Shown here: piece by piece, positions 1 to 64,000 of the stretch | Layout: each line of letters opens with the position of its first letter | How positions within the stretch are numbered: the first letter of the stretch is position 1 | Sequence record: PZ242158.1 | Length of the DNA: 64,000 nucleotides | DNA from: a phage | Direction: 5' to 3' (one strand) | Made by a program: the position numbers and the translations under genes | The notes under the pieces: generated by a model | Databases searched by the model: none | What the model was told of the DNA's origin: nothing | Seen by the model: the letters and a program-made list of their open reading frames with translations, nothing else

Positions 1-20
1 TACCTCCTTACAAGTTCCAA

Positions 21-473
21 GTGGTTGTGTTTGGTGGTGCAACGGAGGACATTTGCCAAGCGCTTTACCAAACTATCGCCTGTACGAACAGGACTTATGG
101 TAATATTTTCTACGATGTCACTACATCTGACGGTCAAACTGAAAGAATTTATTACTCCAAGGCAAATACCTACCGCTTGGATGTAAGAATTACCTACTCC
201 GGTGCTGCGCTTTCCACAACCGAAAAAGATGCCATTGTAGAGGCTCTTTTGCAGGTTGTTAACGGACTGGATGTTGCAGATACGTTATACAATATCCAAT
301 TGGTCGGTGCTGCATCCGCTGCTGTGTCAATAGGCAGATTTAATAGACTGGTAATTCAAGTTAAATCCGTAGGAGCTTCTGATGAAGCTTACACTACAAA
401 CGATATTGTTGCGAACATGACCGAGGTGTTTGACCTCGACGAAAGTAATATAACTTTCCAACAAACTATTTAA
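21..473 (+). CDS. hypothetical virion-module protein, probably 5'-truncated by window edge
   Basis: Frame is open from nt 3 to the GTG at 21 with no stop, so the gene likely starts upstream of the window; sits in the + strand structural operon; no motif recognised. Confidence 0.4.
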   Translation: MVVFGGATEDICQALYQTIACTNRTYGNIFYDVTTSDGQTERIYYSKANTYRLDVRITYSGAALSTTEKDAIVEALLQVVNGLDVADTLYNIQLVGAASAAVSIGRFNRLVIQVKSVGASDEAYTTNDIVANMTEVFDLDESNITFQQTI

Positions 474-484
474 GGCGGCGAGAT

Positions 485-1171
485 ATGGCAGAGATTAAGT
501 CGGATGTTAACCACATCCACACTCTGCCAGATTTTGTTCAGGGAGGTCTTGACTACCTACCTGGAGATTTTCTGGCTGAGAAGGTTAATTTAGTCACATT
601 CTTAACCGTATACCTTAAAAGGTTGGAGGATGTTGATAAGATGCTGGTAGGTTTGGCTGAAGGAAGATTGCTTAACAATGCCAGCGGAAGATACCTTGAC
701 GAAGTTGGTAATCAGCTTGGTATTCTTAGGAATGGACTTTCAGATGCTGATTTTCGTGCCACACTAATTATTCAGCAGGCTGCAGCATCAAGGGGCGGGA
801 CTCGCGAAGATGTCATCTCCACCTTGCGACAATTGTTCGGAAGAGACAATTTCGATACGTGGAAAGGAGACAACTTCAGGTTTGACATAAATATTAGAAA
901 AACTTGCTTTGACATATTGCAGTCTATCGATCAGATCTTAGATATGCTACCATTACCTTGTCATTTGCGTCTTACAGAATCGCAAGGGCAAGCTTTTGGT
1001 TTTGAAGGGGACTCTACAGCTCTTGGCTTCGGATCAGTGTGGGAAGAAAGCCAATTCGGAGTTGGTGGGCTGGCTACTTTGCTATATGTTCCTGACGTAA
1101 GACCTGATTGGGACACCACAACCATTTATTGTGAAAGTATTACAGTAAACGCAACTAGACAGGAGGGTTAA
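485..1171 (+). CDS. hypothetical virion-module protein
   Basis: 228-aa ORF, ATG 8 nt after GGCGGCGAG, stop overlaps next start (TAATG); no motif recognised. Confidence 0.45.
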   Translation: MAEIKSDVNHIHTLPDFVQGGLDYLPGDFLAEKVNLVTFLTVYLKRLEDVDKMLVGLAEGRLLNNASGRYLDEVGNQLGILRNGLSDADFRATLIIQQAAASRGGTREDVISTLRQLFGRDNFDTWKGDNFRFDINIRKTCFDILQSIDQILDMLPLPCHLRLTESQGQAFGFEGDSTALGFGSVWEESQFGVGGLATLLYVPDVRPDWDTTTIYCESITVNATRQEG

Positions 1172-3243
1172 TGGCAACAGCTGTTTTTAAACCTTACCGT
1201 GATTACTCTACAATGGCTGCACAGTTTCATTACCGAACAGTTCAGGATACTGCCGTTCCTGGTAGGGATTATAATCATGTTGAGGGCGATATAACTATCC
1301 CAGTTGGGGCAACAAGTATTGAGATCCCCGTGGAAATTGTTGACAAATTACCCAACAGGTTGCCAAGAAGCTTCTTTATGGAGTTTTCATCAAAATCCCA
1401 AGGGGTAATGATTGGAACACAAAGGGCGAAATGTACAATAGTTTCAGATGAGAATCTTGACAGGATATCTTGGGATACTGTTGAGGAGAGAATGTTTCAC
1501 CCAAGGTATTGGGTTACAACTACTCAGCAGACTGAAAGTACCTGTATTGTTGCAGATAACAACTGTTGTATTAACCGTTTAGTGTCAAGAACATATGGAG
1601 GTATGGCTGGGTGTATTTGGGAAACAGTTGACAAGTATGACCATTTCGGCATTGGGTTTGATGATCACTATGAGATGAGAAACACCAAGCTCTGGTTCAG
1701 AATGTCAATAACCAACGCCAGCAACTTCTCCACTCCTGAAAAGATGATTATGACTGTAGACCTTGTTGATGGCACAATCATCTATGTTCCTTTAGCTCAA
1801 TATGCTGTCAGCATCTCAGAGGATAAGAATGTTGCAGAAATTCATATTGATTTTGAGGACTGCGTCGGGATGGACCAGAACAACAACATGATGGGTGTTG
1901 ATCCTCGGCAGGTGAGAAGGATTTTAATACCACTCATGCCTAAAGACTGGGTAAGTAATAGCACAGACCCGAGAACGGAAAATGTAGAGTGTGAGTTGCG
2001 CCTAGATCTGCTTCAGCCAGACACAGGCTGGAAAATGATGCAACTTAACAATATTCAGGTTAAAGAGCACGACGTTGGGATCTGCACCGCATATGACGAT
2101 ATGTGGAACGTATCTCCTTTAAGGGTGTTGAACAATATCAAGCGTCTGGGCTATACCGGAACCATAAACCATTATGTTGGTATGAGTCATTATTATGACT
2201 ACACATGGTCAGGAACCCAATGGTCTATAAACAGAACAGGGGCGCTAAACGCTGCAGCTTATAAATGGCATGATGATTTTATGTACAATGCCAAACGACA
2301 TAACTTCGACGTTATGCAATCTGTAAGTTTTGAGCTTTTCAGCGATGCCTGCCCGTTGGAATGGACCCAAAGAGACTGGAACGATAACTACGCTAAAACA
2401 GGGTATACACCCTGTAGCTACCTCCTGTCTCCAACCATTGAAGAGGGTATGAATTTCCTTACTGCAGTATTTAAGAATTTTGCATCAGCCGCTATGAGAA
2501 ACAACCTGCCAGTGATTATGCAGGTTGGTGAACCGTGGTGGTGGTACAATACCGATACTCGTAGACCTTGTATTTATGATTACCCTACAAAACAGGCGTT
2601 TTATGATGAGACAGGCGAGTATGCATTAGATATTGGGACTATTGACGATCCTAAAACTGGCGGTGTTTACGATAAGTATGTAGCATTTTGTCGTGGTAAG
2701 CTTGGCGCTCGTATTGCGGCTATTTCAAAGGCAATAAAGGCACACGCTGCATCAGCTCAGATGACAGCTCTGCTGTTTTTCCCAACCATTATGGAAACCG
2801 AGCTTACGCAAAAGCTTAACCTTGCTGACCAATATAAAAAGGAAGCAGGTGCTCTTGATTTCTTCTGCACCGAGTGCTACGATTGGGTGATGCAGGGAGG
2901 TATTGAAAAGGCAAAAGAGTCTGTAAACATACCTATCGTTAAGTTAGGTTGGCAACCGTCTGAAATACAATACCTTGCAGGGTTCGTTCCTAGTAAAGAG
3001 CTTGCTCCGGTATATGGTTACGACCCAACCAGGAATTACCAAGAATTTTTATGGAGATGTATTTGCGGAAACATGGCAACTATAGAGTATAGATATCCTG
3101 AGGTAAAACAGTATGTGTGGGCATACCCGCAAGTAATGTCTGACAGCATCACTGTTACCGCTAGAGATTCTACCGTGCTTCATATGGGGCAGGTTGCTCT
3201 GAAAGGGTATGTAGAAGATGTTGTCCCGCCAGACTTCTCATAA
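1171..3243 (+). CDS. large virion structural protein (baseplate or tail associated, function unknown)
   Basis: 690-aa ORF translationally coupled to upstream gene, immediately 5' of the tail-fibre genes; no catalytic motif recognised. Confidence 0.45.
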   Translation: MATAVFKPYRDYSTMAAQFHYRTVQDTAVPGRDYNHVEGDITIPVGATSIEIPVEIVDKLPNRLPRSFFMEFSSKSQGVMIGTQRAKCTIVSDENLDRISWDTVEERMFHPRYWVTTTQQTESTCIVADNNCCINRLVSRTYGGMAGCIWETVDKYDHFGIGFDDHYEMRNTKLWFRMSITNASNFSTPEKMIMTVDLVDGTIIYVPLAQYAVSISEDKNVAEIHIDFEDCVGMDQNNNMMGVDPRQVRRILIPLMPKDWVSNSTDPRTENVECELRLDLLQPDTGWKMMQLNNIQVKEHDVGICTAYDDMWNVSPLRVLNNIKRLGYTGTINHYVGMSHYYDYTWSGTQWSINRTGALNAAAYKWHDDFMYNAKRHNFDVMQSVSFELFSDACPLEWTQRDWNDNYAKTGYTPCSYLLSPTIEEGMNFLTAVFKNFASAAMRNNLPVIMQVGEPWWWYNTDTRRPCIYDYPTKQAFYDETGEYALDIGTIDDPKTGGVYDKYVAFCRGKLGARIAAISKAIKAHAASAQMTALLFFPTIMETELTQKLNLADQYKKEAGALDFFCTECYDWVMQGGIEKAKESVNIPIVKLGWQPSEIQYLAGFVPSKELAPVYGYDPTRNYQEFLWRCICGNMATIEYRYPEVKQYVWAYPQVMSDSITVTARDSTVLHMGQVALKGYVEDVVPPDFS

Positions 3244-3255
3244 TCAGGAGATAAA

Positions 3256-4296
3256 ATGTCAAAACCTAGTTTTCCATTAGAGATTTGGGCAGAGGAGGAT
3301 CAGGTTCTGCCTAACACCCACAGACAGAACAGGCTACGCCCGATTGATGATTTGTGGAGAAAAGGTTGGGATCTTGGTCAAAAGCCCTCATGTGAAGAAC
3401 TTAACTATATTTTCAATATGCTCGGGACTTGGGCAAAATACATCGCTGACGAGCAGATTCCCGCTCAAGAAGGCCGTTATCTGGTACGTGATAATAACTT
3501 GAGTGATCTTTTGAACATTCCTGTTGCCCGTAGAAACCTTGGGATTATTACTAAGGAAGAGGCAGACGCCAGGTATGTAAAAGTTACAGGTGATACAATG
3601 ACAGGCCCATTGGGTTTGCAACGTATCAACTTTAAAGCTGCCGAGTCAGATAAGGCTTGGATAGAGACAACTATTGGCCCAGATAAGACAACTCTCGACT
3701 TTGGGTTAAGTGATAATACCGGGTCGTTTGATGATGGTGGTACATCTACAGTGGATGCGTTCCGTTGGAGATTCCAGCCAACTCAGCCGGATATTAATCC
3801 AGAGTTCACTTTGATGTACCTTAACGCGATCACGGCTAACCGTGCGCTGTTGAAAGTGGTAGGCAATGTTGAAGTTGTCGATAACATGAGGTGCAATAAC
3901 CTTACTATCAGCAATACAGCGACATTCACCAACTGTAATGTGGCTAGTCAGTTGACGGCTGGGTCAGTGTATGTTAATGGTGGTGCAAGTTGTGACAGTA
4001 TGGTTGTAAGAAGCCAGCACTGTGTTGTCGGTAACAGAAATGTGGTTCGCTCTGTGAACGGAGTGACGGCTAACGGTAACGGTGATGTAACGATCACTAT
4101 CCCGCAGACAGGTGTGCAAGACATCAGAATCGGTGCAAGACTTGTGGACGGAGTTTCTGAATCTCCAATCCGCAACGGCTACGTTGTCACAGGCTGGCAT
4201 TTCGGTGACAAAAAAGAGATGCGTGGTTCAACCTACTGGGCAGGACCTTTACAAAAACTTGTAAATGGTCAATGGATCACTGTTAATTATGCATAG
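3256..4296 (+). CDS. tail fibre protein, paralog A
   Basis: AGGAG SD; blocks LGLQRI, PDKTTLDF, FRWRFQP, LNAITANRA and C-terminus QKLVNGQWITVNYA shared with ORF 5308..6354; fibre-like Gly/Asn/Thr/Val-rich repeats. Confidence 0.6.
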   Translation: MSKPSFPLEIWAEEDQVLPNTHRQNRLRPIDDLWRKGWDLGQKPSCEELNYIFNMLGTWAKYIADEQIPAQEGRYLVRDNNLSDLLNIPVARRNLGIITKEEADARYVKVTGDTMTGPLGLQRINFKAAESDKAWIETTIGPDKTTLDFGLSDNTGSFDDGGTSTVDAFRWRFQPTQPDINPEFTLMYLNAITANRALLKVVGNVEVVDNMRCNNLTISNTATFTNCNVASQLTAGSVYVNGGASCDSMVVRSQHCVVGNRNVVRSVNGVTANGNGDVTITIPQTGVQDIRIGARLVDGVSESPIRNGYVVTGWHFGDKKEMRGSTYWAGPLQKLVNGQWITVNYA

Positions 4297-4310
4297 ATCG
4301 GAGGACTAGC

Positions 4311-4895
4311 ATGAAAATACTTCAAGAGTTTAAACTTTACCAACCGGGATCTGGCGAATACCGCACCAACAAGGAAACCAAGGAGCTGACCCCTCAAGAG
4401 GTTGAGGATTACACAGCATACACTGGGTATTTTTTACGTAATGATGATGGCGATTGGTATGTGCAGTCACGAACATTACGACAAGAAAATCCGGGGTGTA
4501 TCTTCCTACTTGTTGACGAGAAGGGAATTCTTAAGACATCTACAGAAGAACCTGATGCCTTATGGCCTGCTCCAGGTCTTCGTGTGGTTATCGCCAAAAA
4601 AGAAGAGGTACCAGAAAACATTATGCTTCACCACGACGCTTTGCGTTTAGTTGGTGATGAATTTGTCACAGACAATGAATTCTTTGTTCAACAGGCAGAG
4701 GGTGTCATAGAGACAGAACTTGCTTGGGCTACTGCTAGAATTGGTGCCTATCAAGACATGATTGACCTTGAATATGATCTTACTGATGACCAGAAACGTA
4801 ACATCAGAGATTTGAAAATGTACAGGGTAAAACTTCTTGAAATAGATACATCTAAAGCCCCTGACATTTTCTTCCCGGAGCGACCTACCCTCTAA
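4311..4895 (+). CDS. tail fibre assembly chaperone (Tfa-like)
   Basis: 194 aa directly after tail fibre A; C-terminus MYRVKLLEIDTSKAPDIFFPERP resembles the conserved C-terminal region of lambda/P2-type Tfa proteins (from memory). Confidence 0.5.
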   Translation: MKILQEFKLYQPGSGEYRTNKETKELTPQEVEDYTAYTGYFLRNDDGDWYVQSRTLRQENPGCIFLLVDEKGILKTSTEEPDALWPAPGLRVVIAKKEEVPENIMLHHDALRLVGDEFVTDNEFFVQQAEGVIETELAWATARIGAYQDMIDLEYDLTDDQKRNIRDLKMYRVKLLEIDTSKAPDIFFPERPTL

Positions 4896-4906
4896 GAGGA
4901 GGTGTT

Positions 4907-5221
4907 GTGGAGTTGGATTTGGCGGCATTGTACGGTATCTGCATGGGTACCGTTGTCCCGATCTGTGTATGGGCTTTCAACCAGTGGCACACCAAATGGA
5001 AAGGCATTTCCAAGAGGTTGGATGAACTGGAGAAAGACCTCATCTTAGTGAAAAACAGTATGGTTACAAAAGATAAACTTGATTCCGTTATCGAGACCCG
5101 GTTAAGTAAGCTAGAGGCCGATATTAACGACCTTAAGCAGGATGTCAGGACAGATGTCTCCGGTATCCGAGCTGATGTACAAAAGATTTTGCACATGCTC
5201 GTAGAGCATAGTAAAAGGTAA
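4907..5221 (+). CDS. membrane-anchored coiled-coil protein
   Basis: N-terminal hydrophobic segment LAALYGICMGTVVPICVWAF followed by a heptad-like charged region; lies between the two fibre paralogs. Confidence 0.35.
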   Translation: MELDLAALYGICMGTVVPICVWAFNQWHTKWKGISKRLDELEKDLILVKNSMVTKDKLDSVIETRLSKLEADINDLKQDVRTDVSGIRADVQKILHMLVEHSKR

Positions 5222-5307
5222 ACAAAGGTCAGAACGGAAAGGACTCCGTTCTTGCATTTTGTTCCCTAAAGTGTTAAAATAGTCCTAAGGAATTTTCTCA
5301 GGAGAAC

Positions 5308-6354
5308 GTGATGACTAAACCAGTTATCCCTCTTGATATTTGGGCCAATCAGGATGTTGTGCTTGAAAATACGGGAGAGTTGAATAAGTCTCAACCAAAA
5401 AAAGAAGAGAGATTGAAAGGTTGGGATATGACACAAAGAGTGGCATGTGAAGTTGTTAACTTTGAACTTCACATGCTTTCTGCGTGGTTAAAGCATTTAA
5501 CAGAAGATGTTGTCCCGGGATGGGATAATAGATTCTTAAGGGTCACTAATAATCTAGCAGACGTTCCAGACAAAGCTGCTGCACGTCAAGTTCTCAATGT
5601 ATACTCGCCTGAAGAAATGGACGATCTGTATGTTGACAAGTCTGGAGACATAATGACTCAGACTCAAACTTTAGGTCTTCAAAGAATCGAGTTTGCATCT
5701 GCGTCAACAGACAATGCGGCAATATATACCACCATAACTCCAGACAAGACGACGATGGATTTCTGGATTATGGACAACATCGGTGGTGCTGACGGCACAG
5801 ACCTTGATGATCCTTCTCACCAAATAGACGGGTTCCGTTGGAGATTTCAACCTTCTGGTGGGCAGCCTGTGTTTTCGGCTATGAAGCTCAATGCTATAAC
5901 TGCCAACCGTGCAAGACTGGCTATCCAAGGGAATCTTGAATGCAACGATGCAAAAAGTTCCTCTGCAAATGCCAATGCGGTCACGATACCAAGAGCCACT
6001 GTTAATGGACAACAATCCTGCGGAAGCGCTCAAATAGGTGGAAGAGTTGATTGTAACGATGAAACCGTCAGGGGCCAATATGCAACAGTTGGTGGAAGAA
6101 ACGTGGTCCGCAGGGTAAATGGTAACGGCGCAGACAGTAGTGGTAACCTTACTATTCCTATGCCTAGCAGAGGGGTTGATGATGTAAGGATAGCAAACCG
6201 TTTTAAAACCACCTACAGAGAGTCAAGAGTCTACCCTGGACATGTGATGTGCTCTGGTAACTACGCTTATAAACACCCTTATCAAGGTGATTACTGGACA
6301 GGTGCTATCCAAAAACTTGTAAATGGTCAATGGATCACTATATCTTATGCTTAA
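5308..6354 (+). CDS. tail fibre protein, paralog B
   Basis: 348 aa; same conserved blocks as 3256..4296 and near-identical C-terminus QKLVNGQWITISYA. Confidence 0.6.
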   Translation: MMTKPVIPLDIWANQDVVLENTGELNKSQPKKEERLKGWDMTQRVACEVVNFELHMLSAWLKHLTEDVVPGWDNRFLRVTNNLADVPDKAAARQVLNVYSPEEMDDLYVDKSGDIMTQTQTLGLQRIEFASASTDNAAIYTTITPDKTTMDFWIMDNIGGADGTDLDDPSHQIDGFRWRFQPSGGQPVFSAMKLNAITANRARLAIQGNLECNDAKSSSANANAVTIPRATVNGQQSCGSAQIGGRVDCNDETVRGQYATVGGRNVVRRVNGNGADSSGNLTIPMPSRGVDDVRIANRFKTTYRESRVYPGHVMCSGNYAYKHPYQGDYWTGAIQKLVNGQWITISYA

Positions 6355-6365
6355 AAAGAGGGTAA

Positions 6366-6632
6366 ATGAAACTAACTCAGTTTTTATGGGGACTGGTTGC
6401 GGCATCTGATGACCCTACGAAAGTGTCCCAATCTAAGCTATGGTCGAACATAGGCATGGCGGTGATGACTGGGGTGTTTATTCATATGGGGTATAATGAT
6501 ACGCTTCCTGAATGGTATGCGTGGATATACGCGCCTTCAGTAGCTTGCCCCCAGCTTATTAGCAAATTCATCTCGCTCCGGTGGGGTTGCCAGCACCCTG
6601 ACCACGTTAAAAACGAAGAGCAAAAAGCTTAA
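6366..6632 (+). CDS. small membrane protein
   Basis: 88 aa with hydrophobic segment WSNIGMAVMTGVFIHMGY; SD GAGGG upstream. Confidence 0.35.
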   Translation: MKLTQFLWGLVAASDDPTKVSQSKLWSNIGMAVMTGVFIHMGYNDTLPEWYAWIYAPSVACPQLISKFISLRWGCQHPDHVKNEEQKA

Positions 6633-6641
6633 GGAGAAATC

Positions 6642-8387
6642 ATGGCGCAAGACATGACAAGCTTTGAGCAGGCGGTAGATCAAGTAATTGTTGATTCTGA
6701 ACGTTTGCACCTGATTGTCAACGGTAACGCTGTGGATGAAGTTGTCGTAGAGGATGGGACCACCATCCCTACGGTACGAAAAGCCATGCTTGACACCCTT
6801 TATTTTAAAACGCCACCGATCCCTTGGGCGTATGGTGCATCCACAACAGTTTTTAACCAGCTGTACGAGTTTAAAGGGGACACAGGCCCTCAGTGGTGGT
6901 ACGCTCCCGCAGCATCAAAATCTAACCCGGTTAGAATGCCAGCAGATCCTTCACAATCTCCAAACTGGAGATTATATACCGATTCTGCAGTAATGGCAAA
7001 ATACTACGCAAAACTTAACAGTCCGAGGTTCGAAGGTGACCCGCGAGTACCTACGCCTCCAATGGACGACAAATCCGAGTCTATAGCAAACACAGAGTTT
7101 GTTGTTGACTATGTGGATAGCATATTTGAAGCCATGGAGGGAATGAAAGTTACTGTAGGGTCTTTGGTGGTAAAAGGTCTTACAGAACTTGCTAACACTA
7201 TAGTTGGTGGCACACTCACCTTACATGGGCCTGTTAATGGAGCAGATTCTACTGCACGCTTCAGGAACCTAATCCTCACGGCAAATACTTCTACACTTAC
7301 TTTTGCGTGGAGTGATCCTAAGCATGCAGACTGGAGAAGCACAGAGCTGCAACCTCATGAAGTGTCCACCCACAGGGTTATAGCTGACACTATAACTTCT
7401 GGGAAACCAGTGGCTAATAATAACGATGTGCATTTTGATGGTCTAGGTAATAACTTTTTTGACTACGTGTACATTCGTGGTAATGCCATGAAGGCAGCAA
7501 CCGAACCGACATTGCAGGTAGATGGAACCACCAGGGTTAAGAACCTTGAGGTGACAGGCACTGTTACAGGGATAACCTACTCTGTCGATGGCACCATGAT
7601 TTACCCTAGCTATATTGAAAGCACGGGGGACGCATTAATAAATGGTGATTTAGAAGTTGGCGGATCTGTAGTTATTCGAGGTACAGCCTCTATCCAAAAC
7701 ATAGCTCTGAATACCCTAAGAGTCAATGAGCGTGCAACTTTTGAAGGGGAAGGGCTTACAGCCAACAAAGGTGTAATTACCGAGCTGACAACCACTACTT
7801 TAACTGCAACAACTGCAAACTCTGAAAACTGCAACGTTACCAGAAACTTGCAGGTAAATGGAGATGTTAGTTTAAACGCAGCAGGGACGGGCACCACCTA
7901 CCTTCACAACCTTGAAATATCCGGCACAGTGACTGGGTGGCTGCCAGACTTCTCTAATGTCAACTTTGTTTGTAATGGCATTAACTCCAGTGGCAAGATA
8001 ACCACCTCTCAAGAAATTGAGGCGGGTAAAACCATCACTGCCCCTACTTTCCACGCAGGAAAGGTAGATTTTGATTTAGAGGAGGTTGACGCGTCCAGTG
8101 GGACATGGACACCTAACGGGCAGGCCAGTATGTATGTTGTCCACGCGAAAGGGGATTTTACAATAGGACAGTGGCCTGGGACATCAGCGGAAGATAAACC
8201 TTATCCATTCACTGCAGTTATCTATGTCATTCAGGATGCTGTAGGTCACAACGTGACTTTGCACGATAAGTATGCTATCCTGTCGGCAACACCTGTTATT
8301 AACAACAAGGCTAACAGTGTTACCTTGCTGCAATTAACGTATTGTGGTGTTGGTGATATTGTAGACGTAGTAATTGCACAACGTTAA
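6642..8387 (+). CDS. tail fibre or tailspike-like protein
   Basis: 581 aa, Thr/Gly/Val/Asn-rich repetitive beta-type composition; SD AAGGAG; in fibre cluster. Confidence 0.5.
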   Translation: MAQDMTSFEQAVDQVIVDSERLHLIVNGNAVDEVVVEDGTTIPTVRKAMLDTLYFKTPPIPWAYGASTTVFNQLYEFKGDTGPQWWYAPAASKSNPVRMPADPSQSPNWRLYTDSAVMAKYYAKLNSPRFEGDPRVPTPPMDDKSESIANTEFVVDYVDSIFEAMEGMKVTVGSLVVKGLTELANTIVGGTLTLHGPVNGADSTARFRNLILTANTSTLTFAWSDPKHADWRSTELQPHEVSTHRVIADTITSGKPVANNNDVHFDGLGNNFFDYVYIRGNAMKAATEPTLQVDGTTRVKNLEVTGTVTGITYSVDGTMIYPSYIESTGDALINGDLEVGGSVVIRGTASIQNIALNTLRVNERATFEGEGLTANKGVITELTTTTLTATTANSENCNVTRNLQVNGDVSLNAAGTGTTYLHNLEISGTVTGWLPDFSNVNFVCNGINSSGKITTSQEIEAGKTITAPTFHAGKVDFDLEEVDASSGTWTPNGQASMYVVHAKGDFTIGQWPGTSAEDKPYPFTAVIYVIQDAVGHNVTLHDKYAILSATPVINNKANSVTLLQLTYCGVGDIVDVVIAQR

Positions 8388-8435
8388 TATATCTAACCGC
8401 TCCTGACGGGGCGGTTTTCTTATCTGGAGAACACA

Positions 8436-11400
8436 ATGCTTCCAATCCCTTTGCTAAAACTTGGTCGTCATTTCCTCGATAAGAGGGGTGGAATTAAGGA
8501 ACTTGCTGTTCTGTCATACCCAATAGACAACAGTGATGGTACAAGCAACACAGTATCCTATGTAAATAGCTTAGCTATACTTTTTGATGATGGTCAGCTT
8601 AATATTACTGGCTATAATAGGTTCGGAGAGTGTCGGACTGGAGATCTTGATACAATAAACTATCCTAATGAGGCAGCTTGGAACGTAGACCATGTTTGGA
8701 GAGCTGACCGTGCATTTGTAATCCGCACATTCGATAATAAATTTTTCTATATTGGTTGCACAGCTGGTCTTATCGGATCGGAGGCAGCAGGTGGAAACGA
8801 TGTTTGTGTCAGAGAGTGGACACCTTTGCCGGAACAGATCGTAACAGGGTTGCATTTGGACACCCATCCTGAGAGACTTGTTGAAGTAATGGGTGGCGTA
8901 AACAATACAGTGTGGGTAATTGCTGCACCAGAGGATGATGGTATGCTTCACCTGTACGGCTCTGGCAATAATACTTACGGCTCTCTTCATGTTGACAAAA
9001 GTCAACACGCTACTCCAGTTAAGATCGGTGAAACATCTGAAAGTCCAGAGACAGGTCCTTGGAAAAATCCAAGAATTAATTGTGAAGTTCATGACAACTC
9101 GGTTATTTTTGGTGGTCCTAACGGATTCTGGATTGCAGGTTACGATTTCTTAAGAAATAACAGCAAAAACACACTAGTTTATCCAGCCGAGCATGTGACT
9201 CTTGACCAGTTTAAAGGCATCCCGGTGGGCGAGACATGGAAAGGATTCATGTGTGGACCTAATGGTGCAATTATAGCCACAGAAAGGATGCACAAACCTG
9301 ATGACCAACAGCTTGTTAATGTGTTTTATGGTCAGGATGTTTGGGGTGACGACACGTGGAGAAGCCTTAACATCACCTATACCCATGAAGTAATTATGGC
9401 TCGCGGGTACGGGACTAGTGGAATTTTCTTCAATAATGGTACAAAACAGTACCGTGGTTTCTCCAGAAACCTGTGTAACGATATTGGTGCTCAATCTGCT
9501 AATAATAGTCCTAGGGCCAATTTTATTCATTACAGAGCGCTGGCAACAGCTAAGTTTGTTGAACAGACAGAGCCAGTAAGCTGGACAGAAAGCGTTTATT
9601 TCCAGGGTATCCACAGAGAAGGTTTCTTAGGGACCTTTACTGTTGTTAATGGCAAACTTTGGTGGTCAGGCATCCCAAGGGGAAGTTTTGCAGGCTCTAA
9701 TAACCTGTTTGGCGGCAGACTTAATAGTCAGGGGTTCACAGAGGTTCCTGAGAATTGGTATAAAAATGTCCCAGTAGACAGTTGGGGCGTTGATGATATT
9801 TTCGACGTTAATGGTGTTAGTAGTGTTAGCAATATCTACATTGGTGACACGGTCAAGATGAAATTGAAGCCTCAGCCAGAGGGGGCTACGTTCATTATTG
9901 ACAAGATTGAGTTGGTAAATGCTGCAGGTACGGTTGTTACAGATGCAAATTACCAATTCTCCACCAACTGGAACCACGGTGGGGCCAACGAAGTTGTTGT
10001 TACCCAGTATAACAGAAATGTTAACAGACGTGGCCTGTACTCTGTAAAAATAACCTATCATGACAAGCATGGCACAGGCAGAACCCATACGACAAGAACT
10101 TTGAACTGGAACACCATAGTTCCTGCGTATCCGTCCAACGGCAAGTGGCATACTGTCGGTAGAAACAAACAGTTCCATGTCAACGATACTGTATACTTCG
10201 GGCTTAACGCAGCTCAACCTGTTGTAGAAGGCGATACATCGTATATGGTACGACTCCATAGAATGGATGCCGGGTCTGTAACCTACGATGTGACTCAAGA
10301 GATCTACGATCAGAGACGTACCACGTATGACAATGTTGTGAAAACACAAGCCTTGTGGGAGTTCAACCCTAACGGCAGAGGCGGTAAAATGTTGCAGGTC
10401 AACGAGCAAAACGGAACATCGTTGACTGTCCATGAACATCCAGATCCTTGGCCTGATCCTGGAAAACCTAACTCTGGGGCTCGTACACTGAAAATTGTCA
10501 GCCATGATGCAGGATATTTCGGAATACGCTGGGAAGCTACAGTAAGATATGTCGACGGGACAACAAACAACATAGGGATTACACTTGGCGGCACTAGTGA
10601 AGATAACTCGCTGAAAATTGCCTACACGCCCAGAGGTATCTCTATTGATAATATGGATGTTGTTCGCAATGGTTACGGCGATGTGAATGTCAAAGTTACT
10701 CTTGGCGAACATCTTGGTGGGGAAAGGATCATCATGTATGCCTTTGATCATGATCCGCGCACCAATGGGACTTATGCAAATCAGGCATGGAGTTACCTGA
10801 TAAATGCACCTGAGCCGAATACTAAAGAGTTCTACTATGGTATGAAGCGAGATGTGTGCAAGAAAACAGGAACACATGACTGGATTGCTATCTGCGTTAA
10901 AGATGAGCGCACAGCTTGGGATGAGCCTGTTAACAGATGGTTCATAGGTATTCCTACCAGAAGTGATAAGTATGTCGCAGAATATATTGTATGCATGGGC
11001 GGTACCAACCTGAACATGTGTTGGAACGAAGATGTAAACAAATACTCTGATTATGACTATATGAGGGATTACTCTTGCAATCTGTGGTTTAACCAAACTA
11101 CAGGTTACCCTCCGCGTCAGGCAAGGGTAAATCCTGCAATCTTTACAGATACTCAGGTTTTCTTGACAAAACAGGCAAACGAGGTTCAGACCTTCAAGAA
11201 TAACTATGACCCTAACAAGTGGTTCTATAATTGTTACGGGGCATACTTTTGGGGGCCTGCTGAACTGCCTGACAGCGGTTCTTGCTTCGAGGCTGCAACC
11301 TACGGCAGCGACTATATCATGGGACAGGTCAAGAAGTACAAGATGATCCCAGGGCCTGAAACTTTAGGTAACGCTGTTGACCCATACATAAATTTCGCAG

Positions 11401-14072
11401 CTTTGCATGCGAATATGGATGGTGCAAGGTATCCGTTCGACGTTCCAGTTGCCAATGGGTACAGACGTGTCGTGATGATTATTAAATGCGATCTGATCGG
11501 AAAGCAAGTTCTTGCAGAAAACGGAACATCCACACATCCTTTTGAAGTTGCTCTGCACTACCAGTTTGCAGACTCACCATATGCGGGAGATAAAAGAATC
11601 TCCGACACAGACTCTAAGCGCTGTAAGAAAGTTTTACTTGGAGCCGGGTGGTGGTGGTACGAGTTTGATTTGACAGATAAGTTCACAGATGATACCAAAA
11701 CTCTCACAGGTATCCGTCTGGACCTTGGTGAAAACATGCACAAAGCTGTTTGTGATGGCACCTACGGTGATCCTACAGTATACTTGAAGTATGTCTCTCT
11801 TGAGCATCCAGAGGATGCCGTAATCGGTCCTAAACTGAAATTGTTCGGCTCATGGATTGCCAAGGATAGGGTAGGAATGGGTAAGAAAGTGAGAGGATTC
11901 CTGATAGACGCAGGGACAGAGGACATGCTGGTTAATGCAGTGTGGCCTACGCTAGAAGGCACCGCCTACAACAATGCAGCCAGGTCTATAAATTGGTTCA
12001 ACATTCACAGGGCTATGTGGACCACTAACTGCTACTTGTGGAGAGAGCTTAACGATCAGGCCTTTGGCTTTAGTGACGGCAGAAGGATGGCGATCATTTG
12101 CTGGACAACATTGCAAAGATGTTATGACCATGACTACGAGATTGGCGGTAGAGCATGGAAAGATATCAGAGATAGGGTTATATACAATTTTGCAGACGAC
12201 AACGGTGGTGGAGCATATAACTTTGGCACAAGCAGACTCATCCATTTGAACGGATCCTCAGCCTACAAGAAAGAAGGTTACTCCGGGTCCATGATCGAGT
12301 GGGGTCTGGTGAAAGATGCTCGTGTATTGATGGGCCAGCAACTTGCTGCTGCAATAGGTCCTAGTGCAGTGCAGTCTGCTAAACCAGCGTGGTTCGATAT
12401 CCCATTATGGTCCTCTGGAACACCAGGAGCTGCTGCAATCAACCCTACCACTGGGGATCTAGAAATCTCCTGGGAAGACCTGAAGCAGGTCGGTGGTTGG
12501 GACAAAACAGGGTATCAGGTTCAATGGTGGAGGGCTGACGGATCTTTAGCCGCTGATGAGTTTGTTAAGGACAATTTCTACACCATGTCCTCTGCAAAAG
12601 CACAGCAATTGTTCGGACAGGCTACTCCGTCAACAATCACCATGTCTATGTGCTGTAAAGACAACAGAACTGGAGCTCTGGGGCCAAGGGTTGCTAAAGT
12701 TTTCTCAGGTATTAAATGGAATCTACCTGTCCAAAGTATTTCATGGAAGCAAATAGGTGATAACAAGCTGCTGGTTACCCCTGCCTGTCAGTTCAACGCA
12801 ACTCTTAACGTTGATCCTGCTGTTGCGGCAAACTCAGCTAAAGCTTCTGACTTCTCTGTGTCTAACACTGCTATGGCAGATGTGAGGAAGATTGACACGC
12901 TGAACGCCAGAATTACCTGTAAAAACACTTATGGCACATTCCAAATCATCAACAACTTCACAGATGCTGATTCTAAGGTAGTGAGGACAGCAAGCCAGAC
13001 TCTGAGTTTAGGAACTCTGGCCTATGCGGCCCTGATCACCGAGCAGTCGGCAACACTCCAAGGAGGTGGTGTAGGCAAGTCCATTGCAACACCTGTGTGG
13101 AAGCCAAATGAGTGGGTTGTGTTTGATTTGACTGTGGACTTCTCCAGCGATAATAACTGGACATGGGTAAGGAATTGTTTGTCACAATTGATGGGAGGTC
13201 CAAGCTCCGTTAGTGATAGTCACGACTCTACTGACCCGAGTGTGTTCCAGGTAGGTAAAACTCACCCAGAGACTGGAGAAACGTTGCCTGACAGGAAGTA
13301 TGCGTTGGTTTGCATCTCTTACGGGAAGGCAGATGTCACCTTCTCAGGGACACACACTTATAACGGAACCTACAACTTCTCAAGGAAGTATAGTCTCAAA
13401 GCAGGGAACATTGTAGACGAGGTTGGTGTGCTGTATAATCCAGGTAACGGCATAGGGATTGTGGGTGGTAAACTGCAGATGCAGGAACCTTCTATTACCC
13501 CTTCCAACGTATCCGGTATTAGAAAGACTTGGGAAAGTAGTAATACCAACATTGCAACAGTGGATGCTGCCACAGGGCTGGTAACATTTAAAGCTACTGG
13601 GAATGTCACCATAAAGTTTGTAGTTACTGATGATGCAGGGCGCAAAACGTCTTCAACATCTTTTACTGTCAAACAGATGGCACCACAGTGGAGAATGTGG
13701 ATAGGTACAGCAACAAACGGGGCATACCCTAATCCGGCAGGTACTTCTGGTATGAAGACTTTCTCTACAAGCAAACCGATGGAGTACGGCAGCGGTCCTA
13801 AGGTAGGGCAGATGGTGTACTTTGGTGCGTATATTCCTGAAATTATAGGGCTTCCTAGAAGTCAGCTTCAGTTGCTGTTTGGGGCTGGTGTTGACGATCT
13901 TGCCACTTTCGGGTATAGCGACAACATCGAGGCTGCAAGGAGTTCAGGATGGGTAGGGTTCAGAATGGAGTCCGGAAAGGAAGGCAGGATTCTAGGGACA
14001 GCCTCTATAGGTGTTATGTTCCCTGGTGACCAGCAGTATCGTCTAGAAGCCTACGCAACCTTTTCTCGTTAA
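8436..14072 (+). CDS. giant fibre/adhesin-like virion protein with bacterial Ig-like (BIG2) domain
   Basis: 1878-aa ORF; near C-terminus SGIRKTWESSNTNIATVDAATGLVTFKATGNVTIKFVVTDDAGRKTSSTSFTV matches the BIG2 Ig-like fold pattern; last gene of structural operon. Confidence 0.6.
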   Translation: MLPIPLLKLGRHFLDKRGGIKELAVLSYPIDNSDGTSNTVSYVNSLAILFDDGQLNITGYNRFGECRTGDLDTINYPNEAAWNVDHVWRADRAFVIRTFDNKFFYIGCTAGLIGSEAAGGNDVCVREWTPLPEQIVTGLHLDTHPERLVEVMGGVNNTVWVIAAPEDDGMLHLYGSGNNTYGSLHVDKSQHATPVKIGETSESPETGPWKNPRINCEVHDNSVIFGGPNGFWIAGYDFLRNNSKNTLVYPAEHVTLDQFKGIPVGETWKGFMCGPNGAIIATERMHKPDDQQLVNVFYGQDVWGDDTWRSLNITYTHEVIMARGYGTSGIFFNNGTKQYRGFSRNLCNDIGAQSANNSPRANFIHYRALATAKFVEQTEPVSWTESVYFQGIHREGFLGTFTVVNGKLWWSGIPRGSFAGSNNLFGGRLNSQGFTEVPENWYKNVPVDSWGVDDIFDVNGVSSVSNIYIGDTVKMKLKPQPEGATFIIDKIELVNAAGTVVTDANYQFSTNWNHGGANEVVVTQYNRNVNRRGLYSVKITYHDKHGTGRTHTTRTLNWNTIVPAYPSNGKWHTVGRNKQFHVNDTVYFGLNAAQPVVEGDTSYMVRLHRMDAGSVTYDVTQEIYDQRRTTYDNVVKTQALWEFNPNGRGGKMLQVNEQNGTSLTVHEHPDPWPDPGKPNSGARTLKIVSHDAGYFGIRWEATVRYVDGTTNNIGITLGGTSEDNSLKIAYTPRGISIDNMDVVRNGYGDVNVKVTLGEHLGGERIIMYAFDHDPRTNGTYANQAWSYLINAPEPNTKEFYYGMKRDVCKKTGTHDWIAICVKDERTAWDEPVNRWFIGIPTRSDKYVAEYIVCMGGTNLNMCWNEDVNKYSDYDYMRDYSCNLWFNQTTGYPPRQARVNPAIFTDTQVFLTKQANEVQTFKNNYDPNKWFYNCYGAYFWGPAELPDSGSCFEAATYGSDYIMGQVKKYKMIPGPETLGNAVDPYINFAALHANMDGARYPFDVPVANGYRRVVMIIKCDLIGKQVLAENGTSTHPFEVALHYQFADSPYAGDKRISDTDSKRCKKVLLGAGWWWYEFDLTDKFTDDTKTLTGIRLDLGENMHKAVCDGTYGDPTVYLKYVSLEHPEDAVIGPKLKLFGSWIAKDRVGMGKKVRGFLIDAGTEDMLVNAVWPTLEGTAYNNAARSINWFNIHRAMWTTNCYLWRELNDQAFGFSDGRRMAIICWTTLQRCYDHDYEIGGRAWKDIRDRVIYNFADDNGGGAYNFGTSRLIHLNGSSAYKKEGYSGSMIEWGLVKDARVLMGQQLAAAIGPSAVQSAKPAWFDIPLWSSGTPGAAAINPTTGDLEISWEDLKQVGGWDKTGYQVQWWRADGSLAADEFVKDNFYTMSSAKAQQLFGQATPSTITMSMCCKDNRTGALGPRVAKVFSGIKWNLPVQSISWKQIGDNKLLVTPACQFNATLNVDPAVAANSAKASDFSVSNTAMADVRKIDTLNARITCKNTYGTFQIINNFTDADSKVVRTASQTLSLGTLAYAALITEQSATLQGGGVGKSIATPVWKPNEWVVFDLTVDFSSDNNWTWVRNCLSQLMGGPSSVSDSHDSTDPSVFQVGKTHPETGETLPDRKYALVCISYGKADVTFSGTHTYNGTYNFSRKYSLKAGNIVDEVGVLYNPGNGIGIVGGKLQMQEPSITPSNVSGIRKTWESSNTNIATVDAATGLVTFKATGNVTIKFVVTDDAGRKTSSTSFTVKQMAPQWRMWIGTATNGAYPNPAGTSGMKTFSTSKPMEYGSGPKVGQMVYFGAYIPEIIGLPRSQLQLLFGAGVDDLATFGYSDNIEAARSSGWVGFRMESGKEGRILGTASIGVMFPGDQQYRLEAYATFSR

Positions 14073-14083
14073 CAAGGGGGTAA

Positions 14084-14116
14084 ATAAAAAAAGGGGCCGT
14101 TTGGCCCCTTTCTTTT
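14084..14116. terminator. bidirectional intrinsic terminator between convergent operons
   Basis: AAAAAAA + AGGGGCC-gttt-GGCCCCT (7-bp GC stem) + TTTCTTTTT; A-run on one side, T-run on the other. Confidence 0.65.
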
Positions 14117-14121
14117 TATAG

Positions 14122-14322
14122 TTAGTAATACTCCCAACATGCCCCATCTTCAGACGGCTTGACGCGCTTACCTTTATGGTCAACATAGGTATAGCCACAA
14201 CCTTCACAAATAACAGGTGCTGCATAGCCTTCCTTCCACTGATCCTCAGTGATCAATCCTTTCAGATCTCCGCAGTCACGACCAAACAACTCTTCAGAAC
14301 AGTCTTTACAAAAATCAGCCAT
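14122..14322 (-). CDS. small zinc-ribbon protein
   Basis: 66 aa with CxxC...CxxC (CKDC, CEGC) spacing. Confidence 0.4.
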   Translation of the reverse strand: MADFCKDCSEELFGRDCGDLKGLITEDQWKEGYAAPVICEGCGYTYVDHKGKRVKPSEDGACWEYY

Positions 14323-14391
14323 CTCTATCAGTCTCCATATTTAACCAATCTATATTACATATTGCCGAAGAAACAGTATTTCATTTCATCA

Positions 14392-14610
14392 TCACAGATC
14401 TCCAACAACTTCCCAAATACCCCAGTGAGCATCTATATCCTTGATAAAGTATCTTTCTCCACGGTTTGTCCACACACCTATCCCAACTTTACCATCTATC
14501 CCATTGTATACATCTGCCTCATACTCTTTGCCCGGTGTAAAGTGTACACCCATCATAAGGGCTGTTATTCCATTAGGATTTTTAAATTTAACAAATTTTA
14601 CTTTGCTCAT
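14392..14610 (-). CDS. hypothetical protein
   Basis: 72-aa ORF packed tightly with neighbours; no motif recognised. Confidence 0.35.
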   Translation of the reverse strand: MSKVKFVKFKNPNGITALMMGVHFTPGKEYEADVYNGIDGKVGIGVWTNRGERYFIKDIDAHWGIWEVVGDL

Positions 14611-14611
14611 A

Positions 14612-14941
14612 TTACTTAATCCTTGCAGTTACAGTAGCGCTATACCCCATGTAGTTATGAGACATAAAGAATGTAAGCCCTTTAAGTTCAGGATTCTTTC
14701 TAAGAAATCGTTTCAATTTTCGAATGCAATTAACACCATGATCATAGTTTGAGAAATTAAATTTAATACCCTGCTCCATCATAGTGCACACTTCTTCATG
14801 GGTATGCCATTGTCTATCGTGGTCACAAAACCAGTAACCAATACCTTCTTTTTCTTGGATATGCAATCCCCAAAATACTTTATGCATTGGATATTTTGGT
14901 TTTCTACCATGATAATGTAGTTTAATATTCACATGTGCCAT
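14612..14941 (-). CDS. hypothetical protein (His/Cys-rich)
   Basis: 109-aa ORF, stop-start abutting downstream gene; no motif recognised. Confidence 0.4.
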   Translation of the reverse strand: MAHVNIKLHYHGRKPKYPMHKVFWGLHIQEKEGIGYWFCDHDRQWHTHEEVCTMMEQGIKFNFSNYDHGVNCIRKLKRFLRKNPELKGLTFFMSHNYMGYSATVTARIK

Positions 14942-15110
14942 TTTTTTGTTACTCCGTTCTGTATCTGTGATAATGAGAATAGCAAACTGGGGTGTGTGCT
15001 GTCAACAACATTTTTAAGCGTTTTGGGGAAGTTTTTTGAAAGGTGGGTGTAATCACAAGAGAGGGTGGAGTTATTGAAGGCACAGGCCTCTTTTGAGGCC
15101 TTAAAATCGA

Positions 15111-15491
15111 TTATGACACTTTGACGTAGCGCTCTGACAGAGCTGGAAAGCCAAAAGCAGTACCTATACTACCGTATGCTACCCACCATTGAAGTTCATC
15201 GTGACACCATTTTCCGATCAGGAAGGTGCTGGGGTAGCGGGTCAGTATTTTGGCATAAGCTTTAGGGTCTGCATCTTCTGGGATAATGATACTTGGAACA
15301 TCTTTGTTATGGCCACAGCAGCAGTTTAGAGTTTTCAATCCTGCCGCCCATAGACTCATGATAGGCTTAGCCATGCACTTATCAAGGCACACACGTTTTT
15401 TGCCGTCACGGAGCTTTTTAGGCACATCAACGATAACATTTTGATGCTTGGCACCTTTCACTTTCCAATTATAGGATTTACACTTGCACAT
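15111..15491 (-). CDS. hypothetical Cys-rich protein
   Basis: 126 aa with several Cys clusters (CKCK, CLDKC, NCCCGHNKD); possible metal binding. Confidence 0.4.
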   Translation of the reverse strand: MCKCKSYNWKVKGAKHQNVIVDVPKKLRDGKKRVCLDKCMAKPIMSLWAAGLKTLNCCCGHNKDVPSIIIPEDADPKAYAKILTRYPSTFLIGKWCHDELQWWVAYGSIGTAFGFPALSERYVKVS

Positions 15492-15688
15492 TTAATCAGT
15501 CTCCATCTAGAAAGCAATACTTTACTTAAAATCTTTGTCACCTATTACGATTGCACGAATCCACTCATTGTGATGTTCAATGGCGGTAAGGTGTAACATA
15601 ATGCAGTGATTGTCATTACCAAACACGGTGCGGTAAGCTTTAGCAGCACCATGATATAACTTCCACATCAGGTAATGATATCTTCGCC

Positions 15689-16168
15689 TCATGGCTCTTT
15701 CTCCGGTTCAGGATCTGGGTAATCTTCAATAATAAAGGGCCATCCGTTCCGCTTAGCCTCAGACTTGTACTCAATCTCCTTCATTGCAAACTCTAACTGA
15801 TTTTTAGCCGGAATACATGCCGGAGAATCATCAACCCAGATATCTGGGTAGATATCAAACTGCGCCAGGTAGGCTGCCTTCTGAACACCGCCAGTATAAA
15901 ACACACCAACATCGAGCTCCTTGCGCCAATACTCAATATCCACATTGTCTTGAGTAATGAATCGGAAAGTCACAAGGTATACTGTCCACCCCTCCTTCTT
16001 CAGGTCCCTGATCAGGCGGGAGAAGATGAAAGGGCTCGCATTAAACGTTCCATCAAAGTCAATGGCAATGATGTGCGTGCCGTGGCGAGTCTCATATGGA
16101 TTGCTTGTGGTAAGATTGCTGTAGTTAAAAGGGACCTCTTCCCCGCAGTAGCTGTAGTCCATATTCAC
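15689..16168 (-). CDS. HAD-superfamily phosphatase (possible nucleotidase)
   Basis: HAD motif I IAIDFDGTF (DxDGT), motif II-like VYLVT, motif IV-like DIWVDDSP. Confidence 0.5.
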   Translation of the reverse strand: MNMDYSYCGEEVPFNYSNLTTSNPYETRHGTHIIAIDFDGTFNASPFIFSRLIRDLKKEGWTVYLVTFRFITQDNVDIEYWRKELDVGVFYTGGVQKAAYLAQFDIYPDIWVDDSPACIPAKNQLEFAMKEIEYKSEAKRNGWPFIIEDYPDPEPEKEP

Positions 16169-16440
16169 ACCTTCTCGTTGATAAATTTACGGGCGGTTTG
16201 GTGAGTTGTTTCTGCTGTCTTCAGAATAATATTAATTTTATCGTCAAGATCATTCATCTCAGCAGTTAATTCAGGAATCTCTCCGGCATGCATAGTGAAA
16301 TCATACATAGACATGCCAAGAATCTCATTGATTCGGCGGTTGCATTCTGCAGCACGCTGGTTCATTTTCCAAGCTAACACCAGAGCCTCTTGCGTAGCCT
16401 CCAGTGCAAAGTCTAATACGTCAGCTTCTTCTTTCGTCAT
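16165..16440 (-). CDS. hypothetical protein
   Basis: 91-aa ORF overlapping neighbour by 4 nt. Confidence 0.35.
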   Translation of the reverse strand: MTKEEADVLDFALEATQEALVLAWKMNQRAAECNRRINEILGMSMYDFTMHAGEIPELTAEMNDLDDKINIILKTAETTHQTARKFINEKV

Positions 16441-16495
16441 CTCAGTCTCTCTTGTTGTATTGTTGGTAGGTGCATGAACACCTTATATCTCACTT

Positions 16496-17062
16496 TTATT
16501 CAAACTGCAATAGTAAGTCCACCACCGCGCTAGGTCTGTCAACAAATTCCCCAGGTCCACATGCCCACAGAGGGTATCCGTCTACATACCGCCAAATCCA
16601 ACCTGCAGTGTGTAGCTCAAGCAGGGCAGTACCGTCCTTACTGTCAACCACTCTTTCCCACAGTGTTGGGCAGCGAAGCTTGAGAATCGGATCACCTCCC
16701 TTATACCCGTCCATGTAGATACCCATTGCAAAGTTCAGCATCATCTTTTTGTGCACTGATCTCTTACTGAGAGTGCTCATCACTTCCTCTTTGTGAATGT
16801 TTGTAAGCTTCTCTTTGGCTACCCGCAGATCGTTGCAACCATTGTTCAGCAGATCTTCCAGACACTTGATCCGAAGGTCGTGAATGTCTTTGTCGTGTAC
16901 CGTTGGCACAGGGTCGTAGCGGTATAGCACTGTTGATACAAGGTTGCTCGGGTGTGGGTCTGACAGCAACCCATAACCCCAATACTCTTCTGTATCTGAA
17001 AGGACAAGACACCCAATGTCTCTGTCAAGCTTTCCTGTGTTGTAAGCCACATTGACCGCCAT
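16496..17062 (-). CDS. hypothetical protein
   Basis: 188-aa ORF; no motif recognised. Confidence 0.4.
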   Translation of the reverse strand: MAVNVAYNTGKLDRDIGCLVLSDTEEYWGYGLLSDPHPSNLVSTVLYRYDPVPTVHDKDIHDLRIKCLEDLLNNGCNDLRVAKEKLTNIHKEEVMSTLSKRSVHKKMMLNFAMGIYMDGYKGGDPILKLRCPTLWERVVDSKDGTALLELHTAGWIWRYVDGYPLWACGPGEFVDRPSAVVDLLLQFE

Positions 17063-17064
17063 GA

Positions 17065-17310
17065 CTATAGCTCCACTAACAAAGTGCTTTCAAAGTGCCG
17101 TTCATGCAGACCGTTGTAAGGGACCACTTCTACAACGCCATCACGGACATATGGGGCCATCATGGTGGTATAATCTCCAAACGGGTTGGTATTGTCACTA
17201 ACCACAACCACCTTCTGCCCTTCCTTGGCAGAGTGCCAAATAGATCTGCACTTCATCAGGTGTTCGAGAGCTCCAGGTAAAATTTTGTTACGTTCTTTAC
17301 GGGTCTTCAT
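17065..17310 (-). CDS. hypothetical protein
   Basis: 81-aa ORF overlapping upstream gene by 4 nt. Confidence 0.3.
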   Translation of the reverse strand: MKTRKERNKILPGALEHLMKCRSIWHSAKEGQKVVVVSDNTNPFGDYTTMMAPYVRDGVVEVVPYNGLHERHFESTLLVEL

Positions 17311-17756
17311 AATAGGTATAGCTCCTTATGAAAGTAGTCTTTTAATTTCTCACTGAGAAACCTCTTGATACCTTCCTCTAAAGTGTTTTCGATGTAGTCC
17401 AGCTTAACTGCTTCGATGGACATATCATAGATCGCCAGCTCTAAGCTGTCAAGTCCCATCATAGCATGAACCATAAGATTTTCATCTTCAGATACATTCA
17501 GGGGACTTCCTATAACATCTGTAGGTAGGATAGTTTCCCAATTATTCTGGGGGGTAGTTCTCCCACCCTCCACTTTACGGCGCAGTTCGAAGGTGTTCTT
17601 AGTGTAGAACACTTCATAAGAAACGATACGACTATCGCTCTCATAATAAACGAAGTTCAGGTAGGAGCCTAGCCGCAGTCGGCAAACTTCTACCCCAAAC
17701 CATTGTTTCTTATAAGAATTCAGGCTAATGCTGTCGCATTCACGCTTGCTCAACAC
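17307..17756 (-). CDS. hypothetical protein
   Basis: 149-aa ORF; no motif recognised. Confidence 0.4.
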   Translation of the reverse strand: MLSKRECDSISLNSYKKQWFGVEVCRLRLGSYLNFVYYESDSRIVSYEVFYTKNTFELRRKVEGGRTTPQNNWETILPTDVIGSPLNVSEDENLMVHAMMGLDSLELAIYDMSIEAVKLDYIENTLEEGIKRFLSEKLKDYFHKELYLL

Positions 17757-17772
17757 GGCTATCTCCTTTTTG

Positions 17773-18006
17773 TTAATCTTCGTAAATCAGGATCTCTGCT
17801 TTAGGTTTTCGTGCTTTCAGGTCCAGCTCTATCCAGTGCACCATAGCTGTTTCAAGAAAAACAGCCTGTATGCATCCGTCTTCAGCGTGCCCTACCAGCA
17901 TAACAAGATCTTCACCTTCATCATCTGCATCACGAACATACAAAATCTCTCCAGATTCAAAGTCTTTCACAACCTGATTGCTGGATAATTTACGAATTTT
18001 TGCCAT
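17773..18006 (-). CDS. hypothetical protein
   Basis: 77-aa ORF. Confidence 0.35.
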   Translation of the reverse strand: MAKIRKLSSNQVVKDFESGEILYVRDADDEGEDLVMLVGHAEDGCIQAVFLETAMVHWIELDLKARKPKAEILIYED

Positions 18007-18007
18007 A

Positions 18008-18271
18008 TCAGAAACCCTCTAAAAAGCTCTTGTAGAAAATAATCTCAGTATCCACACCAGTCACGATCTTGTCGTTCCTGATTTCATCTGTAAGATAGGT
18101 GTCAAAACGCAGCACCTGTGTGGTATTGTCACACATCCACTCGGCTGTGACCATGGCAAAAATCTTAGCATCTTCATTATCCGGTGTGAATGTTACCACC
18201 TCACCGCATTTAAACTTTTCGATAGGTTGCGTGTTAGCTTTTGGTTCTGCAATAGTGATTTTTGTAGTCAT
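18008..18271 (-). CDS. hypothetical protein
   Basis: 87-aa ORF. Confidence 0.35.
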   Translation of the reverse strand: MTTKITIAEPKANTQPIEKFKCGEVVTFTPDNEDAKIFAMVTAEWMCDNTTQVLRFDTYLTDEIRNDKIVTGVDTEIIFYKSFLEGF

Positions 18272-18537
18272 TACTCTTCCTTCATAGTTTCACCAAATAC
18301 TTCGATACGAGCGTCAAGCTCTGTTGCTTTCAGCTCCCCAACAAAATCTTTTAGTTCTTTCTCGTCCAGATCGTAAGCCCACACACAAGAAGAACATGCA
18401 GATTTCACAATCAGCAGCGTAGATACACGACCTGACTCTGTGATCATGCTCACAATGGTTCCCACAGGGAACGTGTTGATAGCTTTTTTAACTGGGCGTT
18501 CAGCTTTAATTACTACCTCTGTTGCCATAAATAACAT
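18271..18537 (-). CDS. hypothetical protein
   Basis: 88-aa ORF, stop-start overlap with neighbour. Confidence 0.35.
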   Translation of the reverse strand: MLFMATEVVIKAERPVKKAINTFPVGTIVSMITESGRVSTLLIVKSACSSCVWAYDLDEKELKDFVGELKATELDARIEVFGETMKEE

Positions 18538-18543
18538 CCTCTC

Positions 18544-20004
18544 TTACTTAGCGTACTCGATTAATTCCACAGTTTTACCAAAGCTAGGGATATAATTTTT
18601 ATTATACCCTTCGGTGAGAACCCATAAAGTATCGTACTTTTTCCACTTGTTGTCAACAGCCTTTTGTTCAAAGTTATGCTCAAAGTATAGGTCGGTCAGG
18701 ACGATGACATCTTTTGCATTTGGTATGTTGGCATCTAGATACTCGAACACGCAAGCAGCTGTTGTGCCCCATGTTGAGTGGACCTCATAGTTGATCATTT
18801 CGTCTATGTTGCCGCGAGTATATACTTTAACCTCTCCGACTTCAGTTGACCAACAGAACATTGTAACCTTAAACTCTTTATACAGATTGCACAATCCGGT
18901 GATTTCATTGAACATTTTCTTTAAAGTTCTTTGAGAGATTGAGCCAGAAACGTCTAAAGCTACCACAATATCTATGGTGTTTTCCGGATTACGACCAGGA
19001 ACAATAACGTGCTGGTTCTTGTTTATAGCCCCAACTTTTCGCATTGTGCTGGTCAAAGACCCAGATCGGCGACCAGGTTTTCTGTAGGTCAGTTCAGCCT
19101 TTCGTTTAGACAATATGCGTTGCTTAATAATGTCTATATAGTTGATTACAGGCTTACCTCTGTTCTTGACGAACTCACGCACCGCCTCAGGGCAACGACC
19201 TCCGGAAGCTTGCATTGCTGCCTCCAGCATGTCACCAGAGTCCTGCATGGCCTGATCTTTATCAGATTGGCTGATTACAGGTTGTGGCTGATCATACCCC
19301 ATAGCCTTTCCAAGATCATCACTGGTGCCACCGTTCCCACTCATGTGATCATCGGTTTGTCGCTTATCCCCTTGAGAGTTCTCACCTTTACCGCTCTTAC
19401 TTTTACCGTTATTCTGATCTCTTTGCTTATCAAGAACTGCATAAACGTTCTCAGCAATCCATCCATGAAACTTCATGTCGCAGTAGCAGCTGGCTAAGAA
19501 GCCAAAAGGCTTACCTTCCACAAACGTAGTGCTTTTCCCCTTCGGGAAGAAAACACAAGGAGGCTTACTAAAGTCAACCACAAGACCTGTGTTGATAACG
19601 TGATCACAAGCAATATTGAACAGTTCCGGCTCAAAACTTTTACCACGGACCAGGTGATCACAGATAATATGCCCCACCTCATGTGACAGAAGAAAGGCCA
19701 CCTCCTTCACAGATTTGGGGGAATAGAAAACCTCAGCCATCCCAAACTGTTCGTCAGTTAGAGAAGCCTTAAGAATAGCCCTGCGTTCATCAGCCAATCC
19801 CATAATGAACTCAGGACTGTAATAGATGCGTTTATGGTCGGTTGCCATGGTAGAGCACCATGTGTGGTTTTCTACAAACTGCAACCCTGACAGTAGCGTG
19901 CCATAAAACGGCAGCTTTTCAAGGAGATACATACGTGCAGCCTGCAACATTCTCAGGGCATCATCTTTCTGTGAGGCAATGATTTCTGAACTTCTGCTAT
20001 CCAT
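18544..20004 (-). CDS. VWA-domain protein with N-terminal HExxH metallopeptidase-like motif (CobT/DUF2201-like partner of MoxR-type ATPases)
   Basis: SHEVGHIICDH in N-terminal half; MIDAS-like VVALDVSGSI in C-terminal half; start moved to ATG 20004 (GGAG SD) because the TTG at 20025 lies inside an upstream hairpin. Confidence 0.6.
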   Translation of the reverse strand: MDSRSSEIIASQKDDALRMLQAARMYLLEKLPFYGTLLSGLQFVENHTWCSTMATDHKRIYYSPEFIMGLADERRAILKASLTDEQFGMAEVFYSPKSVKEVAFLLSHEVGHIICDHLVRGKSFEPELFNIACDHVINTGLVVDFSKPPCVFFPKGKSTTFVEGKPFGFLASCYCDMKFHGWIAENVYAVLDKQRDQNNGKSKSGKGENSQGDKRQTDDHMSGNGGTSDDLGKAMGYDQPQPVISQSDKDQAMQDSGDMLEAAMQASGGRCPEAVREFVKNRGKPVINYIDIIKQRILSKRKAELTYRKPGRRSGSLTSTMRKVGAINKNQHVIVPGRNPENTIDIVVALDVSGSISQRTLKKMFNEITGLCNLYKEFKVTMFCWSTEVGEVKVYTRGNIDEMINYEVHSTWGTTAACVFEYLDANIPNAKDVIVLTDLYFEHNFEQKAVDNKWKKYDTLWVLTEGYNKNYIPSFGKTVELIEYAK

Positions 20005-20016
20005 TAAAACTCCAGA

Positions 20017-20033
20017 AGGGGCCAATGGCCCCT
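20017..20033 (-). terminator. weak hairpin terminator after HNH gene
   Basis: AGGGGCC-aat-GGCCCCT hairpin; downstream on the - strand TCTGGAGTTTT, only moderately U-rich. Confidence 0.3.
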
Positions 20034-20037
20034 GTCA

Positions 20038-21081
20038 TTATTTAACGTGTTTGAAAATACCTGCCAACTCGGTCATTGTCATGCGGGTGGTCTTCATAAG
20101 ATCTGTCATAGCTTTCTCCATAATTGGAGATACTACCATAAAGTTACCTTTGGTGAAACCTTTATTCCAGTCGGTCACTAACAGGGGCTTAAGTCCAGCT
20201 CCGAGACGTTCACCAGTTAAAGCACAGCATTTGCGAACATACGAACTCTTAAATTGGCTGAACGACAGATCAACTTTCATACCTGCATCGTAGAACGTTT
20301 GACAATAGAAAGTGTAAGCCTTAGCAACCTCAACATCATCAGGCAGTGCAGGAACCTCTTCTGCAATCTCCTCTTCGACCTCCTGAGGCTCTTTTTCCTC
20401 TTCAGAGTTCTGTTCTCCAATTTCTTCTGTCACAGTTTCGTTTACGATGTCTGAAATGTGTTTGTTGGCTGCACGATCAGCCATGAAATTTTTAAAGTCC
20501 TGCATTGGTGACATATCTTCTTCCTCTTCGTCAAAAAGTGCTAGTTTATCTTCTTCTGTCCCGTATTGCAAGATGAAATCTTCAAAAGTATAATCACCTT
20601 TCAATTTCTCCATACGCTCTTCGCTCAGGTGAAGCATCATCTGCTGGACAATTTTTCGATCAGTTTTGTCTTTTATCAATATTGCAGTCTTTTTATCTAC
20701 CAGACAGTCTTTCAGAGCGTTGCACCTCAACCCTACCACACAACAATTGTCAATTGCGTAAGGACCTTCATCATCTATCCGCTCCAGAGATGGGTAGAAA
20801 GGATTCCCCAGCCCGTTTTCATCTGTGTGCATGTCGAAAGGTATAAGAGTATAGTCGCATACCCCCTCTCCTAAAAGTTTTTTACCAAATAGGAGGTATT
20901 CTTCCCATGACAGGTTGAACTCTATATCTCGTTTCCGTGCATTATTTTGTTTGCGTCTGTATTTTTTGAGCAGGCGCTCTAACTCTTCTGGTGTATAATA
21001 TTTTTCAAGATTCATGAGTTGTCTCTCGTGCTCTATAGGTGAAGAAATCTTATCAAGTGCCTCGACAGATGTCAACCTCAA
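20038..21081 (-). CDS. free-standing HNH-family endonuclease with acidic C-terminal extension
   Basis: SLERIDDEGPYAIDNCCVVGLRCNALK (xRID...N...N..K HNH pattern); start uncertain (alternative ATG at 21015). Confidence 0.5.
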   Translation of the reverse strand: MRLTSVEALDKISSPIEHERQLMNLEKYYTPEELERLLKKYRRKQNNARKRDIEFNLSWEEYLLFGKKLLGEGVCDYTLIPFDMHTDENGLGNPFYPSLERIDDEGPYAIDNCCVVGLRCNALKDCLVDKKTAILIKDKTDRKIVQQMMLHLSEERMEKLKGDYTFEDFILQYGTEEDKLALFDEEEEDMSPMQDFKNFMADRAANKHISDIVNETVTEEIGEQNSEEEKEPQEVEEEIAEEVPALPDDVEVAKAYTFYCQTFYDAGMKVDLSFSQFKSSYVRKCCALTGERLGAGLKPLLVTDWNKGFTKGNFMVVSPIMEKAMTDLMKTTRMTMTELAGIFKHVK

Positions 21082-21088
21082 AAACGTG

Positions 21089-21117
21089 TTGACTTTACTA
21101 TAAATCTACGATATAGT
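21089..21117 (+). promoter_or_regulatory. sigma70-like promoter for the + strand early/replication operon
   Basis: TTGACT, 17-nt spacer, TATAGT; in the divergent intergenic region. Confidence 0.5.
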
Positions 21118-21157
21118 GCACCCATTCGAAAGAAAACGAACACAGGAGCACTTAATC

Positions 21158-22057
21158 ATGGCAAATCTTAACAGCTTTAGCACTCGGTGGAAACAAGATA
21201 TCACAACCAATCTCTCAGCAGGTGATATCCTTTCTGCAATTTACGAGGCTTTGGATGATAAAGCTACTTCAAAATCGGTTTGTACCAACCCGCTAATTCC
21301 TATAGTAATGAAGGTTATTGAGCGTAGGCTGGTATCCGGATCTGATAAGTGGACATATCTGGATAATGGAGGCCACACTTACTCCAACGGCTATGTCGAT
21401 ATAAAAGTAGAATATGCGGTATCATATCGCCGGAGCGGCTCTGTAACTTTCAACTTTTCTGGAGGTTTCCGATCTCTGGCAACTTCACCTTTTGTTTCCT
21501 CAGAGGAGAGGTTTGAACTTCCGTTCCTTTGGATGATGGCTAACGCGACAGGCAAAACCCCTGTAAGCATTCGCGTAAAATACAACTACAACGGATCTAG
21601 TAAGATCTATGCCGAGAGTGTCTCAGCAAGTTTTTATTTTGTGATGGGGGATGGAATCCTCAAACATATAAAGATGTGTGATATGCATGATGTTATAAAT
21701 GAAGTGACTGATAAGAATGTTCTGGTGAAGGATCTCAACAATTTTTATACACCGGGAGACTATTACGTCAACCGTCCACTGTGCATCTTTAATGCTGCAC
21801 ACCCTTTAGGTGAGTATTTGATTGCCAATAGTGATATTGCCAATAACCGCTTCGAGGTAGCAAGAGTACAGAATGAGGTATTGACATCTTGCAAGAGCGG
21901 TGATAAGTTCACCGAAGAAGAGATGGGCGTTTTAGAAATGATGGGATATAAGTGTAGCCTTTGGGTAGATGAGGTGTTTAATGACGGCATCTATGGACAG
22001 GATATTTACCCGTTAAAGAAGTATACTGATTCCAGTTTAATTTACGCGGAGATTTGA
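21158..22057 (+). CDS. hypothetical protein
   Basis: Start moved to ATG 21158 (MANLNSF, SD ACAGGAG) because the tracked start at 21116 overlaps the promoter -10. Confidence 0.45.
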   Translation: MANLNSFSTRWKQDITTNLSAGDILSAIYEALDDKATSKSVCTNPLIPIVMKVIERRLVSGSDKWTYLDNGGHTYSNGYVDIKVEYAVSYRRSGSVTFNFSGGFRSLATSPFVSSEERFELPFLWMMANATGKTPVSIRVKYNYNGSSKIYAESVSASFYFVMGDGILKHIKMCDMHDVINEVTDKNVLVKDLNNFYTPGDYYVNRPLCIFNAAHPLGEYLIANSDIANNRFEVARVQNEVLTSCKSGDKFTEEEMGVLEMMGYKCSLWVDEVFNDGIYGQDIYPLKKYTDSSLIYAEI

Positions 22058-22332
22058 CTATGATGAAGGCATGTGGTAGTGTATACTATGTGGGTGAAAA
22101 TGTTCAGGCAGACAATGTGTGGAAATCCATTAAGTCCACCACCGATGATGCCTTCTTGAGCGGGTTATGTTTCCCCAATCCAGGGGACATCCTCCCTCAC
22201 CCTGGAGATTTTGTTGTTAACAAGATGGACGGTTATACCGTGTGCCTGATGGTTGAAAAAATCTTTTTAGACACTAGACACAATCACCGTCTTGTGTTAA
22301 AATTTCAAGAATGTAAAATGACAATTGCCTAA
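22054..22332 (+). CDS. hypothetical protein
   Basis: 92-aa ORF with 4-nt overlap to upstream gene. Confidence 0.35.
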   Translation: MTMMKACGSVYYVGENVQADNVWKSIKSTTDDAFLSGLCFPNPGDILPHPGDFVVNKMDGYTVCLMVEKIFLDTRHNHRLVLKFQECKMTIA

Positions 22333-22345
22333 GGAGGCCTTACCG

Positions 22346-22702
22346 ATGTCTAAAGCTACTTATCGTGCAGCTATTTACTGCAATGAACACCCCATCAATA
22401 ATGATGGTCACTGCCTTTTTAAAGAAAATCAGTTGGGCTGTATTGTCCTACCTGATGAAGGGAAAGGTTATCTGATTGCATTGACAGGGTTCGAGCCTGA
22501 AGCTTTGGAAGCCAATCTGGACTATCTGGTAGAAGAGGGTGCTGCAGACCTGGTTTCCAATGGCCTCGCCATAAGCCTTGACGAGGTGGAGCGCTTCATG
22601 GGCAATTACCGTGTAGTGCGTGAGTTTACTATCGAGGTGGAAACTCCAGAGTGGGGTAGCACTGAAACTAACGCCGAAGAAAAAGAAGAGGAGGCAGAAT
22701 AA
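22346..22702 (+). CDS. hypothetical acidic protein
   Basis: Start at ATG 22346 after AAGGAGG; acidic C-terminus EEKEEEAE. Confidence 0.4.
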   Translation: MSKATYRAAIYCNEHPINNDGHCLFKENQLGCIVLPDEGKGYLIALTGFEPEALEANLDYLVEEGAADLVSNGLAISLDEVERFMGNYRVVREFTIEVETPEWGSTETNAEEKEEEAE

Positions 22703-22959
22703 TGAAAGTGCAGATCTTGACTAATGCCGAGAAGATGTTTATTGAAGATACACCTTTTGAAGCTGGTGAGCTACAGTTCGTTTATTTTGTTGACTTAGAT
22801 AAGGTGTTCCCTGCACTGAATCTGGGTCTGGATGAAGTTCCTCATAAAGTTTTGTGCCAAGTTGTTCGTGCCTTAGCGGCAGATGGGGATTTCCACACCC
22901 TTGAAGATATCCAGACCTACGGGTATCTTGAACTGCAACGAGAAGAAGAGGTGGACTGA
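22702..22959 (+). CDS. hypothetical protein
   Basis: 85-aa ORF, TAATG overlap. Confidence 0.4.
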   Translation: MKVQILTNAEKMFIEDTPFEAGELQFVYFVDLDKVFPALNLGLDEVPHKVLCQVVRALAADGDFHTLEDIQTYGYLELQREEEVD

Positions 22960-22961
22960 TA

Positions 22962-23342
22962 ATGGCCCGGTGGAAGACAACAGTTGACCTTCATGATCAG
23001 TGGTTAGGACGCATCGCTGAAGACGGGAAACTAGTAGAGTGGGACAATAAGCATGTTAGCGAGTTGGCAAGCATTGTGGCTGGCAAGTTACGCTCCAAGT
23101 TCCCTGAACAACTGGATCCTGATAGTTCAAAGTTCGATCCTGAGTTGGAGGATGTTGTATACTACTTCGATACCGTGGATGACTACGATGCGTGGTTTGC
23201 AGCACGGGAGCTTTACCCACAAGGCTCTGCTATGCGCCAGATGGAAGAAGATTATCCTCCGTGTGAGCAATTCAATAGTGCAATGACTTGCCTCTATGAT
23301 TGGGCAGATAAGAACCTTGTCTGGATTCGGACTGCATTTTAG
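22962..23342 (+). CDS. hypothetical protein
   Basis: 126-aa ORF. Confidence 0.4.
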   Translation: MARWKTTVDLHDQWLGRIAEDGKLVEWDNKHVSELASIVAGKLRSKFPEQLDPDSSKFDPELEDVVYYFDTVDDYDAWFAARELYPQGSAMRQMEEDYPPCEQFNSAMTCLYDWADKNLVWIRTAF

Positions 23343-23386
23343 TGGGCAGTAATGGCGGCAAGGATGCTGCTTAAGGAGTAGTAGAG

Positions 23387-23656
23387 ATGTTATACCAGCA
23401 ATATGAACTTCGTGCAGAAAAAGAGTTAAATTTTGACAAAGATATTCACAGATATTATTATGGGAAAGTTAGAGGGCAAGCAAGAAAGTGTACTCCAACA
23501 CTCTTTTATGCCAGCAGACGACTAGCGCCAGAAGAGGCAACAGCAGAAAGGGTTGCGTTCAACTGGAAAGTCACGTATAATATTGACAGATCCGATGTGA
23601 TATCTGTTTTGGAAAACTTTGAAAACACTTACACACAAGTAGAGGACTTTTACTAA
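23387..23656 (+). CDS. hypothetical protein
   Basis: 89-aa ORF, SD AAGGAG. Confidence 0.4.
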   Translation: MLYQQYELRAEKELNFDKDIHRYYYGKVRGQARKCTPTLFYASRRLAPEEATAERVAFNWKVTYNIDRSDVISVLENFENTYTQVEDFY

Positions 23657-24840
23657 TGTCAAGAAACGTATTCGAAAGTGGTCAAATCACTGTCCGTGAG
23701 TTGCCAGCTATTATTCAGTTTGCCCAACGTCATAGCCGATCTGTCCTAATTTTGGGACCAATGGGTGTGGGTAAAAGCCAGGTGATGAAGCAGATCGCTG
23801 ATAATATGTTCGGTGAGCGAGATGACAACCTTGTTGACGTGCGACTGTCAGATAAAGATCCTGCCGACTTATCTGGGCTACCTATCCCTGTAGAAGCGGA
23901 TGGAACTACACGTACAGTGTTTGCAATTCCAGAATTTTGGCCTGCGGATCCTGACTGGAGCGGAATTATCTTTCTGGATGAGCTCACTCATGCAGATAAC
24001 TACCTGCAAAAGGTTGCAATGCAAATTATGCTTGACCACAAGTGCGGCACCTATGCATTCCCTAAGGGTTCTGTTTTTGTGGCTGCGGGTAACCGTTCTA
24101 CAGATGGTGCGGTTCTTTCGGCGCTCGAAGCCCCTCTGGCTAACCGTTTTATCATTGTAGAGGTTACAAGCAATGCAGAGGTGTTTATTGAGGACTACGC
24201 ATTCCTCAACGGGGTTCACTCCTCTGTAATTGGGTATCTGAAAAGAGTTCCATCAGCTATTGATAATTATGAGGCTATGGCTGAGATTAATTGTCCATCT
24301 TTTGCCACACCACGATCTTGGGTTGCTGCATCTGACATCTTGCACGATTTTGACAGCGGTATTATTTCTGACGCTATGGCCCGTGTTCTTCTACAAGGTG
24401 CTATTGGTCACACTGCAGCGGTAGAGATCTGGACTTACCACACCAAGAAACGTAATTTACCGGAAATCGGTCGGATTATGGCAGGTGGCTGCAAAGAATA
24501 CGTAGGTCCTAAGCAGCCAGACATTTTGTGGATTCTTGGATCTGAAGGTTGTATCGCTATTCGCAATATGATGGAAAATGCAAGTATCTCAGACGAAGAT
24601 CTTGTCAGCTGCGTGGCAAACTTCCTCGATTTCCTTTGGGAAAACTTCAAGGACGAGAACCGAGATTTTGTATTCTCAGTCTTTATGGCGATGATGAAAC
24701 CTAATGCCTTAGGAAATGCCTTGCTTATCGGTAAAGGGCGTGACAAGATTGTTGCTCAGCTGATCAAAGCATACCCAAACCTGATGAAGATTGTAAAAGA
24801 GTTTGGTGAAGAGTTTAGCGCCATTTTGGCTAAAGCTTAA
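23656..24840 (+). CDS. AAA+ ATPase, MoxR/AAA_5 type (CobS-like)
   Basis: Walker A LILGPMGVGKSQ, Walker B IIFLDELTHA; about 390 aa as expected for MoxR-type ATPases. Confidence 0.6.
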   Translation: MSRNVFESGQITVRELPAIIQFAQRHSRSVLILGPMGVGKSQVMKQIADNMFGERDDNLVDVRLSDKDPADLSGLPIPVEADGTTRTVFAIPEFWPADPDWSGIIFLDELTHADNYLQKVAMQIMLDHKCGTYAFPKGSVFVAAGNRSTDGAVLSALEAPLANRFIIVEVTSNAEVFIEDYAFLNGVHSSVIGYLKRVPSAIDNYEAMAEINCPSFATPRSWVAASDILHDFDSGIISDAMARVLLQGAIGHTAAVEIWTYHTKKRNLPEIGRIMAGGCKEYVGPKQPDILWILGSEGCIAIRNMMENASISDEDLVSCVANFLDFLWENFKDENRDFVFSVFMAMMKPNALGNALLIGKGRDKIVAQLIKAYPNLMKIVKEFGEEFSAILAKA

Positions 24841-24850
24841 GGGGGGTTGT

Positions 24851-25231
24851 ATGGCTAAAGTAGGTAAGCGGGGAAACTACCTGGTGGTATTGACCGAGGA
24901 GCCGGAGAAGGAGTACGAATGCAGCTCCACTTGCGTGATCGATATCCGAGAAAAAGATGTAGATGAAGTCTGGTTTAAAATATTGGACGCTTGCGATAGC
25001 AGTGATTATTTCTTCATTTATGTCAACGATAAGGCTGGATTCTTCCATGACGACGGAGAGTTGCCGTATGAAATCTATGAACTTGTAGAGGCTTGCCATC
25101 GTGGAGATGCGGAGTTGTTTGGCCTACGGCTGAAAAGCGGTAAATTCTTCTATCAAGATGAGTGCATAAATCTTCATAACTTTGTAGAGGGAACTTGCAA
25201 CGATGGAGAGATTTTGGCACACTACGATTAA
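24851..25231 (+). CDS. hypothetical protein
   Basis: Start chosen at ATG 24851 preceded by GGGGGG SD (track start 24803 overlaps upstream gene). Confidence 0.4.
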   Translation: MAKVGKRGNYLVVLTEEPEKEYECSSTCVIDIREKDVDEVWFKILDACDSSDYFFIYVNDKAGFFHDDGELPYEIYELVEACHRGDAELFGLRLKSGKFFYQDECINLHNFVEGTCNDGEILAHYD

Positions 25232-25244
25232 TTTCTAAGACCTC

Positions 25245-25271
25245 CCCCGCTTCGGCGGGGATTTTCTATTT
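25245..25271 (+). terminator. intrinsic terminator
   Basis: CCCCGC-ttcg-GCGGGG (6-bp stem) followed by ATTTTCTATTT. Confidence 0.6.
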
Positions 25272-25280
25272 GGAGTTATT

Positions 25281-25781
25281 GTGAAAATTAAGATCTTTGC
25301 TATTATTTTGAGCGCATTTTTATCGCTGCCTGTTGTTGCAGCACCAAAACAAAAAGTATATCATACTTGCAAGCCCTCAGATACTAAGGAAAACATTCTG
25401 GCATGCAATATCTACAGGGAGGCTAGAGGGGATGGCACGATGGGTATGCTGGCATCAGGGTTTGCCACACTAAACAGGAAATCTCACCCCAAATACCCAG
25501 ACACTATAAGAAAGATTGTCTACCAACCTAACCAGTTTTCGTGGACAAACCACGGCAAAATTTTTAAGGTGACAGAAAAAGATTCATGGGATCACGCTAA
25601 AAGTCTTGCAAAGATGCTTCTAAAGGTCTATAATAACAACCATGTTGCATACATGGCTATGGACATAACAGGTGGAGCAACACACTACCATACAACCAAA
25701 GTACGACCGAAATGGGCAAAAAAGATGCAGAGGACAGCTCAATTCGGGAGTCATATCTACTACAAGGAGCGCAATAAATGA
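25281..25781 (+). CDS. secreted cell-wall hydrolase, SleB/CwlJ (Hydrolase_2) type
   Basis: N-terminal signal-peptide-like MKIKIFAIILSAFLSLPVVAAP; Hydrolase_2-like motifs YREARGDG, ATLNR, QPNQFSW; GTG start with GGAG SD. Confidence 0.55.
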   Translation: MKIKIFAIILSAFLSLPVVAAPKQKVYHTCKPSDTKENILACNIYREARGDGTMGMLASGFATLNRKSHPKYPDTIRKIVYQPNQFSWTNHGKIFKVTEKDSWDHAKSLAKMLLKVYNNNHVAYMAMDITGGATHYHTTKVRPKWAKKMQRTAQFGSHIYYKERNK

Positions 25782-27760
25782 TTGTAAACAGTAATGAAAC
25801 TAAAGCAGTACTAACCGGAAATATGGAGGTCACCAGGGGCTCAATTTCTCTTAACAAAGAGACTTTTGGGCTAATCATTAAAGGGATTTACGAAGATAAG
25901 GTGCTGGCAAGCTGCCGTGAACCAATCTTCAATGCTGTGGACTCTCATGTTGAGTCTGGACGGGGTGATGTGCCGATCATTATTCACTCTCCTACAGACC
26001 TTGAACCATACTTCTTTGTGCAGGACGTTGGATTGGGCATGTCAGAAGAGATGGTCCGCAACACTTTCATGAACCTCGGTGAGTCAACCAAGCGCAACAG
26101 CAACGCTCTGGTTGGCAATAAAGGTGTTGGTTCAAAGGCTCCGTTCAGCATGGTGGACACTTTCGATGTTATCAGTGTGCACAATGGTATTGAAAGCACA
26201 TATCTATTATTCTTGGATCAGGGTATCCCAAACGTTACCAAGATCCGCGAGCGGAAGACTGAAGAGCACAACGGGGTAAAAGTTCAGTTCCATGTTAAGA
26301 AAGAGCATGTCCTGAAATATCGCACTGCTATTGCATCGTGCTTACGCTATGCGAAGTTTCCGTTCATCGTCACCGATCCAATGACCAGTAAGATGTTAGA
26401 AGGTGACAAGGTTGAGGCACAGTATCATTACGAGAAGGATGGCTGGAAAATGACCATCCTGAAAGGTTATACCAGTTCTGATGAGAGCCGTGTTGTGATG
26501 GGTCACCAACCTTACCGCTCCAAGTTCCTGGAGACATTGACCGATTACCCTGCAATCTGCGTAGAGATCCCTATCGGGGATTGCAATATTAACCCTGGGC
26601 GTGAATGGACCATAGAGGGCCATGACGACGGTGGATTCCAGGATCGCCTGGAGGCATTTGTCAAAGAAGGTATACGTCTTCGCGGGGCAGAAGTTGTTGC
26701 AGAACTGGAGACGGCAAAAACCTCCGCAGAAGCACGTGAAATGATGAAGAATAGTGGGGTGTTCGGACACATCTTCGGCAAAAACTTTATGTGGAACCGT
26801 TGGGAAGAAACAGGGCTTGGAGACTTAGGCGATTGTGAAATTTTCGCTGGCGGCTTAAATAAAGGCCGCATAGGCTATGCTCGTTATGGAAAGTCAGAGT
26901 TTTTGCGGGGAGTCTATTTAGTATTTAACGACGGAGACGGCAAATATAACCGAAATAAGTGTAACTACTTAAGCGAGATCACCGGACGCAACGTTTTCTA
27001 TTGCCGTAACACGGATCTGGTGGAAGAGATTAAAGAAGCGGCACACCACCCGTTCTTTGCAGATACGGTCAAATTGTTATCAGAGCTCCCTCGCCGACCT
27101 GTCAAGAAAGGTGAAACAAAAACTCGTTATGAGCCAGGTTATTGGGTTAAAAAACTTGAGAAGGATGGTTACTTTCGCCGTGAGCGTATTACTAAGGCAG
27201 AGTTCCGGAAGATTAAACACTGCATCCCTTATGAGGGTGATATCCAACGTGGAAGTTGTTGGCTGGGACAGCTGAGTAACATCTACCAGCAAAATTATGA
27301 CCGTGTGCGTGCGGCACTTCAGATTCCTGAAGGGGAAGATCTGTACCTGGTATCAGAATCTCGTCTGCTTTGGACTGATCCTGATTGCCAGTATGTTACA
27401 GAGAAGAGTGTGGAACATTTGTTGAAAGAGGATGCTTGGAAATTCTTACTGACTCGCGCAGCAAATGAAACTTCATATGACAGCCTGTATAGACAATTGG
27501 GGAAAATTATCCCCATGCAAGATTTTGGAAATTATCGGCCACATTTCCACAAGTGGGAAGGTAACACCGCGTGGAAGCATAGTGAGCTAAATCATCGTGC
27601 CAAAATCTTAATCGCCAACCGAGTCAAATGCGGGAAGGCCTATATTGCAAGATTGGAAAAGAAATATCCACTTTTGAAGCATGTAGGCTTGAAATATTGG
27701 GACACCCCTGCTATGATTGAATACCGTGAGCTGATTGATACAAAGAATAACACCAAATAA
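25778..27760 (+). CDS. GHKL (HATPase_c) ATPase-domain protein, rIIA-like
   Basis: VQDVGLGMSEEMV...LGESTKRNSNALVGNKGVGSKAPFSM matches GHKL ATP-lid/G-box pattern; 660 aa; followed by a second large gene as in rIIA-rIIB pairs. Confidence 0.5.
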   Translation: MIVNSNETKAVLTGNMEVTRGSISLNKETFGLIIKGIYEDKVLASCREPIFNAVDSHVESGRGDVPIIIHSPTDLEPYFFVQDVGLGMSEEMVRNTFMNLGESTKRNSNALVGNKGVGSKAPFSMVDTFDVISVHNGIESTYLLFLDQGIPNVTKIRERKTEEHNGVKVQFHVKKEHVLKYRTAIASCLRYAKFPFIVTDPMTSKMLEGDKVEAQYHYEKDGWKMTILKGYTSSDESRVVMGHQPYRSKFLETLTDYPAICVEIPIGDCNINPGREWTIEGHDDGGFQDRLEAFVKEGIRLRGAEVVAELETAKTSAEAREMMKNSGVFGHIFGKNFMWNRWEETGLGDLGDCEIFAGGLNKGRIGYARYGKSEFLRGVYLVFNDGDGKYNRNKCNYLSEITGRNVFYCRNTDLVEEIKEAAHHPFFADTVKLLSELPRRPVKKGETKTRYEPGYWVKKLEKDGYFRRERITKAEFRKIKHCIPYEGDIQRGSCWLGQLSNIYQQNYDRVRAALQIPEGEDLYLVSESRLLWTDPDCQYVTEKSVEHLLKEDAWKFLLTRAANETSYDSLYRQLGKIIPMQDFGNYRPHFHKWEGNTAWKHSELNHRAKILIANRVKCGKAYIARLEKKYPLLKHVGLKYWDTPAMIEYRELIDTKNNTK

Positions 27761-27770
27761 GGAGACAGTT

Positions 27771-28976
27771 ATGATTTTCATCTACGAACACTTCAAAACT
27801 CGTAAAGAAGCACGCGACCGCCGTGCAGAACTTGAGAAGAAGGGTTTCACATGTGCTATTGAGAAAGGCGACACAACCTGGACACTGGCAGTGGGTGCCC
27901 CAGAGTTGTTCGATCCTGACCGTGACAGCGTCTGCTACACCCGTGAGGATTTTGAAACCCGCGAAGAAGCCCGTTTATTTCGATACGGTCTGGAAGATAA
28001 CGGTAAGTACGCCATGATCTTAGATTTAGGCGAAGGTTCCGTTAAACGTTGGGGCGTGGTATACCCACTGTGTGTTGTTCACGGTGTGGGGTTCACTGGA
28101 GTAGCAATCAAGTCAGAAGAACCTTTAGTAGAAGTCAAAGATCCGGTGCTGGAAGTGGTGAGTAGTGTGTCTCAGCAACAGACTCGAAGCATCGAACCTT
28201 TGGTAGTTATTTGCGGGGAACTCCTCCAGATCACCTGCAACGAAGGCATTTTTGAAATTCGCCGCAGCGAAAGTGAGGAAGTTTACCAGAAAGTCTTCGA
28301 CCATATCTCTGTTCAGGAATATGATGAGGCAATTGGTGAAATCCTTGTCTGGCTGGAACGCAAGAATGAGTTCACCACACTTGCAGACAACCTGATCATG
28401 AAAGATGGTAAGCTCTACTACTACGGTGTAGAGATGCGATCCACCATTGCAAAGAAAATTGAGAAAGATTATGCAGACGGAACACTGGATGACCGCTATG
28501 TGAAATTCCTCGTTCGCCTGCTACGCAATCCTTCTGCAAAATCTGTAAACATGCTCTACGACTTTATGCAGGCCAACGATATCCAGATTGCAGAAGATGG
28601 TCGAATCATTTGCTACAAAGGGGTTCAGTTTAACGGCAGCAAGTGGGTGGATTGGCACAGTGGTAAAGTCCCACAATACCAAGGTGCTTTTGTATCCATG
28701 CCTCGTAACTTTGTAGAGGATGATCCTGAAGCTGCGTGCTCCTATGGCTTACACTGCGCCAGCAAAGAGTATGCAAAGAGCTACGGCACTGTAATGACTG
28801 TTATGGTTGACCCTGCAGATGTGGTTAGTGTGCCATACCAACACAATAGCGCTAAGTGCCGTGCATGCCGCTATGAGATTGTGGTAGCTCCGGAAGCACG
28901 CAAAGATGGAGACCCTATTGAATATGTAGTTGATCGTGACGGTAACACTATCGACATTCTTTACGAGGAGGCGTAA
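27771..28976 (+). CDS. hypothetical protein, possible rIIB-like partner
   Basis: 402-aa ORF immediately after the GHKL protein; assignment by gene order only; start at ATG 27771 after AGGAGA. Confidence 0.3.
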   Translation: MIFIYEHFKTRKEARDRRAELEKKGFTCAIEKGDTTWTLAVGAPELFDPDRDSVCYTREDFETREEARLFRYGLEDNGKYAMILDLGEGSVKRWGVVYPLCVVHGVGFTGVAIKSEEPLVEVKDPVLEVVSSVSQQQTRSIEPLVVICGELLQITCNEGIFEIRRSESEEVYQKVFDHISVQEYDEAIGEILVWLERKNEFTTLADNLIMKDGKLYYYGVEMRSTIAKKIEKDYADGTLDDRYVKFLVRLLRNPSAKSVNMLYDFMQANDIQIAEDGRIICYKGVQFNGSKWVDWHSGKVPQYQGAFVSMPRNFVEDDPEAACSYGLHCASKEYAKSYGTVMTVMVDPADVVSVPYQHNSAKCRACRYEIVVAPEARKDGDPIEYVVDRDGNTIDILYEEA

Positions 28977-30346
28977 TGGAAAAAGGGCAGTATGATGTAG
29001 GCACAGATGCTGCCCTCGTTGCAATCATGAGTGGTGAGAATGTCTTCGTTTCAGGACCCGCAGGTTGTGGGAAGACGTACCTCATCAACATGATCCAGTC
29101 AATGTATGGAGACTCTTGCATAACGGTTGCCCCGACAGGGGTAGCCGCTTTAAACGTTAATGGAGCAACAGCACACCGAACCTTCGATCTTGCAGCAGGT
29201 GTGAGCATGGAGTCAGACTGGACCGCAATAAGGGCAAAAACAGCAAAGCCTTTGAAAAGCAAGGCATTTACCATCCTAATTATCGATGAAATCTCTATGA
29301 TCCGTGCTGATAAGTTTATAGAGATGGATAGGAAACTCCGCTTCCTTCGAAAAAATGACAAACCTTTCGGAGGCATACAGGTCATATTGTTTGGCGATTT
29401 TTACCAGGCCCCTCCTGTTGTCTCTTCTATGGAGAAGGAGGCCTATTTCAACTTCTACCATACGGACCTGTGTTGCTATACCGAATCTTGGAAAGAGCTT
29501 GACCTCCACAACATAGCCCTAATAGATCAGTTCCGACAGGAGTCTATTCGATTTGCCACAATGCTCAACTGTGTTCGTGAGGGTCGTCGCATAAAAGAGG
29601 TTGTAGCAGAACTTAATGCTCGCTGTTACAAAGGTGGTGTACCAACAGATGCTCTCACAATTTGCGCCACCAACAAACAAGCAGAGGAAGTGAACAGAAG
29701 GTTCTATGATGCCATCAACGCCCCAGAGAAGGTATACACTGGTGAAATGAAGGGTAAGTTTCCCTCCACCCTGCCAGTTGAGCAGGAGATGAAGTTGAAA
29801 ATTGGCATGAAAGTTATGATAACCGCCAACGATGTTGACCCGACGCACAAAGTACCTTATTATGTTAACGGAACACGTGCCACAATTGTTAAATTTAAGA
29901 ACAAGGCAGTGGTGGTAGAGCTTGAAGATGGAACACAGGTTGACATAGAGCAAAGGTTGTGGGAGAATAACGAGTATAAGCCATCTCAGAGATACAACAT
30001 TGCAGAAAGGAAGATGGAGAAGTTTATAGAGAGGGTAGTGATTGGGTCATACAGGCAACTTCCTCTGAAATCTGGGTATGCCGTAACATCTCATAAAAGT
30101 CAAGGACTTACGCTAGATTGTTACAACCTGGACCTTGGAAAGAACGGAGCTTTCTCTCCTGGGATGACGTATGTTGCTTTGAGTCGGGTTAAGACAATAC
30201 AAGGAATAAACTTGTTGCGTCCACTAAGAGAAGTTGACATTATTGTTGACCCGCGAGTCGTAGAGTTTTACAATACAACATTCCCTGACTTAGACAAAAT
30301 TGTCAGGAAAGATTTTGAAACCAGAGCAGAAGAGGGGGACGTATGA
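28976..30346 (+). CDS. SF1B DNA helicase (Dda/Pif1/RecD-like)
   Basis: Walker A VFVSGPAGCGKTY, motif Ia APTGVAALNV, Walker B LIIDEISMI, motif III LFGDFYQAPPV, motif V TSHKSQGLTLD, motif VI VALSRVKT. Confidence 0.8.
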   Translation: MEKGQYDVGTDAALVAIMSGENVFVSGPAGCGKTYLINMIQSMYGDSCITVAPTGVAALNVNGATAHRTFDLAAGVSMESDWTAIRAKTAKPLKSKAFTILIIDEISMIRADKFIEMDRKLRFLRKNDKPFGGIQVILFGDFYQAPPVVSSMEKEAYFNFYHTDLCCYTESWKELDLHNIALIDQFRQESIRFATMLNCVREGRRIKEVVAELNARCYKGGVPTDALTICATNKQAEEVNRRFYDAINAPEKVYTGEMKGKFPSTLPVEQEMKLKIGMKVMITANDVDPTHKVPYYVNGTRATIVKFKNKAVVVELEDGTQVDIEQRLWENNEYKPSQRYNIAERKMEKFIERVVIGSYRQLPLKSGYAVTSHKSQGLTLDCYNLDLGKNGAFSPGMTYVALSRVKTIQGINLLRPLREVDIIVDPRVVEFYNTTFPDLDKIVRKDFETRAEEGDV

Positions 30347-30684
30347 GTTTGTGGAGAAATATCGTTAACTACGTGTGCGGCAATCCAACTCCTGAAGAGA
30401 AGGATGTTGTGATTCACGATTTTACTAAAAGATCTCGTGAAAAAGATCTACTGCTAACAAAGGTGACTGATAAAGATCCTGCAGTAGGGGACTGGGCAGG
30501 TTTTGCGTTTACATCGGACAAATACACCTTTAACAAAGGTGACTACCTTGTTGTGGATTTTAACGAAGACATTGAGGGTGCTGAACCTTACTATCAAACC
30601 CTTATTGTTGCAGGGTGTGTTGATCTCTCTGCAGGCATGCACAGTTTGATTCTTTTTGAGCTTGACTCTGAAGACCTTGAGTAG
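30343..30684 (+). CDS. hypothetical protein
   Basis: 113-aa ORF overlapping helicase stop. Confidence 0.35.
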   Translation: MSLWRNIVNYVCGNPTPEEKDVVIHDFTKRSREKDLLLTKVTDKDPAVGDWAGFAFTSDKYTFNKGDYLVVDFNEDIEGAEPYYQTLIVAGCVDLSAGMHSLILFELDSEDLE

Positions 30685-30744
30685 TAAGATGTGAGTATAA
30701 AGGGGAGGCACTCCTCCCCACAAAAACTAAGGAAGCACTAAACG

Positions 30745-31047
30745 ATGAAACGTTATAAACCATACACTTTTGAAATCGATTTCGAACTTGACGATATGTT
30801 TACTGTGGAAGCTCAGGCAGTTGTCCAGTTGCCAGACTCGGAGTGCCGTGACTCTGATGTTGACTATTACGGGTTTAGACAAATTACCGATGTGCGTGTT
30901 TACCACAACGGTGAAGAGGTGGACTTCCACCAACTGCCAAACGATATGCGCCACTCAATTTACAAACGTGCAGCCCGTGAACTAGAGTCCTATCTGGATG
31001 CAGCGACGACAGCAGCTGCATTTGCTGAAGAAGTGGGAGGTTTCTGA
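30745..31047 (+). CDS. hypothetical protein
   Basis: 100-aa ORF, SD AAGGAAG. Confidence 0.4.
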   Translation: MKRYKPYTFEIDFELDDMFTVEAQAVVQLPDSECRDSDVDYYGFRQITDVRVYHNGEEVDFHQLPNDMRHSIYKRAARELESYLDAATTAAAFAEEVGGF

Positions 31048-31442
31048 TGATTACAGGTGTGAAGATTATCCAATACCACTTAACCAAATTGGAAGATGCT
31101 GAAAAAGAGCTTGCAGAAGTTCTGAATAGTGGATATACTTTGCTATCATGCGCCTGCTCAGACACATACGCTGTGTGGACACTTATCCGGAAGGAAGAGC
31201 CTGCGGGGATCTTGGTGCCAAACCCTAAGATCATTAGTGAGGTGGATGACTACGCTCAGGACGGCCTGCCAGAAGGCTGGGAAGTATGGGAAGGTGGTGA
31301 AAACCCTGCACCAGGTAAGTGGGTAAAATACAAACTGCGTAGTGGCGCACAGTACGCTGACTATTCTGATGACCTGGACTGGAGTCATTCTTCACCAGAA
31401 TCATCTGCAAGTTCCTATGATATCATAGCTTTTAAGGAATAA
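31047..31442 (+). CDS. hypothetical protein
   Basis: 131-aa ORF. Confidence 0.4.
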   Translation: MITGVKIIQYHLTKLEDAEKELAEVLNSGYTLLSCACSDTYAVWTLIRKEEPAGILVPNPKIISEVDDYAQDGLPEGWEVWEGGENPAPGKWVKYKLRSGAQYADYSDDLDWSHSSPESSASSYDIIAFKE

Positions 31443-31454
31443 GGAGAAGGTGGT

Positions 31455-31937
31455 ATGTCAGATTTTATGTGGAAAGTTGGTTATTCCTCCCCTGAAATGT
31501 GTAAGGCCTGTTTTGTGAAAATAGGTCGCGAGGATATCGACAAAGTGATTCTTAAGTTTCGTGATGTGGCTGTAATCGGCAACCGAGTGCTTAAGCACTT
31601 AAAGAATCTGAAGCTCACCAAAAAGAAGTTCTTTGGACTTTTCGAAGAGAAGGTTGATGCTTGGACCCATTGCATTCAGGAAGCTAAATCTCACTACAGT
31701 GCTATCATTACCCCAGAACGGGTAGCCAAGATGGAAGGATTCATCAACAGCACAGAGTTTGAGTGCCTGAAAGCTGCACTTGATAGTTATCCGAAATGCC
31801 TCAAGCACTTGGACAAGTATGTAGAAAAGGATGGGGAAATGTACCTAACCCTGGACGCATATTATGAGATGCAAGAAATTTTAAATTTAGATTTGACATT
31901 GGTATCCACCGAGTATACAATAGGTATCCGGGTTTAA
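31455..31937 (+). CDS. hypothetical protein
   Basis: 160-aa ORF, SD AAGGAGAAGG. Confidence 0.4.
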   Translation: MSDFMWKVGYSSPEMCKACFVKIGREDIDKVILKFRDVAVIGNRVLKHLKNLKLTKKKFFGLFEEKVDAWTHCIQEAKSHYSAIITPERVAKMEGFINSTEFECLKAALDSYPKCLKHLDKYVEKDGEMYLTLDAYYEMQEILNLDLTLVSTEYTIGIRV

Positions 31938-31943
31938 CACTAG

Positions 31944-31970
31944 GCCCTGCCCGAAAGGGTGGGGCTTTTT
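31944..31970 (+). terminator. intrinsic terminator (copy 1 of a duplicated hairpin)
   Basis: GCCCTGCCC-gaaa-GGGTGGGGC + TTTTT; the same 22-nt hairpin recurs at 43605. Confidence 0.6.
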
Positions 31971-31988
31971 GCATTAGGAGACAGCAAA

Positions 31989-32753
31989 TTGAAATTCATC
32001 TACAAAGAACACTACCACAAAGGTGTTGTGTGGAGTCTATTTGACGGGTCTGGTGGTGCAGTTATTGACTGGGCGAAAGCTGGGTACCTGTGCCTGTGCT
32101 TTAATGCAGAAGGTGCTGACCACGGCAGTTATGCAGAGGTGATAACCGATCATCCTAACATTCACTATGTGGATTATTGGATTGACCCATGGTTCCCTCA
32201 GGAAACTTTTTGCATGTATCCAGCTCCAGACTTTATTCTTGCATTTCCTCCGTGCACGCATTTAGCGGTATCAGGTGCTGCACATTTTAAGAAAAAGCTG
32301 GCTAAGGATCCTTTGATCCAAATTAATGCTGTAAAGGATGCTCGGGTTGCGGAAGAGTTGGGAGAGATTTACGATTGCCCGTGGCATGTAGAGAATCCTG
32401 TAGGGGTTATGTCCACACTGTGGCGAAAACCTGATTACCGTTTTCATCCTTCGGATTATGGTGGGTATTTACCGGAGGATGATGTAAACCCCTGGTTTCC
32501 TGAATTTATAGCTCCACGTGATGCCTATCCAAAAATAACTTGCGGCTGGATAGGCAATGGATTTATAATCCCGGCCACAAAACCTGTCCCGCAAATAGTT
32601 GACGCGGTTAGCGGGTATTCCATGCAACACGCCAAGCTGGGTGGAAAGAGTGCAAGAACGAAGATGATCCGAAGCCTCACGCCACGTGGCTGGGCAAAAG
32701 CCGTATTCTTAGCAAACGAGCCTGTAGTAAGGAGCAGAATTAATGGGAAGTAA
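31989..32753 (+). CDS. C5-cytosine DNA methyltransferase-like protein (small, atypical)
   Basis: Motif I-like LFDGSGG, motif IV-like AFPPCTHLAVSG (Pro-Cys), motif VI-like VENPVG; start placed at TTG 31989 after AGGAGA; the tracked GTG 31959 lies inside the terminator. Confidence 0.4.
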   Translation: MKFIYKEHYHKGVVWSLFDGSGGAVIDWAKAGYLCLCFNAEGADHGSYAEVITDHPNIHYVDYWIDPWFPQETFCMYPAPDFILAFPPCTHLAVSGAAHFKKKLAKDPLIQINAVKDARVAEELGEIYDCPWHVENPVGVMSTLWRKPDYRFHPSDYGGYLPEDDVNPWFPEFIAPRDAYPKITCGWIGNGFIIPATKPVPQIVDAVSGYSMQHAKLGGKSARTKMIRSLTPRGWAKAVFLANEPVVRSRINGK

Positions 32754-34821
32754 ATTTATGGCATCTGCATACAACCGTTTCGGTGAGCCAAACCCGAAAG
32801 CAACTAAGTATAAAAGTGGGGGGAGTGTGAAACGAGACTATCGTGATGAAAAAGAGGTTGAAACTGTAGAGACTGTTTTAGAAAATACTAAAATCGTCCC
32901 TGTCCCACAACAAAATATCGGTCTGATGGCTGCACAATATTTTGGTGTGCGATCAGCATTATCCCAAGAAGATGGTGTGACAGTCACTGCAACATATTTC
33001 CCATATTACGACCGCTACGGAAATCTGTCCGGTTTCAAAAAGCGTGACTGGACGATTCCTAAAGAGCAAAGAGGCCATTTCTCCGTTGTTGGCATAGTAA
33101 AGGCTAACTCTCAGATGTTTGGTCAAAAGCTGTGTGCATCTTCCAACAACCGTAAGCAGATTAACGTTTGTGAGGGAGAAGGTGATGTTATTGCAGCATG
33201 GCAGGCTGCATATCAGATACAAGTAAAAGGGATTCTCACCAACGCTAAAGCCCCGGCAAAGGTGAAACAGTGGGCTAAAGAGGTCCAGGACGGGATCGAT
33301 GCAGTTATCAACGGTGGCGATCTGGCAGGAAAACCATGCCTGCCTTTTGTTGGAATTAACTGTGGATGTGCAAACGCAGTAGATACTTTTGCAAACAATG
33401 AGAAGTTTATCCGTAGCTATGGAACAGTTGTGCTGGCAATGGATAACGATGCAGCTAACGAGGTAGAGAAGCAAAAACACGTCATTAAAGGTGTTGAGGC
33501 CACGCACAATATCGCAGCATTTTTGATGGCTGATAACGTTTACCACGTAGAATACCCTGGTGAAGTAAATGACCCTGACGGGGTAAAAGATATCCGTGAC
33601 ATGCTGAAGGCTAAAAAGCTGGAAGATATTGTCAACATGTTCCGGCACCCTGTTAAATATGTGCCTGATGCTGTGTCGGATTTAGAAGACTTCTCTATCG
33701 AGTCTTTGCGGAAAAAGACTTCCAACGGGGTAGATATCAGCGCAGAGTTCCCAAAACTGCAAAAAATGCTAAAAGGCTTGCACAAAGGGACACTCGTAAT
33801 GCTTACAGGGCCATCAGGGGGCGGTAAAACAACTGTAGCTAAAAAACTGGAACATTGTATTGCAAGATACCTAATGGACCCGACATGCCCGAAGGCTGAT
33901 GACTATGAAGAGGATGATCGTCTATGTATGATCCATCTTGAGGAGGACCCAGAGGAAGCAATTAACTCCTTGTATGCAAACCAGTTAGGGTTTGATGTTA
34001 AAGAGTTTGTTGAAGATCCTAGCCAGTTTTTAACTGATCAAGAACACGCAGAGATTCACCAATCATGGGCAAAAGCTGGAAAAATCAAAGTGTTCAAACA
34101 TTTCGGATCTATTCCGGTGGACGAGTTGATTACCAAGCTTAAGCAAATGGTTTGCCTGTACCATTGCCGTTATATTGTGCTGGATCACCTGTCCATGGTA
34201 ATTTCAGGGCTTAATGTTAAGGATGAGCGAAAAGAACTGGACATGGCTATGACTCAGCTGGCTGCGTTTTGTAAGCAGTTTAACGTGTTTATCTTGGTGA
34301 TCGCTCACCTCAAACGTACAGAGATTGTGCCTCCTAAGGACAAGGATGGTAACCCGTTACCTTTCTGGTATCCTGTGCGAAAAGAGAATTTGCGAGGATC
34401 GGCGGGGCTTGAACAGTTGAGTTGGGTAGTCATAGGTGTCGAGGCCGAAGAAATGGTGGATCGTTCTCGTGGACGTGTCCGTCTGGTAGGTCTTAAAAAC
34501 CGTCCAGCAAAAACTCTAGGTATTGCTGACACTTTGGTTATGGACCCGCACACAGGTAAGTTCCATGATGCCAGTAATTGGTACTGGGACAAAGAAATGC
34601 AAATGTTTACAGACGGAGAAGGTGGGGAGGTTGTTTGGAGACCTCAGGCTATGTTTGAGGATCAGGAGCATGCAGTTGTAGAAACACCTATGGGCAAGGT
34701 TGTGGCTGATAAGGTTGTAACTCCTACTGTTAAGCCTGTTGACACGCAGGAAGACCTCCAGTACGATGATCCATCCTCTGACCCGGTCCCTGGTTTTGAG
34801 GATGATGAAACGCCTTTTTAA
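32743..34821 (+). CDS. bifunctional DNA primase-helicase (TOPRIM + DnaB-family, T7 gp4-like)
   Basis: TOPRIM VCEGEGDVIAA and VVLAMDNDAANE; helicase Walker A LTGPSGGGKTT, Walker B-like IVLDHLS, H4-like RGSAGLEQLS; acidic C-terminus ending DDETPF. Confidence 0.8.
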   Translation: MGSKFMASAYNRFGEPNPKATKYKSGGSVKRDYRDEKEVETVETVLENTKIVPVPQQNIGLMAAQYFGVRSALSQEDGVTVTATYFPYYDRYGNLSGFKKRDWTIPKEQRGHFSVVGIVKANSQMFGQKLCASSNNRKQINVCEGEGDVIAAWQAAYQIQVKGILTNAKAPAKVKQWAKEVQDGIDAVINGGDLAGKPCLPFVGINCGCANAVDTFANNEKFIRSYGTVVLAMDNDAANEVEKQKHVIKGVEATHNIAAFLMADNVYHVEYPGEVNDPDGVKDIRDMLKAKKLEDIVNMFRHPVKYVPDAVSDLEDFSIESLRKKTSNGVDISAEFPKLQKMLKGLHKGTLVMLTGPSGGGKTTVAKKLEHCIARYLMDPTCPKADDYEEDDRLCMIHLEEDPEEAINSLYANQLGFDVKEFVEDPSQFLTDQEHAEIHQSWAKAGKIKVFKHFGSIPVDELITKLKQMVCLYHCRYIVLDHLSMVISGLNVKDERKELDMAMTQLAAFCKQFNVFILVIAHLKRTEIVPPKDKDGNPLPFWYPVRKENLRGSAGLEQLSWVVIGVEAEEMVDRSRGRVRLVGLKNRPAKTLGIADTLVMDPHTGKFHDASNWYWDKEMQMFTDGEGGEVVWRPQAMFEDQEHAVVETPMGKVVADKVVTPTVKPVDTQEDLQYDDPSSDPVPGFEDDETPF

Positions 34822-34879
34822 TGTTTAACAAAGAGTGGGAGGGGTAGTACAACCGCCTCCCCTTTAAGGAGAACTGTAT

Positions 34880-37303
34880 ATGAGCATGTGGTCGTTCGAT
34901 TTTGAGTCATCCGGTTTGCTGGAAGACCCAGATCTTTATTATCACTGCGGCCTGTTTAAAGAGCTGAATAAGAACCGTTTTATGCTGTTCCTTCCTCTGA
35001 ATGACCGCACACACTACTCCGAGGAGGATATAGAGAAGGCCAAGAACTTTATTCTGGCAAAGAAAACTCTTTATAAGGATTTTGAAGTTCGCATAGCAGA
35101 TTTTTCGGAGTTGGAAGGTTGGCTTACAGGAAATTCCGACTGGTCACCAACAGCTTTGAACTGCCATAACTGCTACAGTTATGACTTTATGCTGATGGAG
35201 AGATTATCCGGTATTCATTTTGATATGTTCCGTGATCCTAAATGCATGGGGACTATCAACGACCACCAGGTTAACCTGTTTGATACGTTGGCTATGAGCC
35301 GAATCTTGTGGCCTGATCGCCCTTTACCAAAAGGTTGTCCGGACGCTGTATTCAACCCGGTTACTAAGAAAATGCAACCTGTTGGTCCTCACGGCCTTAT
35401 GGCATGGGGCTACGCCCTTGGTAACCAGAAAGTTCAAATTGATGACTGGCGCGATCTTCCGCTGTGGAAATATGTGGATCGTGTGTTCGAGGACGTTATC
35501 ATCCAGGAGTTGCTCTGGAAAGAGTTGGTAGCGGAATCAAAAGGTGTATTCTACGGCAAATCTGACATGCAGAACTTTATGTATGACCCTGCCAAAGAGA
35601 AGCCTAAAGGATTCAAGAAGATTACCTGGAAGAATGCATTACGCCGAGGCATGCTGCAGCATTTCCTGATGGAGCTGCAGGCTCGACAGGGTGTGTATTT
35701 CGACATAGATGGGGCTATTGCTTTACGTGACCGCTGCGATGCGTGGATGAAAGAGATCGCTGATCGTGTTGAACCACAACTTCCTTTAAAAGAGTTATCA
35801 ATGTCTCAGCGGCCTAAGTTCCCTGAAAAGCCGTTTAACCAGGATGGGACAATCTCCAATAATGGTTGGAAATGGTTAAAAGACAAGCTTGGCTACCCTG
35901 TGGACATGAGTGCTTTAGAATTCAAAGCTCCTCCTAAGCGAGCATTTACCTCCACAGGAGATGTCAGTAAGATGGGGATAAAATGGTGTGAAGAGATGGG
36001 CTGTAAAGACCCTGACAAGATGGCGGATTTCTTGAGGGGCTATATCAAGGGCACCTCCACACCACAACCTTTACCTAAAGAGCTAATGGATCAGGCAATA
36101 AGTGATCTACAGCAGAAGCGAATGCCTGACTGCAAGATACCTATGAAAATCAGTAATCAGGACGATATTAAGCGATACCTGATCAGTGCTGGTTGGCTTC
36201 CGACAATGTGGAGAACTAAGGATGTAACTAAAGACAGCAAGAAGAAAGCTCTACCTGATGCAGATGTTGATGCACGAGTGTATGCATATATGGACGAGCT
36301 TTTAGAGTCAGAGTATTGTGACCTAATTATCAACTTCTGGAACAAAACTGATGCTAAGTTCCAGACAACCGTGCACAAGTTCCGAAGCTTTCCTAACTCC
36401 GAAAGGATTAAAAAGGAAGTATTCGGGAAAATACGTAGAAAAGCTAGGGCACTTATTACTTCTCCGCAACTGAAAGATACGTTTGGACACCTATGCCCGA
36501 ATCTTGAAAAATTGAACGGAGAGATGGCTAAAGATATCGTCTTGTGGTTATCATTGCGAAACCGCAGATCGGTCCTTGATCCAATCAAGGAGGATAAGGT
36601 TGATACTGGTCTTCTTAATCACCCACGTTTGAAGATTGACCATAAGCTTCCTGCTAAAAGTTCTGGATTAACAAACACTTCCCGACAGAAACACAGTATT
36701 TGTGCAAACATGCCTAAACCATCTCCTAAAGTGGTTATGGGTAAAGAGATGCGTAGTCTGTGGGGTGTTCCTCCAGGATACTTTGAGATCGGTATTGACG
36801 GGTCCAACTTAGAGCAGCTTATCGGGGCTTGGGGTGCCTTTGAGTTCGACAACGGCCTGTATTACGATGTTGTAAGTAACGGGGACGCACACCAAAACAA
36901 TGCTGAGGCATATACAAAAGTAGCAGGTAGAGAGGTGTCTCGTAACGACGGTAAACCTATCACGTATGGGGTTATGTATGGGGCACAAAAAGATAAAGTT
37001 GCAGATATGCTGGACATCTCTCCAGAGTTGGGACAAAGGGTAATCGATGCACTCTGGGATGCCAACCCTGGTCTTAAGGGGCGTAAAGAAGATCTGGAGA
37101 AATTCTGGGAAGCAACGGGTAAGAAGTTTATCTACTCTTTTGATGGTCATGCTATCTGGACCCGATCTAAACACTCTTTACTTAATGCATACCAACAAAA
37201 TGGCGGCGCATCGTTGTGTGACTTAGTTGGGATACTCATGCACCATCAAATGGTGAAGCGTGGGTGGTACGATGAAGGTGTTCGTCGTATTATCTATTAC
37301 CAT
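34880..37303 (+). CDS. family A DNA polymerase, exon 1 (3'-5' exonuclease plus polymerase motifs A and B)
   Basis: Exo I FDFESSG; motif A EIGIDGSNLEQL; motif B RNDGKPITYGVMYG; frame ends ...RIIYYH just before motif C, then K and stop inside the intron. Confidence 0.8.
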
Positions 37304-38145
37304 AAATAACATTGTGGCTTCGTGCAGTGATGCACGTCGAAAACCTCTTTAATTGACGGGAAGGCTAAGTTGACTTTTACACCTAAACATGGTAAAAGCT
37401 CAATATGCTAATCCGCAGCGAAGACTAAAGGGGTGTAGTTAAAATGGCTAGATCAGTTGATTATCACGGATATACCGTGTTTGATGATGGAACAATACCT
37501 TTATCGAAACGTGATCATACAACAATGTTTTGTTTTGATAATGGTCGAGGTTACCTTTGCGTAACCATGTTCATCGAGGGGAAGCAGTGCACAAAAGGTG
37601 TCCACCACTTGGTTGCTGAATGCTTTGTATCAAACCCTGATCCTGAAAGGCTCACATGGGTGAACCATAAGGACGGAAACAAATACAACAATGCATACTG
37701 GAACCTTGAATGGACCACCCCTGGTGGAAATATCAAACACGCTTATGATAATGACCTCAGAGTAAGGCCAGTCGGTGAGTATAATGCCAACGCTGTACTG
37801 ACCGAGGATGAGGTAACGGAGATTTGCGAACTGTTACAGAGTGGTCTACGACAATGCGAGATTAGGGATCTTGGGTATCCTTATGAGACGGTCAGAGCCA
37901 TAAAGCAAAGAAGACAGTGGAAACATATCTCTAAAAACTACACCTGGTAGTAACGTTCAGAGACTATCGAAAGCATAGCGCCAACATAAATTGGTGCGAA
38001 GAAGCGAGTAGAGTAGGCCAGCAAGTGCGGTCGAAATGGGAGGTGCCTTGGTAACAAGGTAGTGAGATAGTCCGATCCATACAGGAAACTGTATGGCTGT
38101 GCACGTAATGGTGCGGGGTAGCTTAACGACCTACCTGAACTATTG
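37304..38145 (+). mobile_element. group I self-splicing intron (842 nt) carrying an HNH homing endonuclease
   Basis: Conserved P (aattgacgggaagg, 37341), Q (aatccgcagc, 37400), R (gttcagagacta, 37955) and S (agatagtcc, 38065) elements; 5' exon ends in U, intron ends in G at 38145; splice joins YYH to DEYQLQV. Confidence 0.75.
37444..37950 (+). CDS. intron-encoded HNH homing endonuclease
   Basis: VNHKDGNKYNNAYWNLEWTT (HNH_3-type motif); own SD AAAGGGG; lies between the Q and R elements. Confidence 0.7.
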   Translation: MARSVDYHGYTVFDDGTIPLSKRDHTTMFCFDNGRGYLCVTMFIEGKQCTKGVHHLVAECFVSNPDPERLTWVNHKDGNKYNNAYWNLEWTTPGGNIKHAYDNDLRVRPVGEYNANAVLTEDEVTEICELLQSGLRQCEIRDLGYPYETVRAIKQRRQWKHISKNYTW

Positions 38146-38499
38146 GATGAGTACCAACTTCAGGTCCCTGACACACCTAAGTATAAGACTGTGTACACCT
38201 TCGACACAATTGAAGAATTGGAAGCATTTAAGGCAGAGCAGGAGGCCAAACTTCATGTGTTCGACGGTCATAAGTACAAAAAGGCACGCAAGGATGAAAA
38301 CGGAAACGAAGTGGTTGACAGAGACGGAAACACGGTGTACGATCCTATCCTGAACGATGACGGAAAGCTTGAACTTATCTGGAGCCCTGTGGGTGAAATG
38401 GTGGTGCATTGCTTCTGGCAAGCTTCTAAAATGATGGGAGTCCCGTTCCAGATCACAGGTGAATACTTGTGTGGTCGTAACTGGGGTGATTGTCACTAA
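38146..38499 (+). CDS. family A DNA polymerase, exon 2 (motif C and C-terminus)
   Basis: Frame opens at 38122, no ATG/SD; begins DEYQLQV (completes the HDE motif C) and ends GRNWGDCH with the C-terminal His conserved in Pol A enzymes. Confidence 0.6.
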   Translation, partial: DEYQLQVPDTPKYKTVYTFDTIEELEAFKAEQEAKLHVFDGHKYKKARKDENGNEVVDRDGNTVYDPILNDDGKLELIWSPVGEMVVHCFWQASKMMGVPFQITGEYLCGRNWGDCH

Positions 38500-38866
38500 T
38501 GTAAACTATCAACACATGGAAGTGTTGTTGAGCAAAGAGGAGACTTTTATGGTAGTAGAACCAACAAAAACATTTACATCCATGACTATCCCTGTTATTA
38601 TGCAGGTGGAGTGTGTTCAGGTATCTCAAGTGTGGCCAGGCACTAAAATCCCAACAGGGCCTGATTTCTTTCAGGTTGGGAAAGTGTACAATGTCTGGAA
38701 AGCACCAGATTGTCACCCTTTCATTAAAGAGAAGGCACCAAATTGCTACCCTTTCATCAAAGATGACCGTGGAATGCTGTGGTATCTTGGAAATGACTTG
38801 ACACTGCACCTTGGGAATGCTATTATTGCAGTATTCAGACTTAACAAGAAGGAGACTGATCAATGA
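38459..38866 (+). CDS. hypothetical protein
   Basis: 135-aa ORF overlapping the end of polymerase exon 2; start uncertain. Confidence 0.35.
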   Translation: MNTCVVVTGVIVTNVNYQHMEVLLSKEETFMVVEPTKTFTSMTIPVIMQVECVQVSQVWPGTKIPTGPDFFQVGKVYNVWKAPDCHPFIKEKAPNCYPFIKDDRGMLWYLGNDLTLHLGNAIIAVFRLNKKETDQ

Positions 38867-39090
38867 CGACTTTGGTTAAAGCTACCTTTGTAGAAGAAAA
38901 GATGACAGACCTGTCATTCTTTAAAGAAGGAAAGACCTACGAGGTTTATTACGATAAAGCTCGTGCAAACAAAATGATTAAAGACGAGGAAGGGGTTGCC
39001 TGGTATATCTCTCACCTGGCAAACGGTGAGTATCATATCTACGGAACCACTTTGCTTGCCAAGTTTGTAGTTGTTGAAGAGGACCTATGA
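38863..39090 (+). CDS. hypothetical protein
   Basis: 75-aa ORF, 4-nt overlap. Confidence 0.4.
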   Translation: MTTLVKATFVEEKMTDLSFFKEGKTYEVYYDKARANKMIKDEEGVAWYISHLANGEYHIYGTTLLAKFVVVEEDL

Positions 39091-39281
39091 AAGTAAAGTA
39101 TCTGGCTGAGGGTATGAGTAGGTATTTCACCCTTGGTGAAGAATATTGGCCCTTTACAAGCAACGGCGATGTCTACGTGAAAGATAATTTCGGCACGCCG
39201 TGGTTTCTGCACCCTAATGGGCTGGGATACTCCATTTACTGCGGTGCAGTGAACAACACAACACTTGCAGAGTTTGTATAG
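39087..39281 (+). CDS. hypothetical protein
   Basis: 64-aa ORF, 4-nt overlap. Confidence 0.4.
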   Translation: MKVKYLAEGMSRYFTLGEEYWPFTSNGDVYVKDNFGTPWFLHPNGLGYSIYCGAVNNTTLAEFV

Positions 39282-39291
39282 AGGAGGTAGA

Positions 39292-39663
39292 ATGTTAGTA
39301 AAAGGTACCCACACAGTCAAACAACGTATTGAAGTTGAGATTGATGACTGCGAGCTGAAGCATATTTTACGGTCATGCTCCAACGTTTTGCTCCTTAGCA
39401 TTCTTCAGGAGCGAGCAGAGAACGAGTTCTTAAATGCACTGGCAGGCCGTCCTGGTGACTTCTGTGTGCGTAAGCGTGGTGACAACAAGTCATGGCTGTG
39501 GGAAATCGATGCCGACTGGGATTACCACAAAAATGAGGGTATAGATGAGCCTATTCGTGAATTGACAGACAAAGAGGTTCAGACGTACAATGAAGTTTGT
39601 CATTGGGCAACACGCCAACAAATCTACCTCGACCCTGTGTGGCTGATTGAAAATAGCCATTGA
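39292..39663 (+). CDS. hypothetical protein
   Basis: Start at ATG 39292 after GAGGAGG. Confidence 0.4.
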   Translation: MLVKGTHTVKQRIEVEIDDCELKHILRSCSNVLLLSILQERAENEFLNALAGRPGDFCVRKRGDNKSWLWEIDADWDYHKNEGIDEPIRELTDKEVQTYNEVCHWATRQQIYLDPVWLIENSH

Positions 39664-39739
39664 CAAGAAGTAAGATTAGATATAAGATGCTTCACACAAA
39701 CAGAGCGTTGATTTTTAAATAACTAAGGAGACTGCCAAG

Positions 39740-39994
39740 ATGAAAATTACTTTGAAGCCAGAATGCGTTGCAAATGACCGAGCTTTTAAAGATTGCACAG
39801 TCGGTGCAATTTATGAAGCAGAGTTTTGTGAGAACCCTCTGGTAAAAGCCCTTCTGGAAGAAGGGGCCCCTTTATCACAAGAAGAGATTGATGAGCTGGA
39901 AAACTCAGCACAGTGCCTTACCTTTAAAGATGACGAAGGAGACTCTGTCTGGTGCACTGTTAATGAAGTAGTTTTTGTAAAACCTGAACATTAA
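39740..39994 (+). CDS. hypothetical protein
   Basis: 84-aa ORF, SD AAGGAG. Confidence 0.4.
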   Translation: MKITLKPECVANDRAFKDCTVGAIYEAEFCENPLVKALLEEGAPLSQEEIDELENSAQCLTFKDDEGDSVWCTVNEVVFVKPEH

Positions 39995-40057
39995 TACTTG
40001 ACAACAGTGATGGGGCCTAATATAATGGCCCTATCAAAACGAAAGGGGACCACAGCA

Positions 40058-40330
40058 ATGACCAAACAATATCAACGAATTAAAGCCAAGGTTAAGCCAG
40101 ACTATCTGGAAAAGGACTCTGCTTTTCGGGACTGCACAGCTGACAAAGTTTACACAGGGGCCGTCCTGCTGAACGATGAATTTGAAGTATATGTTCTGGG
40201 TAAAGAGGCCACTATTAAGGACGACCAAGGAGATTATGTTTGCTGCACCACACGTGAGCTAGAAATCTTAGAATACTTCGGTGAAATCTTCACCTCTCTT
40301 GATGATTACTTAGACGACGAGGAAGCGTGA
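40058..40330 (+). CDS. hypothetical protein
   Basis: Start at ATG 40058 after AAAGGGGA; resembles the 39740 product (KDC/RDCT...EVYVLGKEA pattern), possible paralog. Confidence 0.35.
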   Translation: MTKQYQRIKAKVKPDYLEKDSAFRDCTADKVYTGAVLLNDEFEVYVLGKEATIKDDQGDYVCCTTRELEILEYFGEIFTSLDDYLDDEEA

Positions 40331-40719
40331 TGAAAAATATTTGGGATATTGATATCTTTGAAGCCTCTAAGCTTGACGGTGCTGATGGAGTGATTATGGT
40401 GTCTGATGGCAAGGCAACACTAACTTCAGGAGATATCATCTATGCCTTGGACGAGCTGGCGCTTCTGAAATCTACCGGTAACACTTTAGAGGAGCGTCTT
40501 CAAGGCTTCGCCTTCAAAGAAGGCACAAATACAGCCATGATGTGCACCACACGGACAGTTCAGGTGGGTAACGGTGTCTATATGATCATTGCTGTGTGTC
40601 CTAAATTCAGCAACGTCAACAAAGATGATGCTGACGCTGTCAACGATGTGGTTGTTCTCTTCGTGGGTGACGCTATGGCAGACCTGATGAATGCAGGAGA
40701 AGCGGCAAATGAAGACTGA
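40327..40719 (+). CDS. hypothetical protein
   Basis: 130-aa ORF. Confidence 0.4.
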   Translation: MMKNIWDIDIFEASKLDGADGVIMVSDGKATLTSGDIIYALDELALLKSTGNTLEERLQGFAFKEGTNTAMMCTTRTVQVGNGVYMIIAVCPKFSNVNKDDADAVNDVVVLFVGDAMADLMNAGEAANED

Positions 40720-41011
40720 AAACATTACCCCAGCAGGGTTCTTAAAAGTATACCGTGAACTGCTATATACTACAGAGGACAGTGTTCTAGAGTATCCAGA
40801 ATATCTTTTGCTGTATAAGTATCTACAGGAAGCTGGTGAAAATCTGCCAGTTAGTGCAGAAGGCGGTCCGAACTGGGTATACAGCGCATGGAGAAAGGTT
40901 GGCATTCTCCCAGATCCAGGTAAAGATATGGTAGTTTGGCAGCTTATCAACAACATCGGGATTCCAATCTTTGATGAAGCTGTTAAAATCTATTTTGAAC
41001 TTGACGATTAA
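40709..41011 (+). CDS. hypothetical protein
   Basis: Start at ATG 40709 after GCAGGAGAAG. Confidence 0.35.
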   Translation: MKTENITPAGFLKVYRELLYTTEDSVLEYPEYLLLYKYLQEAGENLPVSAEGGPNWVYSAWRKVGILPDPGKDMVVWQLINNIGIPIFDEAVKIYFELDD

Positions 41012-41028
41012 TATCAGGAGACCTTAAG

Positions 41029-41274
41029 ATGACTGAAGTAGTTGCTCGCGCAGGACAGAAAGTACGTTGTGTTGAAGTAGGTTTTGGTGGCAAAGGGTGT
41101 CAAAACTTGACTCAAGGTAAGGAATACGCTGTTATTTCTGGTGGTGGCGACGAAAGTATTGTGTTCGAGGGCCACATCCTGGATGCTGAAAACTTTGAAA
41201 TCTTTGACGACGATGGGGATCCGATCACCTGCCTGCTGGACGGGAATTGGGGAACTTTTGAAGTGATTGGCTAA
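41029..41274 (+). CDS. hypothetical protein
   Basis: 81-aa ORF, SD CAGGAGA. Confidence 0.4.
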   Translation: MTEVVARAGQKVRCVEVGFGGKGCQNLTQGKEYAVISGGGDESIVFEGHILDAENFEIFDDDGDPITCLLDGNWGTFEVIG

Positions 41275-41357
41275 CAAATATCTATTGTAATTTACAGAAG
41301 GGGATGCTAAAATAGTGTCTCCTTCTATGTTGTTCAAATAAAATCGGAGATTCCATA

Positions 41358-41723
41358 ATGGAACAAATGAACGATCAAGCGTCGGTTGCGATGAACGAGC
41401 AAGAACAACCTCAAGAATTTTTCTTAGGGTTAAGTAAAGATCAAGTGTCTCTTCTGCTAGTGCTTTCTTCTTTCATGGGAAGACTTCAGGAGCTTACACA
41501 ACAGCCAGAGGCTGAACAATTATTTCAGGCTCTGCGCGAAGAAGAAAAATATCGTCGTTTGGACTATGCCTTAGGTTGGGTAGCTCAACAACGAGATATG
41601 CTGATGGCTCTCTCTGGGACCACAAGTTTTGCAATGGGCCTGTTGGCTCAAGTTCAGGACAAATTAATTCAGGCAGGGTTTGCACACACGGCGAACACTA
41701 ACGAAGAACAAGGAGACAAATAA
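41358..41723 (+). CDS. hypothetical protein
   Basis: 121-aa ORF, SD ATCGGAGA. Confidence 0.4.
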   Translation: MEQMNDQASVAMNEQEQPQEFFLGLSKDQVSLLLVLSSFMGRLQELTQQPEAEQLFQALREEEKYRRLDYALGWVAQQRDMLMALSGTTSFAMGLLAQVQDKLIQAGFAHTANTNEEQGDK

Positions 41724-42994
41724 TGAGCGTTATTCAACAATTCGCTAACCCGATGAATCCGCGTGAAACTGTTTTACTGGCTCACGGCATGATTAAACGT
41801 GTCAGCATCAAACCTATCAAAGGTGCTGATCCTACAACAGGTATTAAAACCACTGTGTGGCAAGGTAAGAAAATTGAATCCAGCCACACCATCTCTTTAC
41901 TGATTTCTGAACTGGATTCCTCTGATAACCTGCTTCAAGGTGGTGAAGAAGTTTGGATCAGTATGGGTGATAAGCTGCTTAAACCTGGTCATCAAGACTC
42001 TGTCTCTGTTAAAATTGATGACAAGTGGGAAACCGTAACGCCGGGATGGATCGTAAATATCCCTTTGAAGGCAAACGAGCATAACGGTAAGACCTATTAC
42101 AAAGGCTCACTGGCTAAGATGGTCAAACTGGGTGCAGGAGAGGCTCCAGCAGCGACTCAGCAGCAAAAACAGCAACAAGGTGCACAATCACAAGGTCAGA
42201 AGCAGAAACCCCAGCAGAATGCCAATCAGGACGTTTTACGCATCTATGGGGATGTGACTCAGATTGTTGGCAACGTGGTTACTGTAAATGACCACAAGAT
42301 TGGCGAAGGTGCTATGGTTGTAACTGATGAGCAGCTTAAAGACCTGGTGGTAGGTGGTCGTGTTGCAGCCATTGTTGACAAAGACACCGGAAACATTATC
42401 AGTGGTTTCAAAGCCTATCCACCTAAGGCAGAGAACGGCACTCAAGGCTCTGGTGGCAAGCGTAAATCCTCTTACGACCCTATTGGTGTAGAGACGGGGC
42501 ATAGCATCAATGCTTTGCAGATCATCCTGGATCGCGGGTTTAAGGTGGATGACCCACTAAGCGTGGCTAAAACACTGCACGTAGTCACCATTGAGCTTAA
42601 GAAAGAGTATGCTCAAGCCACCAACCGAACTGAAGATGAAGTAGGTGCCAGTGTCGGTAATGCGGTGTTGAACGCTTGTCGCCGTATTGACAAGAAAACG
42701 AAAGTTGATGATTTTGCAGCGGCAATTACTGCAGAAGCAAAAGATGTCTTGACTAATCTGGCTGAGCCGTTGTACGATTGGATCAAGAACGGTGCTGAGT
42801 CCACTGACCATCAAGAACCTCAAGCTGCCAAACAGGAAGCCGCTCCACAGCAAAACACTGTAGACGCTCCTCCTGTAAATGATGAGGAAGATGACCCGAT
42901 GGGTCAGAATCCGGCGCAGTATGACTTCTGTGATGACATACCTTTCGCTCCGGTAGGTTTGCAATATGGCAAAAGTAGAATCCACGCATTGTAA
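41723..42994 (+). CDS. hypothetical protein, possible single-stranded DNA-binding protein
   Basis: 423 aa; central Gln-rich linker [20 protein letters not shown]; acidic tail with ...YDFCDDIPF; in replication module; assignment speculative. Confidence 0.3.
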
Positions 42995-43589
42995 GAGGTG
43001 CATCAAGTGCGGAGAGGTGAAAGACCTCTCCGAGTTCTACAAACACCCAAAGATGTCTGACGGTCATCTTAATAAGTGCAAAGAGTGTTGCAAGAAGGCC
43101 AGCAGGGAGGCTGACCAATTTTCCCACGACTCTTCAGAAAAAGGTGTAATACGCGTGCTGTACAAGGCTCAAAAGTGCAACAGCAAGCAAAGAGGTCACC
43201 CGCCTCCGACTTACACCAAAAAAGAGTTTAAGGAGTGGCTATACCTAAACGGTTACAAAGAGTTGTATGATCAGTGGGTAGCCAGCGGATACGACAAAAG
43301 GAAAAAGCCTTCTTGTGACAGGATAGATGATTTCAAAGGGTACTCTTTTGATAATATCCGTTTAACGACTTGGGGAGAAAATAAAGACAAGCAGACAGAG
43401 GATATTCTGTTGCATAGAAGCACCAGCGGTAGACGGTGTAAAAATGTAAGGAGGCTGGACATGAATGGCAACGTTCTTAAAGAATGGGTATCCCACAATT
43501 CTTGTAGAAGAGAAACCGGAATATGTGTTGATTACTACATTCATGAAAAAATTCCAGCCCCAGATGGATACCTCTATGAATACTTTTAG
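42966..43589 (+). CDS. free-standing HNH endonuclease with N-terminal zinc ribbon
   Basis: Cys4 cluster CKRCIKCG...CKECCK; HNH motif [23 protein letters not shown]. Confidence 0.6.
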
Positions 43590-43604
43590 CACCTAACTAA
43601 CATA

Positions 43605-43632
43605 GCCCTGCCCGAAAGGGTGGGGCATTTTT
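43605..43632 (+). terminator. intrinsic terminator (copy 2 of the duplicated hairpin)
   Basis: GCCCTGCCC-gaaa-GGGTGGGGC + ATTTTT; identical hairpin to 31944. Confidence 0.6.
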
Positions 43633-43651
43633 GTATAAGGAGATCTGAAAA

Positions 43652-44068
43652 ATGACATTAGAAGATATCATTGTTAAACCTGAGAACTATGACCAATACA
43701 ACCTGTCAACTCAATCTGTAGACTTTGGATGCGCCACGGTCAGTGCGTGGCTGGTTAACGGAAAAGAGCTGGATAAATGCTTAGAAGCTCACATGTCTAT
43801 TAACAAGTTTCTGGATGAAAATACTCACTGGCTTGAGGGTGCAGGCGTATATGCTTCATGGTTGGAGAGTATGGGATTCGACTACCAATCTGAAGAGGGG
43901 TGGTGGAGCTATTTAGCTATCTGCCCAGAGACGCTGCAATGCTTCATGAAATATTCTGAAGATTTAGAGTATCGCGCTGTGGTTGACAGTGCTATTGCCC
44001 GTTATAGCCGTAAACCTTTTTCCCACGACATTAAAACTGTGGAAGAATTTGTTGAAGTTTTCTGTTGA
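43652..44068 (+). CDS. hypothetical protein
   Basis: 138-aa ORF, SD AAGGAGA. Confidence 0.4.
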   Translation: MTLEDIIVKPENYDQYNLSTQSVDFGCATVSAWLVNGKELDKCLEAHMSINKFLDENTHWLEGAGVYASWLESMGFDYQSEEGWWSYLAICPETLQCFMKYSEDLEYRAVVDSAIARYSRKPFSHDIKTVEEFVEVFC

Positions 44069-44164
44069 CACAGGTTGAAAGGTGTGCAATTATAACTTCA
44101 TAGAACGGGAGGACGTGATGAACGAAGAAAACTGGGATGTATAACTAACAGGAGGCCACTGCCC

Positions 44165-44362
44165 ATGATTTATAGAATCCGTGTAAGAGAAGATGCACCA
44201 GGTTGTTACTTTGACTGGCGTGGGTGGTGGTTTCTCCACCCGATGGATGGACTCACAGATAGAATGCTGGATGCTGCCCTTTATACAGATACCGATATAG
44301 AATATAATCTCTATCTGAAGGATGGTATAGATAACGGTCTATTTGAAGCAATTCCTGTGTAA
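44165..44362 (+). CDS. hypothetical protein
   Basis: 65-aa ORF, SD CAGGAGG. Confidence 0.35.
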   Translation: MIYRIRVREDAPGCYFDWRGWWFLHPMDGLTDRMLDAALYTDTDIEYNLYLKDGIDNGLFEAIPV

Positions 44363-44430
44363 GAAACTGTGATAGCCATGTTTTATGATCTTCCTGTAGC
44401 ACCACCACCTGTTGAACCCGGAGAACTAAG

Positions 44431-44856
44431 ATGATCTATGAAATGCCAAAACTGATTCGTGATGATGCCCAAAACGCTCACACCATTATTATGGGCAAAC
44501 GTATGGATATTATTTGTCATAAAGATTTCTGGGAAGGAAGTTACTTCACAGAGTATTTTGGTAAACTGGACAATGGTCTGCTGATCCAGTTCTACACCGA
44601 TGCGGAAAACAACATTCACTGGGAGTTCGAAACTGAAGATATCCATAAACTTTTCACCTTCCTCGGTATTAAGGTTGAGGCCAAGTTTGAAGAAGGTGAG
44701 TGCGACGATTGTGGATTCTATGAGGTAACAGATTTCTACCTTCCAAGTGGTAAAAATCTCTACTACGAAAGCCACTTCGGCAACTCAAATATGCCACAGG
44801 GTTGGGATGAGTTTTTGGAAATTGCAGAAGAGGAGCTGGAATACCGTGATTATTGA
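44431..44856 (+). CDS. hypothetical protein
   Basis: 141-aa ORF, SD GGAGAA. Confidence 0.4.
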   Translation: MIYEMPKLIRDDAQNAHTIIMGKRMDIICHKDFWEGSYFTEYFGKLDNGLLIQFYTDAENNIHWEFETEDIHKLFTFLGIKVEAKFEEGECDDCGFYEVTDFYLPSGKNLYYESHFGNSNMPQGWDEFLEIAEEELEYRDY

Positions 44857-45304
44857 TACTGTAAAGGGAGATCTAATCTCCATTTTCAAGAAAGGGTCAG
44901 GCCACATGATCCACGGTTGTAACTGCTTTCACACAATGGGTGCAGGTATAGCGAAAGATATTGCCCGTGAGTTCCCTCAAGCACTGGCAGCCGACAAAGA
45001 GACTGCTTATGGTAATCTAGACAAGCTGGGTATGTTTTCTTGTTGGGAGCATTTTGCCAAGGCCAGGGTCGTATATGGAATCAACCTGTATACCCAGTTC
45101 TACCCAGGGCCCAATGCTGAATACTTCTCAATCATGAAAGGTTTTGAGCGAGTCAACGAGGTATTCAAAGGTATGTCATTGCCGTTCTACATTCCTAAAA
45201 TCGGATGCGGTATTGGAGGTCTAAAGTGGAAACATGTAGAAGATGTAATTAATCTTGCAACCACAGATATTGATGTGGTTGTAGTAGAGTACAAAAAGTG
45301 TTGA
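44846..45304 (+). CDS. macro-domain protein (ADP-ribose binding/processing)
   Basis: MIHGCNCFHTMGAGIAKDI (macro N-terminal Gly-rich loop), YGINLYTQFYPGP, SLPFYIPKIGCGIGGLKW (macro diphosphate-binding loop pattern); GTG start at 44846. Confidence 0.55.
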   Translation: MIIDTVKGDLISIFKKGSGHMIHGCNCFHTMGAGIAKDIAREFPQALAADKETAYGNLDKLGMFSCWEHFAKARVVYGINLYTQFYPGPNAEYFSIMKGFERVNEVFKGMSLPFYIPKIGCGIGGLKWKHVEDVINLATTDIDVVVVEYKKC

Positions 45305-45555
45305 CGACCATCTTCTGAGGTGATATAGTTTCCACAACAACTAAGAGAGGAGAGCACTGTGGAGACTAAAATCTTAATTCTTGCTGTGGTAGATACAACC
45401 GAAGGAGCTATATTCGAATCTGCAGGAGGGTATTTCTACCTACCATACGGAAAAAGAACTTCCGAGCCAAGTAAAGATTCAATCCTCAAAGTGTTCCCGT
45501 GTGCTTTCTGGCTGGAGATTTTGGTATAAGATTGCAGATGATTTGGGAGAGAATT

Positions 45556-45750
45556 ATGAGAAACAAGAAAGAACTTTACTCTGGTGAGTGGATCAACGAT
45601 CAACAGGTGGGAGAGGTAACCTGCTTCCGATGTTTTACCAGGTACAATCTTAAAACTGCACCAAAAAGTGTTCCAAAGACTGATGGTTATTATATAAAAG
45701 AACCTCATTGCCCAAAATGTAAATGCCGATTGTACTGGAGCAATCTGTAA
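45556..45750 (+). CDS. small zinc-ribbon protein
   Basis: Start at ATG 45556 after GGGAGAG; CFRCF...CPKCKC. Confidence 0.35.
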   Translation: MRNKKELYSGEWINDQQVGEVTCFRCFTRYNLKTAPKSVPKTDGYYIKEPHCPKCKCRLYWSNL

Positions 45751-45813
45751 GAGGTTGACATCTGAAAACTGCAGTGTATAATATACGCATAAACTAACAG
45801 AGAGCGATGTATT

Positions 45814-46005
45814 ATGGTAATTTTTAACCGAGATGGTATCATAGTTAGACAGCACCCGTTCCTTGAATACTATCAAATTGAGCAATGGTGCTACGGGGAT
45901 TGCAGTCACTCCTATGGGCAAAGTTGGGGATACCGTACAGTTTTTGAATCCACAGACCTTGACAAAGTAAGACAGAAAGTTTTAGAACTTATTAACAACA
46001 AGTGA
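45814..46005 (+). CDS. hypothetical protein
   Basis: 63-aa ORF. Confidence 0.3.
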   Translation: MVIFNRDGIIVRQHPFLEYYQIEQWCYGDCSHSYGQSWGYRTVFESTDLDKVRQKVLELINNK

Positions 46006-46012
46006 GTATGAT

Positions 46013-46348
46013 ATGGTAACATTGGAAAGACGTAAAGCTATCGCCGCCACACTGGCAGACATCTTTTGGGATTGCAATTTAAAAGATACCCGATATTGTG
46101 GCGCATCTGTAGATGCATTATTCCCACGGCCCACTATTGTTGCAATGGGAAACCTGTCAAACGTGGTGTATGGAGCATGGGACAAAGAAGGTGGATTTTA
46201 TATCTGGCAACCTGACTACGGGACCTGGAAAGAGGTAAGGGGTGCGGATGACTTTGGGCCTGCAGTTGCCAAAACGATGGATGGCTGGCAAATTTATGTT
46301 GGAAATGACATGAAGCTGAAAGGCGAGATTGTTTACTGGTTACCTTAA
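46013..46348 (+). CDS. hypothetical protein
   Basis: 111-aa ORF. Confidence 0.4.
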   Translation: MVTLERRKAIAATLADIFWDCNLKDTRYCGASVDALFPRPTIVAMGNLSNVVYGAWDKEGGFYIWQPDYGTWKEVRGADDFGPAVAKTMDGWQIYVGNDMKLKGEIVYWLP

Positions 46349-46368
46349 GAAAGTGCAGGAGATAAAGT

Positions 46369-46614
46369 ATGAACAAAGGGTGGACATTTGTAGACGGCGT
46401 TGAAAACATGCCTCTAGGAAAGTATATTGTAGCCATGGCAGATGAGAATGGTAAGGTAGATTTCGGAGCTTGCGAGATTGTTCTTGCAGGATCTGGTGAC
46501 CATGTGCACAAAACTGGGATAATTAACGGTCATTTCTACTTTGATTACAACCCTGTTGTGGCGTATATGGCTATGCCAGAATTCGAGTTCCCAAAGGAGG
46601 GTGCGGATGTTTAA
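46369..46614 (+). CDS. hypothetical protein
   Basis: 81-aa ORF, SD GCAGGAGA. Confidence 0.4.
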   Translation: MNKGWTFVDGVENMPLGKYIVAMADENGKVDFGACEIVLAGSGDHVHKTGIINGHFYFDYNPVVAYMAMPEFEFPKEGADV

Positions 46615-46804
46615 GCTTAAATCTGCATGGAACATCGCTGTGGGAGACGAGATCCGCATCCCAGGCGGAAAGACAATCATGAAGATATCTCGTATCGAGT
46701 ACGAAGGTGATCGTGTATTCCACATCTTTGCAGAAGATGGTCGAGAAATTTATATACAGGCAGGTTCTCACATTTATATCCGTAAGAAAGGGGACGACAA
46801 ATGA
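46607..46804 (+). CDS. hypothetical protein
   Basis: Start at ATG 46607 after AAAGGAGG. Confidence 0.35.
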   Translation: MFKLKSAWNIAVGDEIRIPGGKTIMKISRIEYEGDRVFHIFAEDGREIYIQAGSHIYIRKKGDDK

Positions 46805-47130
46805 CAGAGATCATCATTTCAACTGCAGGGTATGTGTTCCTGACAATCATTGCACTGACTATTTTGGTTACAGTGTATGGGTTTGTTATCCTTCCTATCC
46901 TTGAGACATTTAGTTTGTGTCGGTGTTGGAGAAAAGCTTACGGGCCACAACCGTGGAAGGACTGGCCTCACCTGGTGCGCTTAGCGTTCTCTTATGCTTA
47001 CGATCACTCTAGCAGTGCATGCATAACCGGATACCACGCCCACAATTGGAGCTGGGAAGGGTTGAGGAAGTGGAATGTTACAAAGACTATACCTCTCCGC
47101 ATGTATAAACCTAAAAACAAAGATAGCTGA
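46801..47130 (+). CDS. membrane protein
   Basis: N-terminal hydrophobic stretch IIISTAGYVFLTIIALTILVTVYGFVILPIL. Confidence 0.4.
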   Translation: MTEIIISTAGYVFLTIIALTILVTVYGFVILPILETFSLCRCWRKAYGPQPWKDWPHLVRLAFSYAYDHSSSACITGYHAHNWSWEGLRKWNVTKTIPLRMYKPKNKDS

Positions 47131-47441
47131 TACTTGAAAATTTCTGGCATATCAAGTATAAGGGGGATTTCTAAAATGGATTTCCTCCTTTTTGATATTT
47201 CACCAGGCCAGATATTTTAAAATTCTTAGAAAATCAGAAAACGGATAGAAAACTAAAATGGATTTTTCAGGGTAGACACGATGAGCTGAGCCACTCATCC
47301 TATCGTTTGCGTCATATTCCGGGCTACCATTCCAGATTTTCCGCGTATGCTCACACCCTTCTACCAGAACTTTCCCACTCGCCCTTGGCCTTTTATGGCA
47401 ATAATCCAGCCACTATCTTGAAGTTGCGGTACAGCTCTCCA

Positions 47442-47529
47442 AGTACTCGATCTGTTTTTCGTTTCAAAGATTGAATTTTCTGAAAATTTTTCTCGATAAA
47501 TTTCTCAGTACTCGATCTGTTTTTCGTTT
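47442..47529. repeat. 23-bp iteron pair in an AT-rich region (candidate replication origin or protein-binding array)
   Basis: AGTACTCGATCTGTTTTTCGTTT at 47442 and 47507, a degenerate third copy near 47560; nearby (C)TAAAATGGATTT x3. Confidence 0.5.
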
Positions 47530-47732
47530 TCTGAATCGGATTTTCTGGAAATCGTTCCAGCTCTCGACCTGAAATTTTTGGGGACGAAATCGATTTTTCG
47601 TTTTCAGAAATGGATTTTTAAAATTTCTATATGGGAATATTTTATGGGATACTGTTTTATAGGAAATTGTTACGGAGGGTAATTAGCATGCTAATTAAAT
47701 TTATTAAATGCGAGGAGTTCTCATTTAGAATT

Positions 47733-47751
47733 TTGAATGATAATCATTCTC
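47733..47751. promoter_or_regulatory. Fur-box-like palindromic operator, site 1
   Basis: ttGAATGATAATCATTCTC matches the Fur consensus GATAATGATAATCATTATC at 15 of 19 positions. Confidence 0.4.
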
Positions 47752-47868
47752 GTTTGCAGAATAACGGGCAGGCCCGGTGATTGTCTCCCGGCCCCTGTTG
47801 CCCCGGCTTGTTATTATAGTATCACACAGGACAAAGAAAGCAAGGATTTTTTGCATAAATTTTTAAAT

Positions 47869-47887
47869 GATAATGATAACCGTTCTC
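47869..47887. promoter_or_regulatory. Fur-box-like operator, site 2
   Basis: GATAATGATAACCGTTCTC matches the Fur consensus at 16 of 19 positions; followed, like site 1, by ..gcag..ccccggtgRttgtctccc. Confidence 0.4.
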
Positions 47888-48406
47888 ATTTTATGCAGCG
47901 CCCATCCCCGGTGGTTGTCTCCCCCGTCACCGGTGCCTGCCGTCCTTTCGATAGGCATATTGTGCCACCTGGCGGGGCCGCTGTCAACACTTCTTCAAAA
48001 ATTTTTTCTAACATAATGCACCAACCGCTGCAACCTGGCGGGGCCAGCCTGGCAGGACCTGACTGACCAGGTAGGAGAGAGTGAAAACTTGCAAACCTGG
48101 TAGGCCTATGCTACAGGGCAGGTAACAATTGAAGAGGAGGTACAAAAATGAAAAGTAATATAATCCCCTGGAAAATGTAGCGATCAACGCCGCTGAAGTT
48201 ATCACCCTGGTTGAAAAGGCTATGGCGGGAGCGTTGGAACATAAAGAAGAGTACGAAAAATGATGGTTAACCTGGCAGGGGCGGCGGCTGGAGAATTCTT
48301 CCCAAAAAATAATTCTAACTAATGGTTGACAGCTCGGAGAGTTCTGTTATTCTTATCCTCGCAAGGTGAACAACACCACACTAATTAACAGAGAGGATAA
48401 AAAATC

Positions 48407-48604
48407 ATGAACGCCTACGGAATTAAAGTACGTCGCAACACTCACCAGGCCGTCACCGATCAAATGGTTTGCCAGGTGGACGTAACCATCAACAACGGGC
48501 AAGGCCTTTATAAATTCCGTCGCGGTCAGAGCTATACCCGGCAACAGCTTAATCGTTGCGCCCTGACAAAAGGCCAGATCAACCACTGGTTTAATAAAAA
48601 ATAA
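48407..48604 (+). CDS. hypothetical small basic protein
   Basis: 65-aa ORF, SD GAGAGGA. Confidence 0.4.
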   Translation: MNAYGIKVRRNTHQAVTDQMVCQVDVTINNGQGLYKFRRGQSYTRQQLNRCALTKGQINHWFNKK

Positions 48605-48607
48605 GTA

Positions 48608-48636
48608 TTGACATATAGTCTGACACCAAATACACT
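48608..48636 (+). promoter_or_regulatory. sigma70-like early promoter
   Basis: TTGACA, 17 nt, TACACT. Confidence 0.55.
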
Positions 48637-48668
48637 AAAAGCACAAAAGACACTAAGAGGATAAAATC

Positions 48669-49067
48669 ATGAAAACCACTACCTTTAATTTTGATAATGC
48701 GGACTTTTCTTTTTCTGATGTCAAGAACTGCCGCCGTGATCGTGGATTTTACAAGGCTTATAATCTGGTGGGCCTGGACGATGACAATAATTTGCACGAA
48801 GTAGCTGAGATCCGGTATTATGCCGCCGCCAGTGGTAACACTCACTACTGCGTGTTTTGGATTCACGACAACAAGAACAATAAGTACGGTTATACTGGCG
48901 GCAAGGCGAGCGGTCACGGTTACGATAAAGCTAACGCAGCACTTGAGAGCGCATTAAATGCTATGGGGATCACTGCCGACGGCTGGATCTACGAAGAAGA
49001 GTTTTTGTCGGCACTTGCTGACCACCTGGGCTATAAAAAGCACATTGTGACATGCGCCCACGAATAA
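48669..49067 (+). CDS. hypothetical protein
   Basis: 132-aa ORF, SD AAGAGGA. Confidence 0.45.
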   Translation: MKTTTFNFDNADFSFSDVKNCRRDRGFYKAYNLVGLDDDNNLHEVAEIRYYAAASGNTHYCVFWIHDNKNNKYGYTGGKASGHGYDKANAALESALNAMGITADGWIYEEEFLSALADHLGYKKHIVTCAHE

Positions 49068-49074
49068 AAATCAT

Positions 49075-49102
49075 TGACACGCTGCAAAATTTAAGTAAAC
49101 TA
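49075..49102 (+). promoter_or_regulatory. sigma70-like early promoter
   Basis: TTGACA, 16 nt, TAAACT; followed by leader hairpin GGCGGGAA-tgt-TTCCCGCC (49113..49131). Confidence 0.5.
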
Positions 49103-49149
49103 GACACAAAAGGCGGGAATGTTTCCCGCCAACACAAAGGAAAAAGATC

Positions 49150-49554
49150 ATGAATAAGAACGTACGCCGCATCATGAATGAACTGGCAAACGATGAAAAA
49201 ATTATTGACATGCATTTGATCAACATTTGCCGCCGTTGTGTAACATATAACAACCGCGCCGCAAAAGCGCGTGAGATGAACGCAAAAGGCACCTTAAAGC
49301 CATTCCAGGTGGTGGTAAAGGCCATTAAAGATGTAACTAATACGGCAAACCAGGTACAGGGGAGCACCAACGAGAGTACCAATATTGATCCGGCTTACAT
49401 CATGAAACGGATCCGGACCTGCAAGAACAAAGAGCAAGTGTATAATGTCATAGACTGGTTGGATTCTATGGGCGATGTGGTGTACAATAGATTCTCTGCA
49501 GCTATTGAGATCCAGCTTGACAGGTTAGACGGTAAAGTACTTAAAACTTACTAA
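49150..49554 (+). CDS. hypothetical protein
   Basis: 134-aa ORF, SD AAAGGAAAAAG. Confidence 0.45.
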   Translation: MNKNVRRIMNELANDEKIIDMHLINICRRCVTYNNRAAKAREMNAKGTLKPFQVVVKAIKDVTNTANQVQGSTNESTNIDPAYIMKRIRTCKNKEQVYNVIDWLDSMGDVVYNRFSAAIEIQLDRLDGKVLKTY

Positions 49555-49559
49555 ATTTA

Positions 49560-49600
49560 TTTTTAGATGGCCTTGACTCCAGGGCCATCAATAAAGTAAA
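49560..49600 (+). repeat. repeated intergenic hairpin element, copy A
   Basis: TTTTTAGATGGCCTTGACTCCAGGGCCATCAATAAAGTAAA; 9-bp stem GATGGCCTT/AGGGCCATC, loop GACTCC; TTGACT in the loop. Confidence 0.6.
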
Positions 49601-49634
49601 TTAATCTCAGCTAAGCGAAAAAGGGGGCTTTAAG

Positions 49635-49754
49635 ATGAGCACTACACGCCAATACACAAAGGTAACTATTATCGCCTGCGTTGTCGGTTACATCCTGGCG
49701 CAAATGTTAATGAGCAGCGCTAACAGTTTTGCAAAATTTTTCTTAAATTTTTAA
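49635..49754 (+). CDS. 39-aa hydrophobic peptide (below ORF-track cutoff)
   Basis: ATG 49635 after AAAGGGGG; MSTTRQYTKVTIIACVVGYILAQMLM... Confidence 0.3.
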   Translation: MSTTRQYTKVTIIACVVGYILAQMLMSSANSFAKFFLNF

Positions 49755-49782
49755 TTGACAAGCTAACTTAGATTGATATACT
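49755..49782 (+). promoter_or_regulatory. sigma70-like early promoter
   Basis: TTGACA, 16 nt, TATACT. Confidence 0.6.
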
Positions 49783-49833
49783 TAAACACGTAAACGGGAA
49801 AACTTCCCAGAGCACACAAAAGGAGAAAACACC

Positions 49834-50175
49834 ATGACTACTATGACCGCCGCAGAAAAAGCTATTCAGATCGCCGCACTGAAAAAACAGATCGCAGACC
49901 TTGAGAACAAGATCGATAACTTTGAAATCGACGAGGACAAGTACGACGAAAACTATGATGAATGGTTAGACGAGATCTACGGCGAAATTATGATCGGAAA
50001 CATTTCTTTTCTTCCGTCGCGTATCCTCAAGGAGCTAGATCCTATCGCTTACCGCTGCGGATTTAGCGACTACATCGACAGCCTGGATATTGAGGACGAT
50101 GAAGAATACCAGGAATTACAGACAGAGTTAGAAGAAGCAAAAGAAGAGCTTGCAGAACTGGAAGAAAACGAGTAA
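49834..50175 (+). CDS. highly acidic small protein
   Basis: 113 aa with long Asp/Glu runs (DEDKYDENYDEWLDE, DIEDDEEYQELQTELEEAKEELAELEENE). Confidence 0.45.
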   Translation: MTTMTAAEKAIQIAALKKQIADLENKIDNFEIDEDKYDENYDEWLDEIYGEIMIGNISFLPSRILKELDPIAYRCGFSDYIDSLDIEDDEEYQELQTELEEAKEELAELEENE

Positions 50176-50180
50176 GATTA

Positions 50181-50221
50181 TTTTTAGATGGCCTTGACTC
50201 CAGGGCCATCAATAAAGTAAA
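50181..50221 (+). repeat. repeated intergenic hairpin element, copy B
   Basis: Identical 41-mer to copy A. Confidence 0.6.
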
Positions 50222-50264
50222 CTTTATACTGTTAACACTGAACTAATGCATAGGAGTTAAAACC

Positions 50265-50510
50265 ATGGCAGCACTAATCACCAAATATTATGCCCCTACC
50301 AACACCAAAAGCGCCCGTATCATGGTAAAAGGCTTCGGACGTAAAAAGGTGTACACCTGGGATTATGCCTTAGACACGGAAGACAACTACACCAACGCGA
50401 TGACCGATTTTATTAATGATCTGAACACGCGGATCTTGACAAATTATAAAATTACCGATATTGCCTATATAGGGGAAGGCGGGATCTGTTTTGTCGGTAT
50501 CGTCAAATAA
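50265..50510 (+). CDS. hypothetical protein
   Basis: 81-aa ORF, SD TAGGAG. Confidence 0.45.
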   Translation: MAALITKYYAPTNTKSARIMVKGFGRKKVYTWDYALDTEDNYTNAMTDFINDLNTRILTNYKITDIAYIGEGGICFVGIVK

Positions 50511-50514
50511 GCTG

Positions 50515-50556
50515 TTTTTTCGGTGGTCCTGGTAGCAGGGCCATCTATAAAGATAG
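50515..50556 (+). repeat. repeated intergenic hairpin element, variant copy D
   Basis: TTTTTTCGGTGGTCCTGGTAGCAGGGCCATCTATAAAGATAG; 3' arm identical to other copies, 5' arm has two transitions (A>G, C>T) that keep pairing only as G-U wobbles. Confidence 0.5.
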
Positions 50557-50585
50557 TTTATCAATACAATGAAAGGAGAAAGTAC

Positions 50586-50939
50586 ATGATCAGCGGGGCA
50601 AGTTTTATTATTGGCGCTATTGCTACGGCTTTAATTGTAAACAAGATCCAATCTAAAAACGAAAAAGATAGCAACGCCCTTACAGAATACCCGTTTTGGG
50701 TATTCAACGACAATGAAGACTATATTATCAAGTACAAGAATGAGAAGGGCGACCAGGTAACACCGCGACCGATCCCGGCTTACAAGATGCAAGAAACACT
50801 ATACCGCCTAAAGGCTGGAGGCGCAAAAATCGTAGACTTTTGGGGATACGATCACACAGATCAGGAAGTTATAAAGCGCCGTATCCGGGCTATTCAGGCC
50901 AATATTGAAGTTAGCAAGGGGGGAATATATGAAGATTAA
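50586..50939 (+). CDS. membrane protein
   Basis: Start at ATG 50586 after GAAAGGAGAAAG; N-terminal hydrophobic helix ISGASFIIGAIATALIV. Confidence 0.4.
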   Translation: MISGASFIIGAIATALIVNKIQSKNEKDSNALTEYPFWVFNDNEDYIIKYKNEKGDQVTPRPIPAYKMQETLYRLKAGGAKIVDFWGYDHTDQEVIKRRIRAIQANIEVSKGGIYED

Positions 50940-51126
50940 TTTTGAGAAGATTGTAAAGCGATCTCATGCTTCCGAAGAGCTGCCGGAACGCCGCCAGCGC
51001 AACAATAAACTGAATAAGCCAAAAAGATTTGGGAAGATCTGGCGAAATCATTATGATCGCAAATTACCGGGCCTGCTTTTGGAACGTGAACGACAGGCGG
51101 AACGATACCGCCACAAAGGCAAATAA
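50929..51126 (+). CDS. small basic protein
   Basis: Start at ATG 50929 after AAGGGGGGAA; Lys/Arg-rich. Confidence 0.35.
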   Translation: MKINFEKIVKRSHASEELPERRQRNNKLNKPKRFGKIWRNHYDRKLPGLLLERERQAERYRHKGK

Positions 51127-51134
51127 CAACCAAC

Positions 51135-51160
51135 GCCCCGCCATTGTGCGGGGCTTTTTA
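51135..51160 (+). terminator. intrinsic terminator
   Basis: GCCCCGC-cattgt-GCGGGGC + TTTTTATTT. Confidence 0.6.
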
Positions 51161-51307
51161 TTTCTATCCTACGAATAGCGCCCCCGGTTGGCCCTGTAAG
51201 CGCCAAAAAGGCCCCACCTATGCAATCGCCCCCCTTTAACCTGAAAACATCGCTTAGGGCCGTTTTATGGCGTTAAAAATATCATTGACAGTGATTTTAT
51301 TTAAAGC

Positions 51308-51335
51308 TTGACATCTTAAACAGGTTAGCTATACT
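51308..51335 (+). promoter_or_regulatory. sigma70-like early promoter
   Basis: TTGACA, 16 nt, TATACT. Confidence 0.55.
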
Positions 51336-51367
51336 AACCACATCAAAGAGAGAAAGGAGTAAACGCC

Positions 51368-51628
51368 ATGCGTAAATTAAAAAATTTTGATAAAGTTGAT
51401 GTTGTCCTGAATAATTTTTACTACTGCAACAACAAGGCCATTTGGTGGCGTGATAGTTCCACCGATAAAGTTAAAGCTCGCTTTCTCCAAGGGCACTGGC
51501 AAGGCCGTCCAGTGATTAAAATACTGGGGCAACTGGTAGCGTTTAAAAATTGCCGCCGTGTTGATGACGTTGAAGAGATCTTGAACATTTTACGCCACAA
51601 TAATTTAAAAAATAGTGTTGACAAGTAA
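51368..51628 (+). CDS. hypothetical protein
   Basis: 86-aa ORF, SD AAAGGAG. Confidence 0.45.
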   Translation: MRKLKNFDKVDVVLNNFYYCNNKAIWWRDSSTDKVKARFLQGHWQGRPVIKILGQLVAFKNCRRVDDVEEILNILRHNNLKNSVDK

Positions 51629-51645
51629 ATCTCGATAAGTATACT
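51618..51645 (+). promoter_or_regulatory. sigma70-like early promoter
   Basis: TTGACA, 16 nt, TATACT; followed by leader hairpin GGCGGGAAAACTTCCCGCC (51656..51674). Confidence 0.6.
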
Positions 51646-51702
51646 TAAACACACAGGCGGGAAAACTTCCCGCCACTAACAAAGAAAATAGGAGAAAATA
51701 TC

Positions 51703-52326
51703 ATGACCACCGTTAACATTACCACAGGTTACAATTTATCTTTCGACGTGCTGACCGACGAACAAAAAGAAAAAGCTATTGAAATGGTCCGCGAAAGAGA
51801 AGAACACAGCGGGGATAATTTTTTTGCAGAAAGTGTAATTGAACACTATAAAGAATATGTCTTTCCAGAGTACGGCCTTGAAGATACCGAAGTACGTTGG
51901 TCCGGCTTTTGGTGTCAAGGCGATGGCGCGTCAATCAGTGCTGAAAACGTGGATTTAGAAAAATTCTTGCGTAAAGTAAAGGCCCTGACCAAGTTCCGAT
52001 CAATTCGTCACTTGTTCGGCACAATGCACGATGGCGAGTTATCAGCCAGTGTTGAACGTATCCCGTTTAGCCATTATCATCACGAAAACACAATAGGAGG
52101 GTGCATCGATACTAATTGGCTAGACCTGACCACCAAGCAAGAGGACAAAGTTGAAGAGCTGGAAGAGCTGATCACCGAGACGGTACGGGAGCTATCCCGC
52201 AAGGTTTACGTAGACCTGGAGGAGGCCTATCTTGAACAGTTTACTACCGAAAACCTGATCGGCCTTATTGAAGCCAATGATTGGCGGTTTGATGTGGATG
52301 AATATGGGGAGATGAGTTTTTCATAA
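51703..52326 (+). CDS. hypothetical acidic protein
   Basis: 207-aa ORF, SD TAGGAGAAAA. Confidence 0.45.
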   Translation: MTTVNITTGYNLSFDVLTDEQKEKAIEMVREREEHSGDNFFAESVIEHYKEYVFPEYGLEDTEVRWSGFWCQGDGASISAENVDLEKFLRKVKALTKFRSIRHLFGTMHDGELSASVERIPFSHYHHENTIGGCIDTNWLDLTTKQEDKVEELEELITETVRELSRKVYVDLEEAYLEQFTTENLIGLIEANDWRFDVDEYGEMSFS

Positions 52327-52334
52327 ATAAAGTG

Positions 52335-52362
52335 TTGCAATAATCTAAAAACCTGCTATATT
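52335..52362 (+). promoter_or_regulatory. sigma70-like early promoter
   Basis: TTGCAA, 16 nt, TATATT; followed by leader hairpin GGGGCGAG...TTGCCCC (52373..52392). Confidence 0.5.
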
Positions 52363-52416
52363 AAAAACTCAAGGGGCGAGATGACTTGCCCCCCACAAAA
52401 CAAAGAGGAAAACATC

Positions 52417-52797
52417 ATGAAAAACACTACTAAAGCTATTGACACCGTTATGTTTAACCTGGTTACATTCCGTGAAGATATGAAAGATCTTCCACGTGAA
52501 ACAGTGTGCGACCATATCGAAAACTATCGCAAACTAATCAAAGAGTTGCCTTTAAAACGTGACCAGTACGCGGCTAACGCTATGCTTAACGCCATGATCA
52601 AAAAGATGATCCAGTGTGATTTAACTCTGGCCTATGATTATGCAGGCGGTCGTTTTGCAGTATACAATCAGCCCGTGCCCGGTATGAGCACCACCGAAGA
52701 ATTGCACGCGTTAAATCTGAAACAAGATGTATGGGATAACATGCCCCGCGTGGTGGTGTGGGCAGAAAGCGGAAAGATTTACGGCGATAATTTTTAA
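52417..52797 (+). CDS. hypothetical protein
   Basis: Start at ATG 52417 after AAGAGGAAAA. Confidence 0.45.
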   Translation: MKNTTKAIDTVMFNLVTFREDMKDLPRETVCDHIENYRKLIKELPLKRDQYAANAMLNAMIKKMIQCDLTLAYDYAGGRFAVYNQPVPGMSTTEELHALNLKQDVWDNMPRVVVWAESGKIYGDNF

Positions 52798-52861
52798 TCA
52801 GGTAACAGGCGGCATATTTGCCGCCTTATTGTTAAACAGAACTGCAAAAGAGGTACATAGA

Positions 52862-53233
52862 ATGGAATTTATTATTTTGGCTGTAGTAGTTGCCTTGTTC
52901 AACGCCTGGATCGCTGGCAAGATGGGTAGATCCGCTTTTTTATGGTTTATTATATCTATTTTCCTGGGGGTGGTTGCAACTATTGTACTTGTTATCCTTG
53001 CAATTGTTGACAAGGGGAATAATAGAAAGGGTAAAGTATTTTCAGACCTGTACGACGCTCAAACATTTGTCAACGCCTACTACAGCGATCTTCCAGTCTC
53101 CCTACGTTGCAGCCTTGCACAACAGGTTTTCGATGAAGCTAAAACCAGAGATCACGCCCATGAGATTTGTTTAACTGAGGCGGATCGCCTATTTGAGAGG
53201 AATAGAAAATATGTGGACCAGCCGTTTAAATAA
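52862..53233 (+). CDS. membrane protein
   Basis: Start at ATG 52862 after AAGAGG; two hydrophobic helices (FIILAVVVALFNAWIA, FLWFIISIFLGVVATIVLVILAIV). Confidence 0.4.
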   Translation: MEFIILAVVVALFNAWIAGKMGRSAFLWFIISIFLGVVATIVLVILAIVDKGNNRKGKVFSDLYDAQTFVNAYYSDLPVSLRCSLAQQVFDEAKTRDHAHEICLTEADRLFERNRKYVDQPFK

Positions 53234-53432
53234 TGCCACGTTAATTAACCCCTTTAGTGAAGATTTGAAGCCAGCCGCCTGGCGGGATGGATTCAATAAC
53301 GAAAGCTTTATTTTCAGGCCTGATCTTAAGGAATTTTATAACAATGGATCGAACAACGACAGAGATAATTTTTCTTGTAATGTGCGTGGTGATAATACTC
53401 CTGGGAGCCATTGCAAACCACGTCACTGCTAA
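53211..53432 (+). CDS. hypothetical small protein (weak)
   Basis: ATG 53211 after GAGAGGAA; overlaps end of upstream gene. Confidence 0.25.
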   Translation: MWTSRLNNATLINPFSEDLKPAAWRDGFNNESFIFRPDLKEFYNNGSNNDRDNFSCNVRGDNTPGSHCKPRHC

Positions 53433-53452
53433 CAGGAGGAAAGGGGGAGACG

Positions 53453-53572
53453 ATGACACCCAAGGATAAGCCCCGCACCGATAAGGCGCGCCGTGTTATG
53501 GTATGGCTTGAGATCATCGCCCTTGAAATATTGTTAGGCGTAGGGATGTATTTTATCGCTGTAAGTAATTGA
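53453..53572 (+). CDS. 39-aa membrane peptide (below ORF-track cutoff)
   Basis: ATG 53453 after AGGAGGAAAGGGGGAG; hydrophobic VMVWLEIIALEILLGVGMYFIAV. Confidence 0.35.
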   Translation: MTPKDKPRTDKARRVMVWLEIIALEILLGVGMYFIAVSN

Positions 53573-53576
53573 TAAC

Positions 53577-53615
53577 GGCCCCGATCCCTGGGGCCTAACT
53601 TTTCAAATTTTTTTT
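53577..53615 (+). terminator. intrinsic terminator
   Basis: GGCCCC-gatccct-GGGGCC followed by TAACTTTTCAAATTTTTTTTC. Confidence 0.5.
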
Positions 53616-53626
53616 CTCCCTGAGTG

Positions 53627-53655
53627 TTGCAATCCGATCCAGAATATGGATAATA
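53627..53655 (+). promoter_or_regulatory. sigma70-like early promoter
   Basis: TTGCAA, 17 nt, ATAATA; shares core AATATGGATAATAA with the promoter at 54791; followed by hairpin GGGGAG-aca-CTCCCC. Confidence 0.5.
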
Positions 53656-53713
53656 ACAATCAACGGGGAGACACTCCCCACCGCATAGACAAAGTTCCAA
53701 AAGGAGAAACAAA

Positions 53714-53914
53714 ATGAGCAACAATATCCGCGTTATTAACTTCAAAAAAGAAGAAAAAATTGCCGTGCTGATTGACGGTCAAGAAATCTTTAAAGGTGAT
53801 TATGAAGATCATCAAACGGCGATTAGTATCACTCGCGTGATTGGTTACCATAATTTTTACCCTCAAGGCGCTGAGGCAGCAGTAAAACTAATTAAAGAGA
53901 TTGTAGGCCTGTAA
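53714..53914 (+). CDS. hypothetical protein
   Basis: 66-aa ORF, SD AAAGGAGAAA. Confidence 0.45.
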   Translation: MSNNIRVINFKKEEKIAVLIDGQEIFKGDYEDHQTAISITRVIGYHNFYPQGAEAAVKLIKEIVGL

Positions 53915-53920
53915 AATTTA

Positions 53921-53961
53921 TTTTTAGATGGCCTTGACTCCAGGGCCATCAATAAAGTAAA
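53921..53961 (+). repeat. repeated intergenic hairpin element, copy C
   Basis: Identical 41-mer to copies A and B. Confidence 0.6.
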
Positions 53962-54005
53962 TTTAAACCCTGTTAAAATAATCAGTGCAAAAAGGAGTAA
54001 TGATC

Positions 54006-54305
54006 ATGTTTATCCAGGCTAATAATCTTTATTTCTTTGATGGTCAGATCGTAGACGGCGTGGAGGTGGAAATCACCGGGTGCCCTGGCGGTCAGGTTAT
54101 GACTTTTCGGAATAATGCCTTTGATGATTCTCATATCGTTATGAGAATGGAAGTTAGTAAGCTGGATGACAAGAAAACACTCATTGATTATTCCGTGAAA
54201 GATCATCCAGACTACCACATGATCTATGGTGATTTGTGCATTGTTGACCGTGACAAGGTGGGCGGCATTGTGATCGCTATTGTGAACGATGTTTTCTCAA
54301 ACTAA
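54006..54305 (+). CDS. hypothetical protein
   Basis: Start at ATG 54006, 8 nt after AAAGGAG. Confidence 0.4.
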   Translation: MFIQANNLYFFDGQIVDGVEVEITGCPGGQVMTFRNNAFDDSHIVMRMEVSKLDDKKTLIDYSVKDHPDYHMIYGDLCIVDRDKVGGIVIAIVNDVFSN

Positions 54306-54322
54306 TTTCAGCAGGTGATTTT

Positions 54323-54673
54323 ATGAAAGTAAAACTATATTACCTTAATGAGCTTAACCCCCTTGCCCAGGTCCGCGCCCTGGCTAATACCTTGATTTGT
54401 GAGAAATCTGTATATTGTGTTGAGCTTAACTCCATGCGTGAACGTCTCAAAGGTGGTTACTTTGACATCCATGCTGCAATCAACGGCCTGAATATGGAAT
54501 TTATCCGCTTACGTAACAGCCGCCAGAATCTGGCAAGAATGGAACAAGATCCGGCCCACCTTCGTAAGCTGGTTATTGAAAATCATCTAATGTTTAATGC
54601 CGATGGTGATTATTACCATTTTCACCGTAAACGCTGGTACCGTAGCGGCAATATAGGAAAGAATGCAAAATAA
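54323..54673 (+). CDS. hypothetical basic protein
   Basis: 116-aa ORF. Confidence 0.4.
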   Translation: MKVKLYYLNELNPLAQVRALANTLICEKSVYCVELNSMRERLKGGYFDIHAAINGLNMEFIRLRNSRQNLARMEQDPAHLRKLVIENHLMFNADGDYYHFHRKRWYRSGNIGKNAK

Positions 54674-54708
54674 GGCCCCTGGCAGGGCCTGCAGCGATAT
54701 AATCACAT

Positions 54709-54742
54709 AAAGGCTATGCGGTTGCATAGCCTTTATTATTTT
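54709..54742 (+). terminator. intrinsic terminator
   Basis: AAAGGCTATGC-ggtt-GCATAGCCTTT (11-bp stem) + ATTATTTTGG. Confidence 0.6.
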
Positions 54743-54790
54743 GGCGTTACAGCGGCCCCCAAGGCGCTTAAAAAATTTTTAAAGAAGTAC

Positions 54791-54819
54791 TTGCATCAAG
54801 TCCTACAATATGGATAATA
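54791..54819 (+). promoter_or_regulatory. sigma70-like early promoter
   Basis: TTGCAT, 17 nt, ATAATA. Confidence 0.5.
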
Positions 54820-54879
54820 AAGGGTGTCGGGGGGCGGTGAGGCCTCCAATCATTAACCGGATAGATAGGAGTTAAAACC

Positions 54880-55164
54880 ATGGCTATTGTTACCGTTGGC
54901 GATGTAGTAGAAATGGAAGCCAAATACTTAAAAGCTGGTATGCATATCATACGGAATGATCAAGAATTGTTATTAACCATGGTTGAATATAATCCCGGTC
55001 AGGATTATCCAAGCATTGACTACTTTTTCCAGTATGTTGATGAAGAATTAAAAGAGGATGAGGCTTATCAGGGTGAATTTTGTAATTTCTTTTGCCCTGA
55101 TGAGGTTGTAAAAGTTATCTATCAACCTGGCGTACCTTTCCCGCTGCACGCTATCAACAAATAA
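54880..55164 (+). CDS. hypothetical protein
   Basis: 94-aa ORF, SD TAGGAG. Confidence 0.45.
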   Translation: MAIVTVGDVVEMEAKYLKAGMHIIRNDQELLLTMVEYNPGQDYPSIDYFFQYVDEELKEDEAYQGEFCNFFCPDEVVKVIYQPGVPFPLHAINK

Positions 55165-55219
55165 ACCTGGCGGGGCCGAAAAGGCCCCCAATTATGAAAA
55201 TAAAGAGAGGCAAATCATC

Positions 55220-55453
55220 ATGATGGAACAAATTAAACGCGCCGAGGCTATTAATGGCAACGTGATCTATTTTGTCAGCAAAAACGAAAAAGGCGTACCC
55301 TATGCGGCGGTAATAGTACAGCCTGACGGCGATTATTGGTGTACTGTGTACGGCGCTTATTCTTTTGGGCGTCCAGTGCATGATAAAATTTTGAAAGTAG
55401 CGAACCCTACCGGGAAAAATATCACAGCAGAAAAATTTTTTGAAAATAGTTGA
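55220..55453 (+). CDS. hypothetical protein
   Basis: 77-aa ORF, SD AAAGAGAGG; leader hairpin GGGGCC-gaaaa-GGCCCC upstream. Confidence 0.45.
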   Translation: MMEQIKRAEAINGNVIYFVSKNEKGVPYAAVIVQPDGDYWCTVYGAYSFGRPVHDKILKVANPTGKNITAEKFFENS

Positions 55454-55477
55454 CATGACCATATAAGACTGTAGTAT
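55450..55477 (+). promoter_or_regulatory. sigma70-like early promoter
   Basis: TTGACA, 16 nt, TAGTAT; followed by leader hairpin GGGGC-aa-GCCCC. Confidence 0.5.
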
Positions 55478-55524
55478 ATAAATCAAAGGGGCAAGCCCCA
55501 CCAACCACAAAGAGGATAAAAATC

Positions 55525-55704
55525 ATGGCTATTATTGCAAAGACTGAGATCGTAGGCTTGGATTCTATTCTCCTCGCATATGAGGAAGCTATAGAAATGT
55601 ATGTGGTTTCCTATGGTGAGTATATCCGTGAATATAAATCTATTGATCTGGCTTTTGAATGTTATATTCGCCAGGTTAATAAAGCGTACGATGATTATCG
55701 TTAA
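55525..55704 (+). CDS. 59-aa hypothetical protein (below ORF-track cutoff)
   Basis: ATG 55525 after AAAGAGGATAAAAATC. Confidence 0.35.
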   Translation: MAIIAKTEIVGLDSILLAYEEAIEMYVVSYGEYIREYKSIDLAFECYIRQVNKAYDDYR

Positions 55705-55794
55705 AATAGTTTGAAAACAAACAACCATCTTACAAAGCATAATACATAAGGCGGTGGAATGGTCCGCCACCTGGAACAAGAAGAGGAAAACAAA

Positions 55795-55899
55795 ATGAAA
55801 CAGAAATTAATTGATGCGGTGATCCTGGTTATTGCCCTGGGTATTGGCCTGATTGCAACCATGGCTAATGTGATCTTGTCTTCCAACGGTATCGGGTGA
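55795..55899 (+). CDS. 34-aa membrane peptide
   Basis: ATG 55795 after AAGAGGAAAA; hydrophobic DAVILVIALGIGLIATMANVIL; leader hairpin upstream. Confidence 0.3.
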   Translation: MKQKLIDAVILVIALGIGLIATMANVILSSNGIG

Positions 55900-55908
55900 G
55901 GTTGGCAA

Positions 55909-56124
55909 ATGATCACTAACAAAACAGGCAAAACGGAATTTTTACGCAACTTACAGATCGGCAAGCCTGAGATCTGGTATTGCACTAAAACACCACGTGA
56001 CGAAATGAAAGACTTCACCGCCACGCTGCAACGGGTAAAGATATCCATCACGCAGAAAAAGGCCTTGATAGTGGTGGAAGGTGAGATCCCTCAAACCGTT
56101 GTTATAGTTGAGCGTACAGCATAG
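55909..56124 (+). CDS. hypothetical protein
   Basis: 71-aa ORF. Confidence 0.35.
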   Translation: MITNKTGKTEFLRNLQIGKPEIWYCTKTPRDEMKDFTATLQRVKISITQKKALIVVEGEIPQTVVIVERTA

Positions 56125-56215
56125 TTTAATTTATACCGATACCCGAAAATTAACCAACAAAGCATAAACAGGCGGTTACCGCCGCCTTAAACGTAGCAGA
56201 AAGAGGATAGACACA

Positions 56216-56500
56216 ATGAAAAAGATGATCGCAGTGGTTGCCCTGGTTGTTGGACTTAATGCGCCTGTAATGGCTAAAGAGCTGGCAAAAGAGGTTGATC
56301 TAACGGATATCCATGCCGTCAATCAAATCGGGGTTACTTATCGCTTATGCCTTGCCGCTAAAACTTTTAATGACGGCACAACAGAGTACTACGGATTCGA
56401 GGGTATCCGGTGCGGTGAGCTTGCTCGCGACCTTAAGGAAGATCCAGACCTGGAAGATCTGCCCATCACCGTAAACGGTAAAGCTTACGTAAACCGTTAA
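56216..56500 (+). CDS. secreted small protein
   Basis: Signal-peptide-like MKKMIAVVALVVGLNAPVMA; SD AAGAGGA; leader hairpin AGGCGG...CCGCCT upstream. Confidence 0.45.
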   Translation: MKKMIAVVALVVGLNAPVMAKELAKEVDLTDIHAVNQIGVTYRLCLAAKTFNDGTTEYYGFEGIRCGELARDLKEDPDLEDLPITVNGKAYVNR

Positions 56501-56502
56501 CC

Positions 56503-56640
56503 ATGAGAAAGATAATCATCACCTTGGGGATTGTGGCGGGATCGCTGGCGCTCTTTCTCCTTATGGTTAGGTATGTGCTGATCGGTATTGTCCTGGTAGT
56601 CAGTGATCTATTGGAAACGGTTGGCACCTTGTTTTAAAGA
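56503..56640 (+). CDS. 45-aa membrane peptide
   Basis: ATG 56503; IIITLGIVAGSLALFLLMVRYVLIGIVLVV. Confidence 0.3.
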
Positions 56641-56649
56641 GCGGTAAAA

Positions 56650-56841
56650 ATGAATATCGAACAAGTTAGAAAGGTATTGGCGGTACTGCGTTATCATAAT
56701 CATAGAAAGGTCATAGACGATCCTGATTATGTCGATTCAAGCCTGGAAGGGGATACACTACAAGCCATAAGTAATATGCAAGAATTGCTAAAGCGCATGA
56801 CAGAGAAAAACCGACCGGACTACATAGGCGAAAAAATATAA
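56650..56841 (+). CDS. hypothetical protein
   Basis: 63-aa ORF. Confidence 0.4.
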   Translation: MNIEQVRKVLAVLRYHNHRKVIDDPDYVDSSLEGDTLQAISNMQELLKRMTEKNRPDYIGEKI

Positions 56842-56856
56842 TCCTTATAAACTACA

Positions 56857-56887
56857 AAACAGGGCTTGCAATGGTCCTGTTTTTTTG
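56857..56887 (+). terminator. intrinsic terminator
   Basis: ACAGGGC...GTCCTGT hairpin + TTTTTTTG. Confidence 0.55.
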
Positions 56888-56970
56888 TTATACTTGTTTC
56901 ACGGCAGGCACCTGGCGACGGGGGGAGACAATCACCGGGTGTGCCTGCTATATAAAAACTATAAAAACCG

Positions 56971-56999
56971 TTGACATCTGCCAGGTGCTGGGGTAGCAT
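56971..56999 (+). promoter_or_regulatory. sigma70-like early promoter
   Basis: TTGACA, 17 nt, TAGCAT. Confidence 0.5.
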
Positions 57000-57054
57000 T
57001 TATCTCGAAGGGGGCAAAAGCGCCCACACAACAACCGGAAGAGAGGAAAACGCC

Positions 57055-57327
57055 ATGTTAAGCTGGATTAACCAAGAAGTTGAATCACGTTTTAATGCTA
57101 TTTGGGATCTCATCGAAAAAGAAGACGGCACATCAAGCCCCTACCTCAACAATTTGGAATTCCATTTTGTGGAAGCGATGAACGCAGAACATGATCACGA
57201 AGGTGGCGCGGATGAGTTCGCTAAAGGTTATGGCTTTAACAATGCCAACGAAATGATCGAGGCGGTAGTACTCCAGGCTGAGGAAGATTATCAATTAAAA
57301 ACGCTTGAATTCTGCCGCCGCAAGTAA
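57055..57327 (+). CDS. hypothetical acidic protein
   Basis: Start at ATG 57055 after AGAGAGGAAAA. Confidence 0.45.
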   Translation: MLSWINQEVESRFNAIWDLIEKEDGTSSPYLNNLEFHFVEAMNAEHDHEGGADEFAKGYGFNNANEMIEAVVLQAEEDYQLKTLEFCRRK

Positions 57328-57389
57328 TAAGATAATGACACGGGCCAAAAGGCCCACTAAACAAAAACCACATAAAGAGGAAAAACATC

Positions 57390-57653
57390 ATGAAACGCCT
57401 TGATCAGCTCAAATTAGTTCAATATATGGCTTATCGTGTTCTTGAAGTCCAGAAAGGTAGCAAAAAAGAGGTTTGCGAGAAAGCTTATAAGATCTTCACT
57501 CGCAAAAAAGATGACTGGATGCTACGCCAGACCAAAAAGGCTGACATCTTGGGGTACCTGGAAGAAGAGATCCGACTTGAAGAGCAAGAAGAGATCCGCC
57601 GTAGTGAGGCAGATTATCAGGCAGCTTGGGAAAACTGGATGAGCAACAAATAA
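57390..57653 (+). CDS. hypothetical protein
   Basis: 87-aa ORF, SD AAAGAGGAAAAA; leader hairpin GGGCC-aaaa-GGCCC upstream. Confidence 0.45.
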   Translation: MKRLDQLKLVQYMAYRVLEVQKGSKKEVCEKAYKIFTRKKDDWMLRQTKKADILGYLEEEIRLEEQEEIRRSEADYQAAWENWMSNK

Positions 57654-57718
57654 TACAACAAGGTGCACGGTCAGGGGCTTAAAGCCCCTTGATCACATAA
57701 AAATTATGCTATCCCTGG

Positions 57719-57747
57719 TTGACAGGGATCGGCAGTTTTGCTATATT
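57719..57747 (+). promoter_or_regulatory. sigma70-like early promoter
   Basis: TTGACA, 17 nt, TATATT. Confidence 0.55.
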
Positions 57748-57796
57748 CTTTTTTGAAGGGAAGTTGTAAGAAAATTAACTAAGAGGTAAAAACACC

Positions 57797-58216
57797 ATGA
57801 ACATTAAATCTAATAATCCGGCATATAGCTTTGATAACGCTTTTTGTCACGGTCCGGCGGCGAAAGGATTCGAAATCGATGGTAAACTAATTATTGTCAA
57901 TGTTGACGGGGAAGAGGTTGCAGTATATCCGGTGGCAGACGTAAAAAGCCGTTTACAATGCCGCATGGATGTTACCGCCTATCAGCTTGATCCGGTCCGC
58001 ATAGTTGCCCTGGTCCTGGAAGAAGAAATTAAAGCCATGCACCATAGCAACAGGTTTATTGGTGACGCTCAGGATAATATGAAGGTGTGCCGCCATAAAG
58101 TTAATGAAGTGCTTAAAGAGTACGGCTATAAAGATCTTATGATCAAACGTGATGAAAAATTCCGGTACCGTAACGACCTGGCAAATCGGATTTTTGAAAT
58201 ATACGAATCATTATAA
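57797..58216 (+). CDS. hypothetical protein
   Basis: 139-aa ORF, SD TAAGAGGTAAAAA. Confidence 0.45.
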   Translation: MNIKSNNPAYSFDNAFCHGPAAKGFEIDGKLIIVNVDGEEVAVYPVADVKSRLQCRMDVTAYQLDPVRIVALVLEEEIKAMHHSNRFIGDAQDNMKVCRHKVNEVLKEYGYKDLMIKRDEKFRYRNDLANRIFEIYESL

Positions 58217-58234
58217 TTTTTTAACTGAATTATC

Positions 58235-58259
58235 AAGGGGCTTAGGTCCCTTTCTTTTT
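58235..58259 (+). terminator. intrinsic terminator ending the + strand early array
   Basis: AAGGGGC-ttag-GTCCCTT + TCTTTTT. Confidence 0.5.
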
Positions 58260-58870
58260 GTCTGCTCTTCCTCCCTACCATAAACGGCCCTACCTGGCAA
58301 GTGGAATAATTGACGAGCCATCAATCCCACACACTGTACAAATATACATGTAAAATAACTATTGCATAACCTTTCATTGTGTGGTAGCGGTGCTATTTTT
58401 ACCCGTTTTCCTTCCAAAATTGCACGTAATGCAGCTATTGCACAAAATTTAACCTGATGCGCATCTTCAATATCTTGTCAACAACTAAAAATCTTTATAA
58501 GTCATACACTTACACAAACCAAAAAGCGTGTTCTACGTGAAAAATCGAGTATAACTATAGCCGACAGATCTCAGAATTTACGTACGCTCACCATTCTATA
58601 GCCTGCTAAGTATTTATTCCGACCATAGAATAACAGAATAGTCAATACCTGCATAAAATAATTATTCGTTTAAATTGCATAACATAAATCAGCTCAGGTG
58701 TCAACATTTTTCGTAAACAGTCTGAAATTGTCACGGCAAGTTATCATAATCAGAGAAATCTTTAGTCGTCTAATGTTTACTGTACGTTACTATACTAACT
58801 GGAATCATTAGATGACTAATAGAAAGATAAGAAATAATTAACAATACAATTATTTTATCTGTAACAATAA

Positions 58871-59044
58871 GGCAACTATGCAAACGAATGGCATGGCGCG
58901 ACGGAGTCGCGACATAATATAAAAGCAGTAACCATCACCCCCGTGATAGTTTGTCTGCAATCTATTAATCAGATCATAGTTGCCTTGTATTTAGTTAATC
59001 ATGACATAACAAGCAAGGCAACTATAGATCTTCTAATAGTTGCC
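58871..59044. repeat. array of inverted 9-bp half-sites GGCAACTAT/ATAGTTGCC (operator- or centromere-like)
   Basis: Half-sites at 58871 (+), 58976 (-), 59017 (+), 59036 (-); the last pair forms a palindrome with a 10-bp spacer; 20-mer ATGCAAACGAATGGCATGGC repeated at 58878 and 59150. Confidence 0.45.
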
Positions 59045-59282
59045 CTGCTTTTATATTATGTCATATATTATTAACTTGTTAATTGTTAGTCAGTCAAATC
59101 AACAGCGTTATCATTTCAGTCTTTATTGTTGTTGATCGTTATTGTTATCATGCAAACGAATGGCATGGCTTATCATCTCTGTATAAACAGTTTATGCGTG
59201 AACAGTGAGGCATGCAATAGTAACAATTGTTATTGTGTCATCATGTCAAGGGTAAAGTGTCATAGTATGTCAGACATGTTTT

Positions 59283-59716
59283 TCCCCTCTTTGTCAAGTG
59301 CTGCATGAAAAAATTTACAAGCTGGTATGGTAGCATTTTTGCGGCCTTGTTTACATTCAGGAGTGTATGTATAATCCTTGTTGTGTGGGCGTTTATACGT
59401 CTGGACGGTCAGAAGTCTGCAGGTTAATATCTAATCTATTGGCTGCTAACTATATCCCACACAAATGATAAGAAATATAATTGTTATATGCGTAAACTGT
59501 AACTCATGTTATCAATCCCTGTATGTATCGCCAGTGGTGCGCATAATGGGTATTATGTTAAATTGCCCGTAATGATAACAGTTCTCACAATGATAGGTAT
59601 TCTCATTCATCCACACAAAATAGGTTGCAAATGTTGTGCCACTGTGTGAACGGCCTGGCCTATTAATTTCTCTCACTGCCTCGATATTTGAGAATTGTTA
59701 TAAGAATGAGAAGTAT
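59283..59716. repeat. 434-bp perfect direct repeat, copy 1
   Basis: Identical by eye to 59843..60276 over the full 434 bp; contains a promoter-like TTGTTT, 17 nt, TATAAT. Confidence 0.8.
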
Positions 59717-59842
59717 CCATGTTTATATTACATCTACTTGGTTCAGAACCAAAATGCGCGAAAGCGTTTCACGATAACTAGCGACCACGGTCTGTTCCCT
59801 GGCGGCCATACGGCTTCTACTGAACGCAGCAGAGGGCGATAA

Positions 59843-60276
59843 TCCCCTCTTTGTCAAGTGCTGCATGAAAAAATTTACAAGCTGGTATGGTAGCATTTTT
59901 GCGGCCTTGTTTACATTCAGGAGTGTATGTATAATCCTTGTTGTGTGGGCGTTTATACGTCTGGACGGTCAGAAGTCTGCAGGTTAATATCTAATCTATT
60001 GGCTGCTAACTATATCCCACACAAATGATAAGAAATATAATTGTTATATGCGTAAACTGTAACTCATGTTATCAATCCCTGTATGTATCGCCAGTGGTGC
60101 GCATAATGGGTATTATGTTAAATTGCCCGTAATGATAACAGTTCTCACAATGATAGGTATTCTCATTCATCCACACAAAATAGGTTGCAAATGTTGTGCC
60201 ACTGTGTGAACGGCCTGGCCTATTAATTTCTCTCACTGCCTCGATATTTGAGAATTGTTATAAGAATGAGAAGTAT
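59843..60276. repeat. 434-bp perfect direct repeat, copy 2
   Basis: Offset exactly 560 bp from copy 1, separated by a unique 126-bp spacer (59717..59842). Confidence 0.8.
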
Positions 60277-61304
60277 TCCCATTCCGTCCGCCTGGCAGCG
60301 CTCCTGTAGGTCCTGCAAGGACTCTAGCTTTCAGCTAGACCCTTCGGGCCTCCCTACAGGTCAGGTCAAAATCGTGGTAGAATTGGGCCTATTCAGATAT
60401 TTCTGGCTGACTCTTCAGGTCTGTGTGGGAAAAGCCAACCTCTCCGGCGGGGCAGGGGGAGGTCAATTAAAAAATTTACGTGGTGTATGAAGCGCTCTTC
60501 AGGTAAGGCAGGTATTATGGGATGAAACCCTCTTCAGGCAATGATATTTGTGGGTGTGATATTTGCTGGAAAGCCAGATATGACGGGACTCCCGGCGGGG
60601 CAGGGGTAGTACAGACAGGGAAAATATGAGAATGTAGTTGGGGAAATTGATCAGACAGGTAGAGTATGGAATATGTTACAAGTATGTTAAATATGGAGGT
60701 TGAATATCTGTAGGATTTGTGTGTAAAATCAAAGACTTAAGGGGTGTTGTGATATTTTCTATAAATAATTCAAGTTTAATAGGTGATATTTGTCTCTATC
60801 CGCTTTGTGTGGTAAACAGATTCAGATGAGATTGGTTTACAAGTGTATACATAATATACAAATTAAAGATACAAGAAACCCCCCATCCCCCTTCGGCTAC
60901 CATTCACCTTTTCCTCTGACTGGTACTTAAACACTTATTCAGACTCTTCAGGTTATCACCCATATATCATATGGCAGTGACTGGTGTCCTCCGGCCCCTC
61001 TTTCGTCACCCGTCCGCTTCGCCATGCTAATGCCATAGCCAATGGTTCGGTTGTTCACCCTGTTCACTCAGGTGTATCTCCATACCCCTTCAAACCGAAG
61101 AGAACAGAAAACCCGAATTACTCGGTAAAAGAAAAGAGAAGAACTTAATTTTATCAGGATAGGCAAGAATGTCAAGGCATGACTGCTCACTAAACAAGCA
61201 AACAGTCATGTGTGGGAGGTAAGTGATTGTGGTGGTGGGAAATTTAGTTGAAAGATGTGTTATAGGTGCGCTTCCAGCACTTTAGCCGGGCAGCTAATTG
61301 TGTG

Positions 61305-61520
61305 TCAGTCCAGTGGTTCATCACCTACTTCACTGAAATCAATGTTCATGGTCTCCTCCCAACCATCAATCTCAGCACCAGAGTAGAGATCTTTAGGACT
61401 TACTCCCAAAGCATCAGCAACAGAGTCCATATTTAACACCTCTGGCAGGTATGATTCATCGAATTCAAGGTAAATCAGGCCACGAGTGTTGTCAGCTCCA
61501 CCAAATATTTCTATCTTCAT
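61305..61520 (-). CDS. hypothetical acidic protein
   Basis: 71-aa ORF, SD on - strand (GGAGA); first gene of the - strand small-gene block. Confidence 0.4.
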   Translation of the reverse strand: MKIEIFGGADNTRGLIYLEFDESYLPEVLNMDSVADALGVSPKDLYSGAEIDGWEETMNIDFSEVGDEPLD

Positions 61521-61641
61521 GAAATCTCCTCTGGAAATGAGAGTGTGAACAGGGTTTTATACGTTCCGATGCACAGGAATTATGCACGTTTGCCTCTTCA
61601 GGCCATGCTTTAGCATGAGGAACCTGTGTGGGCTCGGTGCT

Positions 61642-61854
61642 TCATAGTCTACCACCCCTGAACTCTTCGTGCTCAGGCATAATAGAGAACCAGATATCTA
61701 CGATGTCTTCCCACGTTAGGTCATCAGCCTCAGGATCTACCTGGAGCGAAGATGGAGAATCTTCAGAATCTAAGTTTTCCTCTTTCACTGGCTCAGCCAA
61801 GGGACATATAGTCACTCCTTTGGATGTCTCTTCAGATGCATGTGTGTTTATCAT
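61642..61854 (-). CDS. hypothetical acidic protein (weak)
   Basis: 70-aa ORF, no clear SD; an overlapping + strand ORF (61628..61867) is equally plausible by eye. Confidence 0.25.
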   Translation of the reverse strand: MINTHASEETSKGVTICPLAEPVKEENLDSEDSPSSLQVDPEADDLTWEDIVDIWFSIMPEHEEFRGGRL

Positions 61855-62214
61855 GTTCCACCCGTGAGTATTCCGGCAACAGCCGCTATGGACGTAATGA
61901 TCATCAGGATCACCACTAAAACTTCGGACAATGTTCTCATTGTGTACTCCATATTCTACAAACTATGTGTGGATACTATCACTGGATCGGTAATGTGTCA
62001 ACAGAAACGCCGCGAGGGTTTGGTTAAAATCCGAGCGTATGGTGATTTGGGTCAAAACGGACGTGCGTTCTCGCTACGCTCGAAATATGGAGTTGTTTGT
62101 AGGGAGCTCTTAAACGCTCTGTAATGAGATTAACTGCCCAAGGTATGCAATCGTGCACCAGATAAAGAAAAGGACGCCACAGAGCGTCCTAGGTGTCTTA
62201 AATTTGATATTTTG

Positions 62215-62526
62215 CTATACCCACGAGGGCTTATCAAGGTTGGAGTAGCTGAAAGGTGTCAAAAGGTGACTGTCAAAATCTCTCAAACTATCCAAATCTT
62301 TTTCCTCGTCCTGACACCATCTGTGCCTACATTTGTTGTTGTAGTGCATGGAATGCATAGCGTTCTGCAACTTAACAGGCACAAGTGATTCAGGAGTAGA
62401 TAGTATTGTTGGGTATGCCAGAACCACCTCAAACAGTGGAAACACATCGAAACTAAAGTCTACCTCTGCAGAGGTTGATGGCATGTAGGAGTATTTAGCC
62501 GCCTTTGTAGACATAATCCACCTCAC
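62215..62526 (-). CDS. hypothetical protein
   Basis: 103-aa ORF, 4-nt overlap with upstream gene. Confidence 0.4.
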   Translation of the reverse strand: MRWIMSTKAAKYSYMPSTSAEVDFSFDVFPLFEVVLAYPTILSTPESLVPVKLQNAMHSMHYNNKCRHRWCQDEEKDLDSLRDFDSHLLTPFSYSNLDKPSWV

Positions 62527-62855
62527 ACAGGTTTGATAATACCTTCACCGAATAGCTCTTCGTATCTAATCTTGTCCGGATCCCACTCCTGGAGAATTTC
62601 GAAGACAATATCCAACCCAGGAACAATCACTTCTCCAGTGTCAAGCTTAGCAAGAACAAAACCGGAAGGTTGAATGGTTTCCCAGTTACGGCGATCAGAA
62701 TAAAATACTTCGAAAATATCACCAACCTCAATCCGTTTCTGTTGCTCAAGATGCTCAAGGTTCTCTTTCATACGGATGCAGCGTATTTTTCGTGCAGGCC
62801 ATAGACCACCTGCATCACGTTCATTCAATTCTTTTACAGTGATCGGTATACCCAT
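62523..62855 (-). CDS. hypothetical protein
   Basis: 110-aa ORF, SD GAAGGAGA on - strand. Confidence 0.45.
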   Translation of the reverse strand: MGIPITVKELNERDAGGLWPARKIRCIRMKENLEHLEQQKRIEVGDIFEVFYSDRRNWETIQPSGFVLAKLDTGEVIVPGLDIVFEILQEWDPDKIRYEELFGEGIIKPV

Positions 62856-62871
62856 CTCAAATCTCCTTCAT

Positions 62872-62901
62872 AGATAGTAAAAGAGGGGCCCAAGCCCCTC
62901 T
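62872..62901 (-). terminator. hairpin terminator between - strand genes
   Basis: AGAGGGGC-ccaa-GCCCCTCT (8-bp stem); on the - strand followed by TTTACTATCT. Confidence 0.4.
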
Positions 62902-62909
62902 CTTTGTCA

Positions 62910-63215
62910 TTATTCTACAGAGCGTTTGAACAGAATGTCTGCCTCGGACATGTGCTCAACCTCTTCTTCGATTTTAGCTCGACGTTTTTCAGCCTCATAG
63001 CGAATATCGAACTCGGTAGCCACCAGAGATTTGATGAATTTAGGAGAATACAGGTGATCCTGCTTCTCAACGAGAATGATATCCTTAATGGCATCTTTCA
63101 GATCTTTAATCTGAAGTTGGAGTTCCACCAGTTCTTCGATTGTCTTGCGAAGGCGATCACGCTCTGCAGTGTCAGAAGGAAGAGAGGTGAACAGTTCAAC
63201 TTTAGATTTAGCCAT
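62910..63215 (-). CDS. coiled-coil protein
   Basis: 101 aa, heptad-like charged sequence; SD AAGGAGA on - strand. Confidence 0.45.
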   Translation of the reverse strand: MAKSKVELFTSLPSDTAERDRLRKTIEELVELQLQIKDLKDAIKDIILVEKQDHLYSPKFIKSLVATEFDIRYEAEKRRAKIEEEVEHMSEADILFKRSVE

Positions 63216-63243
63216 AGTAAGAGTCTCCTTATGTTGTTTTAAA

Positions 63244-63561
63244 TTAACGTTCTACAAAAATATCGTTCAGTTCAATAACCAGGAATTTCTGGTCTTCACT
63301 GTCGTCTCGTGCCAGCACCTCACAGACGTATCGGTCATCTCCATCATCATCGCAGTCAAATACAAGACTGAGGACTTTATCATGGTAAACCTTCGCCACT
63401 ACCGCCTCGTAAGTATTGCCGATTGTGAATCCAAGATAATCTCCGATGCATTTGACAACAACATGGTCTCCAGCATTTAAGTCAATCTTCGTCATTACTG
63501 CGCTCCTTGGGTAATAATACTGTATGTAAAACTTTAACCAGAGATGTGAATAACGCCCCAA
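63244..63561 (-). CDS. hypothetical protein
   Basis: 105-aa ORF, SD AGGAG on - strand. Confidence 0.45.
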   Translation of the reverse strand: MGRYSHLWLKFYIQYYYPRSAVMTKIDLNAGDHVVVKCIGDYLGFTIGNTYEAVVAKVYHDKVLSLVFDCDDDGDDRYVCEVLARDDSEDQKFLVIELNDIFVER

Positions 63562-63650
63562 AACACACCGATAGCGCTAAAACAGACAAGGCCATCATTA
63601 AAGCTTCAGTAAAATCAGTCACCCCTCACCTCTTGTTAGTCACTATACTG

Positions 63651-63914
63651 TCATTTATCCTTGCCGTCAAGAACTTTTTTAAATCTTTCAGGGATATCGC
63701 CTGTTCTTAGATAGCTCATGACCTCACAAGGTTCCCACTTAAATTTCTTACAAAGCAGGGCGGCTGAGATTGTTTCATTGCGAAAAGAAAGGATATTAAT
63801 ATCCCATTCTGAGAACCCCAACTTCCGAAGGGTAGCTACAGAAATCCTCACCGCAACCCAGCAGCAAAAACATGCAACAAACGCCACTGCTATAACCCAC
63901 ATCAGGATGTTCAT
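63651..63914 (-). CDS. membrane protein
   Basis: N-terminal hydrophobic helix MNILMWVIAVAFVACFCCWVAV. Confidence 0.4.
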   Translation of the reverse strand: MNILMWVIAVAFVACFCCWVAVRISVATLRKLGFSEWDINILSFRNETISAALLCKKFKWEPCEVMSYLRTGDIPERFKKVLDGKDK

Positions 63915-64000
63915 ACAAGCACCTCACTGAAATACAAGACACAGTGTTAAGGTTACTGACCAGCAAATAATTAACAGTGCCGTTGCAACCTTGGCAAGAT

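Follow-up and report, generated by a model that had tools for sequence, protein, structure and literature searches.

A repeated bipartite RNA hairpin in the early region of an rV5-like coliphage resembles the RNase III signals of T7

The RNase III signals of coliphage T7 and the PeSL cassettes of T4-type phages are the closest described counterparts of the element reported here. Internal loops in RNase III substrates result in cleavage of a single strand, and the 3' hairpins that remain stabilise the RNA (PMC3867540). In a minimal substrate, substitutions at proximal-box positions pb1-3 weaken binding (PMC1540722); the same paper gives 'canonical UA/UG' as the name of a distal box made of U-A followed by U.G. 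The stem-loops of T4-type PeSLs have been proposed to act as transcriptional attenuators, pause sites or passive barriers to 3' exonucleases (PMC2839356).

The repeated element and its fold

The phage is an rV5-like Vequintavirus that infects E. coli, and the repeats sit in its early-gene region. In the window (the whole 64-kb stretch of DNA that was analysed), the 41-mer TTTTTAGATGGCCTTGACTCCAGGGCCATCAATAAAGTAAA occurs in three exact copies on the + strand, starting at 49560, 50181 and 53921 as a first-pass annotation had reported, and none would be expected from 100 shuffles. A fourth, variant copy aligns without gaps from 50516, rather than from 50515 as first given, with 71% identity (12 of 41 positions differ), and no additional copy was found in the rest of the genome outside the window. 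The hairpins formed by the exact copies (HP1, HP2 and HP3) are identical across 41–50 nt; this exact identity may reflect gene conversion or promoter constraint no less than recognition by RNase III. As annotated, each exact copy directly follows a stop codon (TAA at 49552–49554, 50173–50175 and 53912–53914, with a gap of 5–6 nt), while the next start codons (49635, 50265 and 54006) lie 34–44 nt past the 41-mer, not 40–80 nt. All four copies are on the transcribed strand, within operons and beginning at a stop codon, each sitting immediately 3' of the operon's first cistron or, for the variant (HPv), of its second. No terminator was found between any of the four copies and its downstream gene, and the regions 3' of every hairpin are AU-rich.

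On the + strand, every copy adopts a hairpin fold of 49–55 nt with two helices, a GC-rich upper helix of 10 bp closed by a tetraloop and an AU-rich lower helix of 10–13 bp, separated by a 2-nt/3-nt internal loop. The first-pass annotation had recognised only the upper stem (9–10 bp), which by itself would be too short for RNase III, and had missed the lower helix; the TAAATT or TAAACT that it placed after the hairpin is instead the 3' strand of that helix. HP1 (49554..49602, +), identified by fold, covariance model and descriptor match, has lower strands at 49554–49563 and 49593–49602 (the latter AAAGUAAAUU), an internal loop of UA (49564–49565) and AAU (49590–49592), upper strands GAUGGCCUUG (49566–49575) and CAGGGCCAUC (49580–49589), and the tetraloop ACUC (49576–49579), with a folding energy of -22.7 kcal/mol (z -6.9) and a covariance-model score of 81.1 bits. 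HP2 (50175..50223, +; 78.7 bits) and HP3 (53915..53963, +; 79.1 bits) have the identical core and match the descriptor as well; the lower helix of HP2 contains a single A.A mismatch. HPv (50507..50561, +) has a lower helix of 13 bp (50507–50519/50549–50561), an internal loop of UC (50520–50521) and UAU (50546–50548), and an upper helix GGUGGUCCUG/CAGGGCCAUC (50522–50531/50536–50545) with the loop GUAG; it folds at -28.2 kcal/mol (z -7.8) compared with -9.2 on the other strand, scores 73.6 bits, and shows compensatory changes among relatives. As previously described, HPv retains the 3' arm AGGGCCATC and carries A>G and C>T changes in the 5' arm that give G.U pairs, to which a third change, T>C, must be added that puts C-G where the main copies have U.G. 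The 17-nt sequence CAGGGCCAUCWAUAAAG shows no variation among the four paralogues and almost none in any relative.

Among 29 distinct copies, 98.8% of the pair positions are paired on the + strand (36–58% of cells in slid controls), whereas on the other strand 79 G.U cells turn into C.A, which lowers pairing to 86.2%. Compensatory changes occur in four pairs, stem substitutions keep pairing (C-G>U-A, A-U>G-C via G.U, and U.G>C-G), and RNAalifold recovers the same fold. Minimum free energies range from -22 to -28 kcal/mol on the + strand and from -9 to -14.5 kcal/mol on the other. With a covariance model (R1), the four sites reach 73.6–81.1 bits on the + strand (E ~1e-14 to 1e-16), compared with 13.4 bits for the next-best match in the window and 31–43 bits for the other strand of the same sites. 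Inside the element 3–14 of ~51 columns are variable, compared with 27–64 of ~110 in flanks that include coding sequence. Selection on an RNA hairpin of the + strand, as first proposed from the variant copy, is thus supported. In phage Gotham the upper 3' arm of HP1 is lost, which indicates that single copies are dispensable.

Likeness to T7 RNase III sites and proposed processing

A structural descriptor was defined with an upper stem of 9–11 perfect pairs, a loop of 3–6 nt, a 5' bulge of 1–3 nt, a 3' bulge of 3 nt, and no fewer than 8 of 10 positions paired in the lower stem. Across the 64 kb of the window, it matched the four copies only (0–1 matches in 10 shuffles), and nothing comparable was found in the rest of the genome. 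In T7, used as a positive control, it gave nine matches, including 854–900, 1429–1478 and 3102–3148, just 5' of genes 0.3, 0.5 and 1, and 5849–5897, 13855–13902 and 36818–36866, just 5' of genes 1.1, 4.7 and 18.5. These six, all early or intergenic hairpins, we take to be the classical RNase III sites R0.3, R0.5, R1, R1.1, R4.7 and R18.5. The coordinates of the T7 sites reportedly go back to Dunn & Studier 1983.

The likeness extends to sequence. The internal loop of HP1-3 (UA/AAU) is the same as in T7 R1, and that of HPv (UC/UAU) the same as in R0.3, R0.5, R1.1 and R18.5. Next to the loop-closing pair, HP1-3 have U-A then U.G, as in R1.1, which is the canonical distal box, and HPv has U-A and C-G, as in R0.5. 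With distal- and proximal-box registers assigned from the T7 sequence and the text of PMC1540722, the helix from loop to cut is 11 bp (10 bp plus a non-Watson-Crick pb4), pb2 is A-U (G.U in HPv) rather than the inhibitory G-C or C-G, and pb4 is likewise neither G-C nor C-G, all in agreement with that paper. Two positions speak against the match: pb1 is U-A, compared with G-C in 6/6 T7 sites and in the uR1.1 optimum, and pb3 is G-C where uR1.1 prefers A-U, although T7 R1 has C-G. The earlier guess of an RNA processing site is strengthened by the T7-like geometry, the internal-loop sequences and the distal box (PMC1540722).

On balance, we consider it slightly more probable than not that the element is a processing signal at which host RNase III makes a single cut, so that the upstream cistron keeps a hairpin at its 3' end. 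Host RNA polymerase would transcribe each copy within an early polycistronic mRNA, and the RNA would form a coaxial hairpin of ~22 bp broken by the 2-nt/3-nt internal loop. Host RNase III may then bind via the U-A/U.G distal box adjacent to the loop and via the A-U pair in position 2 of the proximal box, and nick the 3' strand only, 13 nt past the tetraloop and directly after the WAU of the internal loop. The predicted cuts fall at 49592/49593 in HP1, by analogy with T7 R1.1 (PMC1540722), and at 50213/50214 (HP2), 50548/50549 (HPv) and 53953/53954 (HP3). The upstream cistron would end up between a 5'-UTR hairpin and the 3' hairpin, and we propose that it is thereby stabilised and uncoupled from the downstream cistrons; both the cleavage and these consequences are what we infer from the likeness to T7. 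In the literature, we found no reports of transcript ends or rnc dependence for any Vequintavirus.

Putative embedded promoters, mobile cassettes and alternative readings

A sigma-70-like promoter is predicted within HP1 (49573..49602, +), with a -35 TTGACT formed by the end of the upper 5' strand and the loop, an 18-nt spacer, and a -10 TAAATT in the lower 3' strand. The same layout recurs in HP2 (50194–50223, TAAACT) and HP3 (53934–53963, TAAATT), and in a consensus scan TTGACT-18-TAAAYT matches at 9/12 positions; HPv lacks it, with no sigma-70-like hexamers and a T at the -11 position. Since three copies hold this arrangement, they may plausibly double as promoters, in the manner of T4-type PeSL cassettes, and in HP1-3 the same DNA may, as a second layer, restart transcription for the next gene. 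HPv keeps the hairpin without promoter hexamers, which argues that hairpin function is not promoter-dependent. Three predicted early promoters lie nearby on the + strand. TTGACA-16-TAAACT (49074..49130; 5'-UTR hairpin GGCGGGAATGTTTCCCGCC, 49112–49130) drives gene 49150–49554, whose end meets HP1. TTGACA-16-TATACT (49755..49808; 5'-UTR hairpin GGGAAAACTTCCC, 49796–49808) heads an operon of gene 49834–50175, HP2, gene 50265–50510, HPv, genes 50586–51126 and a terminator at 51135–51154. TTGCAA-16-GATAAT (53627..53683; 5'-UTR hairpin 53661–53683) heads gene 53714–53914, HP3, genes 54006–54673 and a terminator at 54707–54736.

Sequence comparison shows that the copies also act as recombination junctions at which cassettes moved between phages, a role that the first-pass annotation had overlooked. 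The interval 49754..50221 (+), holding a promoter, a 113-aa ORF and HP2, is 95% identical to Justusliebigvirus KKE7M, which belongs to another subfamily; the homology begins at the -35 and stops at the end of the element. Contig L003 lacks the 621-bp HP1-HP2 interval 49603..50223 (+) and has a single chimeric copy, whose 5' flank is that of HP1 and whose 3' flank is that of HP2. The near-identical copies serve as homology patches for loss, gain and exchange of promoter-ORF-hairpin cassettes. Overall, the element is confined to a single genus plus one transfer, a point against the RNase III reading.

An alternative is a composite of PeSL type without RNase III, in which the DNA serves chiefly as the sigma-70 promoter of the gene that follows (AT-rich upstream tract, -35 in the loop, -10 in the lower 3' strand) and the hairpin formed by read-through has only the roles proposed for PeSLs. 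The 9/12 hexamers of HP1-3 with AAATTTATTTTT upstream, and the PhagePromoter prediction at this spot in phage Gotham, point in this direction, as do loop substitutions that fall at loop positions 3 and 4 (20 HP1-3 copies and extra metagenomic copies), the sixth -35 base and the following base, while TTGAC is fixed. Genes nearby mostly have their own promoter, the PeSL description fits (an AT-rich tract that contains the stop codon, a stem-loop placed between -35 and -10, and G-T pairs), and recombination leaving one chimeric copy matches the L003 and KKE7M events (PMC2839356). However, HPv has no usable hexamers, yet a full hairpin with compensatory changes, and the T>C in the -10 at 49601 is matched by A>G in its partner, so that structure constrains that position. 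The 18-nt spacer and 9/12 matches are far weaker than the 16–17 nt and 10–11/12 of nearby early promoters, a U-tract for termination is absent, the T7-like geometry (10 bp, 2x3 loop, 10 bp) and UA/UG box would be left unexplained, and the element is absent from the stringent promoter list of the rV5 authors. We consider this reading rather unlikely.

Less likely still is recognition by another factor. This might be a phage-encoded endonuclease or protein that binds RNA, with the hairpin as an operator of translation or stability, or RNase E/G, for which the hairpin would be a structural anchor and which would cleave the AU-rich single strand immediately 3' of it. The invariance of the 17-nt sequence exceeds what pairing alone needs, AU-rich sequence lies 3' of each hairpin, and a genus-specific family is what a phage-specific factor would predict. 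However, no candidate protein was found, every flanking protein falling into a PHROG family of unknown function; in KKE7M, of an unrelated subfamily, the cassette works as a unit, which argues for a host-provided factor, and the detailed fit to E. coli RNase III determinants would be coincidence. A purely DNA-level role as a palindromic protein-binding site, cruciform or recombination site, with a functionless RNA fold, is very improbable; the element is an inverted repeat and its copies are demonstrably recombination junctions, but the G.U pairs of the + strand become C.A in a DNA palindrome or in RNA of the other strand, the strands differ in pairing (98.8% versus 86.2%), covariance-model score (by 35–40 bits) and energy (by 8–19 kcal/mol), and the compensatory changes maintain RNA pairing, not the palindrome. 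Finally, a Rho-independent terminator or attenuator of early transcription is scarcely credible despite the stable GC-rich hairpin right behind a stop codon and the lowered reporter expression with PeSL stem-loops (PMC2839356), since no U-tract follows the upper or full hairpin on either strand, as first annotated, and a scan that found terminators nearby at 51135, 52807, 53577 and 54707 found 0/4 at the copies.

Relation to described systems

Intrinsic terminators share the GC-rich hairpin immediately 3' of a stop codon, but here there is no 3' U-tract, and the 5' U-rich and 3' A-rich tracts pair as the lower helix. The PeSLs of T4-type RB49 and phi1 are likewise repeated intergenic composites in ORFan-rich regions (PMC2839356; PMC4122927) that start, within an AT-rich tract, at the stop codon of the preceding gene, with G-T pairs in the stem and sigma-70-like -35 and -10 boxes between or overlapping which the stem-loop lies; when their copies recombine, ORFan cassettes are deleted or inserted and one chimera is left, as in L003. 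In contrast, the present element belongs to a different lineage (Vequintavirinae), has four copies instead of ~50, has a long, bipartite, RNase III-type hairpin where theirs is a G/C-run stem interpreted as a terminator, includes a copy without a promoter, and stands apart from the region's strong early promoters, which are separate elements with their own 5'-UTR hairpins.

Compared with T7, this phage is a 136-kb myovirus without a phage RNA polymerase, sequence homology is limited to the short motifs above, the AU-rich lower stem forms a perfect helix where that of T7 is interrupted, pb1 is U-A instead of G-C, three copies are identical across 41–50 nt, and cleavage of the element is predicted from sequence and fold. 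Both sets of signals are nevertheless intergenic in early polycistronic mRNAs of a coliphage and combine a GC-rich upper stem of 9–10 bp and a small loop with a lower stem of ~10 bp, an asymmetric 2-nt/3-nt internal loop of identical sequence (UA/AAU or UC/UAU), U-A then U.G beside the pair that closes the loop, and A-U in position 2 of the proximal box. Promoters near or overlapping the sites are also a shared feature, as E. coli promoter C (3113) lies inside T7 R1 and phi promoters adjoin R1.3, R3.8, R4.7, R6.5 and R13.

The repeated hairpin and the strand that encodes it

Over 49000-54500, in the early small-gene region, the sequence matches Escherichia phage rV5_ev156 at 99.7% identity, and over 100 further Vequintavirus genomes are 90-97% identical to it. 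The region is made up of consecutive short ORFs of unknown function, for which the + strand of the window is the transcribed strand, and it has been placed in the leftward transcription unit 'genes 10-1-238-164' in the rV5 genome paper. That reference genome paper reports sigma-70 promoters and Rho-independent terminators as the only regulatory signals, and the element described here is absent from its main text and supplements.

Three copies of the element, HP1 (49554-49602), HP2 (50175-50223) and HP3 (53915-53963), share a 41-mer core that is repeated exactly on the + strand at 49560, 50181 and 53921, where none would be expected by chance. This threefold repeat had been reported in the first-pass annotation, as had a fourth, variant copy (HPv, 50507-50561); the latter does exist, but its core starts at 50516, one base from the position originally assigned, and a gap-free alignment shows 12 mismatches in 41 positions. 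Each of the four copies starts 5-6 nt after a stop codon, in agreement with the original description, and the next start codon follows at 34-44 nt rather than at the 40-80 nt first estimated.

RNAfold returned a bipartite hairpin for 61-nt windows at all four sites, and the true structure is about twice the size of that described initially. An AU-rich lower helix of 10-13 bp (UUUAUUUU... paired with ...AAAGUAAA) is separated by an asymmetric internal loop (2 nt in the 5' strand, 3 nt in the 3' strand) from a 10-bp upper helix (GAUGGCCUUG / CAGGGCCAUC) that carries an apical tetraloop. The TAAATT or TAAACT motif that had been placed after the hairpin is in fact the 3' strand of the lower helix. 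Folding energies at the four sites range from -21.8 to -28.2 kcal/mol on the + strand (z -5.4 to -7.8) and from -9.2 to -14.5 kcal/mol on the other strand.

Orthologous regions were collected from ten relatives, which were picked by neighbouring protein or overall similarity and not by the element itself. Variable columns number 3-14 of approximately 51 within the element and 27-64 of approximately 110 in the flanks, which therefore vary more than the element although the upstream flank is coding. Substitutions in the orthologues either affect one of the two loops, apical or internal, or leave pairing intact, as in the change of C50512-G50556 to U-A, that of A49555-U49601 to G-C with a G.U intermediate, and further stem changes from U.G to C-G and from G.U to A-U. 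In a joint alignment of 29 distinct copies, standard pairs occupy 98.8% of 578 pair cells, compared with 36-58% in slid alignments, and the observed value was reached in 0 of 500 shuffles; four pairs have changed on both sides, and RNAalifold independently returned the same 20 pairs. G.U pairs fill 79 of the pair cells, so that the same structure on the other strand pairs only 86.2%, and under the covariance model the sites score 35-40 bits more on the + strand than on the other. Given these pairing statistics, the covariation and the strand asymmetry, the selected structure is an RNA transcribed from the + strand. The initial observation is confirmed, and its proposal of an RNA hairpin is well supported.

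Likeness to the RNase III sites of T7

The T7 intergenic regions with RNase III sites were folded and a descriptor was written from their common geometry. Its upper part has 9-11 perfect pairs, at least four of them G-C, and a loop of 3-6 nt, and its lower part has a 5' bulge of 1-3 nt, a 3' bulge of 3 nt and a lower stem in which 8 or more of 10 positions pair. A first scan, which applied a regular expression to RNAfold MFE structures, found only R1 among the T7 sites and was discarded as too strict; the direct pairing descriptor was used instead, with T7 as the positive control. Nine matches were obtained in T7, six of them just upstream of genes 0.3, 0.5, 1, 1.1, 4.7 and 18.5. Assuming cleavage after the 3-nt bulge, the cut positions are 890, 1468, 3138, 5887, 13892 and 36856, which we take to be R0.3, R0.5, R1, R1.1, R4.7 and R18.5 in the coordinates of Dunn and Studier 1983. 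Among the features listed in the T7 GenBank tables (NC_001604, V01146), RNase III sites are missing. The T7 hairpin at 5849-5897 has the GCAA tetraloop, UA/UG box and U/C 'pair' by which R1.1 has been described (PMC1540722). A further T7 match lies within gene 18.5 (36949-36999). The descriptor also matches a hairpin of the T7 terminal repeat at 82-132 and 39859-39909 (CCTAAGGGTT...GACCCTTGGG, internal loop TC/TTT), which is presumably outside the classical R sites. Applied to the 64-kb window, the descriptor gives exactly the four copies, with 0-1 matches in 10 shuffles; its sole match in the rest of the genome is one true terminator.

The 2-nt/3-nt size of the internal loop equals that of the six T7 hairpins. 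The loop reads UA/AAU in HP1-3, as in T7 R1, and UC/UAU in HPv, as in R0.3, R0.5, R1.1 and R18.5. The distal box, whose register was deduced from the sequence, has a closing G-C, U-A and U.G in HP1-3, in the same register as R1.1 (C-G, U-A, U.G), and U-A followed by C-G in HPv, as in R0.5. An idealised RNase III substrate comprises 22 bp (PMC3867540), and the 10-bp upper helix together with the 10-13 bp lower helix gives a coaxial length of that order (approximately 20-22 bp), with the asymmetric loop at the predicted target site, where cutting would be confined to the 3' strand.

The E. coli enzyme needs a helix of at least 11 bp from loop to cut, has UA/UG as its optimal distal box, is indifferent to the tetraloop sequence, and is blocked by G-C or C-G pairs in the proximal box, in binding at position pb2 and in catalysis at pb4 (PMC1540722). 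Here, 10 bp and a non-canonical pb4 pair make up the 11-bp helix; pb2 is A-U, replaced by G.U in HPv, neither form of pb4 (A.A or C.U) is a Watson-Crick pair, and the optimal U-A/U.G distal box is that of HP1-3. The predicted cut falls 13 nt beyond the tetraloop on its 3' side, which agrees with the 28-nt R1.1 product (PMC1540722). The preferred G-C at pb1 and A-U at pb3 are absent, these positions being U-A and G-C, respectively. T7 R1 tolerates C-G at pb3, whereas U-A at pb1 occurs in none of the six T7 sites; the proximal boxes of natural, cellular substrates are degenerate (PMC3867540). One proximal-box preference is thus departed from, and the designation 'RNase III site' remains a prediction.

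The operon maps, all on the + strand, show that the hairpin closes the first cistron behind an early sigma-70 promoter, or the second cistron in the case of HPv. The first operon comprises promoter P49074, a 5' hairpin, the gene at 49150-49554, HP1 and the ORF at 49635-49754. The second runs from promoter P49755 through a 5' hairpin, the gene at 49834-50175, HP2, the gene at 50265-50510, HPv and the genes at 50586-51126 to a terminator at 51135, and the third from promoter P53627 through a 5' hairpin, the gene at 53714-53914, HP3 and the genes at 54006-54673 to a terminator at 54707. By analogy with T7, we infer a cleavage step in which RNase III of the host would nick the RNA just 3' of WAU (49592/3, 50213/4, 50548/9 and 53953/4). 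The nick would free an upstream monocistronic mRNA capped by a hairpin at both ends, while uncoupling the fate of the downstream cistrons from it. Internal loops are known to limit cleavage to one strand and thereby leave 3' hairpins that stabilise RNA (PMC3867540). A T7-type signal for RNase III processing and mRNA stabilisation is the likeliest function of the element, and one that we favour by a modest degree over doubt.

Every strong early sigma-70 promoter of the region (TTGACA-16/17-TATACT type) has a short GC-rich hairpin downstream, no more than approximately 10-15 nt from the -10 hexamer, located at 49112-49130, 49796-49808, 51656-51674, 52373-52392 and 53661-53683 (for example GGGAAAACTTCCC and GGCGGGAAAACTTCCCGCC). 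Such a hairpin would occupy the very 5' end of its transcript and is probably a 5' stabiliser; promoter and 5' hairpin form a second repeated module. Separately, approximately 150 nt between the terminator at 51135-51154 and the promoter at 51308 are unusually GC-rich (51155-51300, gcgcccccggttggccctgtaagcgccaaaaaggccccacc...), with no ORF and no Rfam match.

Promoter, terminator and palindrome readings

The DNA of HP1-3 contains sigma-70-like hexamers (TTGACT-18 nt-TAAAYT, a 9/12 consensus match) with AAATTTATTTTT upstream, and PhagePromoter predicts a promoter at the element in phage Gotham. A promoter is favoured by the loop, in which substitutions occur at positions 3 and 4 only among 20 HP1-3 copies and extra metagenomic copies, TTGAC being invariant except in one complex variant that reads TTGATA. 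Promoters and RNase III sites also overlap in T7, where the E. coli promoter C (3113) lies inside R1 and phi promoters adjoin R1.3, R3.8, R4.7, R6.5 and R13. However, the hairpin is conserved in HPv despite the absence of usable hexamers, the T/C polymorphism of the -10 covaries with its pairing partner, and the consensus match falls far short of those in the early promoters nearby. On balance, these points weigh against a promoter alone. Taken together, they leave a dual promoter and hairpin role for HP1-3 plausible, a proposition on which we stand evenly divided, and the hairpin's own function is treated as primary.

An intrinsic terminator is rejected, in line with the first-pass annotation, because no U-tract follows the hairpin on either strand, the sequence 3' of it being A-rich or mixed, and a terminator scan omits the four sites. 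A DNA palindrome is rejected on the strand asymmetry.

Distribution, recombination and known counterparts

With filters off, the covariance model finds only the four sites in the window and zero further copies in the other 72 kb of genome sequence. The search of related phage genomes that had been proposed was carried out with BLAST, which detected the element in 121 phage records, all Vequintavirus but one, typically with three BLAST-detectable copies per genome; the variant copy is too divergent for this search. Neither the element nor an analogue was found in the 96 kb scanned of PVP-SE1, a phage of another genus in the same subfamily, including its small-gene region, and an Rfam scan of 46000-58000 (E<=1) gave no match at the four sites and one chance match elsewhere. 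Scanning metagenome and viral contigs for exact 16-mers yielded 176 loci, among which the covariance model accepted Vequintavirus-type contigs only, the others being chance 16-mers. Judging from these searches, the element is restricted to one phage genus, plus a single transfer to phage KKE7M. In phage Gotham (MT682716), the HP1 orthologue at 1137-1190 has a 5-nt deletion that removes GGGCC from the upper 3' arm; its covariance model score drops to 48.5 bits, and thus this copy is probably non-functional. Individual hairpin copies are dispensable. We also note seventeen 'Campylobacter phage' records (MG0656xx), with Campylobacter jejuni as host, that are 93-95% identical to E. coli rV5-like phages across this region; either the stated hosts seem questionable or the preparations could have been mixed or contaminated.

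The element demonstrably acts as a recombination junction. An IMG/VR contig (L003) carries one chimeric copy, whose 5' flank is that of HP1 and whose 3' flank is that of HP2, and lacks the 621 bp between the two. Phage KKE7M, a Justusliebigvirus of a different subfamily (Stephanstirmvirinae), is 95% identical to the window over 49754-50221 only, a segment that begins precisely at the -35 of P49755, takes in a 113-aa ORF and stops where HP2 ends; the gene beyond it is unrelated. In one genome (L004), a single loop variant is present in all three copies, pointing to gene conversion among them. Phage rV5_ev146 (LR699804) lacks two early-region blocks, including HP1 and HP3. Deletion between copies as the origin of this shorter genome was rejected, as the junctions (49140>49647 and 51076>56930), which overlap by approximately 15 nt, lie away from the hairpin elements, and the phage is a 91-94% relative rather than a derivative; early-region gene content also changes by routes that do not involve recombination between elements. 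The 81-aa ORF between HP2 and HPv (50265-50510) has homologues of 43-47% identity in the ~60-kb siphoviruses Skure, CAjan and slur01, less similar ones in phages of Pseudomonas and Klebsiella, and none in other Vequintavirinae genera by tblastn, which makes it a widely travelling small early gene. Used as a locus query, the protein retrieved 2 IMG/VR contigs only, and synteny comparison beyond the genus is impossible because its homologues occur only in unrelated phages.

A broader and rather improbable proposal is that the element is a three-in-one module boundary that combines an RNase III signal, an embedded sigma-70 promoter and recombination homology for cassettes. The processing and stabiliser signal would serve the upstream ORF and the promoter the downstream ORF, the same hairpin holding the -35 within its apical loop and the -10 within its lower stem, such that transcripts reading through from upstream would be cut and those initiated at the embedded promoter would not contain the site. 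The near-identical copies would provide the homology by which self-sufficient cassettes of promoter, 5' hairpin, ORF and 3' hairpin spread among Vequintavirus phages and enter other phage subfamilies. If so, RNA processing signals would be tied to modular phage genome evolution, and some 'terminators' in the PeSLs of T4-type phages may really be RNase III sites.

Phages of the rV5 type have been isolated widely and are used in E. coli O157 biocontrol and phage therapy; to our knowledge, their early gene expression is almost unstudied. If the hairpins are RNase III sites, as the processing and stabiliser reading predicts, T7-style mRNA processing would also occur in a large myovirus dependent on the RNA polymerase of its host, and the predicted cleavage bonds are exact and cheaply testable. 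The make-up of the cassette, with promoter, 5' hairpin, ORF and 3' hairpin, and its passage into a Justusliebigvirus illustrate how small early 'ORFan' genes move together with expression and stability signals of their own, and the cassette offers a compact natural part for phage engineering.

The PeSLs of T4-type phages start at the upstream stop codon with an AT-rich tract and carry sigma-70 boxes with a stem-loop, in which G-T pairs are present, between or overlapping them; recombination at PeSLs excises or inserts ORFan cassettes and leaves a chimeric copy (PMC2839356). Cassette shuffling by recombination between copies is likewise seen here, in L003 and KKE7M. The element differs from PeSLs in phage lineage, in copy number and in its stem-loop, which is of the RNase III type, whereas that of PeSLs has been read as a terminator or attenuator. 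The element combines features of two known kinds, the R sites of T7 and the PeSLs.

Follow-up and report, generated by a model that had tools for sequence, protein, structure and literature searches.

What is the function of a phage interval that is rich in repeated motifs and poor in open reading frames? The window, a 64,000-nt stretch of phage DNA (record PZ242158.1), carries such an interval at 58217–61304, where a first-pass annotation made from the sequence alone had recorded a palindrome array, a candidate structured RNA, and two families of short repeats. The window is assigned to Vequintavirus, the rV5-like phages of E. coli; 122 records of this genus match the interval at an identity of 92–98%, and the motifs are kept across about 120 related phages. 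The interval corresponds to the known "non-coding" gap separating convergent operons. The last ORF of the rightward operon ends at 58216, and the gap was marked as non-coding in the rV5 genome paper, where terminators were expected in it and none were found (PMC3606486).

Homologs outside the genus were not found: distant blastn searches with each flank returned Vequintavirus only, all at an identity of at least 80%. A comparable gap is absent from the gene order of Mydovirus, Seunavirus, and phage A73—reached by synteny via a conserved, regulator-like and DNA-binding-like protein of 101 aa encoded at 62910–63215—and no region homologous to the gap was found in the other Vequintavirinae genera examined. 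Scanning IMG/VR with an ultraconserved 24-mer yielded 2 contigs only. Over the whole window, Rfam at gathering scores gave 0 matches; in 58200–61700, searched at E ≤ 5, it gave two chance lncRNA matches only. The tRNA/tmRNA scan found none. No functional study of the gap region was found in the literature searched, and the genome-end signals of rV5-like phages are apparently undescribed there, later notes giving the repeat length alone. The best overall explanation, which is considered probable, is a genome-terminus region with conserved cis-acting DNA signals flanking a direct terminal repeat (DTR). The features of the region are collected in Table 1.

Terminal repeat and virion ends

With high confidence, the interval is the genome-terminus (concatemer-junction) region of Vequintavirus, with a DTR of ~460 bp at its core and a duplication that is an assembly artefact. 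The DTR is bounded in the window by 59273 and 60292 and has a length of 460 bp after de-duplication. The first and last bases of EdH4 align to these two positions, the first base of Pr121LW aligns to 59273, and the bov11CS3 record has an exact end at 60292/60293. The identity to EdH4, which holds the DTR at both record ends, amounts to 95.6%, and at least 80% of the DTR is covered in 118 of 120 records. The DTR forms the start or end of records of several laboratories, namely EdH4, HdK5, and ECP2309 (two places each) as well as bov11CS3, Pr121LW, and EcoIv14a, and relatives assembled across the junction feature a single DTR copy. The boundary sequences are TGTCA/GACA on one side and CGTCCGCC/TGG on the other, with the slash marking the boundary. 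Terminal repeats of 458 bp were published for EdH4 and HdK5 (PMC6563267), and Gotham carries one of 459 bp, with one start common to all virions (PMC7471380). For the present phage, the position of the virion ends is a prediction based on homologous records and on the assembly artefact. Linear virion DNA would carry the DTR at each end, and a replicating concatemer would have one DTR copy per unit.

Fixed ends together with a terminal redundancy of 458–460 bp fit neither cos cleavage nor classical headful cleavage at pac, the two kinds considered in the first-pass annotation. Cos packaging, with cohesive ends and no redundancy, is rejected by the 458–460-bp redundancy itself. Headful packaging from a pac site, with permuted and imprecise ends, is rejected because records of independent laboratories share their first position, and for Gotham a single start was reported for all virions; contrary to this, headful packaging was inferred with PhageTerm for another Vequintavirus (PMC13211470). 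DNA ends had also been anticipated near the CTCTTCAGG sites, and these lie 119–1302 bp outside the DTR.

Table 1. Features of the genome-terminus region (window coordinates)
Feature	Position	Strand	Remarks
Intrinsic terminator closing the rightward operon	58235..58262	+	From terminator scan; stem kept by loop and stem changes in relatives
First GGCAACTAT copy	58871..58879	+	Can pair with the copy at 58976
20-mer ATGCAAACGAATGGCATGGC	58878..58897	+	Second copy at 59150–59169; the pair bounds the block missing in FV3
Composite inverted repeat, 152 nt (hairpin or cruciform)	58911..59062		Holds three of the four GGCAACTAT copies
Terminator-like local hairpin, alternative fold (59017/59036 palindrome), with CTTTTATATT after it	59011..59062	+	−19.9 kcal/mol
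Fast-evolving iteron zone, GTRAAC repeats, then TGTCA	59170..59272	+	TGTCA at 59236, 59244, 59258, and 59268
DTR copy of one virion end	59273..59716		Without the last 16 nt; aligned to EdH4 (both ends) and the start of Pr121LW
Non-phage spacer, 126 bp, MuA-transposon/nanopore library adaptor residue	59717..59842		
DTR copy of the other virion end	59843..60292		Without the first 10 nt
50-bp hairpin-rich insertion between CCTGTAGG repeats	60303..60360	+	10 bp outside the DTR
Three CTCTTCAGG iterons (60411, 60495, 60530)	60411..60538	+	Near-invariant in 17 genomes
GC-rich hairpin CCTCTCC/GGGGAGG	60438..60463	+	Holds 15-mer copy 1 (60444–60458)
TGATATTT(G) direct repeats	60542..60791	+	At 60542, 60557, 60750, and 60784
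15-mer copy 2	60592..60606	+	Without conserved hairpin
Ultraconserved non-coding block, 365 nt	60895..61260		
Fourth CTCTTCAGG	60944..60952	+	Within the ultraconserved block
Near-consensus sigma-70 promoter TTGACA-16-TAAAAT with upstream TG	61148..61175	−	Points toward the DTR
Fifth CTCTTCAGG, between two leftward ORFs	61594..61602	+	Invariant in the alignment of relatives

Duplication of the terminal repeat in the assembly

The window features an exact 434-bp direct repeat, 59283–59716 being identical to 59843–60276, with 126 bp between the copies. This repeat was missed in the first-pass annotation, inside the very interval it reported, and Tandem Repeats Finder found nothing because the 560-bp period is beyond its limit. 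BLAST of the spacer 59717–59842 against collections of phage and E. coli sequences returned nothing, and the spacer matches the Mu R-end adaptor—the sequence of which is quoted in PMC4005685 and PMC5517011—at 31 of 35 nt, with a score of 52 versus a shuffle maximum of 31. After removal of 560 bp, the relatives are colinear with the window. The virion ends were most likely joined head to tail in the assembly, and hence 59717–60276 (560 bp) is absent from the phage; since these 560 bp are artefactual, the hairpin insertion and the CTCTTCAGG and CCGGCGGGGCAGGGG repeats are shifted by 560 bp rightward compared with the real genome.

It is extremely unlikely that the isolate truly carries a tandem duplication with inserted foreign DNA. 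The window sequence does contain the 560-bp structure, and tandem duplications do occur in phage non-coding DNA. However, the duplicated unit equals the independently mapped DTR within 10 and 16 nt, the two copies are 100% identical whereas relatives are 2–8% different, and for the insert the only match is a synthetic Mu-end adaptor, not a biological sequence. The record behind the window needs correction, the 560 bp being duplicated DTR plus adaptor and not phage DNA, and caution is warranted in general: long-read assemblies of short-terminal-repeat phages may bury the true ends within a contig.

Left flank: composite palindrome and TGTCA iterons

The 9-mer GGCAACTAT occurs where it had been reported, with plus-strand copies at 58871 and 59017 and reverse-complement copies at 58976 and 59036. 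Including extra copies in coding DNA at 58001 and 3075, the window holds 6 matches versus 0.55 expected, a number reached in 0 of 100 shuffles. The palindrome with a 10-bp spacer is present as well, its arms (59011–59025 and 59036–59050) being 15 nt long and 93% complementary. The array had been likened to an operator or a centromere/packaging site for a dimeric DNA-binding protein. The link to packaging stands insofar as the virion DNA ends lie in the region, but four independent operators are rejected, as the copies belong, as arms, to a single nested inverted repeat of 152 nt.

This composite inverted repeat, found in 118 records, is separated from the DTR by 210 bp. Its outer stem spans 18 bp and its inner stem 28 bp, and there is a small hairpin at the side. 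The fold of 58911–59062 has z scores of −12 (RNA, plus strand), −8.5 (DNA), and −6.9 (minus strand). Across 11 distinct sequences, each of the 61 pairs is conserved at 100%, with the variation located at unpaired sites. Compensatory changes were not found among these 61 pairs, and the proposed check for covariance across relatives gave no compensatory signal in the palindrome or in the ultraconserved block of the right flank. Two substitutions at paired sites retain pairing on the plus strand only (U.G), which hints at a constraint on the RNA level. Phage FV3 lacks the whole palindrome block; the palindrome is therefore not essential, unless the FV3 record is itself a palindrome-deletion artefact. 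Alternative pairings of the GGCAACTAT arms are all stable (0:1; 1:2, −24.1 kcal/mol; 2:3, −19.9 kcal/mol), and the hairpin 59011–59062, a part of the whole element, is annotated as Terminator_26 in phage Alma (OV101294). The left flank is AT-rich and contains 25 promoter-like sites versus 14 expected.

The last TGTCA of the iteron zone adjoins the DTR boundary, and TGTCA/GACA is found there in every genome compared. Direct TGTCA copies number 1–7 per genome and are spaced ~10 bp apart, with at least three copies in 13 of 17 genomes; the background frequency of TGTCA is 1.45 per kb. This helically phased array, ending at the presumed cut site, would be the best candidate for terminase recognition.

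Right flank: insertion, iterons, and ultraconserved block

The element next to the right DTR boundary had been described as an outer stem enclosing three short hairpins. The 8-bp outer stem CCUGUAGG/CCUACAGG was recovered, with an interior that is nested in the minimum-energy fold and does not form three independent hairpins; 60298–60365 folds with −29.8 kcal/mol (z = −3.1). The proposal of a structured RNA was not borne out, since the element is a strain-variable insertion found in only 32 of ~121 records. The 8-bp direct repeat CCTGTAGG does flank the insertion. A mobile miniature element is rejected as its identity, the 32 records having one copy each and always at the same site.

The CTCTTCAGG iterons lie on the plus strand at all five positions given for them (60411, 60495, 60530, 60944, and 61594), with irregular spacings of 84, 35, 414, and 650 bp, and there is one reverse-complement copy at 30391. 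The 6 matches in the window compare with 0.48 expected (0 of 100 shuffles). One copy lies upstream of a gene, at a distance of 1.3 kb from the DTR; this location and the irregular spacing count against the overall explanation. The sequence CATAAT is seen on the minus strand, 9 nt downstream of the fifth copy. The 15-mer CCGGCGGGGCAGGGG indeed occurs twice (2 matches versus 0.03 expected), the first copy being at 60444 and the second at 60592, not at about 60584. The stem of the GC-rich hairpin 60438–60463 is kept despite loop indels, with shifted pairs, and is broken in three genomes; shifted pairs across relatives were seen in this hairpin only. Around both repeat families, no RNA fold excess was found compared with shuffled sequence (z of −0.7 to +1.3).

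The ultraconserved block has a mean pairwise difference of ~0.01 over 350 nt versus a nearby median of 0.05. It contains no credible ORF, and RNA structure in it is unsupported, with z scores of −1.6 and −0.06 and with changes in the alifold model that disrupt and preserve pairs equally often. The hexamers of its promoter are invariant, variable sites being confined to the spacer or to upstream positions. A further promoter-like site is located at 60541–60514 on the minus strand.

Function of the region

The statement that no coding feature explains the motifs was upheld: a convincing ORF is lacking over the motifs, and the small ORFs annotated here in some records are cut by frameshifting indels. 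It is accordingly judged very unlikely that the motifs lie within unannotated small coding genes such as APCEc02_065 and _066. Some records annotate ORFs of 35–90 aa here, one of them labelled "structural protein," and the two 15-mers are in a shared frame in two adjacent ORFs, where they read (S/P)GGAG. However, relatives show indels of 1, 2, and 4 nt inside these ORFs, the start codon of _066 is kept as ATG in 9 of 17 aligned genomes but reads AGG in the other 8 and in the window, ribosome-binding sites are absent, the DTR ORFs are interrupted by stops in the window, and CTCTTCAGG is read in differing frames. A role on the RNA level is a more serious competitor, albeit still rather unlikely. 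The region would then carry transcription signals and small non-coding RNAs: the palindrome would serve either as a hairpin for RNase III-type processing or as a terminator or attenuator whose four GGCAACTAT arms pair in mutually exclusive ways, and the right flank would give rise to short leftward RNAs from the promoters at 61175 and 60541 that end at the GC hairpin 60438–60463. A zone between convergent operons needs terminators, the 59017/59036 hairpin with its T-run is annotated as one in Alma, and the stable alternative GGCAACTAT pairings, the plus-strand U.G pairs, and the two minus-strand promoter-like sites (61175–61148 and 60541–60514) fit as well, as does the GC hairpin, which is kept through indels and precedes TTGGCTTTTCC on the minus strand. 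Against this, there is no match to an Rfam family, 0 compensatory double changes were found anywhere, the ultraconserved block shows no structure signal, and the CTCTTCAGG and CCGGCGGGGCAGGGG regions fold like shuffles. An sRNA from the 59082 promoter is rejected, its −35 element not being conserved, and the rightward operon already has a canonical terminator at 58235.

A transcription-primed replication origin—with iterons, AT-rich DNA, a large palindrome, a strong promoter, and a G-rich transcript—is improbable. Such an origin would account for several same-strand iteron families, for the AT-rich left flank with its promoter-like sites, for ultraconserved sequence that features neither coding nor RNA structure, and for the near-consensus promoter ~260 nt upstream of the G-run GGGGGATGGGGGG (~60890, minus strand) on the transcribed strand. 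However, no cluster of DnaA boxes was detected with one mismatch allowed: near the region, boxes occur in the DTR copy (59607 and 60167, doubled by the artefact) and at 61968, and the 29 boxes in the whole window, versus 19 expected, are spread out. In addition, no initiator gene adjoins the region, the number of DTR-adjacent iterons varies between strains, the palindrome is dispensable in FV3, and the literature searched holds no link of the region to replication.

The most likely function appears to be that of DNA-level signals for concatemer processing and packaging, combined with end-proximal transcription signals. A role of the flanking motifs in packaging or DTR duplication, as opposed to replication or RNA function, is put forward as a tentative proposal. 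The 152-nt palindrome could adopt the form of a snap-back hairpin or a cruciform while the DTR is duplicated, as proposed for T7, and/or could terminate converging transcription. On the right side, the variable hairpin insertion, the same-strand iterons (CTCTTCAGG, TGATATTT, and AAAGCCA...CCGGCGGGGCAGGGG), and the ultraconserved block may contribute, the promoter of the latter presumably firing into the junction. A stricter version, which is quite doubtful, would be a myovirus module dedicated to making the genome ends: Terminase would dock on the phased TGTCA iterons and cut at TGTCA/GACA, the palindrome, 210 bp away, would snap back as a DNA hairpin priming the copying of the 460-bp DTR, and transcription from the invariant promoter into the junction would license the reaction. 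In a softer variant, the four GGCAACTAT arms might act as a switchable terminator/antiterminator.

Comparison with known systems

The DTR is similar to those of EdH4, HdK5, and Gotham in sequence (93–97% identity), in its boundaries, and in its place between convergent early-gene blocks. Different from the published Vequintavirus DTRs, both copies stand side by side in the window, are truncated by 10–16 nt, and have an adaptor residue between them. The published notes on these DTRs report the repeat length alone and leave the flanking signals unreported. Among candidates for therapy and biocontrol, rV5-like phages are common, and the iteron array, the near-universal palindrome, the same-strand iterons, and the ultraconserved promoter block offer mutable targets for work on packaging, engineering, and rebooting.

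The palindrome with its T-run resembles intrinsic (bidirectional) terminators and attenuators in that it lies where two operons meet and features mutually exclusive pairings. Unlike intrinsic terminators, its stems are very long, A/U-rich, and nested in the 18-bp outer stem, and it is located 650 nt beyond the operon's own terminator.

Terminase recognition arrays include the R sites of lambda cosB, the hexamer repeats of P1 pac, and SPP1 pacL/pacR. The TGTCA array is similar to these by having short repeats of the same orientation, about one per helical turn, beside the cleavage position. Those systems have cohesive ends or headful, permuted genomes, whereas the present phage would have fixed ends and a redundancy of 460 bp, and its TGTCA sites are known from sequence.

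The concatemer junction of T7 features a terminal repeat of 160 bp and a pause site for RNA polymerase. To our knowledge, the recognition of the junction and the duplication of the repeat are understood, in part, for T7 only among phages with short fixed repeats, and we know of no T7-like hairpin-primed copying of a repeat outside the T7 group. For T7, a hairpin intermediate has been described, and the terminal repeat must be duplicated (PMC4281155). The present region differs from T7 by the lack of sequence similarity, by belonging to a myovirus with host sigma-70-type promoters, and by a far larger palindrome (152 nt) that is missing in one relative; the T7 steps are applied here by analogy. 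It resembles T7 in its fixed ends, in a short direct repeat that would need duplication before or during packaging, in a sequence near this repeat that could form a hairpin, in arrays of short repeats near the ends, and in a promoter directed into the junction.

Setting of the noncoding gap

The gap lies between two convergent sets of genes: the rightward set ends at 58216, and the last ORF of the leftward set ends at 61305. The interval 58260-61300 is matched by 122 rV5-like records (genus Vequintavirus) at 92-98% identity, 98 of which cover at least 80% of it, and sequence and gene-order comparisons found no homologous region outside this genus. In the rV5 genome paper, the stretch is drawn as a box labeled "non-coding," and the bidirectional terminators expected between rV5 genes 163 and 164 were not found there (PMC3606486). 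Both the gap and the terminal repeat were already known; no description of the flanking anatomy of the repeat was found in the literature searched. This phage has fixed ends and a 460-bp terminal repeat; the region is its concatemer junction, and the motifs there are conserved elements flanking the repeat. As a control region at the genome end of a terminal-repeat phage, the region belongs to a known kind. The first-pass annotation is confirmed as a whole on motif positions, counts, and the fold of a hairpin cluster.

Approximately 19 GenBank records (MG0656xx) labeled as Campylobacter jejuni phages (D1, A142, C2, and others) are 93-98% identical to the gap region of this E. coli phage. They carry an UNVERIFIED mark and are probably mislabeled or contaminant Vequintavirus genomes.

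Coordinates of features in and around the noncoding gap
Feature	Position	Strand	Detail
GGCAACTAT or its complement	58871, 58976, 59017, 59036		two more copies within ORFs (58001, 3075)
20-mer ATGCAAACGAATGGCATGGC	58878-58897, 59150-59169
Composite inverted repeat, RNA fold	58911-59062	+	-62.6 kcal/mol, z = -12.0
Composite inverted repeat, DNA fold	58911-59062		-45.5 kcal/mol, z = -8.5
Composite inverted repeat, RNA fold	58911-59062	-	-50.8 kcal/mol, z = -6.9
Outer stem			18 bp, GACATAATATAAAAGCAG / CTGCTTTTATATTATGTC
Side hairpin			small
Inner stem			28 bp, 58976 copy of GGCAACTAT pairs with 59017 copy
Most variable part	59170-59272		GTRAAC units, then TGTCA
TGTCA iterons	59236, 59244, 59258, 59268	same strand	about one helical turn apart
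Hairpin cluster	60298-60365		8-bp outer stem, -29.8 kcal/mol, z = -3.1
9-mer CTCTTCAGG	60411, 60495, 60530, 60944, 61594	+	reverse complement at 30391
15-mer CCGGCGGGGCAGGGG	60444, 60592
TGATATTT(G)	60542, 60557, 60750, 60784	same strand	also 60396, 59683
Ultraconserved block	about 60895-61260		365 nt
Promoter match	61175-61148	-	TTGACA-16-TAAAAT with upstream TG
Inverted repeat CATGACTG/CAGTCATG	about 61181-61213		8 bp

Terminal repeat and assembly join

The segments 59283-59716 and 59843-60276 are identical at 434 of 434 positions, with 126 bp between them. Relatives carry a single copy—the 3041-nt query corresponds to about 2450-2570 nt in them—and removal of 560 bp makes the window colinear with 16 relatives. 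Many GenBank records start or stop at the terminal repeat, which occurs at both record ends in EdH4, HdK5, and ECP2309, records with determined ends; EdH4 and HdK5 were described as having "short terminal redundancies of 458 bp" (PMC6563267). The boundaries fall at 59273 (GACA...) and 60292 (...CGTCCGCC) when both EdH4 ends and the Pr121LW start are aligned to the window, and the bov11CS3 record ends exactly at 60292/60293. Because the boundaries map to these positions, copy 1 lacks its last 16 nt and copy 2 its first 10 nt. After deduplication, the repeat has a length of 460 bp.

Searches of 50,697 phage records and 5,426 E. coli genomes found nothing that matches the spacer. The minus strand of the spacer aligns with the Mu right-end adaptor for MuA transposase (sequence given in PMC4005685 and PMC5517011): 31 of 35 positions agree, 20 of them consecutive, for a score of 52 versus a shuffle maximum of 31. 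This adaptor forms the flank of the nanopore rapid-barcoding adaptors, and the nanopore adapter sequence occurs in the spacer as two imperfect copies. Most simply, the assembler linked the physical ends of the genome through an untrimmed adaptor, each end being short by the few bases out of transposase reach. The stretch 59717-60276 is not real phage sequence—a clear data-quality finding, with 560 bp of the interval being duplicated repeat and adaptor spacer. The artifact marks the virion ends independently.

The terminal repeat also contains an imperfect 18-nt tandem repeat (~1.9 copies) at about 59565-59600 (and 60125-60160), which is the repeat_region annotated by phages navn and Alma.

Left flank of the terminal repeat

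The four copies of GGCAACTAT in the gap lie where the first-pass annotation had placed them, with six matches in total versus 0.55 expected. The suggested operator-like set of separate sites gives way to one nested fold of outer stem, side hairpin, and inner stem. This composite inverted repeat was found in 118 records (108 at ≥95% identity). Across 11 distinct sequences, every one of the 61 pairs is preserved (100% of cells), and none has changed on both sides; the pattern is not covariation. Nine of the 11 variable sites are unpaired (P about 6e-5), the remaining two are A-to-G changes giving U.G on the plus strand, and a 33-nt insertion in rV5 and A147 is placed in the apical loop. The arms are under purifying selection; their conservation fits a DNA or RNA hairpin and, equally, palindromic protein sites. 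With the copies of GGCAACTAT numbered 0 to 3 by position, alternative pairings are 0:1, 1:2 (-24.1 kcal/mol), and 2:3 (-19.9 kcal/mol), the last followed by UUUUAUAUU and annotated as a terminator in phage Alma. FV3 features a single ATGCAAACGAATGGCATGGC copy, and the segment that the two copies enclose here, with the composite palindrome, is missing from it, so either the block is dispensable or the FV3 record is faulty.

The adjacent most variable part of the region (pairwise difference 0.44-0.72) is made up of short direct repeats. Same-strand TGTCA copies number 1-7 per genome, with at least three in 13 of 17 genomes; the background is 1.45 per kb. In most of the 17, their distances from the boundary are about 5, 15, 25, 35, and 45 bp, and in all 17 the first base of the terminal repeat directly follows TGTCA. 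Copy number and surrounding sequence are strongly strain-variable.

Right flank of the terminal repeat

The hairpin cluster begins 10 bp past the right boundary, and folding recovers the outer stem claimed for it. Proposed earlier as a candidate structured RNA, the cluster is a strain-variable insertion in 32 of ~121 records, one copy each and always at the same locus. In the alignment, it is an insertion-deletion polymorphism between CCTGTAGG direct repeats—present in seven of 17 genomes, replaced by an unrelated ~33-nt segment in five, and absent in five. Most carriers have CCTGTAGG as the 3' arm, giving two G.U pairs, and a middle loop GAA rather than TTC. The cluster is not a conserved RNA gene; its locus is a rearrangement hot spot beside the genome end.

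The same-strand excess of CTCTTCAGG was reproduced at all five positions (six matches versus 0.48 expected). Copies 1-4 show almost no variation and copy 5 none; they lie 119, 203, 238, 652, and 1302 bp outside the terminal repeat. For CCGGCGGGGCAGGGG (two matches versus 0.03 expected), both copies and the first position stood, and the second lies at 60592 rather than about 60584. AAAGCCA precedes both 15-mers. The first is contained in a GC hairpin (60438-60463), which most genomes retain through loop indels and shifted pairs but which is disrupted in three; the second has no conserved hairpin. On neither strand do 60380-60480 and 60480-60625 fold better than shuffled sequence. A lost start codon and indels of 1, 2, and 4 nt disrupt the small ORFs that some records annotate here, which rules against them as genes. 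On these grounds, the motifs are read as DNA-level iterons.

An ATG precedes each of the CTCTTCAGG copies at 60495 and 60530 by 8 nt (ATGAAGCG... and ATGAAACC...; zone 60487-60538). On the minus strand, CATAAT, a possible -10 element, follows the copies at 60530 and 61594 by 9-10 nt (zones 60487-60538 and 61571-61602). CCCACACA / TGTGTGGG occurs 12 times in the window versus 2.75 expected, eight of these in 58326-61632 (six after deduplication); a DnaA-box cluster was rejected.

The ultraconserved block shows a mean pairwise difference of ~0.01 over seven consecutive 50-nt windows in 17 genomes, compared with medians of 0.05 in the next, mostly coding, 1.5 kb and 0.05-0.10 in the remaining gap. 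This noncoding block is ~5x more conserved than neighboring DNA. The region's best promoter match, near-consensus and with invariant hexamers, lies within it and points toward the terminal repeat; an inverted repeat lies just upstream. The block contains no credible ORF and no Rfam match and folds unremarkably (z = -1.6 and -0.06); among its few substitutions, those that break predicted pairs are as frequent as those that preserve them. Primary sequence therefore seems to be what is constrained.

At the edge of the block, ~260 nt downstream of the promoter, a C-run (60875-60895; minus-strand G-run GGGGGATGGGGGG) varies in length between genomes. A second near-invariant patch, 62003-62085, has one variable site in 83 nt (17 genomes), overlaps a 44-aa minus-strand ORF (62024-62158), and folds unremarkably (z = -0.3 and -1.6). 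Farther on, 62910-63215 (minus strand) encodes a 101-aa protein with ≥99% identity in 115 records (100% among the rows listed), named transcriptional regulator or double-stranded DNA-binding protein in some; homologues at 42-58% occur in Mydovirus, Seunavirus, and Certrevirus. This protein is a candidate for binding the conserved sites.

Possible roles of the flanking elements

Packaging or repeat duplication is tentatively preferred as the main role, at clearly less than even probability. A role in transcription termination or as small RNAs is rather unlikely. Less probable still is a replication origin. Small ORFs, annotated in some records and disrupted in relatives, are very improbable, and a genuine tandem duplication of the repeat is hardly credible beside the single copy in relatives and the adaptor-like spacer.

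Under packaging or repeat duplication, the terminase would recognize the TGTCA array and cut at the terminal-repeat boundaries. Terminase recognition sites of other phages—lambda cosB and P1 pac—feature a helically phased array ending at the cut site, which the TGTCA array resembles; judged by this likeness, it is the best candidate for the packaging signal. The terminal repeat would then need duplication, as in T7, for which a hairpin intermediate was described (PMC4281155). A candidate for such an intermediate is the giant palindrome, which lies 210 bp from the repeat. The promoter may fire into the junction, which recalls the pause of T7 polymerase at the T7 concatemer junction.

Follow-up and report, generated by a model that had tools for sequence, protein, structure and literature searches.

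Phages that package their DNA in the manner of T7 possess repeats at the ends of a linear genome; the end repeats recombine or anneal, which yields concatemers with one direct terminal repeat (DTR) per junction, and the terminase cuts these at fixed sites, the repeat being duplicated at packaging. The closest described counterparts of the locus analyzed here are the DTRs of the genus Vequintavirus (rV5-like coliphages), for which terminal repeats of 459 bp in Gotham (PMC7471380) and of 458 bp in EdH4 and HdK5 (PMC6563267) were reported. The first and last 459 bases of the sequence records are identical in Gotham as well as in EdH4, and the Gotham record carries an annotated repeat_region at 1-459 and 136567-137025. 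Moreover, the records of four 'bov' phages, which come from a third laboratory, share their first base with those of Gotham and EdH4. Short-DTR genomes with fixed ends are already known for Vequintavirus, and the biology described here adds nothing new in this respect. One 2026 paper inferred headful packaging for another vequintavirus using PhageTerm (PMC13211470), a result at odds with the fixed ends that two further groups reported and with the common start of the sequence records. The literature that we found on vequintavirus packaging gives repeat lengths and nothing mechanistic. Vequintaviruses resemble phages with T7-type packaging in their repeat of a few hundred bp, their fixed ends and the single copy expected at each concatemer junction. 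By this analogy, we infer that the DTRs of vequintaviruses would let the genome ends recombine or anneal into concatemers with one DTR per junction, that the terminase would cut at fixed sites and that the repeat would be duplicated during packaging. Replicating DNA would then be expected to hold one DTR copy at the locus, and virions two copies, one at each end and separated by ~137 kb. At either genome end the gene block points outwards, with ~1 kb of non-coding DNA inside each repeat.

The locus lies in a stretch of 64,000 nucleotides of record PZ242158.1 (the window, to which all coordinates refer unless another record is named). A megablast search with 58400-61400 retrieved 122 phage records at 90-99% identity, essentially all of them Vequintavirus coliphages, and the window is that of a Vequintavirus phage; among the best 30 of these 122 records, 2.35-2.53 kb cover the 3,001-base query. 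Pfam matches elsewhere in the window, among others to a family A DNA polymerase, a DnaB-like helicase and a PIF1-like helicase, fit a large myovirus. About 19 unannotated records deposited as 'Campylobacter phage' (MG0656xx, host C. jejuni) are 90-94% identical to this region, and their attribution to a Campylobacter host looks doubtful. Plus-strand ORFs stop at 58216 and minus-strand ORFs start at 61520-61305, leaving ~3.1 kb between them (58217-61304) with no ORF annotated consistently in the relatives; this convergent, ORF-poor setting is as the initial annotation of the window had described it. Repeat search and direct string comparison revealed that 59283-59716 is 100% identical to 59843-60276 over exactly 434 bp, and the string comparison found no added match beyond either edge. 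The period, start to start, is 560 bp (1.78 units), and the spacer between the copies (59717-59842, 126 bp) is unique. Two identical 434-bp copies around a 126-bp spacer, amounting to 1.78 copies of a 560-bp unit, had been noted before, and this description proved exact. A perfect repeat of such length cannot have arisen by chance. The locus is composed of the following elements:

58217-59272, no strand assigned: non-coding flank L, which adjoins the right genome end; AT-rich (34% GC), with short repeats and inverted repeats.
59273-59716, no strand assigned: right-end DTR copy (copy 1), which joins flank L; its exact-repeat part is 59283-59716, and it lacks the last 16 nt distally.
59717-59842, minus strand: spacer, a garbled Oxford Nanopore (ONT) rapid-barcoding adapter, colinear with the Y-adapter top strand, barcode flank, BC08 and MuA end.
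59843-60292, no strand assigned: left-end DTR copy (copy 2), which joins flank R and is missing the first 10 nt; exact repeat over 59843-60276.
60293-61304, no strand assigned: non-coding flank R, immediately interior to the left genome end, with a hairpin cluster (60300-60362) and a conserved CTCTTCAGG array.

Comparison with the sister phages assigns both copies to the terminal repeat. A composite of 59273-59716 and 60277-60292 (460 bp) aligned from one end to the other with the 459-bp DTRs of both Gotham and EdH4, at an identity of 95.4%. Copy 1 aligns throughout to the DTR annotated in Gotham (reverse strand of record positions 1-459). In Gotham and EdH4, the inner limit of the DTR maps to 59273, and position 60292 matches the first base of the EdH4, Gotham and bov10K2 records; reverse-complemented, 60253-60292 is identical to bases 1-40 of the EdH4 record at all 40 positions. 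Placed on the window, the DTR of Gotham and EdH4 extends in copy 1 from 59273 (GACATGTTTT…) to 16 nt past 59716, and in copy 2 from 10 nt before 59843 to 60292 (…CCGTCCGCC), its last 16 nt being present in the left-end copy as 60277-60292. Because the 434-bp repeat is nested within these aligned boundaries, it is, as read from the alignment, the DTR minus its outermost 10 and 16 nt, the very bases replaced by the spacer. The real feature of this locus is, on the same comparison, a DTR of ~460 bp, equivalent to 59273 through 60292. It shares with the DTRs of Gotham (459 bp), EdH4 and HdK5 (458/459 bp) an identity of 95% over the whole length, the same boundaries, a nearly equal length (460 vs. 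459 bp) and the same genomic position between two outward-pointing gene blocks. In the Gotham and EdH4 records, however, the copies lie at both ends of a linear record, whereas here they are found 126 bp apart inside the record, each with an outer edge that is 10 or 16 nt short and with an adapter bridge between them.

Blastn searches with the spacer found no match among 50,697 phage records and none among 5,426 complete E. coli genomes; an exact scan of IMG/VR contigs for a 50-mer taken from it was likewise negative. These results disfavour a mobile element or host DNA. Since the spacer matched neither phage nor E. coli sequences, the idea of an adapter was taken up. The expected read head consists of the Y-adapter top strand, the flank GCTTGGGTGTTTAACC, a 24-nt barcode and the MuA transposon end GTTTTCGCATTTATCGTGAAACGCTTTCGCGTTTTTCGTGCGCCGCTTCA. 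Read on the minus strand, the spacer is TTATCGCCCTCTGCTGCGTTCAGTAGAAGCC…CCAGGGAACAGACC…TTATCGTGAAACGCTTTCGCG…, and it aligns to the adapter with a local score of 50 (500 shuffles: 14.9 ± 2.5, maximum 26, i.e., ~14 sd) and a global score of 31 (shuffles: 11.3 ± 2.8, maximum 21.5). Three blocks can be distinguished:

59757-59777, minus strand: exact 21-mer of the MuA transposon end, TTATCGTGAAACGCTTTCGCG, the ONT rapid-kit flank (blastn-short, E 1.3e-6).
59789-59801, minus strand: barcode-08-like block CAGGGAACAGACC, 12/13 bases of TTCAGGGAACAAACCAAGTTACGT, upstream of the Mu end, where a genuine read would carry it.
59819-59826, minus strand: CGTTCAGT, located 5'-most in the adapter remnant, which weakly resembles the Y-adapter top strand (…CTTCGTTCAGTTACG…) and is not significant alone.

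The Mu 21-mer is the sole significant adapter match in the 64-kb window and alone among the three blocks is individually significant, the barcode and Y-adapter blocks being degraded. BC08 ranked top among the 12 barcodes compared, the only ones set against the spacer (score 21 vs. 9-16), and the 3' half of the barcode is degraded. Within the region of the flank GCTTGGGTGTTTAACC and the Y-adapter, just CGTTCAGT and scattered matches were seen, which are colinear in the global alignment and not individually significant. For 59717-59756, the 40 nt that separate the Mu 21-mer from copy 1, no convincing alignment was obtained with the sequence expected there, namely the remainder of the Mu end and the final 16 nt of the DTR. 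A second adapter in the opposite orientation (a palindromic double adapter) was rejected, the score of the plus-strand spacer (20) being inside the shuffle range. Our analyses identify the spacer, by its base sequence, as a remnant of a Nanopore rapid-barcoding adapter. The presence of an adapter between the copies implies that molecules or contigs ended at that point. Transposase-based rapid kits attach no adapter to natural DNA ends; hence, an adapter ~16 nt from a physical end would have to come from a MuA insertion close to the terminus, from a chimeric read or from a garbled consensus.

Several parts of this construct are available in print: the Mu-end 21-mer as a Mu transposase loading oligo (PMC5517011), the bc08 sequence (PMC5534310) and the Y-adapter sequence (PMC9965538), while ONT rapid kits were reported to use MuA cargo, GCTTGGGTGTTTAACC being the barcode flank of the SQK-RBK114 cargo (bioRxiv 10.64898/2026.04.18.719403). 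For a phage assembled with Flye, Nanopore adapters remaining at the termini were also described, and were trimmed by hand (PMC9965538). Our case resembles the latter in that adapter-derived sequence stands at a former contig terminus in read-head orientation (Y-adapter, barcode flank, barcode, MuA end, genome), but differs from it in that the residue was left untrimmed, was buried by the joining of ends and is heavily degraded apart from 21 nt.

The state of the locus in the relatives is simpler. Pairwise BLAST placed both 58400-59716 and 59843-61400 on one continuous segment of navn, rV5_ev147 and HeinrichReichert, which show the order L–A–R, i.e., the repeat (A) once between the two flanks and no counterpart of the spacer; these three assemblies thus contain a single DTR copy per junction. 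A different arrangement was found in Shigella phage CM1 (MK962749.1), where the locus 2543-3588 is a perfect 2.0-copy tandem of 523 bp, made up of 64 nt of the L flank and the 459-bp DTR, with its junction exactly at the conserved physical end …CCGTCCGCC. CM1 shares with our record an internal, perfect two-copy tandem over the DTR at the same locus, but its 523-bp tandem is clean, without adapter and without truncation. The 64-bp segment matched none of the Illumina TruSeq, Nextera or ONT adapters and represents the local L flank, and its origin from an adapter was therefore rejected. The internal DTR–DTR tandem of CM1, with its junction at …CCGTCCGCC, indicates that rotated linear records exist in the genus; it is probably the same kind of linear-record rotation, in this case without an adapter, or else the terminal repeat of CM1 may be longer (523 bp).

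Collectively, these observations lead us to consider it very probable that the two copies are the known terminal repeats of an rV5-like coliphage, juxtaposed through an adapter remnant during assembly or record rotation, and not a product of phage biology. The order of bioinformatic steps, which we infer, may have been as follows. The phage would package a linear genome with fixed ends and a ~460-bp DTR reaching from GACATGTTTT… at 59273 to …CCGTCCGCC at 60292. Assembly of Nanopore rapid-barcoding reads (barcode 08) would have given a linear contig flanked on both sides by the DTR, of which one end kept an untrimmed read-head adapter and the other stopped ~10 nt short of the physical terminus. 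The contig ends would then have been joined head to tail, either by rotating the contig, as if it were circular, to the start of a reference, or through a chimeric read by which the assembler bridged them; bridging of this kind would give the same result as rotation. The presumed outcome is the arrangement L–DTR(−16)–adapter–DTR(−10)–R within the record; its two copies would be identical because both represent one terminal repeat, and the reads used to polish them were probably the same. What is observed along the minus strand is flank R, a DTR copy ending 10 nt before the left end, the read-head adapter, a DTR copy beginning ~16 nt inside the right end and flank L, and this order is the product expected from head-to-tail joining and rotation of a linear long-read contig. 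Moreover, the Mu end, which is the genomic side of the adapter, points into copy 1, as it should if a read or contig of the minus strand began at the right genome end. A check for long-read indel damage found the long ORFs (1878, 809, 692, and 690 aa) intact and a coding density of 87%; the intact long ORFs indicate that the assembly was well polished, which agrees with the identity of the copies.

Other explanations have to be weighed against this. The copies could represent an arbitrary overlap between the ends of a circular or permuted contig, from a phage that has no fixed ends, with an untrimmed adapter left at the point of rotation. An adapter remnant fits such an origin equally well, rapid-kit adapters are not attached to natural DNA ends, and headful packaging has been inferred with PhageTerm for a vequintavirus (PMC13211470); we nevertheless leave this explanation only a slim chance, given that the boundaries of the repeat lie 10 and 16 nt inside the independently determined DTR ends of Gotham and EdH4, which are common to the four bov record starts, a coincidence of ~1 in 10^7 in a 137-kb genome. 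A genuine tandem duplication, produced by unequal recombination or replication slippage and accompanied by a foreign 126-bp insert, with the identity of the copies explained by recency or gene conversion, appears to us very improbable. The repeat is indeed perfect and located in a non-coding, recombination-tolerant region, and CM1 likewise exhibits a tandem at this locus. A simple duplication event would, however, give two full units, while we observe 1.78 units in the arrangement A–S–A with a unique spacer (S) that is adapter-like and has no match in the phage or E. coli genomes searched; furthermore, the boundaries coincide with known physical ends, and about 120 relatives hold a single copy.

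We assign an almost negligible probability to a functional internal repeat, whether it acts as a replication origin, duplicates a promoter or regulatory module, or encodes a pair of non-coding RNAs. Such a role would suit a non-coding region that is AT-rich on one side and has many short repeats, as well as the excess of promoter-like sites in 57700-61700 (23 vs. 11.4 ± 3.3 after shuffling), but the relatives have one copy, and the second copy is present here solely through the adapter-bridged join. In addition, ARAGORN found no tRNA in the 64-kb window, and no Rfam family was detected there at gathering thresholds. The promoter TTGTTT-17-TATAAT, to which the initial annotation had drawn attention, is present as letters; it fails the −35 criterion of the sigma-70 consensus scan and is unlisted in its output, the DTR having only weak 9-of-12 sites. 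Among the interpretations offered in the same annotation, an assembly artefact and a genome terminus turn out to apply jointly: the side-by-side placement and the spacer, a sequencing adapter, come from record building, whereas the copies are the two terminal repeats of the virion DNA, the repeat being bounded 10 and 16 nt within the physical ends published for sister phages. Neither recent duplication nor ongoing gene conversion is supported, and we found nothing in favour of a replication origin.

As an internal tandem, the repeat does not exist in the phage; what the record shows is the genus-typical DTR entered twice, with sequencing adapter as the bridge. The record consequently holds 560 bases that are absent from that place in the phage, namely the 126-bp adapter and a second, truncated DTR copy, and needs correction. 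If retained, they would mislead annotation, comparisons of genome length and synteny, and the prediction of repeats or origins. The figure of 3 kb given for the ORF-poor gap counts the 560 extra bases; the real gap is ~2.5 kb, like that of the relatives. ORFs 59636-59842 and 59723-59896, which cross adapter sequence, exemplify the annotation trap. At the same time, the junction would place the physical genome ends to within ~10-16 nt without recourse to reads, in agreement with the published repeats of 458/459 bp. The program-made list includes three small ORFs here, 59636-59842 (+), 59723-59896 (−) and 60248-60490 (+), of 68, 57, and 80 aa, all of which cross adapter sequence or a repeat boundary. 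In the homologous non-coding region, small 'hypothetical proteins' are annotated in rV5_ev147 and none in the BASEL record. The small ORFs of the repeat/adapter stretch are likely over-calls.

The flanking non-coding DNA contains further elements. In flank L, the segment 58820-59260 (34% GC) carries ATAGTTGCC boxes in both orientations (58871, 58976, 59017, and 59036), a perfect 18-nt inverted repeat (58911-58928/59045-59062) and an exact 20-nt direct repeat, ATGCAAACGAATGGCATGGC, at 58878 and 59150. By its sequence features, the anatomy of this flank looks like that of an origin or operator. An iteron-type origin, which would have several binding-site repeats of about 10-25 bp beside an AT-rich unwinding element, was rejected for the 434-bp repeat, which is not an iteron array; the short repeats of flank L stand apart from it. 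On the other side, CTCTTCAGG boxes occur on the plus strand at 60411, 60495, 60530, 60944, and 61594, within 1.2 kb inside the left terminal repeat; four of them lie 120-660 bp from the DTR edge and the fifth ~1.3 kb away, and just one further copy was found in the 64 kb (minus strand, 30391). Conservation of all five boxes, flanks included, was seen in navn, rV5_ev147, HeinrichReichert, Gotham, and EdH4. Candidate roles are those of terminase/pac boxes or of a phage-specific promoter or terminator motif. Interleaved with them is a G-rich box, CCGGCGGGGCAGGGG(G/T)AG, present twice (60444-60461 and 60592-60609) at a distance of 148 bp.

The elements of both flanks could, to judge from their motifs, serve as candidate packaging, promoter or origin elements. 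We tentatively suggest, though we consider it rather unlikely, that the CTCTTCAGG boxes, the paired CCGGCGGGGCAGGGG boxes and the hairpin cluster might constitute an undescribed vequintavirus packaging module for terminase recognition and cleavage; if so, the adapter-bridged junction would provide a base-level marker of the cut sites. The hairpin cluster (60300-60362) is GC-rich and abuts the inner edge of the terminal repeat, 60277-60380 having a minimum free energy of −38.7 kcal/mol (z = −3.4). In comparison with navn, rV5_ev147, and HeinrichReichert, a loop TTTCA stands for TGAAA and CCTACAGG for CCTGTAGG, differences that look like small hairpin inversions. EdH4 and Gotham exhibit indels in the cluster, which is the most variable spot of an otherwise 95%-conserved region.
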